Part shown: one piece after another, positions 1 to 64,000 of the stretch
Numbering within the stretch: position 1 is the first letter of the stretch
Layout of the letters: every line of letters starts with the position of its first letter
Source: Candidatus Multivoradales bacterium
GTDB taxonomy: Bacteria > Acidobacteriota > Thermoanaerobaculia > Multivoradales > JAHEKO01
NCBI GenBank assembly: GCA_965223155.1
Contig: CBDCVR010000013.1
Location: forward strand, 960,001 to 1,024,000
Direction of reading: 5' to 3'
Length of the DNA stretch: 64,000 nt
The notes under the pieces: generated by a model
Told to the model about the DNA's origin: nothing
The model's input: the letters and a program-made list of their open reading frames with translations, nothing else
The model's database searches: none
Position numbers and translations under genes: made by a program

Positions 1-754
1 ATCCGAAGAAGCTCACAATGAAGACTCCGACCAGAACCCCGACGATGCGGTTGAAGCTGCCGGTGGCGTCAGGCTGGGCCACGGTCATGAAGAGAAAGAA
101 CAGCGCCAGGGCGATGGCCGGTGCATACATGGCGGTCGAAGCCCAGACCTTGGACAGGAATCGACGCGGCGCGGGAAAGGCCATCAGGTAGTGAACCAGA
201 AACGCGAAGCCCAAAATCACCGCCGAGGTCGAGATCGCCCCGCCCAGGGTGCGCAGGAAATAGGACGGCGAGTACGGCGCCGGGATGAACGCCACGGCGA
301 AGCACAGTCCGAAAAGAGCCAGGATCAGCGTCGACGCCGAGGGCACCCTATGAAACGCCCAAAGGGGAAACAGCAGGAAGCAAAATCCGGTCACGGCGTA
401 GGCGAGGGAGGCCAGAAGCAGTGGTGGAGAAAGCTTCTCGTAGACCAGCTCGATCTCGCGCCGCATGCCGTCGTGGGTGACGACAAAGGTCCGGGCCTCG
501 CCGACCGCCGGGCGCTCGCGCCGTGCCAGAGCCTTGGTGTCGGTGATTGAGATCCCGCCGATGCTCTCGATGACATCGCCTGGCGCCAGGCCCGCCTTCT
601 CCGCCGCGCTTCCGGGAAAGACCCGCATGACGTCGTTGTCGGGACCGCGGAAGAACCCTGCGTAAGGCACGTTGCCGAGGTCCATCAGCCCGAGAAAGCC
701 CACGATGGCGACGATCGCGGCCACGAGAAATAAAACGGGCTTGTACTGGGCCAT
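1..754 (-). CDS. PDZ-domain integral membrane protein (3' end runs off the window; absent from ORF track)
   Basis: Manual translation from ATG 754 after a GGAGAGG RBS: MAQYKPVLFLVAAIVAIVGFLGLMDLG..RVFPGSAAEKAGLAPGDVIESIGG (PDZ signature), followed by several hydrophobic helices; frame stays open to position 1. Confidence 0.8.
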   Translation of the reverse strand, partial: MAQYKPVLFLVAAIVAIVGFLGLMDLGNVPYAGFFRGPDNDVMRVFPGSAAEKAGLAPGDVIESIGGISITDTKALARRERPAVGEARTFVVTHDGMRREIELVYEKLSPPLLLASLAYAVTGFCFLLFPLWAFHRVPSASTLILALFGLCFAVAFIPAPYSPSYFLRTLGGAISTSAVILGFAFLVHYLMAFPAPRRFLSKVWASTAMYAPAIALALFFLFMTVAQPDATGSFNRIVGVLVGVFIVSFFG

Positions 755-813
755 TCTGCCTCTCCTTCGCCAAGAAGACCGACCCGCGGTCTTCCCGGCC
801 GGGCTAGCTCTTC

Positions 814-840
814 CTACGCGGACTCGACCCGAAGGTTTGC
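814..840 (-). promoter_or_regulatory. Candidate ECF-sigma promoter (AAAC-N16-CGTAG) for the PDZ membrane protein gene
   Basis: Minus strand gcAAAC-cttcgggtcgagtccg-CGTAG, about 60 nt upstream of the ATG; spacing matches the SigW-type AAAC-N16-CGTA consensus. Confidence 0.45.
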
Positions 841-884
841 CGCTTCGAGCCAGACCGAGGGTCAGGTGTCTGCCGGCCAAGGTA

Positions 885-1790
885 TCAGGACGGACTCGGT
901 CGAGACAAACGCCGGACGGCGGCCGCCGTCAGGCGCCGCTTGACGCCGGCCACGAACCGGTCAAGGGCCGGCGGCGACTGGGGAAAAAACAGCGACGGTT
1001 CGATGAGCTCGAGCTCCATGACCGCCGGCTCGCAGCCGTCGGTCTCGAGGGGCGCTAGATCGATCCGCGCGTAGAGCAACTCGACGTTCAGGTGCGCCCG
1101 GACCGCGTCGATCGCGCGCTGCGCCAACTCGCGCTCGGCCGCCGCGATCGCGACCGGTCGAGGGTCCACCGATTCGTCGTCCCCCTCGAACCGCGGACGC
1201 TTGCGCACGGCGTGGGTCAGCTCGCCGTCGATCCACACCAAGGCCCGCTCGCCGTAGGTCGCGACCGTCGGCACGAACGCCTGCACCAGGACGTCGCCGG
1301 CCCGGACCAGATCCCGCAGGTGCATCTCGCCGGCTTCGATCGCGGACGCCTCCACCAGCAGGGTCCGGTAGGACGCCGCGGAAACCGCTGGCTTGACCAC
1401 CGCGACGCGCCACCTCCGGCGCTCGAGGACGGCCGTCAGGAGCTCGCCCGAACCGGCGGCTACGAGCTCGGTGGGCACGGTTCGGAGCCCCCACCGCTCG
1501 AGTTCGAGAAGATAGGACTTGTGCAGGTTCCAACGCACCGCCGGCAACGGGTTCCAGAGCTCGGAGACCGCCGCCGCTTGCTGGGCCCAGGCCAAGAACC
1601 GGTCCGGCGCATGGGGATAGTTCCAGGTCGAGCGCAGGATGGTCAGCGCCGCCCGGTCCCAAACCTCACCGGCACCGTCCCACGGCCGCACCGCGCAGGA
1701 AATACCAGCGCGCCGGAGTCCATCCACTAGCGGTCGCTCGTCGTGGTCCGGTTCCGGCAACTCGGCACAAGAGGCCAGCTGGACGTCCAC
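885..1790 (-). CDS. ATP-grasp protein (RimK/glutathione synthetase-like, DcsG-like)
   Basis: Motifs ILRSTWNY, WNLHKSYL, VVKPAVSA, LYARID and VMELELIEPSLF; start placed at GTG 1790 because the longer ORF overlaps the neighbouring gene. Confidence 0.8.
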   Translation of the reverse strand: MDVQLASCAELPEPDHDERPLVDGLRRAGISCAVRPWDGAGEVWDRAALTILRSTWNYPHAPDRFLAWAQQAAAVSELWNPLPAVRWNLHKSYLLELERWGLRTVPTELVAAGSGELLTAVLERRRWRVAVVKPAVSAASYRTLLVEASAIEAGEMHLRDLVRAGDVLVQAFVPTVATYGERALVWIDGELTHAVRKRPRFEGDDESVDPRPVAIAAAERELAQRAIDAVRAHLNVELLYARIDLAPLETDGCEPAVMELELIEPSLFFPQSPPALDRFVAGVKRRLTAAAVRRLSRPSPS

Positions 1791-1872
1791 GGCCGGAGCC
1801 TGCCGCAAAGCCGAGCCACCCTCGTCCACACGGTCCCCCAAAGAACGTACTCGATCCGCGAACTCGACCCGG

Positions 1873-2559
1873 TCAGTGCGGAAAGGCGGGCTCGGCCATG
1901 ACCTCCACGATCTGAGCATTGTGGCGCATGTTGTGAAGGCCGATCATCACGATCCACTGGAAGCCGTTCACCGGACCAAACGCCGGATGCTCGGCCGCGT
2001 ACATCTTGACCGGCGCGTCCGTCTCCCGCACGAAGGCGACCCACTTGTCCCGAGACTCGGCCAGGCGCGCCAGCGCCTCGGCCCGTCCCAGCTCGCCGCT
2101 GGGCGCGAACGGGGCGGGTGCCTGGAACTTCCGGAGCCGGTTCGGCATGAACTTGTAGATCGCCGTCATTGTAGTGCCCAGCTCGTCCCAGCCCTCGTAG
2201 GCGTCCCCGGCCATGGCCTCCTCGAGAGCACCGAAGAGTCCCTCGGTGGCAGCCAGGTGCTCGACGACCTCGCCGACGCTCCACCGGTCCTCGGCGGGCT
2301 TCCACACCCAGGCCTCATCCGAGAGATCCGAGACCTTCTCCAGCAAGTACTGATGGGTGCCTTCGAGCAGCAGCACCAGCTCGTCACGCTCCTTGTCGGT
2401 CAACTGGGCGGCAGAAGTGTCCGAGCCCTCGGAACTCTCGACCTCCTCATCCTGGCTCGCGCTCGTTTCGTGCCCATCAGCCCGGAGCCCGGGAGCCACG
2501 GCCACCAGCAAGGCGAGAGCAATCCAGCTCGTGTTGCGTAGAACTCTAGTCTTCGTCAT
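1873..2559 (-). CDS. Secreted DinB/YfiT-superfamily protein
   Basis: Signal peptide MTKTRVLRNTSWIALALLVAVAPGLRA; WSVGEVVEHL and HNMRH give the His triad of the DinB fold; AAAGGAG RBS upstream. Confidence 0.75.
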   Translation of the reverse strand: MTKTRVLRNTSWIALALLVAVAPGLRADGHETSASQDEEVESSEGSDTSAAQLTDKERDELVLLLEGTHQYLLEKVSDLSDEAWVWKPAEDRWSVGEVVEHLAATEGLFGALEEAMAGDAYEGWDELGTTMTAIYKFMPNRLRKFQAPAPFAPSGELGRAEALARLAESRDKWVAFVRETDAPVKMYAAEHPAFGPVNGFQWIVMIGLHNMRHNAQIVEVMAEPAFPH

Positions 2560-2708
2560 CGTAGAGGCTCCTTTCAGCTTGGTTCTATCGGCCCATCGGC
2601 CCCATTCGGTCCCCCGGTCCGGCCGGTCGCCAGCGGCCTCCGGCATGGATCCTGCGAGGGATACGCATTGTAGCGAAACGTCCTGGCAGCAAGCCCTGGA
2701 GGAACCCC

Positions 2709-3305
2709 ATGTCCAAGAAGAACCAGCCGACAGTCTTGTGGATTCTGGTCGTCGCCACGGTCCTCGGCGGCCCGCACGCCGCCAGGGCGGAAAATCCCTT
2801 CTACCTCTTCGGAAAAATCGGCTCGACCGAAGTCGATGTCCAGCTCGAGGACGCCTTCGACCGCATCCTGGACGGCGACGACGACAGCCGGGGCTACGGC
2901 CTGGGCGCACGGTTCGGAGACCATCTGGTCTTCGAGCTCCAGTACCAGGACTTCGGTGAGGTACCGGGCTTTGCCGGGCCTTGCGACGACACCAAGCTGT
3001 GCGTTGCCCAGGTGGTGCCGGTGGCGGGCGCGACCGAGGCCTACTCGCTGTCCTTCCTTCCTCACTGGCCGCTCTCCGAGCGTTTTTCCGTGTACGGCAA
3101 GATCGGGGTCGTGTCCTGGGAAACCGAGCTCTCGGAGGTCTTGCCCGACATTGAAACCCGAATCGACACCGTCGACGACGAAGACCTCGTCTACGGCGCG
3201 GGACTGCGTTTTCTGCTACCTGGCCCCTTCGGCGTCTTCCTCGAGTTCGAACGCTTCGCCGACAGCTTCGAGACGCTTTCGGCCGGTGCCACCTGGGGTT
3301 TCTAG
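2709..3305 (+). CDS. Small outer-membrane beta-barrel protein (OmpA-like transmembrane domain)
   Basis: Signal peptide ending ARA, amphipathic strands (FSVYGKIG, YGAGLRF) and C-terminal ATWGF with terminal Phe. Confidence 0.8.
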   Translation: MSKKNQPTVLWILVVATVLGGPHAARAENPFYLFGKIGSTEVDVQLEDAFDRILDGDDDSRGYGLGARFGDHLVFELQYQDFGEVPGFAGPCDDTKLCVAQVVPVAGATEAYSLSFLPHWPLSERFSVYGKIGVVSWETELSEVLPDIETRIDTVDDEDLVYGAGLRFLLPGPFGVFLEFERFADSFETLSAGATWGF

Positions 3306-3439
3306 ACCGACCGTCCTACCCAGAGTCGGTCCCAGAACCGCGGGCCCCTCGCCTGTTTCGTCAGGCTCCGTCCCCGGCCATGCCGGACTCCGCGGACACG
3401 GCTAGCCAGCCGCCTCGACGGACGGTATCTTAGGCCGCC

Positions 3440-4396
3440 ATGGCGCACCTACACCGGGCGCGGAGCAACCCGCGCTTGGGATTTCTTCTGGCCGTCGCGA
3501 CAACGGTGCTCTGGGGCTTCCTCTCGATCGCTCTCAAGCTCTTGCTCGAGGGCATGGACGGCCTCACCATCACCTGGTATCGCCTGGGGGCCTCGGGCAT
3601 CCTGCTCGGCGCCTTCCAGGCCTTCCGCAAGCAGCTGCCGGCGCTCGGGAGCGCCGGCCGAATCACTTGGACCCTCCTGGCGATCGCGCTCTTCGGCCTT
3701 CTGGGCAACTACGTTCTCTTCGTCATCAGCCTCGAGTACATCGCTCCGGCCACGGCCCAGCTCGTTATTCAGCTGGCACCGTTGCTCTTTCTGCTGGGCG
3801 GCCTCTTCGTCTTTGGCGAGCGGCTCACCCGCTTGCAATGGGCCGGGCTTTTTCTTCTGACGGTCGGCCTCCTGGTGTTCTTCCACGACCGGCTGGGAGC
3901 GCTCCTGCGCCTGTCCGGCCGCGAAGCCATCGGCGTAGCGCTGGTGGTAGTCGCGGCCGTCGTCTGGGCCGCCTACGCCTTGGCCCAGAAGCAGCTCCTG
4001 GTGACCTTCTCCTCGGAGAACATCCTGCTGCTCATCTACTTGGGCTCGAGCATCGCGCTGTTGCCCACGATCCGGCCGGCCCAGATCTTCGAGCTCGACG
4101 GCTTCCAGCTCGGGCTCCTGGTCTTCGGCGTCTTCAACACCTTAGCCGCCTACGGCTGTTTCGCCGAGGCTCTCGAGCACTGGGAAGCCTCCCGCGTCAG
4201 CGCGGTCATCGCGGTAACGCCGCTCATCACCATTCTGGCCGTGTACGGCATTCTCGTCTTCTGGCCCGACGCGGATGTCGGCGAGCGCCTGACCTCGATC
4301 GAGTTGGCCGGCTCGGTGCTCATCGTCCTGGGCTCGATGATGACGGCTCTCGCCAGAAACGACGAACGCGAAGCCGCCCGCAGCCAGAGTCCGTGA
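3440..4396 (+). CDS. DMT/EamA family transporter (YhbE-like)
   Basis: About 10 TM helices in two EamA repeats; TITWYR, AQLVIQLAP and AYGCFAEALEHWEASRVSAV motifs. Confidence 0.88.
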   Translation: MAHLHRARSNPRLGFLLAVATTVLWGFLSIALKLLLEGMDGLTITWYRLGASGILLGAFQAFRKQLPALGSAGRITWTLLAIALFGLLGNYVLFVISLEYIAPATAQLVIQLAPLLFLLGGLFVFGERLTRLQWAGLFLLTVGLLVFFHDRLGALLRLSGREAIGVALVVVAAVVWAAYALAQKQLLVTFSSENILLLIYLGSSIALLPTIRPAQIFELDGFQLGLLVFGVFNTLAAYGCFAEALEHWEASRVSAVIAVTPLITILAVYGILVFWPDADVGERLTSIELAGSVLIVLGSMMTALARNDEREAARSQSP

Positions 4397-4497
4397 CGGC
4401 CGCCCCGTACAGCTCGACGTCTACCGCGGGCTGCTAGCATCCGCGCTCAGACCGGCCCCGGCGTCTCGCCCGCGGGCGTTACGCGGAAAGGATCCCG

Positions 4498-5907
4498 ATG
4501 AGCTCATCCGACGACACCACTCGACGGCGCTACGCCGGCGGCAACCGGGCTCCAGTCTCCGCCCGTCGAGCGCTCCTCGCGCTCGCGCCGCTGGCCCTGA
4601 CCCTCGTTGCGACCACCTTCGCGGTCGGCTGCGCGCCGCGATCCGAGGAGGCCTCCGTGGACGATGTCAACGCCCGGAACGTAACCCACCGCATCGCCGA
4701 GGAAACCGTCCGTCTGGCACTCGCCCTGGGACGCCACGACGCCGACTATGTGGACGCCTACCTCGGGCCCGAGGCCTGGCGCGCCGAAGCGGACCAGACG
4801 GCTTGGAGCCTCGAGCAGATTCGCGACCGAACCGACCACCTGATCGCCGAGCTGGCAACCGTGATTCCGCCTGCGGGCGACGAACTGGCCGCCGCCCGCC
4901 AGCGCTCCCTGCTCCGCACCCTGGAGAGCCTGCACGCCCGCAGCCGCATCGTCTCCGGCGAGCGCCTGCCCTTCGACGAGGAGGCCCGCCAACTGTACGA
5001 TGTCTCGCCCCCGAAGAAGGACGCGAGCGAGTTCGACGCCGCCCTCGCCAAGCTCGACCGGCTGCTGCCCGGCACGGGATCCCTCGCCGACCGCTTGAGC
5101 GCCTTCAAGGCGGACTTCGTCATTCCGCCGGACAAGCTCGACGAGGTCTTCCAAGCGGCCATCGAAGCCTGCCGGGAGCGCACCCGAAACCACATCGACC
5201 TTCCGGAGGACGAGAGCTTCGTCCTCGAATACGTCACCGACAAGGCTTGGAGCGGCTACAACTGGTACAAGGGCGGCTATCACAGCCTCATTCAGATCAA
5301 CACCGACCTTCCCATCTACATCGACCGCGCCCTCGATCTGGCCGGACACGAGGGCTACCCCGGCCATCACGTCTACAACGTTCTGGTCGAGCGGGACCTG
5401 GTCCAAGGGCGGGGCTTCCAGGAGTACCTCATCTATCCGCTCTTCAGCCCGCGCTCGTTGATCGCGGAGGGCAGCGCCAACTTCGGCCTGGACGTTGTCT
5501 TCCCCCACGCCGACCGGCTCCAGTTCGAGCGCGAGGTCCTGTTCCCACTGGCCGGTCTCGATCCCCAGCGGGTCGAGAACTACTACGCGGTCGATGAGAT
5601 CTTGAGCGAGCTCTCGTACGCCGGCAACGAGGCAGCCCGCGGGTACCTCGACGGCACGATGGATGCCGAAGCAGCCATCGGCTGGATGATGACCTATTCG
5701 CTCTCGAGCCGGGCCCGCGCCGAACAACGCCTGCGCTTCTTCGAGAAGTACCGCAGCTACGTCATCAACTACAACCTGGGCCAGGACCTGGTGCGCGATT
5801 TCATCGAGAGCGCCGGCGGCACGGCGGAGCAGCCGGATGAGCGGTGGCGCCTCTTTGCCGACCTGCTCTCACGGCCGGTGCTGCCATCCGAGCTCACCGG
5901 CGGCTGA
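4498..5907 (+). CDS. Lipoprotein, putative zinc metallopeptidase (DUF885-like HEGYPGHH motif)
   Basis: Lipobox FAVGC; AGHEGYPGHHVY, a downstream IAEGSA and RSYVINYNLG. Confidence 0.65.
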   Translation: MSSSDDTTRRRYAGGNRAPVSARRALLALAPLALTLVATTFAVGCAPRSEEASVDDVNARNVTHRIAEETVRLALALGRHDADYVDAYLGPEAWRAEADQTAWSLEQIRDRTDHLIAELATVIPPAGDELAAARQRSLLRTLESLHARSRIVSGERLPFDEEARQLYDVSPPKKDASEFDAALAKLDRLLPGTGSLADRLSAFKADFVIPPDKLDEVFQAAIEACRERTRNHIDLPEDESFVLEYVTDKAWSGYNWYKGGYHSLIQINTDLPIYIDRALDLAGHEGYPGHHVYNVLVERDLVQGRGFQEYLIYPLFSPRSLIAEGSANFGLDVVFPHADRLQFEREVLFPLAGLDPQRVENYYAVDEILSELSYAGNEAARGYLDGTMDAEAAIGWMMTYSLSSRARAEQRLRFFEKYRSYVINYNLGQDLVRDFIESAGGTAEQPDERWRLFADLLSRPVLPSELTGG

Positions 5908-5912
5908 TTCCC

Positions 5913-6620
5913 ATGCCCACGCCCGAAGCTCCGGCGGTCGACGTCATCGTTCCGATCCACAACGGCGAGCGTTATCTGGCCTCAGCGCTCGAAAGCGTTC
6001 TCGCACAGGACTACCGGCCGCTCAGGGTTACCGTCGTTGACGACGGCTCGACCGACGGCGGCGTCGAGATCGCCCGCGGATTCCCCGAGGTCCGCGTTCT
6101 GTCCCAAACCAATCTCGGCGCCGGCGCGGCGCGCAACCACGCCATTCGGGAGACCGACGGCGATCTCGTCGCCTTCCTGGACCAGGACGATCTCTGGACC
6201 GCCGACAAGCTGAGCGTCCAAGTCCCGTATCTCCTCGACCGGTCCGAGCTGGACTTCGTCTTCGCGCTTCAGGAGTGTTTTCTCGAGCCGGGGTCCAAGC
6301 TGCCGACGCCCCTGATTCGGAACTGGGTCTCGCGCAAGCTTTGGGAACGCAAGCTTCCCGGATTTCTCCCGGGCACCCTCCTGGTTCGTCGCCGCGCCTT
6401 CGACACCTACGGACTCTTCGACACCGGTCTCGAGGTCACCAGCGACGCCGAGTGGTTCTTCCGGGCTCACGACGCGGGCCATCCTCTCCACGTTTTGCAG
6501 CGGGTGCTCTTGAAGAAGCGCTTCCACAGCGCCAACCATTGCTACGAGACCGCCCAATCCCGCAACGAGCTTCTCCGCATCGTGCGCGCCTCGAGCCGGC
6601 GCAAGCTGGCTTCAGGCTGA
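5913..6620 (+). CDS. Glycosyltransferase family 2
   Basis: VIVPIHNGERY, VVDDGSTD, GAGAARN and FLDQDD (DxD) motifs. Confidence 0.9.
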   Translation: MPTPEAPAVDVIVPIHNGERYLASALESVLAQDYRPLRVTVVDDGSTDGGVEIARGFPEVRVLSQTNLGAGAARNHAIRETDGDLVAFLDQDDLWTADKLSVQVPYLLDRSELDFVFALQECFLEPGSKLPTPLIRNWVSRKLWERKLPGFLPGTLLVRRRAFDTYGLFDTGLEVTSDAEWFFRAHDAGHPLHVLQRVLLKKRFHSANHCYETAQSRNELLRIVRASSRRKLASG

Positions 6621-7727
6621 CGACCGCAGCCGCGTCCGTCGGGCAGCCTCGGCGATGACGAAGACCGGCATTTGCCACAGGCCGTTCAGGCCCCACCGGG
6701 CCTGAAGGTACCGTAAGAATCCACCTCGGGCCTGGCCGCCGCCGGCCCTGCCCAGCCTGTAGTGCAGCCAATGGAACCGCAGCCGCCGCCAGGGCGTCCG
6801 AGGCAGGGTCTTGAGCTCGAACTCCCGCCGCTCCTCCCGGCTCGCCGGCAGCGCCCGGAGCTCCTCGAGAACCGCCTCCGGAATCTCGCGGCCGACCGAC
6901 CTCGCAAGGTAGTCGAGTCCGGCCTCGAGCGGAACAGTCAGCCGCCGACTCCTCGCTTCGGCGACCAGCCGGGCCCAGTCGACGGTGCCCGCCTCGAGCA
7001 CCGCGGCACTGTCGGCGACCCAGCGCAGCGGGGGGACCTCCTCCCAGCGCACGCCATGAACAATCGTGTGAAACAACAGGTGCGCCGCCGAGGGGATCGG
7101 CGCGGAGAGCTCGCCGAAGCGTACGACCTCGGCGCATTCCCAGACCTTCGCGTCCACTCCCTGCCGGCAACACTCCTCGAGCAGGTACCAGTGCAAGTCC
7201 AGCTCTGCGCCTCGATCATCCACGAACACGGTGGAATGGATCAGCGGCAACCGTACCCGGGCCAACGAGTACCGCGACCGCCAGCCCTTACTCAGCAGGA
7301 GGTCGATCGCCCGCTCCCGGTCCCGGGGCCGGACGAACAGATCGACGTCGGCCATGGCCCGAACGCCGGCATCCCGGTAGTAGCCGGCGGCCAGAGCCGC
7401 ACCCTTGAGCAGCATGCACTCGATGTCCTGCTTTCGGAAGGCCTCGATGACTTCGCCGGCCGACCGGAAGCCCACCTGGTTCTTGTACCAAACTAGCCGG
7501 CGCATGCCGCGCAAACGCCCCAGCTCGGAGGCGGGAACCCCGCGCTCGCGCAGGTTGCTGTAGGCCAACGCCAGCATCCGGTACGACCCGGCGTCGATGT
7601 CGGCAAATCCCACCTGCCGACGCCACCGGCGCCAGGCTTCGACCGCGGACGCGTCCCGGGCGAGCGCCGCAGTCAAGAGCAGTTCCTGCTCGGGAGTCGG
7701 CCAGCAATCGCGTGGACTCGCGCTCAC
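6612..7727 (-). CDS. Uncharacterised nucleotidyltransferase family protein (NTP_transf_5 type)
   Basis: LLKGAAL..YY..GVRAMADVDLFV, ELDLHW and LRWVAD motifs. Confidence 0.85.
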   Translation of the reverse strand: MSASPRDCWPTPEQELLLTAALARDASAVEAWRRWRRQVGFADIDAGSYRMLALAYSNLRERGVPASELGRLRGMRRLVWYKNQVGFRSAGEVIEAFRKQDIECMLLKGAALAAGYYRDAGVRAMADVDLFVRPRDRERAIDLLLSKGWRSRYSLARVRLPLIHSTVFVDDRGAELDLHWYLLEECCRQGVDAKVWECAEVVRFGELSAPIPSAAHLLFHTIVHGVRWEEVPPLRWVADSAAVLEAGTVDWARLVAEARSRRLTVPLEAGLDYLARSVGREIPEAVLEELRALPASREERREFELKTLPRTPWRRLRFHWLHYRLGRAGGGQARGGFLRYLQARWGLNGLWQMPVFVIAEAARRTRLRSSA

Positions 7728-8740
7728 CGTGCCGCTGCGGCCTCCGTCCCGAGTCCGTTCAGCAAGTCCTCGATCGCCGGCCCGATAGCGGCAAGATCGG
7801 GGCAGAGCTCGAAGCCGAAGGTGGGAACCTCACGCACCACGCGGGCGAGCCCCGCCAGCGCGGCCGCGTCCGCCCCAGGGCCCAGAAAGACCGAGGGACC
7901 GGCCAGGGCCGCCAGCGCCGTCCCGCGGCTCGCTGGAACCATCGCCGTCCTCTCCTTGCCGATCTCCGGCACCAAGATTGCGCGTAGCGGCGCCGCCGCG
8001 GGCAGGTGCTCCGTCCTGTCGGAACCCAAGAAGAGCAAGGCCTTCTCTCCGTCCGGCGTTGGCGGCACCGCCACCGAGCGCTCGAGCTCCGGCAGCCGTT
8101 CGAGCGTCCAGGCCTCGACCTTGGCCGAGACGTACAGCCTATGGACCATGGGCGGACTGGCGCCAAGGAGCACGTTGTCATCTCCCAGGTACGCAAGCCC
8201 GGATGCCCAGGCCGCCAGTGCCGTGGTCGACTTGCCCGAACCACTGCCACCGCAGATCGCTACGACGCCGTCCGACCGGCCCACGGCCGCCGCGTGCGCG
8301 AGTTGCAGACCTCGCGCCTCGCCCCACCAGCGCAAGAGATCGCGCAACGGAAAGCTGCGCTCGTGCACCGTCAGGGCGGCCGGCGATTCGATCCAGAAAA
8401 CGCCTGCACACCGCTCGGCGTCGAAGCCGGAGATGCTAGCGGTGCCCGGCTTGGCGGCCAGCCAATACCGCTCGCGACTCATTCCTCGCACCGCGCCGCG
8501 CACCGAGTAGTCGCTTCCGTGCCGGCGCGGCGGTGGCGGCTCGCAACCCGTGCTCGCCGTATCGAAGACCTGGACCACCAAGTCGTCACCGGAATCCGCG
8601 GTGGACGCGATCGCGTCATTCTGATGGGGCTCCTCCGGAAGCTTCCGATGCTCGAGCGCCGCGGTCAGAGGCTCGACCAGCGCCGGCCCGGAAAAGCGCA
8701 TCCGCACACGGCCGCCCGCGACTTCGAATCGGCGCTCCAC
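7724..8740 (-). CDS. HPr kinase-like P-loop serine/threonine kinase
   Basis: HAAAV, GGSGSGKST (Walker A) and YLGDD motifs; start uncertain because the frame stays open about 40 codons upstream without a canonical start. Confidence 0.8.
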   Translation of the reverse strand: MERRFEVAGGRVRMRFSGPALVEPLTAALEHRKLPEEPHQNDAIASTADSGDDLVVQVFDTASTGCEPPPPRRHGSDYSVRGAVRGMSRERYWLAAKPGTASISGFDAERCAGVFWIESPAALTVHERSFPLRDLLRWWGEARGLQLAHAAAVGRSDGVVAICGGSGSGKSTTALAAWASGLAYLGDDNVLLGASPPMVHRLYVSAKVEAWTLERLPELERSVAVPPTPDGEKALLFLGSDRTEHLPAAAPLRAILVPEIGKERTAMVPASRGTALAALAGPSVFLGPGADAAALAGLARVVREVPTFGFELCPDLAAIGPAIEDLLNGLGTEAAAAR

Positions 8741-8834
8741 GACTCCGGCGCAATGCTCGGCCCGGGAAGCGGTCTCCGCGAGCTTCGCGTAGTACCTCGC
8801 CGCGCTCGGACCGGCGCCGTCCCGGCCCCGGCCG

Positions 8835-9281
8835 TCAAGTACGATCGTCCGGCTCCTCGATCACCATCGGCCAGCCGCGGTCATCGACATCGTGGACCGG
8901 ATCCAGGAGCAACAGGTCCCGCATATCGGTGAAGCGATGGATCTCCGGGGGCTCGAAGCGCTCCGGATAGCTCGCGCCCGGGTTCCCGGATTCCGGCGCT
9001 CCGTCCTCCTCTTCGACCACCAGCTGATCCTCCCGGAGGACTTCGAGCACCGTCCGGACCCGAGCGGCCTGGTCCGGTGACAGAGCCCCATACCGGGCCT
9101 CTAGCTCCTTGAAGAGCCGGGCGTCGGTGGCGCCGTGTTCGTGCTGGGTCCAAATCGCCGCCGCCAGGCCGCGCAGGCAATAGTAGGTACCGCTGTCCAT
9201 GTCGATGATCACGGCTTCACCATCGACGATCTCGTCGATTACCCGCGGCCGGGCGATTCGATACCGAGGCTGAGCGACCAC
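8835..9281 (-). CDS. PqqD-family RiPP recognition element with C-terminal peptide extension
   Basis: N-terminal VIDEIVDGEAVIIDMDSGTYYCL..AAAIW (RRE fold) plus the tail FEPPEIHRFTDMRDLLLLDPVHDVDDRGWP. Confidence 0.82.
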   Translation of the reverse strand: MVAQPRYRIARPRVIDEIVDGEAVIIDMDSGTYYCLRGLAAAIWTQHEHGATDARLFKELEARYGALSPDQAARVRTVLEVLREDQLVVEEEDGAPESGNPGASYPERFEPPEIHRFTDMRDLLLLDPVHDVDDRGWPMVIEEPDDRT

Positions 9282-9397
9282 CCCGGGATCGTACCCCAGA
9301 TCTCTGCTGCCGAAGGGACCTGGGGCCGGTGCGGGACTTGCAGGCTCAGGTCCGCGAAACCGCGCCTTGCTGCCCAGAGGCGCCCCGGAGCTTGACC

Positions 9398-18837: not shown

Positions 18838-20445
18838 CTACTCCGAAGCGGCGACCCGGAACGGATCGGCGGCAAGCTCCCGGCCGATCTTGGTGTTTCG
18901 CCTGAGGATCCGGGCCAGCGTCTGACGCTCGACCCAGGCCACCCGGTCGGCGGAAAGCGCCCGCTGGTACCAGAAGCGATCTCCATCACGCAGGCGTTCG
19001 AACTGATCCCGCACGACGTGAAATGCCGTCTCACCCAGAAGCGCTCCCGGCACCGGGTCCTCGGCCAGCATCCCGACCCACAGATCCACCGCCTCGACGT
19101 CCTCGTAGGCCTCCGCCAGGCGTCGCCGGCGCTCGGCGTCGCGGCTTACGTCGGCGAAGTCTCGTGCCGCCGCCAATCCCAGGTGGCGCCGTGCCTCGTT
19201 GTAGGCGGGTAGGCCGTGATCCCGGCCGCGCTGGATGTTGAAAGCGGCGAGATCCAGGCCGGCTTGGCCGGGTGCGGCGAAGAGGAAGTTCCGAACGCCG
19301 TTGACGACCTGCGGATCGATCCGCTCGGCCCGGCGCGCCGCCAGTCCTCGTAGCAAGCTCTCGAGTCCCGAAGCCACCAGCACCTGAGGCGCGAAGAAGG
19401 CATCGCGGAGCTCGATCTCACCGCCGGCCGAGGCACTGCCGTCGGCCTCGATCCGCGCCAGCCGGGCCGGCAGCATGCTGTGGCCGAAGCGGTAGCAGGC
19501 GGTCGAGAAGACGTTGGCGATACCGGGCTCGACGGTGCGGTCGTAGCCGCCGTACTGCGCCAGGGCATCCGGCCCCAGGAGAGCCGGCAGGAACTCGCGG
19601 TAGGTGATCGCCTGGATCTGGGCCGCGACCAGCGCCCTCGCCATCTGATAGCGCTCCTCCGCGTCCAGACCGCCCGCCCGCCGAAGCCTCCGCACGATGC
19701 GATTGTGCTCACGCATGAAGACCGTGTGGAGGGCTGTCAGGATCACGTTCTCATTGGCCCGGACGTCACCGGCGAGAAACAGCTCCGGACTCCGGTCGGG
19801 TGCGTTGGCGAGGCCTTGGCGGTTGCGCGGCAAGAACGGCCCGGCCGGGCTCCGGCTGGTGCGCAAGAGGTCCCCGCGTCCGCCGCCCCGGCGCAGAGCA
19901 CGGGCCCGCTCCTCGTCCGAACCGTAGACGTGGGAGGCGTCGATCCAAGCGGTGATCTGGTTGACCTGCTGGCGGACTCCACGAACTCGGCGATGCACCG
20001 AGCGAACGAACGGTAACCTGACGTCGCCGGCGCCTTCCGGGTCGAAGACCGGGTCGCCCGCCGGCACCGGGATCGGGAACGACTCTCCGGGGTCGGCGGC
20101 TCCGGTCAACGAGATGTCGTGATCCAGGAACTGCCCCCAGGCCCACAGGAAGTGGCTGGCCTGATTCCGGTTGGGCCGAGGCCGACGCTGGTCCGAGCAC
20201 AAGTTGCTGACCGTTCGCGCCCCCGGCCGGTCCGCTCCCGCGGGGGCGGCGACACCATCCGGGTAGCTCGGAGGCAGGAGCCGCACGAGCACGGAGCCCG
20301 CGCTACCCCGCTTCGGATGGGCCAGATTGTTGCCTGTTCCGTCGAACGAGCGGATCTCTTGGGCGGCCGCTGGGATGGCAACGGCAACCCCGGAGACCAA
20401 GAGGGCCGATACGGGACGAATCGCGCGTCGCCAGCTCACCGGCAA
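18838..20445 (-). CDS. Secreted animal-type heme peroxidase (peroxidase-cyclooxygenase superfamily)
   Basis: Signal peptide; RSFDGTGNN, WGQFLDHD, NQITAWIDAS, GDVRANE, YRFGHS and NIQRGRDHGL; start approximate. Confidence 0.93.
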   Translation of the reverse strand: MPVSWRRAIRPVSALLVSGVAVAIPAAAQEIRSFDGTGNNLAHPKRGSAGSVLVRLLPPSYPDGVAAPAGADRPGARTVSNLCSDQRRPRPNRNQASHFLWAWGQFLDHDISLTGAADPGESFPIPVPAGDPVFDPEGAGDVRLPFVRSVHRRVRGVRQQVNQITAWIDASHVYGSDEERARALRRGGGRGDLLRTSRSPAGPFLPRNRQGLANAPDRSPELFLAGDVRANENVILTALHTVFMREHNRIVRRLRRAGGLDAEERYQMARALVAAQIQAITYREFLPALLGPDALAQYGGYDRTVEPGIANVFSTACYRFGHSMLPARLARIEADGSASAGGEIELRDAFFAPQVLVASGLESLLRGLAARRAERIDPQVVNGVRNFLFAAPGQAGLDLAAFNIQRGRDHGLPAYNEARRHLGLAAARDFADVSRDAERRRRLAEAYEDVEAVDLWVGMLAEDPVPGALLGETAFHVVRDQFERLRDGDRFWYQRALSADRVAWVERQTLARILRRNTKIGRELAADPFRVAASE

Positions 20446-20660
20446 AGCCTATCGCCACCGACACGCTTCCGGTACCGCCCGGGACCCTTGGCAACCACCT
20501 CGCCGGCGCCTGGGCGAGGCCGTGTCCAGCGGGACGGACCGCGGCACTTGCCCGAACAGCAATCGCTGTTCGAGGTGCAGGAGTCGCCCTTCTGGCCCAG
20601 GTCGCAACCGCCTCCGGAGTCGCAGCCATAGAGCTCGCAGATGCCTGCGTCGTCGTCGGC

Positions 20661-22196
20661 CTAGTGGCCACCCGACTCCGCCAGCTCGAGCTTGCCGTCG
20701 GCGTTAGGCTCGAGTCGGTAGACGTCCCACTTCTTCAGGCTACTGCCGCTCGAGCGGTCGCGCTCGAGTTTTTGGGCCATGAGCACCTTGTGGCCGTCGG
20801 TGCGCAGGTTGATGGCCCCGAAGACGGTGACGTTGCGCTCGAGGATCTTCTCGGTGACCTCCTTGAGTTTGGCGCGGATCACGTCCTTCTTGTCCGGGTC
20901 GGTCTCTTCGGCGAGATCGTCCTGGAGCTTGACCAGCTTCTGCTGCAGCTCGATCGGCTCGGCCTCGCGGGCCGAGCGGGCCAGCTCGGTCGAGAAGATG
21001 AGGGGCCGGTCCCCGCGCCCGAAACGGCCGATGGCGCCGAGCGTGTCCGAGCGCGGGTGGGCGTGCGATTCCTGGTCGCCGGACGAGACCACGGTCGCCG
21101 CCGGGTCGGTGGCTTCCAGGAACACGTTCATGAAGTCGGCGCTGCCATGGTGGCAGCTCTTGGCGACGTCACAGGAGAAGATCTCCCGCGCCAGAGCCAC
21201 GAAGGCGCGGTGCTCGTCGGGCTCGGCGTCCGGACCCGGCACCTCGCGTCCCAGATGCTGTTCCAGCAGGAAGCGCTCGGCGGCCCAGTTGAGATCGCCC
21301 GAAAGCAAGAGCGAGACGTTCCGGTAGCGCAGCTTGAGCAGGACCGAGTGGCCGTTCTTGGTCTGGCCCTTGTCGAAGCCGCCTTTGCCGAACCGCTTGA
21401 ACCAGCGCAACAGCGAGCGCTGGCCGTCGTCGGTCTCGACCACCGGGCCCAGGACCTCGATCGACAACTCCTGATCGGCCCCGTAGCCCGGCAGGAAGCC
21501 CTCCTCGCTGTGCGCCGTCGAGAGCATCGTGATCGCGTCCACCCGGCCGCTGGTGTCGGCCGTCGACAGGAGCTTGGGATAGCGCTTGTCGTGCTGGGGC
21601 TTGCTGCCCCTCCAGCGATGTCCCTGCTGGAGAAAGGCCTTGAGCCGCGAGCGGGTCTCCATGAGCTCGGTGAGGTAGCGGATCCCGTCGACGGTCTCGA
21701 TCTCCCCCAAGACCTTCTTGTGATCGTTCGAGCGGGCCTCGATGATGCCGTTGTGGTAGACGGTACCGAACGAGACATTGGGTTCCTCGAAGAGCTTCTG
21801 GAAGCCCCGGTAGTGGTCCTGATCGGGATGGCTGATGACCGCCGACTCGAACTTCCACTTCTTCTTGAAACCACCGTAGCGCCAGCGCAGGAAGCGAAAC
21901 ATGTTGTCGCGCTCGCCGGCGTCGACCACCATGTGCTTGTCCTTGGGCGTCACCACCAGGCACCCGTCCCCCTGGCCAACGTCAACGAAGACGACCTCCA
22001 GTAAGCGTTCCTCGGTCAGATCCTCGGCGCGCATGAAGCCGTCCACCCCGCGCACCCGAACCGGGAACCAGCCCTGGGACTTGGCGCCCTTGAGCCGGAC
22101 CCAATCGCCCCAGAGCAGCTCGTGGATGTTCCTCTTGTCGCCAGGCTGGGCGAAGACCTTGGCGGTTGGATAGGTAGCGTACAGAAATTCGGCCAT
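20661..22196 (-). CDS. ComEC/Rec2-like metallo-beta-lactamase-fold hydrolase with N-terminal SH3-like domain
   Basis: ELLWGDWV..GWFPVRVRGVDGFM (SH3-like); DVGQGD, SHPDQDH, SGDL, CHHGS and HAHP motifs; GGGAGG RBS. Confidence 0.82.
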   Translation of the reverse strand: MAEFLYATYPTAKVFAQPGDKRNIHELLWGDWVRLKGAKSQGWFPVRVRGVDGFMRAEDLTEERLLEVVFVDVGQGDGCLVVTPKDKHMVVDAGERDNMFRFLRWRYGGFKKKWKFESAVISHPDQDHYRGFQKLFEEPNVSFGTVYHNGIIEARSNDHKKVLGEIETVDGIRYLTELMETRSRLKAFLQQGHRWRGSKPQHDKRYPKLLSTADTSGRVDAITMLSTAHSEEGFLPGYGADQELSIEVLGPVVETDDGQRSLLRWFKRFGKGGFDKGQTKNGHSVLLKLRYRNVSLLLSGDLNWAAERFLLEQHLGREVPGPDAEPDEHRAFVALAREIFSCDVAKSCHHGSADFMNVFLEATDPAATVVSSGDQESHAHPRSDTLGAIGRFGRGDRPLIFSTELARSAREAEPIELQQKLVKLQDDLAEETDPDKKDVIRAKLKEVTEKILERNVTVFGAINLRTDGHKVLMAQKLERDRSSGSSLKKWDVYRLEPNADGKLELAESGGH

Positions 22197-22385
22197 TAGG
22201 CACCTCCCGAGAGAAAGCCTCCGGACCTTTCCGGCCCGAAAACCGGGCCCCGGCTTCCAGCGGCGAAGCCGCGACCGAACGGAACTACAACGACTTGTGG
22301 TGGGCCGAGTATACACAAGGCATCGAGTATCCTTGGCCGGATTTCACAGCCGGCCGGCTGCGGACGACGGCAGAAGGGACGACCC

Positions 22386-23804
22386 ATGAGCGAAACCACC
22401 AAGAAGCGGCGCTGGGCGATCGACTCGCTGGTCCTGATCTTCTCGATCGTGATCCTGGCTCAGGTCGTGACCTACCTGGTGCCCCAGGGCCGCTTCGAGC
22501 GCCAGCCCTACCCGAAGAACCCTTCCCGCGAGATGGTCGTCTCCGGCAGCTACGCGCCCGTGGCCGAGGCAAACGAAGTGACCTTGTCGCCCTGGCACTT
22601 CTTGACCGCAGTGCCGAAGGGGCTCGAAGCAGCGCAGGAGATCGTGTTCCTGATCTTCTTGGTCGGCGGGGTCATCGCGATCCTGCGCGCCACCGGGGCG
22701 ATCGACGCCTTTCTGCACACCGCGGTCGCGCGGCTGGGCAAGAGTCCGTGGATCCTGATCGGAGGCTGCTTGCTGCTCTTCGGATTCGGCTCCTGGACGA
22801 TCGGCATGGGCGAAGAATACGTACCGCTCATTCCCATCATCGTGACTATGTGCCTGGCCATGAAGATGGACGCCATCGTTGCCATGGGCATGATCTGGGT
22901 GCCCTACGGCATCGGCTGGGCCTCTGCCGGCACCAATCCCTTCGGCGTCCTGATCGCCCAGGACATCGCCGGGCTGCCGCCGACCTCGGGCTGGGCGTTC
23001 CGCCTCGGCTTGCTCGTGATCTTCTCGATCGTCGGCTTCGACCACGTCTATCGCTACGCTCGCAAGATCCGGCGGGATCCGGCGGCGAGCCTGGTCGCCG
23101 ATGTCGACTACAGCGCCGGCTTCGAAGCGCCCGACGACGTCCGGCTGACGCCCCGCCGCATCGCGATCCTGGCCGTCTTCGCGCTCGGCATCGTCGGCTT
23201 CGTCTACGGCGCCGCCAAGGCCGGCTGGTACATCGGCGAGCTGCTCACGATCTTTCTTGCGATCGGTCTCATCGGCGCCATCCTGGGTGGGCTGTCGCCC
23301 GTCCGCACCAGCCGCGCCTTCATCCACGGGGCTTCGGAGATGACCGCCGCGGCCATCATCATCGGCTTCGCGCGCGCCATCGAAGTGGTGCTCAACGACG
23401 GCCAGGTCATCGACACCGTCATCTACTCGATCGCCTCGGTCCTGGAAGGCACCGGGCCCGCGGTTGCCGCGATCGGCATGCTGGCGGTGCAAACCGTCTG
23501 CAACTTCTTCATCCCATCGGGTTCGGGCCAGGCCTTCGTGACCATGCCGATCATGTCTCCGCTTGCCACCCTCACCGGAGTTCCCCAGCAGGTCGCGGTC
23601 CTCGCCTACCAGTTCGGGGACGGCTTCACCAACATGGTGGTGCCGACCAGCGCTCTGGTGATGGGCACGTTGGCACTCGGCAAGATCCCCTACGGCCGCT
23701 GGCTACGATTCATGATGCCGTTGCTGGTCAAGCTCTTCGCGGTCGCCATCGCCGTCCTCCTGGGGGCGCTGTACTTCGGATCGGCGCTGGGGTTGCCGTC
23801 CTGA
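22386..23804 (+). CDS. YfcC/DcuC family membrane transporter
   Basis: Multiple TM helices; TNPFGVLIAQ, FFIPSGSGQAFVTMPIM and AYQFGDGFTN motifs. Confidence 0.9.
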   Translation: MSETTKKRRWAIDSLVLIFSIVILAQVVTYLVPQGRFERQPYPKNPSREMVVSGSYAPVAEANEVTLSPWHFLTAVPKGLEAAQEIVFLIFLVGGVIAILRATGAIDAFLHTAVARLGKSPWILIGGCLLLFGFGSWTIGMGEEYVPLIPIIVTMCLAMKMDAIVAMGMIWVPYGIGWASAGTNPFGVLIAQDIAGLPPTSGWAFRLGLLVIFSIVGFDHVYRYARKIRRDPAASLVADVDYSAGFEAPDDVRLTPRRIAILAVFALGIVGFVYGAAKAGWYIGELLTIFLAIGLIGAILGGLSPVRTSRAFIHGASEMTAAAIIIGFARAIEVVLNDGQVIDTVIYSIASVLEGTGPAVAAIGMLAVQTVCNFFIPSGSGQAFVTMPIMSPLATLTGVPQQVAVLAYQFGDGFTNMVVPTSALVMGTLALGKIPYGRWLRFMMPLLVKLFAVAIAVLLGALYFGSALGLPS

Positions 23805-23855
23805 GCCGAGCTCTAGGGCCACCGAGACCGAAGAAGCTGCCGAGGAGACCCACTA

Positions 23856-24269
23856 GTGCCCGCTGACGCGCAGAACGGCGATCTTTCGTCAGAAGCCGTG
23901 ACCCGGGGCGTCCGGGTGACGGTCGAGCCGCGTTTCGACCCCGGACGGTCCAGCCCGGCTCAGGGCCGCTGGTTCTTCCTGTACAGGGTCACCATTGCCA
24001 ATGAAGGCGCCGAAGTGGTCCAGCTTCTCACCCGGCACTGGGTCATCACCGATGGCAATGGCCAGATCGAGGAGGTACGCGGTCCCGGAGTGGTCGGCGA
24101 AACGCCCATTCTGGCGCCAGGAGAGGCCTTCGAGTACACCTCTGGATGCCCGCTGCCGACCGACGTCGGCAAAATGGAGGGGAGCTACCAGATGGTGACC
24201 TCCGAGGGCGAGGCCTTTGACGTCGAGATCGCTCCGTTCACGCTCTGCGCGCCGGGCGTCGTTCACTGA
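23856..24269 (+). CDS. apaG: ApaG protein
   Basis: QLLTRHWVITD, VRGPGVVGETP, FEYTSGCPL and GKMEGSYQM. Confidence 0.95.
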   Translation: MPADAQNGDLSSEAVTRGVRVTVEPRFDPGRSSPAQGRWFFLYRVTIANEGAEVVQLLTRHWVITDGNGQIEEVRGPGVVGETPILAPGEAFEYTSGCPLPTDVGKMEGSYQMVTSEGEAFDVEIAPFTLCAPGVVH

Positions 24270-24311
24270 ACCGAGACCGGACGATCGCTTCACGCCAGAA
24301 ACCCCAAGACC

Positions 24312-24974
24312 GTGTCCGACAACGTTCAGATAGTCCAACTCGAGCCGGCCCGGCGGAACGCCGCGGTCGAGGTCCTGGTCGACGCCTTCGCCGCGTACCC
24401 GGTCATGCGCTTCTTGTTGGGGTACGACGGCGGCGCCGATGCCAGCGTCCGGCGCGACCTCTCCCGGCTGATCGGCTTTTTCACCGACGCCCGCTTCGTT
24501 CGCGGCGACCTCGTGCTGGCAGCCGCCGTCGGCGACCGGATCGAGGCCGTCGCCAATGTCAATCGTCCCGGCTCGCAGCCACCGACCCACCTCGCGGAAC
24601 CCTCGGAGGACCCTCTCCACGATCTGCGCGAGACGGTCTGGGCCCGGCTCGGAGCCGAGGCGCGCCAGCGCTACGACGCCTACGGCGAGGTCACCGACGC
24701 CTTCGAGTATCCCGAGCCGCACTACCACCTGGGCATGCTGGGCGCCCGCCGAGCGGCCAAGGGCCGGGGGCATGGCCGCCTTCTTCTGGAAGCCGTCCAT
24801 GAGCTTGCCGCTAACGATCCCACGGCCGAAGGCGTCAGCCTGACTACCGAAGACCCCCGTAACGTGGATCTCTACCGCCACTTCGGCTACGAGATCGTCG
24901 GGCATGGCTCGCTCTCGCATGGCCAACGTAGCCTCGAGTCGTGGGGGATGTTCCGCGCCTGCGAGCCGTCCTGA
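24312..24974 (+). CDS. GNAT family N-acetyltransferase
   Basis: HYHLGMLG..KGRGHGRLL and NVDLYRHFGY. Confidence 0.88.
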   Translation: MSDNVQIVQLEPARRNAAVEVLVDAFAAYPVMRFLLGYDGGADASVRRDLSRLIGFFTDARFVRGDLVLAAAVGDRIEAVANVNRPGSQPPTHLAEPSEDPLHDLRETVWARLGAEARQRYDAYGEVTDAFEYPEPHYHLGMLGARRAAKGRGHGRLLLEAVHELAANDPTAEGVSLTTEDPRNVDLYRHFGYEIVGHGSLSHGQRSLESWGMFRACEPS

Positions 24975-25054
24975 GGCAGCCACCCGACGACACGGGGCGC
25001 GATCCCCTGGAGATTGCTAAGGTTCACTGTCGAACCAGCCGGAGGAACCAATTC

Positions 25055-27157
25055 ATGCGCCGATCTTCGATTCCGACCCACCTCGCCGTCCTCGCTCTCG
25101 CCAGCGCTCTCAGCCTCGCCATGGCCGCGACCGCCGCCGCCGAGGAAGGCATGTGGACCCTCGACAACTTCCCGCACGAGGCCGTGGCCGAGACGTACGG
25201 AGTCGAGATTGACGAAGACTGGCTGACGACCGTGCGACGGGCCACCACGAGGATGGGTGGCTGCACCGGTTCCTTCGTGTCCCGCAAGGGATTGATCCTG
25301 ACCAACCACCACTGCGCACTGCGCTGCATCAGCCGGCTCTCGACCGCCGAGCAGGACTACGAAGAAGACGGCTTTCTGGCGCGCACGCCGTCCGGCGAGA
25401 CCGCCTGCCCGGGCGATCACATGTCCGTCCTCGTGGACAGCAAGGACATCACTCCGCGGGTCACCGAAGCGATCGCCGGCCTCGACGAACGCGCCGCGGC
25501 CGAAGCACGCAAGAAGCTCCTGACCCGAATCGAAGGCGAGTGCGAAGCGGCGTCTGCCACCCACCCCACGGGCAAGCTCACTTGTGAGACGGTGCCGCTC
25601 TACAACGGCGGACAGTACTTTCTCCACAAGTACAAGCGCTACGACGACGTGCGGCTGGTCTTCGCACCCGAAAGCCCGATCGCGGCCTTCGGCGGCGATC
25701 CCGACAATTTCAACTTCCCCCGCTGGTGCCTCGATATGGCGCTCATGCGCGTGTACGAGGACGGCAAGCCGGCCTCGACGCCTCACTATCTGAAATGGCG
25801 CGAGGAAGGCGCGGCCGAAGGCGAGGCCGTCTTCGTCTCCGGCCACCCGGGCTCGACCGAGCGCCAACTCACCGTGGCCGACCTCAAGTTCCTTCGCGAC
25901 GTCCAGTTCCCGCTCTGGCTGCTGCGCTACTCCGAGCTCCGGGGACGGCTCATCCAGTACGGCGCCACCGGCGACGAGGCCTACCGCCGGATCCAATCGC
26001 CACTCCAAGGCATCGAGAACGCGATCAAGGTCCGGCGCAACGAGCTCAAGGCGCTGATGTCGGACGAGATCTTCGCCCGTAAACAGGCGCAGGAGGACAC
26101 CCTGCGCCAGGCGGTCGCGGCCGACCCCGTGCTCGAATCCGCCTACGGCTCGGCCTGGGACGACATCCAGACCGCTCTCGAGGCCTACCGCCCGATCTAC
26201 CGGGAGCACCTGTTCCTCGAGAACCGGGCCGCCTTCAACGGCGCGCTGTTCGACATCGCGCGGGATCTGGTGCGGGCCGCCTACGAGAGCGACAAGGACT
26301 CGGAGGATCGCCTGCGCGAGTATCGGGACACCGCCCTACCCCGGCTCGAGCGCGCCCTTCTGGCGGAACGGCCGATCTACGAGGACCTCGAGGCCCTACG
26401 GCTCGAGTTCTCCCTGGACAAGATGCGCGAATGGCTGGGCCCGGACAGCCCGCACGTCAAGAGCATCCTGGGGGCGAAGTCTCCCCGCACCCGGGCGCGC
26501 GAGCTGGTCGAAGGCACCACTCTGACCGACGCCGAGGCCAGAAAGAGCCTGTGGGAGGGAGGGCGCGCGGCCGTCGAGGCCTCGGACGATCCCATGATCC
26601 AACTGGCCCGAGCGGTCGACGCCGAGGCTCGCGCCCTGCGCAAGCGCTTCGAGGATGAGGTCGAAGCGGTCAAAGAGGCCGCGTACGAGAAGATCGCGGC
26701 GGCGCGCTTCGCCATCCACGGCACCTCTCTATATCCCGACGCCACCTTCACCTTGCGGGTGACCTACGGCTCGGTCAAGGGTTGGGAGGAAGAGGGCCGC
26801 ACCATCGCTCCGTTCACCCGCACCCGGCGCGTCTACGAGCGAACGACCGGCGAGGATCCCTTCCGGCTGCCCGAGCGCTGGCTTGCGGCCCGCGAGCGCC
26901 TCGATCCGGAAACACCGTTCAACACGGTCGCGACCACCGACATCACGGGTGGCAACTCGGGCAGTCCGCTGGTGGACGCCGACGGTCATCTCGTGGGCCT
27001 GGCCTTCGACGGCAACATCCACTCGATCGCCGGCGCCTACTGGTTCGACGAATCCGTCAACCGCACCGTCGCCGTCCATCCGGCGATCATGCTCGAGGCC
27101 TTACGCGAGGTGTACGGGTTCGACCGGATCTTGAGCGAGCTAGAGACCGTCGACTGA
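25055..27157 (+). CDS. S46 family dipeptidyl peptidase (DPP7/DPP11/DAP BII-like), secreted
   Basis: Signal peptide then EEGMW; GCTGSFVS, TNHHC, FGGDPDNF, YPDATFTLR, DITGGNSGSP and GLAFDGN. Confidence 0.95.
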   Translation: MRRSSIPTHLAVLALASALSLAMAATAAAEEGMWTLDNFPHEAVAETYGVEIDEDWLTTVRRATTRMGGCTGSFVSRKGLILTNHHCALRCISRLSTAEQDYEEDGFLARTPSGETACPGDHMSVLVDSKDITPRVTEAIAGLDERAAAEARKKLLTRIEGECEAASATHPTGKLTCETVPLYNGGQYFLHKYKRYDDVRLVFAPESPIAAFGGDPDNFNFPRWCLDMALMRVYEDGKPASTPHYLKWREEGAAEGEAVFVSGHPGSTERQLTVADLKFLRDVQFPLWLLRYSELRGRLIQYGATGDEAYRRIQSPLQGIENAIKVRRNELKALMSDEIFARKQAQEDTLRQAVAADPVLESAYGSAWDDIQTALEAYRPIYREHLFLENRAAFNGALFDIARDLVRAAYESDKDSEDRLREYRDTALPRLERALLAERPIYEDLEALRLEFSLDKMREWLGPDSPHVKSILGAKSPRTRARELVEGTTLTDAEARKSLWEGGRAAVEASDDPMIQLARAVDAEARALRKRFEDEVEAVKEAAYEKIAAARFAIHGTSLYPDATFTLRVTYGSVKGWEEEGRTIAPFTRTRRVYERTTGEDPFRLPERWLAARERLDPETPFNTVATTDITGGNSGSPLVDADGHLVGLAFDGNIHSIAGAYWFDESVNRTVAVHPAIMLEALREVYGFDRILSELETVD

Positions 27158-27216
27158 CCCCCGGCGGAGAGGAATTACCCCGCGAAGCGCACCGCGGCCG
27201 CGGATGCCGGCGCGCC

Positions 27217-27232
27217 GGGCACGGGCCTTGCT
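27217..27232 (+). promoter_or_regulatory. Candidate sigma-54 (-24/-12) promoter for the OmpA-family lipoprotein
   Basis: GGGCACGGGCCTTGCT versus consensus TGGCACGNNNNTTGCW with exact spacing; intergenic and correctly oriented. Confidence 0.45.
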
Positions 27233-27351
27233 CTTTCTTACGTAGGGGAGATCGAGCCCTCCGGGGTTCGATGTTTCCGGGCAACACCCAGCCCGACAGG
27301 GTTCGGGGAGGCACACTGGTACGGAAAAATTTTCCCAAGGGAGGGTAGGAA

Positions 27352-28041
27352 TTGACTATCTCGCTCGCCTCGAAGACACGCTGGAGCAAGACCACGTTTG
27401 CCTGCATCGTCCTGGCCTCGCTCGCCTGGACCACGACCGGTTGCGCCTGGTTTCGCAACCTCGGTGACTACGAGACCAATCGCGACAAGACCAAGAAGGG
27501 CGCGGCGGCCGGGGCCGCAGCGGGTGCCGCAGCCGCCATCCTCAAAGGCGAGCGAGAGGCCGACGAGATTCTGGCCGGAGCCGCGGTCGGCGCGGTGGTC
27601 GGGGCCGGCGTCGGCGCCTACCTCGACAGCCAGGAGGAGCGCTTCGCCCGCATTCCGGGCACCACGGTGGAGCGCGTCGCCGACAACCTGCTCCTTGTCC
27701 GTTTCGACTCCACCGTCGTCTTCGAGGTGGATTCGGCCGTGGTCGGCAGCGAAGGCCGATCAATGCTGAATGAGGTCGCCGTCGTTCTCAACGACTTTCC
27801 CAAAACCGCCGTGGTGGTCCAGGGGCACACCGACTCGACCGGCGGCGAGGAGCACAACCAGGACTTGTCCGAACGCCGGGCGGCATCGGTCGGCAACCAC
27901 CTCACCGGCCGGGGCGTGGACCCGGGCCGGATGATCACCCTCGGCTACGGCGAAGGCTACCCGGTCGCCTCGAACGCGACGGCCTCCGGCCGCCAGCGCA
28001 ACCGCCGCGTAGAGATCCTGCTCAAGGCCAAGGCAGTCTAG
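27352..28041 (+). CDS. OmpA-family lipoprotein with glycine zipper (YiaD-like)
   Basis: Lipobox TTGC; GAAAGAAAGA; GHTDSTG, NQDLSERRA, GYGE and NRRVEI. Confidence 0.93.
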   Translation: MTISLASKTRWSKTTFACIVLASLAWTTTGCAWFRNLGDYETNRDKTKKGAAAGAAAGAAAAILKGEREADEILAGAAVGAVVGAGVGAYLDSQEERFARIPGTTVERVADNLLLVRFDSTVVFEVDSAVVGSEGRSMLNEVAVVLNDFPKTAVVVQGHTDSTGGEEHNQDLSERRAASVGNHLTGRGVDPGRMITLGYGEGYPVASNATASGRQRNRRVEILLKAKAV

Positions 28042-28066
28042 CGGTTCCCGGGGCCTCCCAGCCGGC

Positions 28067-29119
28067 TCAGCTCTCGTCGACGGCAACGGCCTGTCCTGGC
28101 CGAAGCCGTTCCCCGCCCCGGACCACGATCCGGTCGCCGGGATTGACCTCACTCGAAACCTCGATGAGATCGCCGTTGCCGACCCCGGTTTCGACCGCAA
28201 CGCGCTCGACGGTGTCCCCGTCGAGTACCCGAAAGACGTAGATGGCGTCGCTCCGCAAGACTAACGCGTCTCGGGGCACCGCCACGACGTCGCGCGGCGC
28301 GCTCGACGGCAAGGCCACCTTGACCGCCCCTCCGACCAGCCAGTCTCGGCCGTCCACGGCAACGCGAAGCTCGAACATCCGGGAGCGCTCGTCCCCGACG
28401 CGGACGATCCGGGACACCCTGCCCGTGCCCCTGCGGCCGTCCCCTTCGACCACCACCTCGAGCCCTTCGACCAGAAAGGGCTCGACGGAGAGTGGTGCCC
28501 GGGCCGAGACCTCGAGGTCCTCGACATTGACCAGGCGGACGACGTCCAGGCCCACCGAGGCGTAGGAGCCTGCCTGCTGATACCGTTCAACCACGCGGCC
28601 GGCAAACGGAGCCCGGACCGTCAGACGCGAGATTCGAAACTGGGTCTGCTCGCGCGCCAGGTGCGCCGCCGCAAGGTTCTGCGAGGCGGTCTCGCGTTGC
28701 GCCTCCGCCTGCTCCAGAGCGTTGGCCGCCACGATCTGCTCGGCCGCCAGGCGCCGACTGCGCGCAAGCTGCTGGTCGGCCAGGGTCAGAGCGGCTTCCA
28801 AACGCTTGATCTGAGCCTCGTCGTTCTTGAGCTGAATCGCCAGAGACGACCGGTCGATCCGCGCCACCGGAGCGCCCCGTCTCACGATGTCGCCGACTTC
28901 GGCGACCCAGGTCAACTGCCCGGCGCCCTCGGCGGCGATGCGGGCGTCGGCACGGCTGACGACGGTGCCCGGTGCCCAGGTCTGGGCGGTCATTCGGGTC
29001 GCGATCGCCTCGGCTACCCGTACCGGGGCCGGCGGCGGGCCGCTCTGGGCGGACAGGGAAATGGCTCCCAGGAGTACGAGTGTCGACACGGAGCCGACGC
29101 GTCGGAACGAATCGTTCAT
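28067..29119 (-). CDS. RND efflux periplasmic adaptor (MFP) subunit
   Basis: EVGDIVRRG, coiled hairpin, VRAPFAGRV, VPRDAL and LRPGQAV; overlaps the permease stop (ATGA). Confidence 0.92.
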   Translation of the reverse strand: MNDSFRRVGSVSTLVLLGAISLSAQSGPPPAPVRVAEAIATRMTAQTWAPGTVVSRADARIAAEGAGQLTWVAEVGDIVRRGAPVARIDRSSLAIQLKNDEAQIKRLEAALTLADQQLARSRRLAAEQIVAANALEQAEAQRETASQNLAAAHLAREQTQFRISRLTVRAPFAGRVVERYQQAGSYASVGLDVVRLVNVEDLEVSARAPLSVEPFLVEGLEVVVEGDGRRGTGRVSRIVRVGDERSRMFELRVAVDGRDWLVGGAVKVALPSSAPRDVVAVPRDALVLRSDAIYVFRVLDGDTVERVAVETGVGNGDLIEVSSEVNPGDRIVVRGGERLRPGQAVAVDES

Positions 29120-32100
29120 GAAGCGGCCCTCAACTCATCCGCCGCGCGCAGCGACGGACGTTCTCTGCGACCCTCGCCAAGCCTCAACAAACTCGGCAGC
29201 AGGATCAAGGTAAACAAGGTACTGACGCACATGCCGCCGACGATAACCGCCGCCAAGCCGCGGTAGATGACACTCCCAGTTCCGGGGTTGAACAGCAAGG
29301 GCAGCATGCCGAAGATCGAGGTCAGGGTGCTCATGAAGATCGGCCGCAGCCGCACCCGCAACGCCTGACGTACCGCCTCGCGGCGGTTCTCGCCATCTCG
29401 TTCGGCCTGCCGGGTCTGATGCACCAGCAAGATGGCGTTGTTGACCACTAGGCCCAGCAGGATGATGAACCCGATCATGGTCAGGAGATCCAAGGGCTGA
29501 AACGTCACCAGGTTGAGCAGACGCAAGGCCACGACTCCGCCGATCGTGGCCAGCGGCAGCGCCAGGACCACCAGCAGGCTGTCCCGCATCGAGCTGAAGA
29601 GCGCGCTCATCAGCAAGAAGAGCACGATCAGGGCGATCACGAAGTTCTGGGACATGTTCCGAACCGCGTTGGCCAGGTTGTCGGCGCTGCCGCCGTAGCG
29701 GATGACGCCATCCTCCGGCATCAGGGCCCTAAGCTGGGGCTCGACGTCCTGCCGCAACGTCGCCACGGCCTCCTCCAGAGAAAGACCGTCCGGGGGCGAG
29801 ATGTTGAGCGTCACCGTCCTCTTGCGGTCAATCCGGTGAATGCTTGACGGTCCGACCGTGCGCTCGAAGGCGACAAGCTCACCGAGCGGTACGAGAGCAC
29901 CCGAAGGCGTCGCCAACGGCACCGAGGCTAGCTCTTCGGGCTTGTCCCAGCCCTCGGCGCGCAAGATGATGTTCATGCGCTCCTCGCCGTCGAAGTGCTC
30001 GCCCAGCCACAAACCGTCGCCGAGCGCCCGCACCACCCTCCCGACATCGGCTCGATTCCAGCCCGCCTCGGCAATGCGTCGATCGTTGGGCACAAGGCGC
30101 AGCTCGGGCTCGGCCAGCTCGGTGCCGGGGGTGACCTGGGTCTGCGCGCCCGGGATCGCTTCGGCCACGATCTGCATAGCGGCTGTACCGGTCTCCATGA
30201 GGGCCTCGACGTCCGAGCCTTGCAGGTGCACGATGATCTCCCGGTTGCTGGCGAAGCCGCCGAAGAGGCCACCGCGAAAAACGAACGCCCGCGTATCCGG
30301 GAAGCCCGCGACCACTTCCTCGCGCAGCACCCTTTCCAGCTCGTCGACCTGCCCTTGATCGAGGGCGCGGGCGCCGATCGTGCCTCCCCCCGGCCAGACG
30401 ATGGCGTAGTAGTTCTTGAGCGCTGGCTCCTTCTCGCCATCCATGTAGGGACGGAGTCGGTCGACCATCGGATCGATGATCTCGCTTTCGATCGTCTGGA
30501 TGTTCGAGCCCGGCGGGAAGTTGAAAAACGCGTCCACCGCATCCCGCTTGACCGGCGGCAGGTAGTCGAGCTTGGGCATCAGGATCCAGGTCAGAGTCAG
30601 GGGAATCGCCATCAGGCAAGCAATCAGCGCGAGCCGGCGCCGGGGCGTGTCGGTCCAGCGGACGATTCGTTCCGCGATCCGGTCCCAGAAACGAGCGTGG
30701 ACATCGGTCAGGCGCGCGCTGGTCAAGTACTTGCGCGCCGCAGTGGGCAAGATGGTGACCGCGACCACGAGAGAGATCGTCACCGCGATGGCGATGGTGA
30801 GCGCCAGATCGGCAAAGAGCTGTCCTTCGACATCCTTGAGATAGATCACGGGGAGAAAGATCGCCACCGTCGTCGCGGTCGACGCCACAAGCGCTCCCCA
30901 GACCTGATTCGCCCCTTCCAACGAGCCTTCCTGCGGCGAGCTCCCCGACTCCCGCAACCGCACAATGTTCTCGAGCACGATGATCGCCGCGTCGAGCACC
31001 ATGCCCACGGCGAAGGCCAGTCCGGCCAGCGAGATCACGTTGAGCGACCTGCCGCCCAGGTTCAACACCACGAAGGTCGCGAGCACCGAGATCGGGATTG
31101 CCACAGCTACCAGCAGCGTCGCCCGGAGCTGCCGCAGGAACCACCACAGCACCCCAGTCGCTAGAAGAATTCCCAGCAGCAGGTTGCCGGTAACGAGATT
31201 GATCGCCCGGTAGATGAAGACCGACGCGTCGAAGCTCTGGGCGATGGTCAAGCCATTCTCGGCCAACACCCCCTGGCGGAGCTCGTCCACCTCGGCCTTG
31301 ACCGTGTTCAGAGTCTCCAGCACGTTGGCGCCGCTTTCTCGATCGACTCGAATCGCCATCGCCGGGTTGTTGTTCTGAACCGAAAAAGCATTCCGCTCCG
31401 CCCGGCGTACTGAGATGTCGGCGACGTCGCCGAGCGTGACCGGACTGCCCTGGCGCCAGTCCAGGACGAGGCCGGCGAGCTGCTCAGGCCGGTAGCGGCC
31501 GGCGAAGCGCAGCGTGTACCGGCGCCGGCCGACATCGACCGAGCCACCCGAGACGTCGTTGGCGCTGCCGGCGACCGCCGCCACCGCCGGGATCTGGACG
31601 CCCAGATCAGCCGCCCGATAGGGATCGAAGGCGATCACCAGCTCTTCGGGCTGCCAGGCCATGACCTGGACGCCGGCGACACCCGGGATCGTCTCGAGCC
31701 GGCGCGAGACGGCGTCCTCGACCAGAGGCTGGTAGGACTCGATGGTGCGCTCGTTTCCCGGCAAGAGCTGAATGAAAAACCAGGACAGCGACTCGTTGGA
31801 GCCGCCGCCGAAGCCGCCACCCATCGAGATCTGAGGCGGCGTCGCGTCCCGGGGCAGCGGCGGCAAGCGGTTCATCCGGCTGATGACCTCGATCAGCGTC
31901 TGGTCCATGTCGGTCTCGAGACCGAAAGTCAGGCTGATGAAGCTTCCGCCGGCGTTGGCGTTGCTGTTGAGCTCCTTCAGGCCCGGAAGACCCTGCAACA
32001 CCTCTTCCTGGGGCTCCAGAATCTCGGCCTCCACCTCTTGAGGCGACGCCGAGCGCCAGCCGGTCCAGACCGAGATTTGGGGCCTTTCGATGTCGGGAAA

Positions 32101-32208
32101 TAGCTGCACCGGCAGCTTGAACAGACTGAAGAGGCCAAAGACCGCGACCACGGCCACTCCGACCAGGACGGCGGCGGGATTTCGAAGCGAGCTCCGGGTG
32201 AGGTTCAT
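29116..32208 (-). CDS. RND efflux permease (AcrB/AcrD/AcrF family)
   Basis: LPVQLFPDIE, SLNVISLAGLAFAVGMVLDAAI, GLVVNNAIL and RLRPIFMSTLT; ATG 32208 follows a GGAGA RBS. Confidence 0.95.
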   Translation of the reverse strand: MNLTRSSLRNPAAVLVGVAVVAVFGLFSLFKLPVQLFPDIERPQISVWTGWRSASPQEVEAEILEPQEEVLQGLPGLKELNSNANAGGSFISLTFGLETDMDQTLIEVISRMNRLPPLPRDATPPQISMGGGFGGGSNESLSWFFIQLLPGNERTIESYQPLVEDAVSRRLETIPGVAGVQVMAWQPEELVIAFDPYRAADLGVQIPAVAAVAGSANDVSGGSVDVGRRRYTLRFAGRYRPEQLAGLVLDWRQGSPVTLGDVADISVRRAERNAFSVQNNNPAMAIRVDRESGANVLETLNTVKAEVDELRQGVLAENGLTIAQSFDASVFIYRAINLVTGNLLLGILLATGVLWWFLRQLRATLLVAVAIPISVLATFVVLNLGGRSLNVISLAGLAFAVGMVLDAAIIVLENIVRLRESGSSPQEGSLEGANQVWGALVASTATTVAIFLPVIYLKDVEGQLFADLALTIAIAVTISLVVAVTILPTAARKYLTSARLTDVHARFWDRIAERIVRWTDTPRRRLALIACLMAIPLTLTWILMPKLDYLPPVKRDAVDAFFNFPPGSNIQTIESEIIDPMVDRLRPYMDGEKEPALKNYYAIVWPGGGTIGARALDQGQVDELERVLREEVVAGFPDTRAFVFRGGLFGGFASNREIIVHLQGSDVEALMETGTAAMQIVAEAIPGAQTQVTPGTELAEPELRLVPNDRRIAEAGWNRADVGRVVRALGDGLWLGEHFDGEERMNIILRAEGWDKPEELASVPLATPSGALVPLGELVAFERTVGPSSIHRIDRKRTVTLNISPPDGLSLEEAVATLRQDVEPQLRALMPEDGVIRYGGSADNLANAVRNMSQNFVIALIVLFLLMSALFSSMRDSLLVVLALPLATIGGVVALRLLNLVTFQPLDLLTMIGFIILLGLVVNNAILLVHQTRQAERDGENRREAVRQALRVRLRPIFMSTLTSIFGMLPLLFNPGTGSVIYRGLAAVIVGGMCVSTLFTLILLPSLLRLGEGRRERPSLRAADELRAAS

Positions 32209-32281
32209 GAAAGAGTCTCCAGGTGTCGGCGGATCGGGGCGGATGTCGATGCGCGCCGCCGAGCGGCCGCATCTCTTGCTA

Positions 32282-32308
32282 CTACGAAGTCTTGGCCTTT
32301 GGGTTCGG
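32282..32308 (-). promoter_or_regulatory. Candidate ECF-sigma promoter (GAAC-N16-CGTAG) for the RND operon
   Basis: Minus strand ccGAAC-ccaaaggccaagactt-CGTAG about 75 nt upstream of the ATG; same architecture as 814-840. Confidence 0.45.
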
Positions 32309-32435
32309 CGCTTTTCCCTACAATCGTCGGCTTCGGAGACGACCCGATGGCCGTCCTGGGGCCCTATCTCCAGTCCGGAGATCCGCTTGTTCTGCGAGTG
32401 CGGCGCGGAACGGCCGAGATCCAGATTACTCTGGT

Positions 32436-32464
32436 TCCGGAACCTCGGTAGCTCCGGAACCTCG
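32436..32464. repeat. 12-bp direct repeat in the divergent intergenic region
   Basis: TCCGGAACCTCG at 32436-32447 and 32453-32464. Confidence 0.7.
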
Positions 32465-32603
32465 ATGGCCCGGGCGCCGGCAGTTCCCGAGCCCGCCGAG
32501 CCCGGCGCGCGCAAGCCACCAGACCGAGTGCCGCGAGGCCGCGTCAGCCGCACCGCACAAACGGGTGGGGCGCGCCGGCGGACCGCGTAGCTACAATCCG
32601 TCG

Positions 32604-34331
32604 ATGGCTCCGCCTTCCTCGAGCGGCTCGACTCCGGCCGGCGCGACCGGCCCCACCGGCGCGAGCGGCAGGATCGACGGCGGGCCGGGATCGGCCCACG
32701 CCTTCCCGCAGCAGCGACCGGCCGTGGCCCGCTGGCTGGACCGGGCGCTGCAGCCGCTCGACGCGATCTGCAACCGGGTCTACACCTCTGCCTGGAACCC
32801 CCTGTACAAGAGCGGCGCCCTGGCGGTGACCTTTCTGTTCCTGACCGTTCTCACCGGGATCTATCTCTTCATCCTCTATCGAGTTGCCGACCCCTACGGT
32901 TCGGTCGCTCGCCTCGACGCAACCTGGCCGGGCTCCTTCATGCGTTCGGTCCACCGCTACAGCGCCGACTTGGCAATCGTTGCGGTTGGGTTGCACGCCC
33001 TCAAGATGCTGGCGACAGGCCGCACCTGGGGGCCCCGGGCCCTGGCATGGAGTACCGGCCTCCTGCTCCTAGGTGCGCTTTTCCTGTGCGGATGGACCGG
33101 CCTGGTCATGGCCTGGGACGTCCAGGGCCAGTTGATCGCCGTCGAAGGCGCGAGACTGATCGACCTCCTTCCGGTCTTCTCCGAACCGATCAGCCGGTCG
33201 TTCACTCATGCGGACTCGGTCGGACGGGCGTTCTTCTTCATGAATCTGTTTCTGCACGTGGCCCTGCCCCTGGGGCTCGCCGGCCTCTACTGGCTCCATT
33301 CTTCGCGGGTCGCCCGAGCGCCGACCCTGCCCACCCGCAAGCTCCACTACTACGCGATCGCCGCGGTCTCGCTTCTGGCCCTGGCGGTGCCGGTGCCGCT
33401 GCCGCCGCCGGCCGATCTCCTGGCGCTTCCGACCGCGGTCCCTCTGGACCTCTTCTACGCCTTCTGGCTGCCGCTGGCGCGCAACGTCTCGGCACCGATG
33501 CACCTGCTGCTCTGGCTGGCGGTTGCCGCCGTCGCCTTCTCGGTTCCTTGGTGGTGGCGTCCGTCCCGACGCGATTTTCCGCGGTCAACCGTGGACGAGA
33601 GCCACTGCGCCGGCTGCACCCAGTGCTATCTAGACTGCCCGTACGAGGCGATCAACATGGTCGAGCGCAGCGTGCCCTCGGATCTGTCGGTCTACGTCGC
33701 CCAGGTCGATCCGGCCCTGTGCGTGGGATGCGGCATCTGCTCGGGATCCTGCGCGCCGATGGGCGTCGGGCCGGTCGGGCGCACGGGGCGTGAGCAGCTC
33801 CGCGACGCCGAGGCCTGGCTGGAGACGCAGCGGGCGCAGAGTCCGCTTCCCGAGCGCCTGGTCGTGATCGGCTGCGGCTACGGACCGGGTGGGGCGCTGA
33901 GCGACCTCACGGACGATGACGGCATCGACGACGACGTGCTGTTCTTTCCGAGCGGCTGCGCCGGCTCGGTTCACACCTCGGTCATCGAACTGATTCTGCG
34001 CTGGGGCGCCGGCGGGGTCCTCCTCGTCACCTGTCCCGACCGGGACTGCCGCTACCGCGAAGGCCCCAAGTGGCTGAGCGAGCGCGTCTACGACGACCGC
34101 GAAGCCGAGCTCAAGAACCGCGTCGACAAACGGCGGGTTCGGATCGTGAGCTACGCCGCCAGCGAGGCGGGCGCGGCGCGGCGGGCGATCGCTGAGTTTC
34201 AGGTCGACTTGGCCTCCCTGGGGTCGGTCGTTCCCGAACGGAATCCGTCGGTGCAAGCCGAGTGCAAGACCACCGACGCCTACGCCCTCCTGGAGGAAGC
34301 GGAAAAGGCCCAGAAGGAGGTCCACGCCTGA
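32604..34331 (+). CDS. Cytochrome b - 2x[4Fe-4S] ferredoxin - MvhD/FlpD fusion protein
   Basis: His pairs RSVHRY..GLHALK and LFLHVA..WLHSSR; CAGCTQCYLDCP and CVGCGICSGSC; C-terminal VIGC, GCAG and TCPDRDCRYREG. Confidence 0.87.
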   Translation: MAPPSSSGSTPAGATGPTGASGRIDGGPGSAHAFPQQRPAVARWLDRALQPLDAICNRVYTSAWNPLYKSGALAVTFLFLTVLTGIYLFILYRVADPYGSVARLDATWPGSFMRSVHRYSADLAIVAVGLHALKMLATGRTWGPRALAWSTGLLLLGALFLCGWTGLVMAWDVQGQLIAVEGARLIDLLPVFSEPISRSFTHADSVGRAFFFMNLFLHVALPLGLAGLYWLHSSRVARAPTLPTRKLHYYAIAAVSLLALAVPVPLPPPADLLALPTAVPLDLFYAFWLPLARNVSAPMHLLLWLAVAAVAFSVPWWWRPSRRDFPRSTVDESHCAGCTQCYLDCPYEAINMVERSVPSDLSVYVAQVDPALCVGCGICSGSCAPMGVGPVGRTGREQLRDAEAWLETQRAQSPLPERLVVIGCGYGPGGALSDLTDDDGIDDDVLFFPSGCAGSVHTSVIELILRWGAGGVLLVTCPDRDCRYREGPKWLSERVYDDREAELKNRVDKRRVRIVSYAASEAGAARRAIAEFQVDLASLGSVVPERNPSVQAECKTTDAYALLEEAEKAQKEVHA

Positions 34332-34867
34332 TGGCGGACGCGTCCCCTTCGGCCGGACGCCGGCTGCTGTGGCACTTGATCGCCGCGGCCTGGACCGCGG
34401 TGCTGCTGGCCGCCGTCGTCGTCCTGGGACAGATCCCGATGGGGAAGCCGAGTGGCGAAGCCGTGCTGCGTCTCGCCCTGCGCACGGTCCAGGCCAAGAT
34501 CGAGGTTTGCCGCCAGCTCTCCGCCGAGGAGATCGCCGCTCTGCCCCAGCACATGCGCCGCGAGGAGACCTGCGAGCAAGTCTCGCCGCCCTACCGCCTG
34601 CTCGTCGCCATCGACGGCGAGACCGTGATCGACGAGCGCTTCGAAGCCGGCGGCATGCGCCGTGACCGTCCGCTCATCGTGGACCGCCAGATTCGCTGGC
34701 GTCCGGGACCGGCGGCGGCCGACATCACCTTCCGACCCGAGCTCGAATCCGCCGAGGCAGCGGAACTGCCGAGCTACCGGCTCGCCCGCAGCCTCGAGCT
34801 GACCGCGGACCGGATCACGCTCGTCACCCTGGACGAGGCCAACCGCTCGTTTACGGTTCTCGACTAG
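34331..34867 (+). CDS. Membrane-anchored hypothetical protein coupled to the cytochrome b fusion
   Basis: TGATG stop/start overlap; one N-terminal TM helix; CRQLS..LPQHMRREETC Cys pair; GMRRDRP. Confidence 0.75.
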   Translation: MADASPSAGRRLLWHLIAAAWTAVLLAAVVVLGQIPMGKPSGEAVLRLALRTVQAKIEVCRQLSAEEIAALPQHMRREETCEQVSPPYRLLVAIDGETVIDERFEAGGMRRDRPLIVDRQIRWRPGPAAADITFRPELESAEAAELPSYRLARSLELTADRITLVTLDEANRSFTVLD

Positions 34868-34870
34868 AGC

Positions 34871-35815
34871 TTAGCCCGCGGCTTCGGCCTCGGCACGGTC
34901 GAGGCGTTCGACCGCTTCGACCACCCAGGAGATCGGCGGGCCGTTGAACGTGTAGCCGATCGTCCCATCGGACGCGAGAACATGCACCAGGGCCGGGTGC
35001 GCGACGTCTCCGGTTTGCGGATCCCGCTCATGCGGCATCTCCCAGGCGTCGAGCACCGCCACCACGTCGTCCACCTCGCCCGAGAGCACATGGCTGCGCT
35101 CCACGTCCGCGAGCTGCCATGCTTGGTGAAGGCTCGGCAGCGAGCTGGGCGTGTCCCGCCAGGGATCCAGGGTGAGGACGACTACGGCGGGCGCTCCGGC
35201 TCCTCCAGGCCGAGTGCCTGCAGACGAGCCTTCTGTCATCTCGAGCGCCGCCTGCCGCACCGTGTTGACCACGACCGGACACACGGTCCGGCAGTGCGCG
35301 AACGCAAACGTGACCAGAGCCGGCCGACCCTCGAGGTCTTGGAGCGAGACCCGGCGGCCGGCCTGGTCGACCAGATCGAAATCAGGCGCCGGTTTGTGGA
35401 GACGCGGATAGGTTTCTGGAAGATGTTCCGGCAGCCCGGAGTCGAGGCGCACGACCTCGAGCCGGGACGCGGCCCAGACTCGATGGCCGACCCAGCCGAC
35501 GCCAAGCGCCACCAGGATCGCCACCGCCACCAAGCCACCGCGCCCGACCGGGCCTCGCCACATCCGGGCCAACCCCTGCCGCAACTGCTGGCCCCAGACC
35601 CCGAGGAGGAACCCCAGCATCGCCAGGGGACTGGCGATGAGGGTCGCCCATCCCCAGGGCTCGGGCAGGCCGTTGGGCTGCGTGCCGAAGCACACGTTCC
35701 GGGCCTCGGCCAGCCAGTCGGGCGGCACCGGCAACGGGGCGAACGCGAGCGCCCACCACATCGCCGTGATCGCCAGCCAGGCCAGAAAGGCACCGACCGC
35801 GAACCTTGAAGTCAT
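34871..35815 (-). CDS. SCO family copper chaperone with N-terminal membrane domain
   Basis: FDLVDQAG, FAHCRTVCP (CxxxC), TLDPWRDTP and VAHPA His ligand. Confidence 0.92.
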   Translation of the reverse strand: MTSRFAVGAFLAWLAITAMWWALAFAPLPVPPDWLAEARNVCFGTQPNGLPEPWGWATLIASPLAMLGFLLGVWGQQLRQGLARMWRGPVGRGGLVAVAILVALGVGWVGHRVWAASRLEVVRLDSGLPEHLPETYPRLHKPAPDFDLVDQAGRRVSLQDLEGRPALVTFAFAHCRTVCPVVVNTVRQAALEMTEGSSAGTRPGGAGAPAVVVLTLDPWRDTPSSLPSLHQAWQLADVERSHVLSGEVDDVVAVLDAWEMPHERDPQTGDVAHPALVHVLASDGTIGYTFNGPPISWVVEAVERLDRAEAEAAG

Positions 35816-35837
35816 GCTTCCGAGACTCCGACCTCCG

Positions 35838-37556
35838 TCAGCCGATCTTCCAGATCATGGAAAGAAGCTTCCAGTTGGTGAAGTAGTAGAGCATGAAGAC
35901 GCCCAGGAAGACGAGAACCAACACTACCGTGCCGGGTGTGCCCTGCTTATGCACGGCTTCGGCCTCCTCGCCATCGTTGACCTGCGGCGGCAGCTTGACG
36001 ACGCCTTGCGGCACGCCGGCCATGCCCGGCGTCAGCGCTTCGAAGTCGACCTTCTGTCCGAAGAACACCGAGACCACCGCGATCGCGACGAACGCGAGAG
36101 CGGCCAGAGCCGCTAGCACGCCTCCCAGGCCGACACCGGCCAGCAGCAGGTCCACGGCGGGTGGGAACTCGTGCTGGAACGGAGCATTCGCAAACGAGAT
36201 GTCCCAATGCCTCCGGGGAGTCCCGAAGATGCCGGCGAATGTCATGCTCATCGCCATCACCGTGATCCCGACACCGAAGAGATACGGCTGGATCTTGGCG
36301 AGGCGCCAGAAGGCCACCTTGCGCCGGAAGATGAGCGGGATGACGTAGTAGGTCAGCGCCATGAACGCCAGCGCCGTTCCGCCCACGACCGTAACGTGGA
36401 AGTGGCCCGGGATGCGCATGGTGTTGTGCGCGATGATGTTGATCTGCTCGGTACCGATGGTGACGCCGGTGATTCCGCCCAGAAACCCGAAGATCACCAG
36501 GGACAGGAACATGCCGCTGAACCCGGGATCGCTCCACGGAGCCTTCTTCAGCCACTCGAAGCGGCCCTTGACGAAGCCCCGAAGGCGCTGGCCGACCTCG
36601 ATACCGGCCGGCACCGTAAAACCGTGGATCATGCTGGCCAAGACCGCAAGGTACATAGCGTAGCTGGTGTTCCAGACCTTCCAGGCCGGGCCCATGCCGG
36701 GATCGACCAGCAGGTGGTGCGCGGAAGCCATCGAGATGAACCCGACGTAGAGTACAAATGCCCAGCGGCTCACCTTCTCGTTGAGCACCACGGCGCCAAC
36801 CGTCAGGCCGCCCAACAGGTACCAGACGGCGACCATGGCCGCGACGTTGATCTGTTGCGACGAGTGTCCCAGGCCCCACCAAATCAATCGGTAGACCTGA
36901 GGATCCATGTCCATCATGCCCAGAGACCAGAAGTAGGTCGGGATGTAGACGATCGCTCCGTGCAGCAGCGTGATGACCGCGATGATGGCGGCGGTCAGGC
37001 CGCCGAAGGTCACGAGCGGCATCGAACCTTCATAGGTTTGCTCGCGCTTGGCGACCACCAGGGTGGCGAAGAACAAGCCGACCACGATCAGGGCGCCCAC
37101 GGCGAACAGGATGATGCCTAGGTAGTAGAGCGGATCGGCCCGGAGCGGCACGTACGAGGTGAAGAGCACGTCGGCCTTGCCCATGAAGACCATGGCGTTG
37201 ACCATGACCATGCCGACGACCATCAAAACGAAGCCCGCCCAGCCCAGCTTCGGAGCCGGCTGGCGCGCGTTGAGCGCGATCGGTCCGGCGAAGTACAGAA
37301 TCGCCATCTCGAAGAAGATGATGAAAAAAATCAGCATGTTGAGGCCGTGCGCGGTCAGCAGCCGGTAGTACCAGTCGGCCGGCAGCAGATGAACCGCCTG
37401 CCAGCGCGTGAGCGCCAGCAGCATCGCCGCGACCGCTCCGACCAGGAGCGAGACGATGGCGACCACGGCGTTGATCTTGAGCAGATTCTCGGCGTCACGA
37501 TTGACGTTGAGCCCGGTCACCGGGCAGCGGCGAAAGATCGCGTCGGCAAAGCTCAT
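35838..37556 (-). CDS. Heme-copper oxidoreductase subunit I, eNOR-type (putative nitric oxide reductase)
   Basis: Six His ligands (LTAHG, GHSSQQ, SAHH, GHFH); helix VI reads HSSQQ instead of HPxVY, so the cross-linking Tyr is replaced by Gln. Confidence 0.85.
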   Translation of the reverse strand: MSFADAIFRRCPVTGLNVNRDAENLLKINAVVAIVSLLVGAVAAMLLALTRWQAVHLLPADWYYRLLTAHGLNMLIFFIIFFEMAILYFAGPIALNARQPAPKLGWAGFVLMVVGMVMVNAMVFMGKADVLFTSYVPLRADPLYYLGIILFAVGALIVVGLFFATLVVAKREQTYEGSMPLVTFGGLTAAIIAVITLLHGAIVYIPTYFWSLGMMDMDPQVYRLIWWGLGHSSQQINVAAMVAVWYLLGGLTVGAVVLNEKVSRWAFVLYVGFISMASAHHLLVDPGMGPAWKVWNTSYAMYLAVLASMIHGFTVPAGIEVGQRLRGFVKGRFEWLKKAPWSDPGFSGMFLSLVIFGFLGGITGVTIGTEQINIIAHNTMRIPGHFHVTVVGGTALAFMALTYYVIPLIFRRKVAFWRLAKIQPYLFGVGITVMAMSMTFAGIFGTPRRHWDISFANAPFQHEFPPAVDLLLAGVGLGGVLAALAALAFVAIAVVSVFFGQKVDFEALTPGMAGVPQGVVKLPPQVNDGEEAEAVHKQGTPGTVVLVLVFLGVFMLYYFTNWKLLSMIWKIG

Positions 37557-38161
37557 GAGGATTCTCCTTGGCGATTGGCCTCGCGATTCGTCGCCGCCGG
37601 GCGGGCCGCGGTCGCGGATCCGGCGGGCTCGATCACGATCTTGCCCAGCATCAGATGGTGGTTGATGCCGCAGAACTCGTTGCAGATGACCTTGTAGTCA
37701 CCGGGCTGGTTGGGCGTGATCTTGAGCCCGTAGTCGTATCCGGGGACGATCTGAAAATTGACGTTGGCCGGATAGAGACTGAAGCCGTGGTTGACGTCGA
37801 GCGATGAGATATGAAGCGTGTAGTCGGCGCCTTCTTCCAGTACCAGGACCGGGGACCACTTCCACATCGTGCCCTGGAGATAGATGTCGCTTCCGGCCGG
37901 CGGCTTGACGACGGGAATTCCGCTTTCCTCGCCGACCTGGTAGTCGTTGATGAAGCGCTGGACCCGTTCCGCGAACGCCTTGGGCTCGACCTTCGAGCGA
38001 ATGCCGGACGGGTTCTGCCCGCCCTTGATGTGCCAGAAGGGCATCGCCGCGAACAGAACCATGCACCAGATAAAGGCGACGACGATCCAGAACCTTTCTT
38101 GCTTGCCGGCAGGCTTCCACCAGACTCCCTTGGGCGGGACGACCGCGGTATGGAGACTCAT
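37553..38161 (-). CDS. Heme-copper oxidoreductase subunit II (CuA, single TM, B-family type)
   Basis: One TM helix; DVNHGF and CNEFCGINHHLM CuA ligands; ATGA overlaps at both ends. Confidence 0.92.
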   Translation of the reverse strand: MSLHTAVVPPKGVWWKPAGKQERFWIVVAFIWCMVLFAAMPFWHIKGGQNPSGIRSKVEPKAFAERVQRFINDYQVGEESGIPVVKPPAGSDIYLQGTMWKWSPVLVLEEGADYTLHISSLDVNHGFSLYPANVNFQIVPGYDYGLKITPNQPGDYKVICNEFCGINHHLMLGKIVIEPAGSATAARPAATNREANRQGESS

Positions 38162-38301
38162 GGCAGGGGCGCCTCGGGCAGGTTCGCGACCTCCCACAGA
38201 CCCCAGCCGGTGTAGAACAGAAACATCACTACCAAGCCGAGAAGCAGCAGCAGGAACGGCCGGTCGAATAGTCGCTGGCCGAGCGGAGCTTCTTCCTTCA
38301 T
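38158..38301 (-). CDS. 47-aa single-TM small subunit of the oxidoreductase (not in ORF track)
   Basis: GGAGG RBS then MKEEAPLGQRLFDRPFLLLLLGLVVMFLFYTGWGLWEVANLPEAPLP*; its TGA overlaps the subunit II ATG. Confidence 0.85.
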   Translation of the reverse strand: MKEEAPLGQRLFDRPFLLLLLGLVVMFLFYTGWGLWEVANLPEAPLP

Positions 38302-38456
38302 GAAACCTCCTTCCGGGTTCGCATCACGGCGCCGGGTCCGCGCTCACCGCGCCGCCCGCGCCCGGGCTTTGTTCTGGCGCCTCAATATGCCCGAAACCGC
38401 AACCGAGCGAACCATCCGTTGGGGTGGGGCTCCGTTTTGGCCTAGATCGCCCGGAC

Positions 38457-39050
38457 CTAGATCGCCCCGCCCCGCCAATCCTCGATCACCTCGGCCTTGA
38501 GCGCCCACTCACTACCGGGGAAGCGGCGCCGGAGGTCGTTCCAGGCGTCGGCCAGCGCCTGGATGTCGCGGCGGCCGGCCAGGAAGCGGGCGACCCCCAG
38601 CCAGCACGCAGCCTCGGGAGCCGCCGGAGCCTCGGCATGATCCGCCACCACCGAGCCCAGAAGCCCTTGGGCGTCCTCGGCCGCGCGGCGGGTGATGGCG
38701 TAGATGCCCCGGGCGGTCCGAAGCTCGGCCACGAAATCCGCCGGCGGCAGCCAGCCCACCGACCGGCGGCGCGCTCGACCCTTGCCGTCGAGGTACACGA
38801 ACGTGGGCGCCCACGGTACCGGAGCCCCGCCGCTCGCCTCGACGAAGTCCGGGTGGCGCTCGGTCAGGTTCGCCTTGAAACAGGCGAAACCCTCCTCCAG
38901 CTCCGCCTCGACCTCCGGATGTGGATACGTCACGGTATCCATGCGCCGGCACCCGAGTCAGCCAGGCGCCCAGAGATAGGCGAGAACAAGGGCGTCATCG
39001 GCCGCGGCCGCCTGCGCGGCCTCGAGGTACTCGTGCCAGTCAACCGGCAT
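38457..39050 (-). CDS. Thioredoxin-fold selenoprotein candidate (UxxC) with C-terminal TPR-like helices, 197 aa
   Basis: MPVDWHEYLEAAQAAAADDALVLAYLWAPG-TGA-LGCRRMDTVTYP: in-frame TGA (38960-38958) sits at the first Cys position of CxxC; WAPTF cis-Pro motif later; the ORF track holds only 38457-38942. Confidence 0.8.
38915..38949 (-). promoter_or_regulatory. Candidate bacterial SECIS hairpin
   Basis: UGGAUAC-CGUGAC-GUAUCCA perfect 7-bp stem with GU in the loop (G is 25 nt after the UGA), flanked by a CCGG/CCGG lower stem. Confidence 0.65.
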
Positions 39051-39158
39051 TCCACTATTGTACCGAGGCTCTTGGACACCAGGCCCACCCAACTACCGCT
39101 CACTGGAGAGGCGACGGGTGCCCAACGGCACCCGTCGCACTCCAATTGGCCTTCTGTC

Positions 39159-40178
39159 CTAGCTTCCGATCAGGTCGATCGCCGTCTGCGCCGTCGCTAT
39201 CAAGGTGTCGGCATCCGCTTCCGCGATCGCGCCTCCGCGTTGCGCCTGGACCGCGTTGATAAACGCCTCGAGACTTCCGATAGCGGCCACATCGTTGTGG
39301 GTATTCAGATCTTCGAGCGCCTTCAGGGCCGCATCGAGCTTCGCATCGAGGCTGTTGGCGATCCCCTGGCTGAGGTTCAGACCAATGATATCGGCGACGA
39401 GCTGAGCAACCAGGTCGGACGCAGTGCCACATGCCGGGATTCCGGCGACACCGCGATCGTAGAGATCGGTGACTTCGGAGGCGGTCAGTGCCGTGTCGTA
39501 GACGACAATCTCGTCCAAGTGGCCGCTGTAGTACGACGAGCAACTGTCCCATCCAAGCTGGACCATCTGGAGCTCGTCGTTGATGAGTCCACCGTAGATC
39601 GGCACCACCGAATCCACCAGAACACCATCGACGTAGAAGTCGACCGAATCCGTGGTGTAGGTTGCAGCCACGTGCTTCCACTCACCAAACGGAAACGGCG
39701 CGAACGAGCTAGAGACTTCATCTTCGGTGACCGGTGGATCCGCCCACTTGCTGAAGTAGAGCTCCTCAGAGAACAGGTGTGCGTACAACTGAAAGTTCCC
39801 CGCGTTGCAGTACGTTCTTGCCGTGATGACGGCGCCCAGCCCGTCCCCCACAGGGCCGGCCGGCCCACGATAGACCCACGCCGCAATGGACATCTGGTCG
39901 CCTCCGAAGTCCGTCAACGCGGCGTGAGCTCCCACGTCGACGTACGATCCGTCACCGCCCAGGCCCATGGCTTGGCCCACGGGACCCGAGCCATACGACA
40001 CCGAGCCGATGGGCGTGCCGGCAATGCCGTTCACCATCTCGGTGGTGTCACCATCGAGCGGCCAATAGCCCACGACGTTGGCGTCGCACTGATTCGCAAT
40101 CGCCAATTGCGGTGTCATCAAGAGCACGGCCGCCACACCCGATGCAACAAGTCCTCTCACTGCCAGTCCTCGATTCAT
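39159..40178 (-). CDS. Secreted LamG/concanavalin A-like protein with C-terminal helical (FIMAH-like) domain
   Basis: Signal peptide; VGYWPLDG, SIAAWV, WKHVAATY, FYVDG and GHLDEIVVYDTALT; tail LDAKLDAA..LEAFINAV. Confidence 0.85.
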   Translation of the reverse strand: MNRGLAVRGLVASGVAAVLLMTPQLAIANQCDANVVGYWPLDGDTTEMVNGIAGTPIGSVSYGSGPVGQAMGLGGDGSYVDVGAHAALTDFGGDQMSIAAWVYRGPAGPVGDGLGAVITARTYCNAGNFQLYAHLFSEELYFSKWADPPVTEDEVSSSFAPFPFGEWKHVAATYTTDSVDFYVDGVLVDSVVPIYGGLINDELQMVQLGWDSCSSYYSGHLDEIVVYDTALTASEVTDLYDRGVAGIPACGTASDLVAQLVADIIGLNLSQGIANSLDAKLDAALKALEDLNTHNDVAAIGSLEAFINAVQAQRGGAIAEADADTLIATAQTAIDLIGS

Positions 40179-40357
40179 TTCTAGCTCCTCTCTCGTTTCA
40201 ATCCCATCGCCTCTCTTGCTCAAGGCGCCTAGCTTCGTCAGTGAGACGGACGCTGGCTTTCGATTTCGCGACCCGACGCTGTACCAACTGCAAGCGATGC
40301 CATTCCGAGGCTGTAGGCACGGCCACCACCCACGCTCGACTCCGATAGGCTCGAAGC

Positions 40358-41140
40358 GTGCTCGGCATCGTGGAGGAGAAGGCTGAGATCGCCTACGAGA
40401 TCCGGCGCTCGCGCCGGGCAAAGCGCGTTCGGCTAACGGTTCGGCCGGAGGGGGTGCGGGTCTCGGCGCCGCCATGGACGCGGGCGGCGACGATCCGGAG
40501 GTTCGTGGAGTCGAAGCGGCCCTGGATCGAGCGCCGGTCGCGGGAGCTGGCCGAGGAGGCGCGGCGATGGGCTTTGCCGGAGTCGCTCTCGCCGGGCGTT
40601 CTCGTTCCGCTTCGCGGAGACCGGGTCGAGCTCCACGTGCTCGACGCTCAGGCTCCGGTTGCCGCTTCGGCCTTCGCCTCGGGACTGACCTCAGCATCGG
40701 GGCGCCGGTCGAAGAGGGCTTCGGTTGAGCTCGCGGGCCGGCCCGCGGACCGAATCAAGGTGCTGGTGCCGGGAACCCAGGCCAAGTCCGAGCGCCAGAC
40801 CGAGATCCGGCGAGCGCTCGTCGACTGGCTGAAGCTCCAGGCGCTTGCCGACGCCGAGCGCTGGGTCGGCGTGTACGCTCCCCGCCTCGATGTCCGTCCC
40901 ACCAAGATCCGGATCGGCAACCAGAAGACCTTGTGGGGGAGCTGCTCGGCGCGCGGGACGATCTCGCTCAACTGGCGCCTGGTGACTCTGCCGGAGGCCT
41001 TGTTCGAATACGTGGTCGTCCACGAGCTCTGTCACCTAGTCGAGCGCAATCACGGACTGCAGTTCTGGAGCCTCGTGGGCTCGCTCCTGCCTGACTACGG
41101 CGATCGGCGCGCCGCGCTACGGCGGCGGACGATTCTCTAG
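40358..41140 (+). CDS. YgjP/DUF45 family zinc-dependent hydrolase
   Basis: RRSRRAKRVRL, WGSCS, LNWRL, YVVVHELCHL and NHGLQFW. Confidence 0.9.
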   Translation: MLGIVEEKAEIAYEIRRSRRAKRVRLTVRPEGVRVSAPPWTRAATIRRFVESKRPWIERRSRELAEEARRWALPESLSPGVLVPLRGDRVELHVLDAQAPVAASAFASGLTSASGRRSKRASVELAGRPADRIKVLVPGTQAKSERQTEIRRALVDWLKLQALADAERWVGVYAPRLDVRPTKIRIGNQKTLWGSCSARGTISLNWRLVTLPEALFEYVVVHELCHLVERNHGLQFWSLVGSLLPDYGDRRAALRRRTIL

Positions 41141-41210
41141 AGCCCGCGACAGCTAGAGAGAGGCTACCGGCCCGGCAACCACGGCTACACGATCCCGGGC
41201 GGCCGCCCGA

Positions 41211-42119
41211 TCAGCTTCGCTCGTGCCGCAGAAAGGTGCCGTCTTCGAGCTCGGCGTAGGCCTGACGCAGCTCGCCGGGAGAGTTCATGACGATCGGCCC
41301 GTGCCAGGCCACCGGCTCGCGCAGGGGCTGGCCCGAGACCAGCAGGAAGCGCATTCCCTCGTCGCCCGCCTCGACCACGATCTCGTCGCCGCGGTCGAAG
41401 AGAACCAGCGAGCGGTCGCCGGCCGGAGTCAAGCTCATCGCCCCCGAGGCCAGATCTTCGGTGGGCACGCCGCGCGGGTCGGACGCGCCGGCGAACCGGC
41501 CCGACCCGGCAAAGACGTAAGCAAAAGCGTGGTCGGCGGTCTCGACCGCCAGGCGCTTGCGCCGGTTGGGCGGAACCGAGACGTCCAGGTACCGGGGATC
41601 GGCGGCTATGCCCTCGACCGGTCCGCGGGCGCCCCAGAACTCGCCACAGACGACCCGCACCCGGGTGCCGTCGTCGTCGGTCACCTCAGGAACGTCGCCG
41701 CTCGCGATGTCCTGGTAGCGCGGCGCAGTCATCTTCTTCGACGCCGGCAGATTGGCCCAAAGCTGGAAACCGTGCATGCGGCCGGCCGGGTCCCCGGCCG
41801 GCATCTCCTGATGGACGATGCCGCTGCCGGCGGTCATCCACTGCACGTCGCCGGCGCCGACGACGCCGGAGTTGCCCAGGCTGTCGGCGTGCTCGACACT
41901 ACCGGCCAGAACGTAGGTGATGGTCTCGATGCCGCGGTGCGGGTGCCAGGGGAACCCCGCCCGGTAGTCCTCCGAGCGCTCGTTGCGGAAGTCGTCCAGC
42001 AGCAGAAACGGGTCGAAGTCCTTGGTCTTGCCAAAGCCGAAGGCGCGGTCGAGGCGAACGCCGGCGCCTTCGATCGTGGGTTGGGCTTGACTGACGGAAC
42101 GGGCAGGCCGGATGGACAT
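41211..42119 (-). CDS. Pirin family protein
   Basis: DPFLLLD, GFPWHPHRGIETITY, VQWMTAGSGIVHQE, QLWANLP and GPIVMN. Confidence 0.95.
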   Translation of the reverse strand: MSIRPARSVSQAQPTIEGAGVRLDRAFGFGKTKDFDPFLLLDDFRNERSEDYRAGFPWHPHRGIETITYVLAGSVEHADSLGNSGVVGAGDVQWMTAGSGIVHQEMPAGDPAGRMHGFQLWANLPASKKMTAPRYQDIASGDVPEVTDDDGTRVRVVCGEFWGARGPVEGIAADPRYLDVSVPPNRRKRLAVETADHAFAYVFAGSGRFAGASDPRGVPTEDLASGAMSLTPAGDRSLVLFDRGDEIVVEAGDEGMRFLLVSGQPLREPVAWHGPIVMNSPGELRQAYAELEDGTFLRHERS

Positions 42120-42262
42120 CAGGCACCTCCTGGAACGGTCGCTGTCGAGAAAAAGCACTACGCGGATGCGCACCCCGAACAACGGATTCGGAGCGTTTGA
42201 AATTCCCTCCCGCGATGTCTCCGGGACTCGCCCCGGCGGTCGCTTGCAGGTACCCTCGGCCG

Positions 42263-43615
42263 ATGCTCGCGACCCGGCCTTCGACCGAGACCGGCCGGCT
42301 TCTGCGCCTGGCCGGCCCGATGATCGTCGGGCAACTCGCCGGGGTGCTCATGACCTTCGTCGACACGGTCATGGCCGGAAGACTCTCGGCCGAAGCTCTG
42401 GCGGCGGTGGCCGCGGGCAGCGCCATCTGGCACACCCTGATGCTCGCGGGCATGGGTATCCTGCTCGCGGTCTCGCCTTCGGTGGCGCAGCTCGACGGCG
42501 CCGGCCGGCAGAGCGAGATCGGCCCCCTGGTCCGGCAGGCCGCCTGGATTGCCCTCGCCCTGGCGGCGGTCACCGTCGCCGCATGCCTGGGCGCCGGCCC
42601 GCTTCTCCACGCACTCGACATCGAACCGGGGCTCCACGAGACGATCCTGGGATACCTCAAGGCCCTCCTCTGGGGTGCCCTGCCGATGTATCTCTTCCTG
42701 GCGCTTCGTTTCCTGTGCGAGGGCGTCGAGATCAGCCGGCCGGTGATGTATTTCGGCTTCGTCGGGCTGGCGGTCAACGTGGTCGCCAACTACGGCCTCA
42801 TCTACGGCCACTGGGGCCTGCCGCGACTGGGCGCCGTGGGCTGCGGCTACGCCACCTCGGCGGTCTGGTGGACCGAGCTGGCCGGGCTCGTGGCCTACGT
42901 CCGGCTCCATCCGAAGCTGCGCCGGCTCCACGTCTTCGGCCGCTTTGACCGTCCGCGGGTCGAGCCCCTGCTCGAGCTCCTGCGCCTGGGTGGACCGATC
43001 GGGTTCAGCTTCTTCGTGGAGGTCAGCATGTTCGCGGGGGTGGCGCTGCTCATGGGCTCGATCAGCGCCGTGGCGGTGGCCGGACACCAGATCGCGATCA
43101 ACGTCGCCTCGACCACGTTCATGGTGCCCTTGGGGATCTCGCTGGCGACCACGGTCCGGGTGGGTAACGCCCTGGGCCGCGGCGATCGCGGCGGCGCCCG
43201 GCGCGCCGGATGGCTGGGCATCCGGGTCGCGCTCGCCGCGCAAGTGCTGTCTTCGATCCTGCTGGTGGTCTTCCCGCGCGCCATCGCCGGCATCTACAGC
43301 CGGGATCCGGCGGTAGTCGCGGTCGCGGTCCAGCTGCTGCTGGCGGCGGCGATCTTCCAGCTCTCGGACGGACTCCAGGTTTCGGCGGCGGGCGCCCTGC
43401 GCGGCGCCAAGGACACCCGGGCCCCGATGCTCGTCACGGTCGTCGCGTACTGGGCGGTCGGCCTGCCCTTCGGCTACTGGCTGTGCTTTCGCCAGGGGCT
43501 GGGGGCGATCGGCCTCTGGATCGGCATCATCGGCGGCCTCACGGTCGCCGGCCTCTTGCTCACGGCCCGGTTCCGTCAGCTTCTGAGCGGGCCGGCGCCC
43601 GCGGGCGCCGGCTAG
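42263..43615 (+). CDS. MATE family efflux transporter (NorM-like)
   Basis: FVDTVMAGRLS, PRLGAVGCG, AGHQIA and FQLSDGLQV..GALRGAKDT. Confidence 0.93.
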   Translation: MLATRPSTETGRLLRLAGPMIVGQLAGVLMTFVDTVMAGRLSAEALAAVAAGSAIWHTLMLAGMGILLAVSPSVAQLDGAGRQSEIGPLVRQAAWIALALAAVTVAACLGAGPLLHALDIEPGLHETILGYLKALLWGALPMYLFLALRFLCEGVEISRPVMYFGFVGLAVNVVANYGLIYGHWGLPRLGAVGCGYATSAVWWTELAGLVAYVRLHPKLRRLHVFGRFDRPRVEPLLELLRLGGPIGFSFFVEVSMFAGVALLMGSISAVAVAGHQIAINVASTTFMVPLGISLATTVRVGNALGRGDRGGARRAGWLGIRVALAAQVLSSILLVVFPRAIAGIYSRDPAVVAVAVQLLLAAAIFQLSDGLQVSAAGALRGAKDTRAPMLVTVVAYWAVGLPFGYWLCFRQGLGAIGLWIGIIGGLTVAGLLLTARFRQLLSGPAPAGAG

Positions 43616-43625
43616 GGCTGAAGAC

Positions 43626-43663
43626 GACAGCGGGCCGCCGCCGACAAGGCGGCGACCCGTGTC
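43626..43663. terminator. GC-rich hairpin between convergent genes (possible terminator, no U-tract)
   Basis: CGCCGCC-GACAA-GGCGGCG core stem extended by GCGGG/CCCGT and GAC/GTC. Confidence 0.4.
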
Positions 43664-43681
43664 CGTTGATCGCGGAGGCCT

Positions 43682-44431
43682 CTAGCGGCCGGCGTCGGCC
43701 GCTTCCGCCATCGCCTCGCGGGCGGCGACGTCGTCCGACGACATGTCCACGGTCACCATGAAGCCGGTTGTACCGCTGAACTCGAAGGCCTTGTCTCCGA
43801 CCTTCCAGGTCTCGATCTCGTTCGGCATCATCTTGAACCCGTCGTTACGGGCGGCACCGAAGTACGCGATGTTGTTGAGAAAGCCGGGACCGCCGTCCAT
43901 GCCCGCCCACTTGTTGAGAGCGATGTGGGCCTTCTCGCCGCCGTCCAGCTTGGCCTCGGCCCGGTCCTCGGTAGCCATCCACTCGATGTCGCCATCCGCG
44001 GCAACCTCGAAGGACTTCCACTGCACCGGAAAGATGTGGCCCAGAGCCGTGGCGACACCCGCTTTCTGCGCGTCGGTCGTACCCTCTTGGAAGGTCACGA
44101 TCGCCCACTCGGTCTCGCCGTCCTCCCAGTTGTCACCCAGGTCCCCGGCGACCCAAAACCTGACTCCGGCCAGATCGGTGTCGCCATGGTGACCTTCGTT
44201 GACCTTGTAGGCCATGTTGAACTTGCAGAAGTGCTCGGGGTCGTGGGCCACATGGGAGGCGGGCTCGAAATTGAAGTAGCACTGGCAGAACATCGGACAG
44301 CTACAGGCCTCGATCACGGTTCCGTTGAAGTGCCAATCCTCGCCGTCGCCGGCCCAGACCATGGGCGCCGCCAGGATCGCGACAGCCGCCACGAGCGCAG
44401 CGCCAAGAAACCACGTTCTCTTTCGATTCAT
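43682..44431 (-). CDS. Secreted DUF1326 family protein
   Basis: Signal peptide; WHFNGTVIEACSCPMFCQCYF, HFC and GHHGDTDLAG. Confidence 0.78.
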   Translation of the reverse strand: MNRKRTWFLGAALVAAVAILAAPMVWAGDGEDWHFNGTVIEACSCPMFCQCYFNFEPASHVAHDPEHFCKFNMAYKVNEGHHGDTDLAGVRFWVAGDLGDNWEDGETEWAIVTFQEGTTDAQKAGVATALGHIFPVQWKSFEVAADGDIEWMATEDRAEAKLDGGEKAHIALNKWAGMDGGPGFLNNIAYFGAARNDGFKMMPNEIETWKVGDKAFEFSGTTGFMVTVDMSSDDVAAREAMAEAADAGR

Positions 44432-44744
44432 ACTTCCCTCCATGGATGGTCCAGGCGAGTTGTGACTCGCCCGGTGTTGCCGCCGGCGAAGCCGCTCCGC
44501 CGGCGCCTTACGAATGATCTACTGAACCTATCTCCAGCAATCGAAATCGTCAATCCCGCTCTGCCCGGCCTGGAAGGCCTCGCCGCCTTGCCAGATCGCA
44601 CCAAATAGTGCAACATTCGTTAACTCGTTAACGCGTGGCGGGAGTGACGCACGTTGGCGCTGGGCTCGGACGTTTGACCGGCCTAGGGGTAGAGGGCGGG
44701 GTGTCTCTACAGGCGAAACGGCCGGACCGGCAGGAGGGACAGCC

Positions 44745-46799
44745 ATGACGCAATTCCAAAATCCTTGTCGCCGGCTCTTCGGAGCCCTTCTCGTGACCTC
44801 GGTCCTCGGTGTGGCTCCGGCCAGCGGCAGCGACCCGCAGCTCGCTGATCCGCTGCCGCCACCGCTGTCCGAAAGCGAGACAATCCACGAGCGCATCGAT
44901 GTGCACGCGCAGCGGGCGATCGTCAGGCTCTCGCACGGCGCCACCTTCGAGGACCGCGCCACCTCGCGCTATCTCCTGCGTGGCGTCCAGTACGGTGTCC
45001 TGGGCGGCATCTACAAGGTCGATACCCAGGTTCCGGCGTTGCGAGCCCAAAGTCTTGGCCAGGGGTGGTGGACGCTGCTCGACGGGCGTCCGGCCGGATG
45101 CATGCTCGAACCGGCGCACGAGAAGCCCATCTTGATCTTCAGCAAGACCGTGGCGCCGCAGACCGACGCCCTGGCCCAGGCGCTCAAGACCGCTCTCGAC
45201 GAGTGCGGCTTCCGCCGGCTGGACGTTCTCGTGACCCGGGGCGGCTACCCCTGCACCGAGGCCTACGTCACGATCTCGAGCGAGCCCGTGGGGGTCGCCA
45301 ACGATCCGCCCTGCCGCACCTACCCGTCCGGTCTCTGCCGCTTCTACGTTCCCACCGCGATGTACGAGTTTCGCGTCACCTGCAACAGCGAGTCGACCGA
45401 CCCGGTGGGAATCTACCGGGCCGTAGCCCCCGGGGCTGGCGTCCAGACGGAAGCGTTCGATTTCGCCGGGGCTCCCGAGCCATCCACCCCACCGGCGCCG
45501 CCGCCGGCCACACCGCCGGGCACCACTCCCCCGCCGGGCTCACCGCCGGGGCAAACCACTCCGCCGCCACCGCCCACGACCAAGGGAACGCCACCGTCGA
45601 AGACGCCGCCGCCGGCGACTCCGCCTCAGGCGACACCTCCGGCCTACGGTCGCGTTCCGCTCGGCAAGCTGCCGCCGTCGACCAAAGGACCGCCGCCGAC
45701 CCCCTCCAAGCTCCCCCGCACTCGGATCACCCGTCCGCCCAGCCGCCTGCGCCTTCCGGGGCGCACGGCGACGCCGCCGTCTGAACCTCCACAACCTTCG
45801 GAGCCCCCGCCCACGGGAACGCCGCCGGCGTCCGTCGCGGTACGCGACTGCCCGGTCACGCCGGTTCGTGGCGGCCCTTGCTGGACGACCGAAGACGTCA
45901 TCAACTCGGCGATCGACCATCACGCCCAGAGCGCCTTGCTACGTATGTTCGCCGGCGGCGGCGTGCCGGCGGCCGAGGCCTCGCAGATCCTGTGCGCGGC
46001 CAAGGCGGGCGAGCTCGAGGGCGTGTACTTGCCGGACCAGCAGGTCCCGGCGCTCCGCGTCCGCTCTCAGGGCGGCAATTGGTGGGAAATGATTCCGGCC
46101 GGCAGCCATTCGGTCTGCTACCAGCCACCGCCCGACCGGGCGCCGCTGATCGCCTTCAGCAAGCAGATCAAGGACGACCGCGCTCTGGTGGCGATCGCAC
46201 TTTCCAACGCCTGGCACGATTGCAAGCTTCCGCCGACCGCGCCCCGCTGCTACGTCGCGACGATCTCCAAGCCCAAGCCCGAGCTGGTCTGCCCCCCCGG
46301 CACCATCCCGGATCCCGAGGGTGAGGTCTGCGTACCCCAGGTCGTCTGCCCGCCGGGCTCGGATCCGAAACCAGACGGCACCGGCTGCGTCGAGCGCGAG
46401 TGCCCGCCCGGAACGATTCCGGACGGTGACCTCTGCATTCTGGATCTGCCCGGAACGGTGCAGACACCGTGTACGCAATCCGAGATCGAGCAGCAGTTCC
46501 AGCAGAAGACCGACTTCTGCGCCTCGATCAAGTTCGGCCTCGACGCCGCCTGCGGCCTGGGCCAGAGTCCCTGCGATCATCTGCGGCCGGTAAAGTTCGG
46601 CTGCGACGTCTTCGAACGGATCTTCGGCAAGCCCATCCCGGGCGCCAAGCACCCGGCCTGCTCCGAGTCGAACGCCGGCTTCTACAAGAGATGCGTACTC
46701 TCGACCCTCGAGGGCGAACGCAAGACCCTACCCTGCACACTGCCGTCAGCCAGCGACCTGCGCCAGAAGTACGACTCCTGGCCCGGGAAGCAGAAGTAA
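44745..46799 (+). CDS. Secreted multidomain hypothetical protein (two copies of an unrecognised domain, Pro-rich linker, CPPG repeats, Cys-rich C-terminus)
   Basis: GGAGGG RBS; signal peptide; IDxHAQ..G[IV]Y..VPALR..WW..FSK domain twice; three CPPG-x(7-9)-C repeats. Confidence 0.8.
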   Translation: MTQFQNPCRRLFGALLVTSVLGVAPASGSDPQLADPLPPPLSESETIHERIDVHAQRAIVRLSHGATFEDRATSRYLLRGVQYGVLGGIYKVDTQVPALRAQSLGQGWWTLLDGRPAGCMLEPAHEKPILIFSKTVAPQTDALAQALKTALDECGFRRLDVLVTRGGYPCTEAYVTISSEPVGVANDPPCRTYPSGLCRFYVPTAMYEFRVTCNSESTDPVGIYRAVAPGAGVQTEAFDFAGAPEPSTPPAPPPATPPGTTPPPGSPPGQTTPPPPPTTKGTPPSKTPPPATPPQATPPAYGRVPLGKLPPSTKGPPPTPSKLPRTRITRPPSRLRLPGRTATPPSEPPQPSEPPPTGTPPASVAVRDCPVTPVRGGPCWTTEDVINSAIDHHAQSALLRMFAGGGVPAAEASQILCAAKAGELEGVYLPDQQVPALRVRSQGGNWWEMIPAGSHSVCYQPPPDRAPLIAFSKQIKDDRALVAIALSNAWHDCKLPPTAPRCYVATISKPKPELVCPPGTIPDPEGEVCVPQVVCPPGSDPKPDGTGCVERECPPGTIPDGDLCILDLPGTVQTPCTQSEIEQQFQQKTDFCASIKFGLDAACGLGQSPCDHLRPVKFGCDVFERIFGKPIPGAKHPACSESNAGFYKRCVLSTLEGERKTLPCTLPSASDLRQKYDSWPGKQK

Positions 46800-47277
46800 G
46801 CAAGGGACGGAACCTGAAAGGAGCTGAACGAGCATGAGAGTCCTTCGAGCCGTATCCACCGTCCTCCCTCTGTGCGCGGGCGCCGTCCTCCTCGCCATGG
46901 CTCTGGTCGCCGTCCCGGCGGCGGCCACGAGTCCTCGGGTCGCGGTCGATCAGTGCGCCGACATTCTTCCGGTTCCGGGCTGCTGGACGACCCAGGACGT
47001 GATCGACCCCCATATCGACTCCCACGCCCAGACCGCGCTCATGGGCATGCTGACGCGAGGCGGAGCCGATGGAGCCGTCGCCTCCGCCATCCTGTGCGCG
47101 GTCAAGCGGCGTCATCTCGAAGGGGTCTACCTGCCCGACCAGGGCGTGCCCGCCCTACGCGTCCGCTCTCAGGGCGGCAATTGGTGGGAGATGATCCCGG
47201 CCGGCAGCCACTCGGTCTGCTACAAGCCGCCGCCCGAGCGGGCGCCGCTGATCGCCTTCAGCAAGCAGATCAAGGAC
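46056..47277 (+). repeat. 120-bp dispersed duplication between adjacent genes (46056-46175 and 47158-47277)
   Basis: Manual alignment gives 114 of 120 nt identical, encoding RVRSQGGNWWEMIPAGSHSVCY[QK]PPP[DE]RAPLIAFSKQIKD. Confidence 0.9.
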
Positions 47278-47733
47278 GTCTCGACCGCGGTGGCCGCGGC
47301 CCTCACCTCGGCCTGGACCGACTGCAGCCTGCCGGCCACGGCGCCTCGTTGCTACTTTGCCACCATTACGAAACCACCGACGCCGGTGCCGCCCGGCGGT
47401 GGCGACAGCGGCGGCGGGGACACCGACAACGGCGACAACGGCGGCTCGACCGAGCCTCCGGCCACTGAAGGGCCCGCCACGGTCATCATCGACCTCAAAC
47501 GCGGTGGCGTTCCGTACGCGGGCAAGGCCCAAGTCTTCATTGCGAATCCCGACCATCAGGAGTGGGACGTGGTCACCGGTCAGGTGACGTTCACGGTGCC
47601 GCCCGGTGTCTATAACACCGCGGCGCGCGACTACGGCCTGACCGATTGCAAACTGGGACCCGCCACGCCGATCGTGGTTCGATCGAATGACACGCTGCGG
47701 TTCTCCCTCGAAGTCCCGGAATGCCTGCCCTAA
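46834..47733 (+). CDS. Secreted hypothetical protein sharing the unrecognised domain, with a C-terminal beta-sandwich
   Basis: AAGGAG RBS; signal peptide; third copy of the domain; Gly/Asp/Pro linker; FTVPPGVY. Confidence 0.8.
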   Translation: MRVLRAVSTVLPLCAGAVLLAMALVAVPAAATSPRVAVDQCADILPVPGCWTTQDVIDPHIDSHAQTALMGMLTRGGADGAVASAILCAVKRRHLEGVYLPDQGVPALRVRSQGGNWWEMIPAGSHSVCYKPPPERAPLIAFSKQIKDVSTAVAAALTSAWTDCSLPATAPRCYFATITKPPTPVPPGGGDSGGGDTDNGDNGGSTEPPATEGPATVIIDLKRGGVPYAGKAQVFIANPDHQEWDVVTGQVTFTVPPGVYNTAARDYGLTDCKLGPATPIVVRSNDTLRFSLEVPECLP

Positions 47734-47769
47734 CCGCAGAAACCAAGACGAAGGGATAGCGGAATCCAC

Positions 47770-50700
47770 TTGGCTCAGCCTGTCCTCAACCTTGGCGTTC
47801 TGCGCCGGCGCCCGCACCTCAGCAGCCCAAGCGATCCCAGTGATCGCGGCGGCAAGGGCGGGCTGACCGCGCCGGAGGACGCGCCCGGAAGGGACGGCGA
47901 TCTCTCCCGGCGAACCCTTCTGGGACTGGCGGGAGCGGCCACGGTCGGGCTGTCGCCGGCCGCCAGAGCGATCGAGACCGCGGCGCTAGGCCGCTACCGT
48001 CTGGAGCACGATCGGCAGCGGGCCATGTTCTCCCTGGGGACGGGCCACGTCTGGACGCTCGACGCCCGCCGCTTCGGCGGCCGGCCGTCTCTCGAGGTCG
48101 ACCGAACCGGCGGCGAGGTCCGCCTGACTCTGTCCGGCGCCCTGTTCCCGGGCACCCAGATTCCGGCGGATCTGGTTTGCCGGCTTGCTCCGGGAACCCT
48201 GGCCACTCGCATGGAAATCGCGTTCGGGCTCTGCGATCTCCGCGTGACCGCTGCCTTCGAGCCCTGGCTGGCGGGACTCGAGAAAGCCCGCGGCGTCCTG
48301 CGGCGAGCTGCGCGGGCGGAGGTCGCCGGCGACGGCTCAACCCTGGCGCTGGCGGCCCGCGGCGCCGCGACCTTCGGTCCGGATTGGATCCTGACTCTGG
48401 AAGGCACCGCGGTCGGCGAATTGGCTCTCGGCGGACCTGCTCACGAAGTTCGGCTGCCCGGAGACCGCATCGAGCTCGCTTTGCTGGCGGCCGGCACCCC
48501 CAGCTTGGTCGGCCGGCCGGCGCCGAAGCGCTGCCTGGTCACGATCGAGCGCGGCGACTCGGACTGGGATGCCGGCGTCTTGCTGCCCGCGCCCCCGGCC
48601 GGCCGGCTCGCGTGCGCGTCCGCCTCCGCCAGTCTGGTCCACGTCGAGTCCGGTTGCGATGACAACGTTTCGAAGACCGCGGCCCTCCTGGTCGAGCTTG
48701 ACGCCCTGACCTTCGCGCCGGCCGCGGGCCTCGCGACCCCGGACGGCGAGGTCTTGCAGATTCCGTTAGAAGACGTCCGCTATGGGCGCGTCCTGAGCGG
48801 CGCGGGCGCGGGAGAAGCCGCGCTATCGGCCCGTTTCGCACCTCGAGCGGTGTGGCTTGCGGCCGGCGACACCCGGCTCCAGATCGGCGGCCGATCGCGA
48901 GCGAGCGAAGAGCGCTTCGAGCTTCTGGGCACAGCCGAGGGCTTTCGCGAGATCCGGTGTCAACCCAGATTGTTCGGCATCCTGGCGCCGCTCGCCGGCG
49001 GCAGCGCCGGACTCATGAGGCCCCGAGCCGAAGCCCGGCTGGCCTTCGCCGGACTCGGCCGTCCGGGCCTACTGGCGCCGGCTGAAGCGACTGCCGGCGG
49101 CACCCAGCAGCGACGAGTCACGCCGCGGGTGATACGCCCTCAGACCCAACCCGAGGATCAAGCGACCTCGGACCGGCCCACCCTCGACGCTCGGCCGCGA
49201 GCCATGGACCGCGCCGTCTTGACGATCGCGGACGATCGTCTGACCCGCCTACGACTGCCTTCGAACCTGATTGTGTCGGTGCTCCGCTCCCGGGACTTCC
49301 TGGCCCTCGATTTCGAATTCGTCAACCTGCGGCTCGAGGCTTCGGCGCCCAGGCGGCTGGTCCGCTCGGACGCCGCCAAGCCGGCCTACGTGATCGTTCA
49401 CTTCCCGCCCCAGAGCGTGTACGAGCAGGCCTTCTATGAGGTCAGCGGATCGAGCGATGGCGTCGACTCGGACGGCAAACCCGTGCCCAGCGAGTCCGGC
49501 GGCAGCGAGCGGCTGCCGACGCCGCCGGTTCACTCACGGCTGTCCGGACCCAGCCGTCTCTCCTTCCGGCTGCCGCGCATCGTCAACGAGCTTCCCTACA
49601 CGCTCGAAGGATTGCTCGAAGCCTGCTTGACGATGCCGCTCGCCGTCGGCCGCAACGCGCGGCCCCCGGATCCACCGGTCCGCTCCGGGCAGCTCACCAG
49701 AGCCCTGGCGCTCCTGAGCGGCGCCACCGCGACGCGGGGCACGGTCGGGAGGGCCCCGGCCGGAACCGCGCGGGCGATCTCGGGCTCTCGGCGTGGAGCG
49801 GCTTCGACCGGATCGGCAGCCGCGAGGCTGAGGCAGCCCGGCAACAGGATGGACTCCACCGCCACTTCCACCGCGGCCCCGGGAGCCATCGGCCTGGTTG
49901 CCGGTCCGCCGGCCGAGCCGACGCCCGTCGAGACCGCGATCGAGATGCCCTATCGACTGATTCTGTCTCCGCACGGCAAGTCGGCCTGGTCGCATTCGGT
50001 CGACACCGGTCCGAGCCAGGAGGGCAGCGGCCGGCACGAGCTCTGGCACACGCGTCTGGCGGTCCGCGCCGGCGACGGCTCGGCCGACGAGCGCAACCGC
50101 CACTACCGCAGCGTGCGGGCGATCTGGTCGCCGGACTACAACGCCGCCAGGCCGCCCGACCATCAGAACCTCCCTTTCCGCTCGACCCTGGACGCGCGGG
50201 ACCGGCACGAGGTCGTGGCCTTGAGCTCGGACTTCTCGATGGCCGGATGGAAGCCGCTGCCGATCGCGGTCGAGCGCCTGATGCTGACCTCCCTCGGAGC
50301 CTGGCTGGACAGCCGCGGCGCCTGGGAGCCGCCGGGGTCGCTCGAGGTCGAGGAATGGAAGCATCGCGCCACCATGGCCCGCGACCACTACGTGCGGGTC
50401 GTCTACAAGGGCTACCTCTTTCCCTTCCGCCATCGCGCGTCGCTGATCAAGGTTACCCAACGCAAATTCCAGAAGATCCAGGACGGGCCGCAAGCCGGAC
50501 AGATCGCGGCCTTCCTGCGACAGCGCATGTTCATCGTGGTGCGCGAGCCCGAGCTGACCTATGACTACGCAGTGGCGAGCGGCGGCGCCCGCTGGGAACG
50601 CGAGAATCCTTTCAAGCGGGTGCGGATCACCACGCTCACCACGCCGGACCTGCTGGATCCCAACAGCCCCGAGTGCGAGGCCGCGCCCGGCTTCGGGCAG

Positions 50701-52467
50701 CAAGGCTTCTGGCCCAAGACCGCAAGCGGCCGCTTCGCCTTTCATCTGGTGGCCTGGGACTGGCAGGGACGCAAGAGCGACTTTTCGGCGCCGCTCATCT
50801 TCGTCGGCGCCTCCCGGGCCAGCAAGAAGAGCGATCTGGACGCGATCCAAGGAGGCTACGACGCCGAGACCGACGGCGGCGAGCCGACAGCCCAGACCTT
50901 CTTCGACGGCCAGAAGATCGCCTACGCCGCTCCCAAGGGAGCCAGCGACGAGAACACGGCTCTCGAGAGCGACAGCCTCACTTTTACCAGCCGCAACCAC
51001 GACGCGGCCGCGGGCGAGCCCGGCTTCTTCCCGGCGCTGAGTGAGGCGGAGGTCCGGATCCCGGCGGTGGACGCCCTGACCGGAGGCGGCCAAGCCTCCC
51101 GCATCGAGTACAGCCCGGTTTACGTGGACAACGGCTTTGCCGCGCCCACCAACGTGAGCGAGATCTTCGTCCAGATCAAGGGCGACTCGGGCACGCCCCT
51201 GCGCTTCGACGGGGACCGCTCCGGCGGTGTCGCCACGCCCAATCTGAACATCGCCGGACTGTCGCGGCGGTTCGGCCCGGTGGGCGGCCCCTTCTCCAGT
51301 CCGCCCGATCTCTCCGAGCTGGCCGGCGGCAACTTCGACCCCCAGAAATATTTCGAGGGCGCTGCCGCCAAGATCCTGGGGGGCATCCCGCTCGCCGACA
51401 TCATCAGCAAACAGTTCGGCGACGGCAAGAACGTCCCCAAGATGAGCACCGAGCTGGTCTATCCGGGCGGGGACGAGAGCAAACTTCCCGAAGCGACCCG
51501 GGCCGAGCTGCTCTGGGAACCGGACGTGATCGACGACCCCACGGGCACGTTCACGAAACGGAGCGGAACCAAGTTCCGCCTCAACGCCCGCATCACCCAG
51601 CGCTTCGACGCGGTCGGACAAGAGCCCGACACCGTGGTCGAAGGCGAGCTCACCGACTTCGACATCAACCTGATCCCGGTGGTGACCACCTTCCTGGTCG
51701 TCACCTTCAAGTCCTTCAGCTTCCGTTCCGAGAGCGGCAAGAAAATGGAGGTCGATCCCCAGATCCAGACGGTCGAGTTCGCCGGTCCGCTCATGTTCGT
51801 CAACGAGCTCAAGGACTACCTGTCCGCCGCCGGCATGAGCATCGACATCGGACCGCAGGGCGTCGAAGCGGGCTACTCCGTCGGCCTGCCCGCGATCACG
51901 GCCGGGGTCATGAACCTCCAGAACATCAGCCTCTCGGCCGGACTCAGCATCCCCTTCACCGGCGACCCGGTGCGCCTCAAGTTCGGCTTCTGCGAGCGCG
52001 AGAATCCATTTCTGCTCACCGTCTACTGCTTCGGCGGAGGCGGTTTCGTCGGCCTGGCAGTGGGACTGGACGGCGTCGAGCTCCTGGAGATCGCTCTCGA
52101 GTTCGGAGCCAACGCCTCGCTCGACATCGGCGTTGCCAGCGGCGGCGTCTACATCATGGCCGGGATCTACATCGCCGTCGAGGGCGACGAATGCGCGCTC
52201 ACCGGCTACCTCCGGATGGGCGGCGCGCTCGAGATCCTGGGCATCATCACCTTGTCGCTCGAGTTCTACATGTCGCTCACCTACGAGTCCAAGGGCAACA
52301 AGGTCTGGGGCGAGGCGACACTCACGGTCGAGATCGAGATCGCCTTTGTTTCCGTCCCGGTCGAGATGTCCGTACGCCGCGAGTTCACCGACCCCGAGCT
52401 GCCCAAGTTCAGCGACATGATGACCGACGGTGAGTGGACCGAATATTGCGAGGCGTTCGCGGCATGA
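47770..52467 (+). CDS. Giant hypothetical protein A (1565 aa) with twin-arginine signal and beta-rich C-terminus
   Basis: LSRRTLLGLAGAATVGLSPAARA Tat motif; GC3-rich codon usage; blocks ELWHTRL and RDHYVRVVYKGYLFPF; start (TTG) uncertain. Confidence 0.85.
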   Translation: MAQPVLNLGVLRRRPHLSSPSDPSDRGGKGGLTAPEDAPGRDGDLSRRTLLGLAGAATVGLSPAARAIETAALGRYRLEHDRQRAMFSLGTGHVWTLDARRFGGRPSLEVDRTGGEVRLTLSGALFPGTQIPADLVCRLAPGTLATRMEIAFGLCDLRVTAAFEPWLAGLEKARGVLRRAARAEVAGDGSTLALAARGAATFGPDWILTLEGTAVGELALGGPAHEVRLPGDRIELALLAAGTPSLVGRPAPKRCLVTIERGDSDWDAGVLLPAPPAGRLACASASASLVHVESGCDDNVSKTAALLVELDALTFAPAAGLATPDGEVLQIPLEDVRYGRVLSGAGAGEAALSARFAPRAVWLAAGDTRLQIGGRSRASEERFELLGTAEGFREIRCQPRLFGILAPLAGGSAGLMRPRAEARLAFAGLGRPGLLAPAEATAGGTQQRRVTPRVIRPQTQPEDQATSDRPTLDARPRAMDRAVLTIADDRLTRLRLPSNLIVSVLRSRDFLALDFEFVNLRLEASAPRRLVRSDAAKPAYVIVHFPPQSVYEQAFYEVSGSSDGVDSDGKPVPSESGGSERLPTPPVHSRLSGPSRLSFRLPRIVNELPYTLEGLLEACLTMPLAVGRNARPPDPPVRSGQLTRALALLSGATATRGTVGRAPAGTARAISGSRRGAASTGSAAARLRQPGNRMDSTATSTAAPGAIGLVAGPPAEPTPVETAIEMPYRLILSPHGKSAWSHSVDTGPSQEGSGRHELWHTRLAVRAGDGSADERNRHYRSVRAIWSPDYNAARPPDHQNLPFRSTLDARDRHEVVALSSDFSMAGWKPLPIAVERLMLTSLGAWLDSRGAWEPPGSLEVEEWKHRATMARDHYVRVVYKGYLFPFRHRASLIKVTQRKFQKIQDGPQAGQIAAFLRQRMFIVVREPELTYDYAVASGGARWERENPFKRVRITTLTTPDLLDPNSPECEAAPGFGQQGFWPKTASGRFAFHLVAWDWQGRKSDFSAPLIFVGASRASKKSDLDAIQGGYDAETDGGEPTAQTFFDGQKIAYAAPKGASDENTALESDSLTFTSRNHDAAAGEPGFFPALSEAEVRIPAVDALTGGGQASRIEYSPVYVDNGFAAPTNVSEIFVQIKGDSGTPLRFDGDRSGGVATPNLNIAGLSRRFGPVGGPFSSPPDLSELAGGNFDPQKYFEGAAAKILGGIPLADIISKQFGDGKNVPKMSTELVYPGGDESKLPEATRAELLWEPDVIDDPTGTFTKRSGTKFRLNARITQRFDAVGQEPDTVVEGELTDFDINLIPVVTTFLVVTFKSFSFRSESGKKMEVDPQIQTVEFAGPLMFVNELKDYLSAAGMSIDIGPQGVEAGYSVGLPAITAGVMNLQNISLSAGLSIPFTGDPVRLKFGFCERENPFLLTVYCFGGGGFVGLAVGLDGVELLEIALEFGANASLDIGVASGGVYIMAGIYIAVEGDECALTGYLRMGGALEILGIITLSLEFYMSLTYESKGNKVWGEATLTVEIEIAFVSVPVEMSVRREFTDPELPKFSDMMTDGEWTEYCEAFAA

Positions 52468-55400
52468 TCGAACGGATCGTCTGGACCGTGCTTCCCAACG
52501 GCATCGCCGACGGGCATCTGCGCCTGTCGGTCTTCATCGCGCCCCAGCTCGACCCGTCACCGCAACCGGCGAAGCTGGCCACGTTTGCCAACTGGCTGGA
52601 CTGGCCGGCGGTGGTGGCGGGCCTCGAGTTTCAGGTCTCGTTCGGCTCGGCCTCCGGTACGGCGGCCACTGTTGCGGGTGTCCTCGACCCGGCCAGCTCG
52701 GCACCCGACTCGAACCTCTGGAGCCGGCTCTTCGGCGCCGACACGCCGCTTGCGGTCTTCCAGCACAAGAAGCTCGACAAGCGGGTGATCCGGTCCTTCC
52801 CCGCCGCCAACATCGTCTCGTATCTCGAGAAGCCCTACCGGGCCTGCGCGGTTGACAGCGCGACCCGGACGCCGCCGATTCACATCCTGGCCGATCCCGA
52901 CAGCGGCTTCGGCCGTATCGTGCGTCCCGAGGTGCTGCGCCGGTTCGCGGCCGTGGATCGCGACGCGGCAATGATGCGGGCCGGTTCGGCGACCGGAGCC
53001 ACCGCGCGCTCTGGCGCGCGCTCAGACCCTGGGCGGAGCCGCGCCTCGGCCCGAACCGGCGGCGCGCGCCGAATCGTGGACGCCGAGACCCAGACTCGGT
53101 TGATCGCCGACCTGCGCCGGGACGTCGCCCGCGAGCTCGAGCCCAAGTTCTCAGGGCGGAAGTTCATCCGCGCGGCACCGGTGGATCCGGAAAACGACTT
53201 CCTCCAAGCCCGGCTCTTCCAGCTTCCCAAGCGGACCAAGCGGCTGCCGGACCGGATTCAGCTCCCGGACATGGATTTCCACCGCCAGCTCTCGATCCTG
53301 GGCCAGCACCCGGAACTGCTACGACGGACCGGGCTGGTCGTCGACCTCAGGATTCCCCTCAGCGGCCCCGGGGCGCCTCTGGGCCTCGCCGGCCAGGGGC
53401 AGGTATGGCTCTCTCTCGCCTCGCAACCCGCGGGCGCGGCCTGCGAGTTTCCCCGCACCGAGTACGCCTTCAACCCCGAGCTCCCCGGGGGCGCGGCCTT
53501 CCACGCCCGTCCCGGCGCCGGCAGCGACCTCGCCAACAGGCTTCTGGCCGCCGGCGGAAAGCGTTTCGAGGTGCTCCAGATGGACGTAGACGGCGCCGCC
53601 CAGAAAGCGGTGCAGCTCGCCGACAACATCTACCGCACGATGTCGCCCCGGCACCGAACGACGGGCTCGGCCGAAACCGTATCGATGCCGTCGCTGCGCT
53701 CGGCCGGTCTGTCCCTGGTCCGCACCGGCCGTGCCGAGCTCTTGCACACGGCCTTCATTCGGGCACGGAGTCACCGCGAGGCGATCAAGACTCGTGCCCC
53801 CGTTTCACTCTTCGCCGAGGACCTGATGCGAGGTTACCGGGTGGACGTCTTTGACGGTTCAAACCCGGGCGGTGGTGCCTGGCGCTCGCTGTGCCGCCGG
53901 CTGGCCAGCTATACCTTGACCGACGACGATCGTCCGATCGCGGTCCAGGACGAGGAAGGCTGGGCGGCCACGGCAACTACCGAAGCCGCAGCCGCAGAAG
54001 CCTCCGAAGAACGCGACCTCTACGTCCAGGAGTCGCTCTTCCGCTGGAGCGGTTGGAGCCTGGTCACGCCGCGACCCGGCAAGCTCCTGGACGACAAGCA
54101 GGAGGCGGCCCGCGCCCGCCACCAGCCGGGCACCGGCCTGCCCTTGCTGGTCGAAACCCGAGCGGCGCCCGGCAGCTTGCCCAAGCTTCGCTTCGGAGCC
54201 GCCTACCGGCTGCGTGCCCGCGCCGTCGACCTCGCCGGCAACAGCCTGTCGCTGGACGACGCCGACCGCCTGCCCGAGACCGTGGCCAACCAGACGGCAA
54301 CCTACGCCGTCACCTACCGCCGGCACGAGGTCATCACGCAGCCGGTTCTCCGGCTCCGCCGTACCCTCGACGACTCTGGACCGGGCGAAGGCATGGAGCG
54401 GCTGGTTCTACGATCCTTCAACAAGGGAGCGGTGCAACCGGAGGAGCGAGTGGCGGATTCCGAGCTCTCTCCCGACCGCAACGAGCGCCACGTCGCGCCG
54501 CCGGGCACCGGTCAACTCACCGCTGAGTGTCACGGCCGCTTCGACGGTCCCCAGGGCCCGAGCCCGGCCACCTACGCCGCCATCGTCGGCCACGAGGGAG
54601 AGTTCGACCGGGACGTGTACAGCGAAGATCGTCTCGAAGTTCCTTATCTGGCAGACCCGCCGGCCCGCGGCGCGGCGTTCGTGGGATTGCCGGGCTCGAA
54701 GCCGCCGGACAACACCGTGACCCTTCATCGCGCCGACGGCCGGGTCGAATCCTGGCGGCTGGTACCCGAGCCCAGGACCCCGGTCTCCGTGGTCCAAGTC
54801 GAGTACGGCCCCTCGCCCTGGCCCGACAACGAGCCTTTCCGGCTACGCGCGGTCGCCACGCAGACCGGCCGCGATCCGGAATGGGATCCCAACCAGCGCA
54901 TCCTGACCGTCTTCGTCCGCCCGGGCGAGACGGTTCCGGTGCGCTATTCGTCCTTCCCGGCGACCGAGGACCTGGGGGCCATGGCTGCCTGGCAGTGGAT
55001 CCAGGACGCCGGCCGCGTTCCCCAGCTCGAGGGCCGCGTCCTGGCCGGGCTGCATTGGATGCTCACGCCCTACCGCGAGCTGACCCTGGTCCACGCGGTC
55101 CAGAGGCCCTTGGTCAAGCCCGAGTTTCAATCGCTTGCCAGCCACCGCATCGAGGGCCAGACCAGCGCCGATCTGGAAGACCGGATCCCATTGAGCGGCA
55201 AGAGCACCTCGCGCCTGGACGTCCGGAGCCGCTGGCTGGAGCCGGTGGACGAGGGAGAGGCGCCCCGCTGGGTCGAGCGGGCGGCCCATGCCTTCGACAT
55301 GACCATCGAGGCGCACGAGACCGAAGCCAAGTTCGGTCCCCACCGCAGGCTGACGCGGCTGCCGGTCCGGCAGGTTCTGGAGCGCCCGTCCCTGGCCAAA

Positions 55401-56981
55401 GCCGCAAAGCGCGTCGAGGCGGTGCCACCCGAGGTCCGAGTACTGCGGCCCGAGGCCACAGCCCCGCGTGCCCGCAGGCAAGTGCAGCGCAGCGGTACGT
55501 TTCGACCGATCGGCCGGGTCGAGCGCGCCCGCCCGGAACAACGGCGCCTGCCGGCCCAAGCCGTCTCGCTGGACGACGCCGAGATTCAAGCCCGCACCCG
55601 CACCCTGGGCCGGCACGAGTTCGGGGACACCAAGCACCGGCCGGTGACGTACACGGCCGTGGCCTCGTCCCGCTATCGCGACGATCTGCCTCTGCGCTCC
55701 GAAGACATCGACAAGGCCGAGGCCGAAGGCGGCGACCATCGCGTCACCCGGCGCTCCGAGCCGATCACCATCGACGTCCTGAGCGCCGCCCGGCCGGCGG
55801 CGCCCGCGGTGGCCTATGTCATTCCGACCTTTGGCTGGGAGTCCGCGAGCGCGGGGGCCGAGCGCACCAGCACTCGCCGGGGCGGCGGTCTCAGGGTGTA
55901 CCTCGAGCGGCCCTGGTTCTCCTCGGGCGAGGGCGAGCTTCTGGGCGTTCTGGTGCCGCGGCAGTCCGCGCGAGCTCTCAATCTGGCGACCGCGCGGCGC
56001 ACGATGAGCCGGCGCGCCACCGGGGTCGATGCCGCCGAGCTCGACGCCTACCTCACCCACTGGGGCATCGACCCGATCTGGGGGACGAACCCGCCCGGCG
56101 GTGCCTCGCCGGGGCTGTCGAGCTTCCGCAACGCGGCCGCCACCGAGTCGGAGGTCGCGCTGGTCGAGATTCCGGACGCCCGCGTGGCGGTGGCCGGCTT
56201 CACCGTTGGCGCCCGCACCGACGGCGGCGGATTCACCGGCTACGACGCGGAGCGAGGTCTCTGGTACGCCGACCTCGAGATCGACCCGGGCGAGTCCTAC
56301 TTCCCCTTCATTCGCCTGGCTCTTGTCCGCTATCAGCCCAAGTCGATCGCCTGGAGCGGCGGCGACCTCAAGCTGTCCCGAGTCGTGATCGCGGACTTCG
56401 CCCAGCTCGCTCCGGACCGCACCGCGACCATTACCCAGCGCTCGGCCACCGAGCTTTCGGTGACCGTCTCAGGCGTCACCGCCAAGGAGTCCGGCGAGCA
56501 GAAGTTCGGAGCAGTGGCCAGCGTGCGCAGGCCCGATCTCGAACGGGCCGCCTCGGCGCCGTCGCTCCGAAGCTCCGCCACCGCCCGCGTCCTCCGGCCG
56601 CCGACCGACGTCCAGGCGCCGGTCGCGGGCCGGCGTCCCTCGATCGTAGCGGGTCCCGAGATCCGGGTGCTGCCAGCGGCCAGCACCGGCGGCAACAGCG
56701 TGGAGGTGAGCCTCGAGACGCTGGTACCCGGCGGCAGCGATCTGGAGTGGATGCCGGTGCCCGACTCGACCGTCGAGCTCACGCCGGGACCGGCCCTGGG
56801 CCGCCGCGCCAACTGGCGCGGCACGGTGCCGCTCCCCGAGGCCCGCGGCGCCGGACGCTACCGTCTGGTCATCAAGGAGTACGAGTGGTTCGTGGTGGAC
56901 GGCCCCGACGTCCAGGTGGGCAACGAGATCCGCAAGCCGACCGCTCCGCGCTTGGTCTACGCCGACGTTCTCGAGATCTAA
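52464..56981 (+). CDS. Giant hypothetical protein B (1505 aa), no signal peptide, FN3/Ig-like motifs
   Basis: ATGA overlap with protein A; starts MIERIVWTVLPNG; YRLRARAVDLAGNS, RHEFGDTKHR and GLRVYLERPWFSSGEGELLGV. Confidence 0.85.
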   Translation: MIERIVWTVLPNGIADGHLRLSVFIAPQLDPSPQPAKLATFANWLDWPAVVAGLEFQVSFGSASGTAATVAGVLDPASSAPDSNLWSRLFGADTPLAVFQHKKLDKRVIRSFPAANIVSYLEKPYRACAVDSATRTPPIHILADPDSGFGRIVRPEVLRRFAAVDRDAAMMRAGSATGATARSGARSDPGRSRASARTGGARRIVDAETQTRLIADLRRDVARELEPKFSGRKFIRAAPVDPENDFLQARLFQLPKRTKRLPDRIQLPDMDFHRQLSILGQHPELLRRTGLVVDLRIPLSGPGAPLGLAGQGQVWLSLASQPAGAACEFPRTEYAFNPELPGGAAFHARPGAGSDLANRLLAAGGKRFEVLQMDVDGAAQKAVQLADNIYRTMSPRHRTTGSAETVSMPSLRSAGLSLVRTGRAELLHTAFIRARSHREAIKTRAPVSLFAEDLMRGYRVDVFDGSNPGGGAWRSLCRRLASYTLTDDDRPIAVQDEEGWAATATTEAAAAEASEERDLYVQESLFRWSGWSLVTPRPGKLLDDKQEAARARHQPGTGLPLLVETRAAPGSLPKLRFGAAYRLRARAVDLAGNSLSLDDADRLPETVANQTATYAVTYRRHEVITQPVLRLRRTLDDSGPGEGMERLVLRSFNKGAVQPEERVADSELSPDRNERHVAPPGTGQLTAECHGRFDGPQGPSPATYAAIVGHEGEFDRDVYSEDRLEVPYLADPPARGAAFVGLPGSKPPDNTVTLHRADGRVESWRLVPEPRTPVSVVQVEYGPSPWPDNEPFRLRAVATQTGRDPEWDPNQRILTVFVRPGETVPVRYSSFPATEDLGAMAAWQWIQDAGRVPQLEGRVLAGLHWMLTPYRELTLVHAVQRPLVKPEFQSLASHRIEGQTSADLEDRIPLSGKSTSRLDVRSRWLEPVDEGEAPRWVERAAHAFDMTIEAHETEAKFGPHRRLTRLPVRQVLERPSLAKAAKRVEAVPPEVRVLRPEATAPRARRQVQRSGTFRPIGRVERARPEQRRLPAQAVSLDDAEIQARTRTLGRHEFGDTKHRPVTYTAVASSRYRDDLPLRSEDIDKAEAEGGDHRVTRRSEPITIDVLSAARPAAPAVAYVIPTFGWESASAGAERTSTRRGGGLRVYLERPWFSSGEGELLGVLVPRQSARALNLATARRTMSRRATGVDAAELDAYLTHWGIDPIWGTNPPGGASPGLSSFRNAAATESEVALVEIPDARVAVAGFTVGARTDGGGFTGYDAERGLWYADLEIDPGESYFPFIRLALVRYQPKSIAWSGGDLKLSRVVIADFAQLAPDRTATITQRSATELSVTVSGVTAKESGEQKFGAVASVRRPDLERAASAPSLRSSATARVLRPPTDVQAPVAGRRPSIVAGPEIRVLPAASTGGNSVEVSLETLVPGGSDLEWMPVPDSTVELTPGPALGRRANWRGTVPLPEARGAGRYRLVIKEYEWFVVDGPDVQVGNEIRKPTAPRLVYADVLEI

Positions 56982-57058
56982 GTCCAGGCCAACCTGCTTG
57001 CCGGAGACCGCGAGCGACGCCGACGATCGAATCGGCCTCGAGCCGAGCGCCGCCCACG

Positions 57059-57898
57059 TTACGGACAGGTCCAGAAGGCGCCGGTGTCCGTAATCGGTTC
57101 GAACTGGTGGTTGCCCGGGTTGTCGTAGGTCCGCGCGTCACCGGTCAAGGTATCGAGGATGGTCACCTCGAACTCGACGTTGGTGGTCGCGGCGGCGAAC
57201 ACCCAGAAGTTGGAGAAGGCCGGATCGCCGCAATGATCCAGAACCTTGACCAGGAGCTCGGTGGTGAGCGGGAAGAACTGGAAGGTCGCCGAGTCCCGGC
57301 CGGAGCTATCCACGAAGAGAGGCCGCACCGTACCGTCGAAGGGATCTTTGAACTCGGCGTCGACCTGGAACCGGCCGCCGCGCAGGCAGGCGGTCGTGTC
57401 GGACGCCTGACAGGGTGGCGGCGGCGTCCCGATCGTGCAATGACAATCCAGCGAACTGATCCTCTTGCGGTTCAAGAGATCCACCTCGCCGAAGAAGAGG
57501 GATTGCGTTCCAAGGACCGCACTCAGATCGAACTCGGCCGCGAAGTAGCCGTTGCCCCGAGTCCTGCCCCGCGCCGAGCCGAGCGGCATTTCGGTCCCGA
57601 ACGCGTCCACCGCGGTGCCTTCTAGATTGACGACCACGCCTCTACGAGCCTTACCCTGATTGACTGCCTGGCAGGAACAGCGGGCCATGGTGGCCGTCAC
57701 GTTGGACCCACCCGCCAGGAGCAACCCGTCTGCCACTTCGAACTCGCTCAAGAATCTCTTCGCGGGCACGGATTCCGGACAGGCTAGCTCGAGACCAACG
57801 TGCACCGGCAAGGCCTCGTCTCCCCAGCCCGGAGCCGCTACGACAAGAACCATCCAGGCCGCCATCCCCGCCGAGCGCAACTGCAATCTTCCAATCAT
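57059..57898 (-). CDS. Secreted Cys-containing hypothetical protein with a distinct ~100 aa C-terminal beta domain
   Basis: AGGAGA RBS; signal peptide; PPPPC linker then CLRGGRFQV..ELLVKVLDHC..FWVFAAATTNVEFEVTILDTLTG..YDNP..PITDTGAF. Confidence 0.78.
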   Translation of the reverse strand: MIGRLQLRSAGMAAWMVLVVAAPGWGDEALPVHVGLELACPESVPAKRFLSEFEVADGLLLAGGSNVTATMARCSCQAVNQGKARRGVVVNLEGTAVDAFGTEMPLGSARGRTRGNGYFAAEFDLSAVLGTQSLFFGEVDLLNRKRISSLDCHCTIGTPPPPCQASDTTACLRGGRFQVDAEFKDPFDGTVRPLFVDSSGRDSATFQFFPLTTELLVKVLDHCGDPAFSNFWVFAAATTNVEFEVTILDTLTGDARTYDNPGNHQFEPITDTGAFWTCP

Positions 57899-58058
57899 CG
57901 TGACTCTCCTTCGGGCGACTCTTCCGTTGTCTCGACCCCACTTCCTTACACCAGGTATTACCATGTAGACTTGGGGGCGAGCAACCGCTTCGAGCCGGCC
58001 GGTCCTTGACTCGCGCTGCCGATCGGCGAGCGGGAGCGGCGAGATCCAAACGCAACCG

Positions 58059-59093
58059 ATGCCCCGAAGCCCCCTACTCGAGTCGCCCGAAACAATCCAA
58101 GGAATCGGCGAGGTCTACTCCGCCCGTCTCGGCGAGCTGGGCCTGACGTCGCTGACCGATCTGCTCCGGGCCTCGGCCGGCTGGGTCGCCGGGTACCTGG
58201 GTGTGGATCCCGAGCGGGTCGAGGCCTGGCAAGCTCAGGCAATCCTGCTGCGCTTGGACGAGACCGACCCCGACATTGCCGAAGCGCTGGTGGACGCCGG
58301 GCTCGATTCGACCACAGCGGTGGCCGACGCGGCTCTCTCGACTCTCGAGGGCGCGATGGCCGACGCGGTCGAGGCTGGACGGCTGGCCGAGGCGCCTTCG
58401 ACAAGTCGCCTCTCGACTTTGCACCGGGACGCGACCGCCAAGAAGGGGACCGGGGTGGTCGCCGGCAGCGTGACCCACGACGACGACCAGCCGGCCGCCG
58501 AGGTCGTCGTGTCTTGCGGCGGCACCTGGACCCGTACCGACGAGGACGGCGTCTTCGTGCTCGACGCGGTGCCCACGGGCAGCCACCGCCTCAGCGTGAC
58601 GGCCGAGGGCCGGCCCAATGCCAACCTCCAGATCTCGACCGCCTCCGACGAGGTTGCGGTCAGCCTGGCGATCCGAGTGCAGCGGACGCCGGGGAATCCG
58701 GCGCCCAGTCACGACGAACACCAGGGCGTGCTGGTGCGGATCGCCCGCGGCGCCGAGCTCCGGCTCGAGACCGTCCAGCTCGACGAGCTGCCGGCCGATA
58801 CCTACGTCATGGTGCGCAACATCGCCGGCCACGGCTCGACCCGGCTGATCGAGCTCTACAAGACTCAGACCGGCGGCGACATCGTGGTCCGGCGAGTCTA
58901 CGTCGATCAGAGAGAGCTCCCCGAGGGCTCCAAGGTGGGGGTCATTCTCAAACGCGTCGCCGGTGCGTTCGAAGTCACCGAGCTCAGCGTCGAAGACGTG
59001 GCCCGCCAAAAACTGGAGGCGATCCTGGGACCGCTCACCTTGGAGAGATCGGCGACCCGGCAAGTGTCGGCGTTGAGCCTCAACCAGGCCTGA
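58059..59093 (+). CDS. Helix-hairpin-helix (DUF4332-like) plus carboxypeptidase-regulatory-like domain protein
   Basis: IQGIGEVYSARLGELGLTSLTDL and AEALVDAGL; VAGSVT..TRTDEDGVFVLDAVPTGSHRLSVTAEG. Confidence 0.7.
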   Translation: MPRSPLLESPETIQGIGEVYSARLGELGLTSLTDLLRASAGWVAGYLGVDPERVEAWQAQAILLRLDETDPDIAEALVDAGLDSTTAVADAALSTLEGAMADAVEAGRLAEAPSTSRLSTLHRDATAKKGTGVVAGSVTHDDDQPAAEVVVSCGGTWTRTDEDGVFVLDAVPTGSHRLSVTAEGRPNANLQISTASDEVAVSLAIRVQRTPGNPAPSHDEHQGVLVRIARGAELRLETVQLDELPADTYVMVRNIAGHGSTRLIELYKTQTGGDIVVRRVYVDQRELPEGSKVGVILKRVAGAFEVTELSVEDVARQKLEAILGPLTLERSATRQVSALSLNQA

Positions 59094-59094
59094 C

Positions 59095-59718
59095 ATGTCC
59101 CAGACCATCTACTACTTCGACGGCAGCAGCGGCTGCGACCGCTGCGTGGGAGCTAGCGGGTACTCGCTTGAATCGCCCGAGCGCCCCCACGACGAGTGCG
59201 ACTGCCCGGTCACCGAGTACGAGGCCAGCGATCTCGACTTCTGCGAACGCAAGCTGCGGAATCTCTCGATCACCGAATGTGAGGACTACGTGAGGGCCAG
59301 CGAGTCCTTCGAATACTGCGGCCGCTCCGGCGAAGGAATCATCCTCCAGGTCGGCGAGGACAAGGTCGAGAACTTCGATCCCGGAGTGCGCGAGCTGGCC
59401 GAGGAGAGCGGCTGGCAGCCCCCGGACATCGATCTCGAGTTTCCCTTCGGCGCCGCTCACAACGCGGTTACGGAGGTCAACTACACGATCTTGCGGTATA
59501 TGGCCTACTTCGAGGCCGAGGTCTACTACGTCTGCGAGCTACCCGACGGCCCCACCGAGGAGATCGTCACCGGAGAGACCGCCACCGGAGAGTTCGAAAC
59601 CAACTACCAGGCCTACCTCAACGACCTCGGCGTCGAGCCCTGCTCGCGCGAGGGTCCTCATCCCGAGGACATCGACGTCGAGGTTCTCGACGAAGAACCG
59701 CCGCCGGACCTCAGCTAG
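59095..59718 (+). CDS. Acidic hypothetical protein with N-terminal CxxC..HxxCxC motif
   Basis: Starts 1 nt after the upstream stop; GCDRC and PHDECDC; GC3-rich codons. Confidence 0.7.
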   Translation: MSQTIYYFDGSSGCDRCVGASGYSLESPERPHDECDCPVTEYEASDLDFCERKLRNLSITECEDYVRASESFEYCGRSGEGIILQVGEDKVENFDPGVRELAEESGWQPPDIDLEFPFGAAHNAVTEVNYTILRYMAYFEAEVYYVCELPDGPTEEIVTGETATGEFETNYQAYLNDLGVEPCSREGPHPEDIDVEVLDEEPPPDLS

Positions 59719-59758
59719 CTGCAGAGTCCATGCGCGTGTGCCTGAAGCCGAAGGGCCT

Positions 59759-60757
59759 CTAGCCTCCCAGCGCGCGGGCCGGGCCGCTGGATGATCCGGA
59801 AGAGGGAACGAGCCTGCGAAACAATCGGGCTCGGTGCCGGCGGACCTCGGACGGGGACCAGCCGAAGGTCCGCCGGAAGTCGTAGGCGAAGTGACTCGGG
59901 CTCGAATAGCCATGCCTCGAACTCAGCGTCCTGAGCTCCTCGGTGGTCTCCAGAACCCCGGTCAGAGCTTTCCGCAACCGGAGCCGCCGGCGCGCTAGCG
60001 ACAGCGACAAACCGGTTTCGGCGCTAAAGCATCGCGACAGGTGCGACGGCGAGCAGCCCAGATGGCGCGCCATCGCCCGAAGCCCCGGCGAGCCTTCCGG
60101 CTGAACCGCCAGCAGTCGCCGGGCGCCAAGCGCCACGCGACGCTGGCCGCCGGACCGCCTACGGCCGAAAACCGCGGAACGAGGCGATGCCAGCGCCCGC
60201 GCAACGGCCCGTTCCGCCAGCGTCAGAACCAGACGCTCCAGCCGCAGAGCATCGAACGGTGCTCGACCCTCCGCGAGCTCGCCCAGCACCACCCGGGTAA
60301 CGAGAAACTCCAAGTCCGAGCACGCGGTGCGGCGAAAGAAGAAGGGCCGCTTCGGATCCACCGCCAACTCCCGTTCTGGACTGTCGACCAGCTCGGTGAA
60401 GATCTCAGGCCGTAACGACATCCACAGAACCGAGCCTCCGTACTCGAGATTCTCGACGACCGTCACGGGCTCGCCCGGATTGACGAAGACCAGATCGTTG
60501 CGATCGGCCACCAGCTCGGACTCCGCGCCCAGCGCCACCACCAAGCTGGTATCGGCGAGCATCAAGTACGGATCCCCTCGCCCGCATTCGAGCTGCCGTC
60601 CGAGCAGCGTCTCGCCCACGGGCACGAGCCCGATTTGGACCGCGTGCGACTCGAACAGAACCCGACGGGGCGGCGGTCCAGAATCCCGACAAGAAGCCTG
60701 CTTCTCGCCATCGTTTCCGAACCGTTCGGCCACCAGATGAAGCTCTACTAGCGACAT
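59759..60757 (-). CDS. AraC family transcriptional regulator
   Basis: C-terminal double HTH: MARHLGCSPSHLSRCF..RLRLRKA..GYSSPSHFAYDFRRTFGWSPSEVR; start is ATG 60757 or TTG 60778. Confidence 0.88.
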   Translation of the reverse strand: MSLVELHLVAERFGNDGEKQASCRDSGPPPRRVLFESHAVQIGLVPVGETLLGRQLECGRGDPYLMLADTSLVVALGAESELVADRNDLVFVNPGEPVTVVENLEYGGSVLWMSLRPEIFTELVDSPERELAVDPKRPFFFRRTACSDLEFLVTRVVLGELAEGRAPFDALRLERLVLTLAERAVARALASPRSAVFGRRRSGGQRRVALGARRLLAVQPEGSPGLRAMARHLGCSPSHLSRCFSAETGLSLSLARRRLRLRKALTGVLETTEELRTLSSRHGYSSPSHFAYDFRRTFGWSPSEVRRHRARLFRRLVPSSGSSSGPARALGG

Positions 60758-60989
60758 TCTCGGAGTCTGGTTTCGCAAGGAACGGGCCAGCGCTCAGGAT
60801 CAAGAACTCGACAGCCAGCGGGCTCCAAAGCTCTGAATCTTGAGCATGCGCTCGACACCGTTCCAAGCCCTTGAACGGCGTCCTCTTCAAGACGATGAAC
60901 GGCGGTTCCGCTCGGCATCGGACCTCGTCCCGGCTCCAACCTTTAGACGCAAGCCGAAAAACGAGCCCATTGCACCGGCTCCGAGACGG

Positions 60990-61005
60990 TGGCAATCGCC
61001 TTGCG
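60990..61005 (+). promoter_or_regulatory. Candidate sigma-54 promoter for the TonB-dependent receptor
   Basis: TGGCAATCGCCTTGCG has exact GG-N8-TTGC spacing, about 140 nt upstream of the ATG. Confidence 0.45.
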
Positions 61006-61143
61006 ACTTCCAGGTGACGTGTTCGAAACGTCGAATCCTCTCCGACCCGCAGCGTTCCCGAGGCGAGCGTCGTCTCGCAACACCGGTGTCCTGGAATCGC
61101 GACGGTCGGATGGATTCACCCTCCCAACGAAAGGAGACACACC

Positions 61144-64000
61144 ATGAATCGAAGTGGATTCCGAAATTCGATCGCGCTGGCCGCGGTCGCGATCCTCGCG
61201 GCTGCCAGCCTCGCGGTCGCCCAGGAAGAGACCGGCAACGTCCACGTTGTGGTCAGTGATCCTGAAGGCAGTCGCCTGCCCGGGGTCTCGGCCGCTCTGG
61301 ATTGCGGCGCCGGCATCCAGACCCAGTTCACCGACGGACAGGGTCAGGCACGCTTCCTGGCCCTCGATCCGGGCAACTGCATGCTGACGCTGCAGCTCGA
61401 CGGCTTCGGCCCCCTCGAGTATCCGGCCGTCAACGTTCGCGTTGCCAGCAACACCAGCGTCAAGGCGGTTATGACGCCGGCCATCACCGAGACCATCACC
61501 GTGACTCGCGAGAGTCCTCTTCTGGACGAGAAAAAGATTCAGCAGGGCACGACGATCTCACAGATCGAGCTGGAGAAGATTCCCACCGCCCGCGATCCGT
61601 GGTCGGTGCTTTCCCAGACCCCGGGCGTCATGGTCGATCGCATCAACGTCGGCGGCAACGAGAGTGGCCAGCAGTCGACGTTCACCGGTCCCGGCGTGTC
61701 GGACGATGAGAACGCCTTCCTCGTGGATGGCGTCGAAGTCACCGACATGGCCGCGATCGGCGCATCCCCCGGCTACTACGACTTCGACCAGTTCACCGAG
61801 ATGCAGTTCTCGACGGGTGGCACCGACGTCACCAAGTCGGCGGCCGGCGTTTCGGTCAACCTGGTGACGAAGCGTGGCACCAACGAGTTCCGCGGTTCGG
61901 CCCGCATCCTGCGCACCGACTCGAACGCGTTCGACGTCTTCACCCAGACGATCAACGTGCTGGAGTCCGGCAACGCGGATCTGGCATCGAATCAGCCCAG
62001 CTTCGTCGGCAACAGCATTCGCCAGATCACGGAATACGGCCTCGAGGCCGGTGGTCCGGTGATGCGCGACAAGCTCTGGTTCTGGGGCTCGTTCGGCAAC
62101 AACGACATCCGCAACCGCACTGGCGGCACGACGCTGGCCGACGTCCAGAGCGACGACACGGTGCTCGAGAGCACCGCGTTCAAGTTCAACGCGTCGCTTA
62201 CGGGCTCGAACTCGGCTCAGGGTTCGTGGAACAACGGTGACAAGCAGAAGTTCGGCCGTGACGCCAGTCCCACGCGGCCCCAAGCGACCGCCTTCAACCA
62301 GCGCGGTCCGACGGCGATCCTCAAGTTTGAAGACACCCACGTCTTCAACTCGAATCTCTTCCTCGGCGGCACCTGGGCGAAGGTGGACGGCGGCTTTAGC
62401 CTCCTCTGCATCGCCTGCGCCGGCGCCGGCAGCCTCGAGGCCACGCCCGAGGCCACCTGGAACGCCGACGGGGTCTGGCAGAACAGCTTCCTCTCCGGCG
62501 GCAACAGCCGGCCCTCCGAGGAGATCAAGATCGACGGCAACTACTTCTTCAACACCGGCTCGACCAACCACGAGATCAAGTTCGGCGCTCGCGAACGGCA
62601 GTTCGACACGATCAGCCCGTTCGCGTGGCCCGGCCGCGACGTGTTTCACGTCGACCTCGGTCTCTTCGGCGTTCCCGGCAACATCGAGTACGTGGTCGCC
62701 CATCGCGGCTTCACGCCGCCCGTGTCCCAGGAGTACACCTCGCTGTGGGCACAGGACACGATCAGCGCCGGTGACTGGACGGTCAACGTCGGTCTGCGCT
62801 TGGACCAGCAGGAGGGCTTCAACGAGGCCTTCGCGGTCGACGCGAATCCGGCCTTTCCGGACATCCTGCCGGCGGTGTCGATCAACGGCATCGACCCGGG
62901 CTTTTCGTGGGAGACCGTCTCCCCTCGCGTCGGCGTGACCTACGCTCTGGGCGAGGAGAACAAGACGCTTCTGCGCGCGAGCTTCGCTCAGTTCCCCGAG
63001 CAGCTCGAGACCAGCGACATCCAGCATGTCAATCCGCTCGGCTTCGCCTACGCCTACATGGTGTTCGAGGACGCCAACGGCGACCTCCTCTACCAAGAGG
63101 ACGAAACCGTACTGGGTCTCGACGGCGCGACCAACTTCGACCCATCCAACCCCGGGTCGGCGGTCAGCCCGAACAAGATCCAGGACGGTCTCGACGCTCC
63201 TCTCACGGACGAGATCCTGCTGTCGGTCGAGCACGCGTTCCTGCCCGAGTTCGTGGCCGGATTCAACGTCACACTGCGCAACACCAGCGACCTGCTGTCC
63301 CTGGAGCGCGAGATGATCGTCGATCCGGTGACCGGTCAGACCCGCGTCGCCACGGCGGCCGATTTCGCCCAAGACGGCACAGTCAGCGGTACGCTGCCCG
63401 ACGGCTCGACCTACAACGAGCCGGTCTTCGCCATTGCCTGCGGCAGTGCCTGCCGCACCGGCGGAACGCTGCTCGAGAACACCGATCGGGACATCGAGTA
63501 CCAGGGATACGGCGTCAACTTCATCAAGCGCCTGTCCAACCGCTGGATGGTCCGTGGTTACTTCAACTACGGCGACGCCGAGTACAAGCTGGGTAGCGCC
63601 TATGTCGCCAACGCCGATCCCAACAATGCCGAGGGTGGGTTTGACGACCAAGGTGGTCTGTTTGCGGTCCAGGCTGCCGGTTCCGGTGCCAAGCAGGACG
63701 TGTTCCTCCAGAGCACGTACCAGTGGAACCTGAACGGCATGTACCAGGTCGCTCCCGACCGTCCGTGGGGCTTCAACGTCGCGGCCAATCTCTTTGGTCG
63801 TGAAGGTACCCCGCTGCCGTACTACCACCGGGCTCGCCAGTCCGATGGCATCCGGCGCGACATCCAGGTCACGAGCGGTGTCGACTCGTTCCGTTCGGAC
63901 GACGTCAACACCGTCGATCTGCGGCTCGAGAAGGAGTTCGCAGCGACCGGGAACGTCGGGTTCACGGTGAGTCTCGACGCGTTCAACCTGCTCGACGAGG
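61144..64000 (+). CDS. TonB-dependent receptor, Oar-like, with N-terminal carboxypeptidase-regulatory domain (3' truncated; absent from ORF track)
   Basis: AAGGAG RBS; MNRSGFRNSIALAAVAILAAASLAVAQ signal; IPTARDPWSVLSQTPGV, VNLVTKRGTNEFRG, DKLWFWGS and SPRVG; still in frame at the window end (FTVSLDAFNLLDE). Confidence 0.93.
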   Translation, partial: MNRSGFRNSIALAAVAILAAASLAVAQEETGNVHVVVSDPEGSRLPGVSAALDCGAGIQTQFTDGQGQARFLALDPGNCMLTLQLDGFGPLEYPAVNVRVASNTSVKAVMTPAITETITVTRESPLLDEKKIQQGTTISQIELEKIPTARDPWSVLSQTPGVMVDRINVGGNESGQQSTFTGPGVSDDENAFLVDGVEVTDMAAIGASPGYYDFDQFTEMQFSTGGTDVTKSAAGVSVNLVTKRGTNEFRGSARILRTDSNAFDVFTQTINVLESGNADLASNQPSFVGNSIRQITEYGLEAGGPVMRDKLWFWGSFGNNDIRNRTGGTTLADVQSDDTVLESTAFKFNASLTGSNSAQGSWNNGDKQKFGRDASPTRPQATAFNQRGPTAILKFEDTHVFNSNLFLGGTWAKVDGGFSLLCIACAGAGSLEATPEATWNADGVWQNSFLSGGNSRPSEEIKIDGNYFFNTGSTNHEIKFGARERQFDTISPFAWPGRDVFHVDLGLFGVPGNIEYVVAHRGFTPPVSQEYTSLWAQDTISAGDWTVNVGLRLDQQEGFNEAFAVDANPAFPDILPAVSINGIDPGFSWETVSPRVGVTYALGEENKTLLRASFAQFPEQLETSDIQHVNPLGFAYAYMVFEDANGDLLYQEDETVLGLDGATNFDPSNPGSAVSPNKIQDGLDAPLTDEILLSVEHAFLPEFVAGFNVTLRNTSDLLSLEREMIVDPVTGQTRVATAADFAQDGTVSGTLPDGSTYNEPVFAIACGSACRTGGTLLENTDRDIEYQGYGVNFIKRLSNRWMVRGYFNYGDAEYKLGSAYVANADPNNAEGGFDDQGGLFAVQAAGSGAKQDVFLQSTYQWNLNGMYQVAPDRPWGFNVAANLFGREGTPLPYYHRARQSDGIRRDIQVTSGVDSFRSDDVNTVDLRLEKEFAATGNVGFTVSLDAFNLLDE

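Follow-up and report, generated by a model that had tools for sequence, protein, structure and literature searches.

A mobile pair of giant bacterial genes probably encodes an undescribed exported machine

Introduction

Tc (ABC) toxin complexes are encoded by adjacent genes for very large proteins; their spread is patchy and plasmid-borne and includes the Bacillus cereus group, they have no dedicated immunity gene, and signal-less forms occur. The known examples of hitchhiker export through the twin-arginine (Tat) pathway are cofactor-bearing redox enzymes of modest size. In such heteromers, of which E. coli PaoABC is an example, signal-less partners are exported together with a subunit that carries the Tat signal, according to excerpts from two accounts (PMC10924467, PMC4273604). 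Excerpts from Geller et al. (2021, PMC8213781) describe eCIS-associated DUF4157 (eCIS_core) toxin proteins in which toxin domains are placed at a defined position.

The locus described here lies in a window of 64,000 nucleotides (the whole stretch of DNA analysed) from a Candidatus Multivoradales bacterium, and its two largest genes, encoding Giant 1 (G1) and Giant 2 (G2), share features with the first two of these systems. Like the Tc complexes, G1-G2 combines adjacent giant genes with patchy plasmid spread, signal-less forms and no immunity gene; unlike them, the giants and 70 of their homologues contain no Tc Pfam family (TcA, TcB, TcC/RHS), and the giants have no repeats and no PDB match. 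We know of no Tat signals in Tc proteins, while G1 often has one. The likeness to Tat hitchhikers, as these are described in the excerpts (PMC4273604, PMC10924467), consists of an S/T-R-R signal on one partner and none on the adjacent one, adjacent and coupled genes, and TatC in the source genome. G1 and G2 differ from the known hitchhikers in that they show no cofactor motifs and are about 1,500 aa each and in that the RR of G1 comes after a conserved 45-residue N-region, and their co-export is a proposal.

Results

Four co-oriented open reading frames on the forward strand, verified in the ORF listing and in the DNA, encode proteins of 684, 299, 1565 and 1505 aa with gaps of 34, 36 and -4 nt, exactly as the initial annotation had reported. 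Gene A (44745..46799) and gene B (46834..47733) both start with ATG and are predicted to encode secreted accessory proteins. G1 (47770..52467) starts with TTG, and its stop codon overlaps the start codon of G2 (52464..56981) in an ATGA. The longest frame of G2 opens with a GTG at 52434 (1515 aa); the database record begins at the ATG at 52464 (1505 aa). An AGGAG-like stretch is visible in the DNA ahead of B and a GAAGGG stretch ahead of G1. Third-position GC is 0.86 for G1 and G2 alike and resembles that of other window genes, so both giants are real coding frames. Genes on the opposite strand flank the cluster at 43682-44443 and 57059-57964. These two genes and the further downstream genes at 58059-59093 and 59095-59718 were considered as parts of the system and rejected, as each is present in 0 of 80 related loci.

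What is conserved as a unit is the pair of giants rather than the whole four-gene cluster. In 76 of the 80 related loci, G2 lies directly downstream of G1 in the same orientation; two of the four unpaired loci are contig fragments, and the other two genomes each hold two G2 homologues elsewhere. On plasmids, the 16 strongest G1 matches all have G2 adjacent, and all 17 G2-bearing plasmid records also hold G1. The distance matrices of G1 and G2 are correlated at r=0.94 (n=45), a value that 0 of 999 Mantel permutations reached, and homologues of both proteins remain 35-45% identical over their full length across phyla. G1 and G2 thus evolve together, so they most likely form one complex. These results bear out the near-obligate pairing of the giants that had been proposed for the locus. 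They speak against a conserved four-gene operon, since just 2 of the 80 other loci have A/B-domain genes next to the pair. Flanking or third gene families are each limited to at most 8 of the 80 loci, no conserved small downstream immunity gene was found, and the 43 close co-oriented neighbours of the pair show no recurring Pfam family. The two giants are unrelated to each other by hhalign. A fused G1-G2 protein was not found among forms longer than 2,635 aa, which is weak evidence, and one apparent fusion (locus L044) proved to be an artefact of an open upstream frame.

G1 relatives are encoded by 549 or more species-level genomes spread over many phyla, and among the carriers are bacteria that can be worked with in the laboratory, for example Cupriavidus metallidurans CH34, Rhizobium, Streptomyces and members of the Bacillus cereus group. 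Among close relatives of the source genome, only 2 of 60 carry a G1 relative, and within the same genus 0 of 4 do so. Several carriers of the pair are large plasmids; this and the patchy presence indicate that the pair moves horizontally. G1 relatives were found in 0 of 50,697 phage records, and a collection of 2.9 million viral contigs yielded one locus. Single pair loci adjoin DUF4276, EVE, integrase, HNH or helicase genes.

The initial annotation had recognised no enzyme, phage or secretion-system signature in the four proteins, and at the sequence and profile level the giants matched no characterised family in Pfam, NCBIfam, PADLOC, PHROGs and PDB. None of the four proteins has a curated-level match in Pfam, NCBIfam, PADLOC or PHROGs: PADLOC 2.0 returned 0 families, PHROGs gave one sub-threshold match (E=0.047), and Pfam yielded nothing for G1 or G2 at E<=0.1, with no Tc family recurring at E<=5 in 33 G1 and 37 G2 homologues. 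Profile searches of PDB with G1 and G2 gave 0 matches at E<=10, and hydrolase and lyase families were missing even at E<=5 from 33 G1 and 37 G2 homologues. No P-loop, DEAD motif or cofactor motif was seen in the giants, and the protein atlas clusters for G1 contain only "hypothetical" proteins. A contractile-injection or phage structural identity was also rejected, as neither PHROGs nor Pfam gave a curated match to tail, sheath or baseplate proteins and no phage record contained a G1 relative. Targeted literature searches outside supplementary files yielded no description of the G1-G2 pair, and no paper contained its four peptide motifs.

Near its N-terminus, G1 has a conserved LNLxxLR motif (residues 6-12, 47785..47805) ahead of the export signal, and a loose version of it occurs in 45 of 102 M-start homologues. 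The putative twin-arginine signal (residues 46-67, 47905..47970) is followed by an N-domain (residues 70-460, 47977..49149), which is confined to long forms of the family and missing from forms of roughly 1000-1200 aa. The conserved core consists of two blocks, residues 500-640 and 715-1000 (49267..50769), with a low-complexity linker between them. Its invariant residues include E725, E757, W759, H760, R783, R812, R871, R898 and D997, and across 120 sequences E725, E757, H760, D997, four Arg and four Trp are invariant. The HExxH at residues 756-760 was discarded as a zincin motif, its first His being Thr in the family consensus. The C-terminal Gly-rich domain (residues 1290-1565, 51637..52464) has beta-type hydrophobicity periodicity and many invariant Gly and is conserved up to the final residues. 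This is the most hydrophobic stretch in either giant, yet only moderately so, and the family-averaged maximum hydrophobicity (1.45) lies under that of a typical membrane helix.

G2 has conserved blocks at residues 1-180, 225-985 and 1045-1505, and many Arg, Trp, Asp and Tyr are invariant in its family. A DLAGN at residue 589, inside these blocks, fits the D-x-A-G-N pattern, which we take to be typical of Ig-like surface domains. The hydrophobicity profile of G2 revealed no hydrophobic segment, and a single G2 homologue bears PG_binding_1 (34.3 bits against a cut-off of 23). Hhalign comparisons among 15 segments, 105 pairs in all, revealed no internal repeats in either giant; the highest probability was 2.1%. 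All five peptide blocks quoted in the initial annotation are present: ELWHTRL at residue 757 and RDHYVRVVYKGYLFPF at 871 of G1, and LFRWSGWSL at 525, RHEFGDTKHR at 1050 and VYLERPWFSSGEGE at 1145 of G2. The Trp/His richness noted for these blocks is a property of the conserved blocks and not of the whole proteins (W 1.2-1.7%, H 1.2-1.7%), and the linkers are only mildly basic (median charges +3 and +3.5).

Residues 46-62 of G1 (SRRTLLGLAGAATVGLS) contain S46-R47-R48 followed by a mildly hydrophobic, Gly/Ala-rich h-region, and match an S/T-R-R-x-F-L-K-like Tat pattern; an A-R-A site follows at residues 65-67. The RR at 47-48 is late for a signal peptide, being preceded by a conserved 45-residue N-region that includes LNLxxLR. 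A Tat-like motif with an h-region is present in 58 of the 102 M-start G1 homologues at a median position of 38.5, and 41 of 59 complete G1 ORFs of genome loci carry the motif, many in the canonical form SRRxFLK. As a control, 116 G2 homologues were examined, and none has a Tat motif or a hydrophobic N-terminus. PF10518 matches 2 of 33 G1 homologues, and the source genome encodes TatC (PF00902, contig 15, 225 bits). The remaining 18 of the 59 genomic G1 ORFs lack the motif, and in the Bacillus, Diaphorobacter and Rhizobium plasmid copies both G1 and G2 are signal-less, which indicates that export is not family-wide or proceeds by other routes. The Tat signal of G1 makes an extracytoplasmic site for the giants, as initially proposed, plausible. 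Signal peptides are also present on A, B and two other recurrent neighbour families, f2 and f9, and the end of f9 resembles an outer-membrane barrel. By hhalign, f2, f9, the A/B domain and a Bacillus papain-like protease have no mutual relation. The more specific roles put forward initially (scaffold, translocon or lipid conduit) are guesses; G2 lacks a hydrophobic segment, and G1 has only its moderately hydrophobic C-terminal domain.

A and B are Cys-rich proteins with signal peptides, as had been noted: they contain 27 (3.9%) and 9 (3.0%) Cys, and hydrophobic segments occupy residues 1-28 of A and about residues 1-31 of B. By these predicted Sec-type signals, A and B are Sec-exported. They share a disulfide domain of about 140 aa, present once in B (residues 36-180, 46939-47373), where a short C-terminal domain follows, and twice in A. 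Copy 1 in A (about residues 40-165, 44862-45239) is 34% identical to B and copy 2 (residues 364-509, 45834-46271) is 70% identical; between them lies a Pro-rich linker (residues 240-360, 45462-45824) with 48 Pro in 121 residues, and the C-terminal part of A is Cys-rich. The domain family comprises 368 representatives at E<=0.001, some with lectin-like, BACON, Ig or CarboxypepD_reg modules, and invariance in it is confined to Ala, Gln and Trp; no Cys, His, Ser, Asp or Glu is invariant. Since the domain is found beside the pair in only two other loci, A and B are lineage-specific accessories. The A/B-like genes of loci L006 and L025 form one cluster that matches the A/B alignment with 100% hhalign probability, and in L006 these genes lie downstream of the pair, not upstream. 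A metagenome scan for A/B-domain loci returned one 3.7-kb locus, too small for gauging adjacency to the pair. Nothing was found in favour of the suggested cargo or specificity role of A and B.

The A/B domain alone has some likeness to the eCIS toxins as the excerpts present them: 6 of 132 relatives carry eCIS_core, and 8 of 149 have an HExxH on the N-terminal side of the A/B domain, which corresponds to the toxin-domain position (PMC8213781). A and B differ from those proteins in having Sec-type signals and no eCIS_core; moreover, 107 of 149 relatives continue for 100 residues or more beyond the A/B domain, and the domain family lacks invariant Cys, His, Ser, Asp and Glu.

Discussion

The pair recurs in hundreds of unrelated bacteria and G1 bears an export signal, so G1-G2 is probably an undescribed exported machine. 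We propose that G1 and a translationally coupled downstream G2 function as one horizontally mobile module of two genes. Their products, unrelated multidomain proteins that are each about 1,500 residues long, would fold and assemble in the cytoplasm, most likely into one complex, and G2 would then leave through the Tat translocase as the hitchhiker of the signal-bearing G1. The complex could function in the periplasm or on the cell surface, along with the Sec-exported A and B. Our preferred guess, drawn from hydrophobicity patterns, is an envelope- or membrane-directed activity, toxin-like or a surface assembly, with the Gly-rich, beta-amphipathic C-terminal domain of G1 as a possible membrane-contacting part. 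Taken jointly, from the mobile module to the envelope role, this reading is tentative and somewhat doubtful. At about 330 kDa, a complex of G1 and G2 would, to our knowledge, exceed known Tat cargoes in size, and co-export, if true, would stretch the known Tat cargo size limit and establish an exported machine of a new kind. If co-export is false, G1-G2 remains a mobile module outside known classes, open to direct functional tests in hosts that can be cultured. In either case, some 3,000 strongly conserved residues with no domain or solved relative recognisable by sequence constitute rare, cleanly delimited protein dark matter.

Alternatively, the giants might be an enzyme complex, periplasmic or secreted, with a polymer (for instance a polysaccharide or cell-wall material) as the substrate that it cuts or modifies. 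The invariant Glu, His, Asp, Arg and Trp of the G1 core and the invariant Arg, Trp, Asp and Tyr of G2 would then be active or binding sites, and the Tat signal of G1, the peptidoglycan-binding domain on one G2 homologue and the modules carried by relatives of the A/B domain (lectin-like, BACON, Ig, CarboxypepD_reg) are consistent with this. We nevertheless consider it unlikely, given the hydrolase, lyase and PDB profile searches without a match, the lack of a recurring transporter or utilisation-locus context and the existence of signal-less versions. Those same signal-less homologues would suit a system that works inside the cell, such as defence against phages or plasmids, in which the RR segment is a membrane anchor or irrelevant. 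The patchy, plasmid-borne spread of the pair as a self-contained two-gene module and the DUF4276, EVE, integrase, HNH or helicase genes beside single loci also agree with defence. However, PADLOC gave no match, the giants lack P-loop and DEAD motifs, and the HExxH of G1 is unconserved. Canonical Tat motifs appear in G1 and never in G2, the recurrent neighbours are exported proteins, and the pair is missing from phage records and nearly so from viral contigs, making a defence role quite improbable.

A structural surface layer or adhesin made of both giants would accommodate their size, the export signal of G1, the D-x-A-G-N motif of G2 and the secreted accessories. This seems very unlikely, as internal repeats are lacking, the identity across phyla is unusually high for surface layers, and the rarity of the pair speaks against a basic envelope part.

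The boldest form of the exported-machine reading, which we regard as improbable, is a two-subunit machine of a new class that would be the largest known Tat cargo. The beta-domain of G1 would insert into a target or outer membrane, and the whole would be a toxin, a translocon or a device of the cell surface, with no kinship to Tc, contractile-injection and two-partner systems. It would be assisted by lineage-specific secreted helpers, A and B here and the neighbour family f2 with an outer-membrane barrel elsewhere.

Organization of the four-gene cluster

The four co-oriented ORFs claimed in the initial annotation are real, as seen in the ORF listing and translations, and all of the peptide blocks that it quoted were found in the translated products. 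The small signal-peptide genes A (684 aa, 44745-46799) and B (299 aa, 46834-47733) precede two giant-protein genes, G1 (1565 aa, 47770-52467, TTG start) and G2 (1505 aa). The database record starts G2 at the ATG at 52464, downstream of the opening of its longest frame at 52434, and an ATGA overlap joins the two giants. Read directly, the DNA of the 34- and 36-nt gaps carries purine-rich stretches resembling ribosome sites. No credible promoter or terminator was found within the cluster by a simple scan, which returned two weak sites resembling terminators where shuffled sequence would give 6.8. The cluster is flanked on either side by opposite-strand genes, and GC at the third position is 0.86 for both giants, resembling other genes of the window.

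G1 and G2 form the conserved unit

Scanning a single genome for each species yielded at least 549 stretches encoding a G1 relative, from which 80 loci were retained for neighbourhood analysis. Tabulating neighbourhoods, the check that the initial annotation had proposed for an obligate pair, placed a G2 relative directly downstream of G1 on the same strand in 76 of the 80. Two of the four exceptions (L040 and L058) are contig fragments terminating within G1. In the other two (L037 and L046), a Peptidase_M3 gene lies a few hundred bases downstream of G1 in place of G2, and each of these genomes encodes two G2 homologues elsewhere. In the plasmid collection, G1 was found in 22 records and G2 in 17, all of them among the 22, with G2 adjoining G1 in 16 of the 16 strongest plasmid G1 matches. 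On the annotated plasmids from Bacillus, Rhizobium, Streptomyces and Diaphorobacter, the pair appears as two "hypothetical proteins" amid unrelated genes.

The matrices of pairwise distances for the two giants were correlated at r=0.94, a value reached by none of 999 permutations; kinship among sequences inflates statistics of this type. This comparison covered 44 loci plus the window, the ORF picker having failed to recover both genes whole in the remaining 36 of 80. No flanking protein family occurred in more than 8 of the 80 loci, and no Pfam family was seen twice among 43 close co-oriented neighbours. Because of the adjacency of G2, the matrix correlation and the lack of a recurrent third family, the conserved unit is G1 plus G2 rather than four genes.

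Relationship to known families

Neither A, B, G1 nor G2 gave a usable match in Pfam, NCBIfam, PADLOC or PHROGs, and the giants matched nothing in the PDB by sequence or by profile, in agreement with the initial annotation, which had seen no recognisable signature. When 33 G1 and 37 G2 homologues were compared with Pfam at E<=5, TAT_signal alone recurred, in 2 of the 33 G1 proteins. We found no kinship between G1 and G2. Homologues named by their sources are all labelled hypothetical or uncharacterised, the one exception being P0108, a G1 homologue named as apolipoprotein A1/A4/E family that carries PF01442. Judged by sequence and profile searches, the pair looks new, and it may have a remote structural kinship with a known family.

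Residues 756-760 of G1 (window 50035-50049) read HELWH, resembling the zinc-protease HExxH motif. This reading was rejected, as the family consensus has Thr for the first His and only E757, W759 and H760 are invariant across the family.

Predicted export and a proposed mechanism

The predicted G1 signal reads S46-R47-R48-T-L-L-G-L-A-G-A-A-T-V-G-L-S-P-A-A-R-A, with a conserved LNLxxLR motif upstream of it, and the window's genome encodes TatC. A twin-arginine motif with h-region was found in 58 of 102 M-start G1 database homologues (median position 38.5). Among 116 G2 homologues, neither a twin-arginine motif nor a hydrophobic N-terminus was found in any, and one G2 homologue terminates in a peptidoglycan-binding domain. 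Complete G1 ORFs of the genome loci carry the motif in 41 of 59 cases, often as the canonical SRRxFLK. Since it is missing from the other 18 and from the copies on Bacillus, Diaphorobacter and Rhizobium plasmids, predicted Tat export is common but not universal in the G1 family.

We propose that G1 and G2 would form a complex assembled in the cytoplasm, which would exit via Tat with G2 as the passenger of G1, because the genes are coupled, co-evolve and bear a signal on one side only. Excerpts of two reports (PMC10924467, PMC4273604) describe signal-less partners as Tat passengers in other heteromers, and the G1-G2 pair is like these hitchhikers in signal logic.

The sole clue to a role outside the cytoplasm is the C-terminal domain of G1 (residues 1290-1565), which is Gly-rich and whose conservation extends to its final residue. 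No other part of either giant is as hydrophobic, and its periodicity is of the beta type rather than helical in most of 24 windows; we take it for a candidate membrane-contacting module. On account of this hydrophobicity and periodicity, a toxin-like or surface role is our first-ranked guess for the complex. Tc toxins are like the pair in gene size and spread; every membership test run placed the pair outside the Tc, contractile-injection, defence, polymorphic-toxin and repetitive-adhesin families. Ranked behind a toxin-like or surface role are three rival readings: that the pair is an intracellular defence system, that the complex is an enzyme acting on polymers, or that the pair makes up a structural layer. 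No internal repeats were found among 15 segments from both giants.

Distribution among genomes

Carriers named in the G1 scan include Armatimonadota, Acidobacteriota, Chloroflexota, Ignavibacteria/Chlorobi, Nitrospirales, Symbiobacteriaceae, Actinomycetota, Cyanobium, Geobacter, Alphaproteobacteria, Chthoniobacter, candidate division WS1 and two archaeal bins. The window's own genome holds a single G1 copy. G1 was matched in at least 2 of 60 relatives of this genome, both at ~40% identity, and in 0 of 4 same-genus genomes, counts that are lower bounds owing to a stricter first look. No phage record held a G1 relative, and the viral contig collection gave only one locus. Such a distribution, across many phyla and in few close relatives, is that of an accessory module which moves horizontally.

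The archaeal-binned contigs (L066, Methanothrix; L067, Methanomassiliicoccaceae) carry the pair with a G1 that is without the Tat motif, and could reflect gene transfer or binning error. On a Rhizobium ruizarguesonis plasmid (L091:8878-21145), the annotation splits G1 into two ORFs (837 and 519 aa), and next after the pair comes a gene for a patatin-like phospholipase.

Lineage-specific neighbours of the pair

A and B share a ~140-aa domain, with two copies in A and one in B (70% and 34% identity), the only three in the genome. In a set of 1.84 billion proteins, its family numbers 368 representatives (E<=0.001). Partner domains of 132 scanned representatives are mostly of kinds typical of secreted proteins: CarboxypepD_reg (13), eCIS_core (6), BACON_2 (5), Ig-like (3), and hemopexin, PG_binding_1, ricin lectin and Trypsin_2 (2 each). 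In 8 of 149 representatives the domain has an HExxH on its N-terminal side and so occupies the place, behind DUF4157, that Geller et al. (PMC8213781) assign to toxin domains, but it has no invariant residue of catalytic type.

Genes with this domain lie beside the pair in just 2 of the 80 other loci, so the four-gene operon of the initial annotation does not stand as one conserved unit. Both are tandem arrays of four, downstream of the pair at L006:19044-22217 and upstream at L025:3129-9793, where one gene is fused to Peptidase_S8 (subtilase); hhalign relates them to the A/B domain at 100% probability. A close B relative also lies on a contig of 65,491 bp, equal in length to one that carries G1 and G2 homologues. 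The link to the pair is thus genuine, though confined to certain lineages.

Elsewhere the pair has different helpers, the signal-peptide families f2 and f9, which flank it in some loci, among them Ignavibacteria-like and Chlorobi-like ones. Family f9 (~650-700 aa) lies directly beside the pair at L007:7931-9907, L017:6600-8711, L034:17754-19709 and L056:19485-21437 and has no match in Pfam or NCBIfam. Its C-terminus, an alternating hydrophobic pattern with a terminal Trp, looks like that of an outer-membrane barrel. Family f2 (315-700 aa), with the conserved N-terminal block QPPPNQLKVADLW, flanks the pair in six loci (L007:6065-7876 and 19192-21234; also L004, L017, L034, L056 and L061), and distant cluster members lie several kb from the orphan G1 of L037 and L046. 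One f2 member gave a sub-threshold Peptidase_C71 match (E=0.002).

Directly upstream of G1-G2 on a Bacillus bombysepticus plasmid (L090:8240-8668) is a gene of 142 aa that its annotation calls a papain-like cysteine protease; NCBIfam does not match it. In a Symbiobacteriaceae locus (L003:9102-9710), a gene of the defence-associated family DUF4276 lies directly upstream of G1, in this one of 43 neighbours only. Downstream in the window, 58059-59093 encodes a DUF4332 and CarboxypepD_reg protein matched in none of the 80 related loci, and 61144-63999 a TonB-dependent receptor whose N-terminal domain is CarboxypepD_reg.
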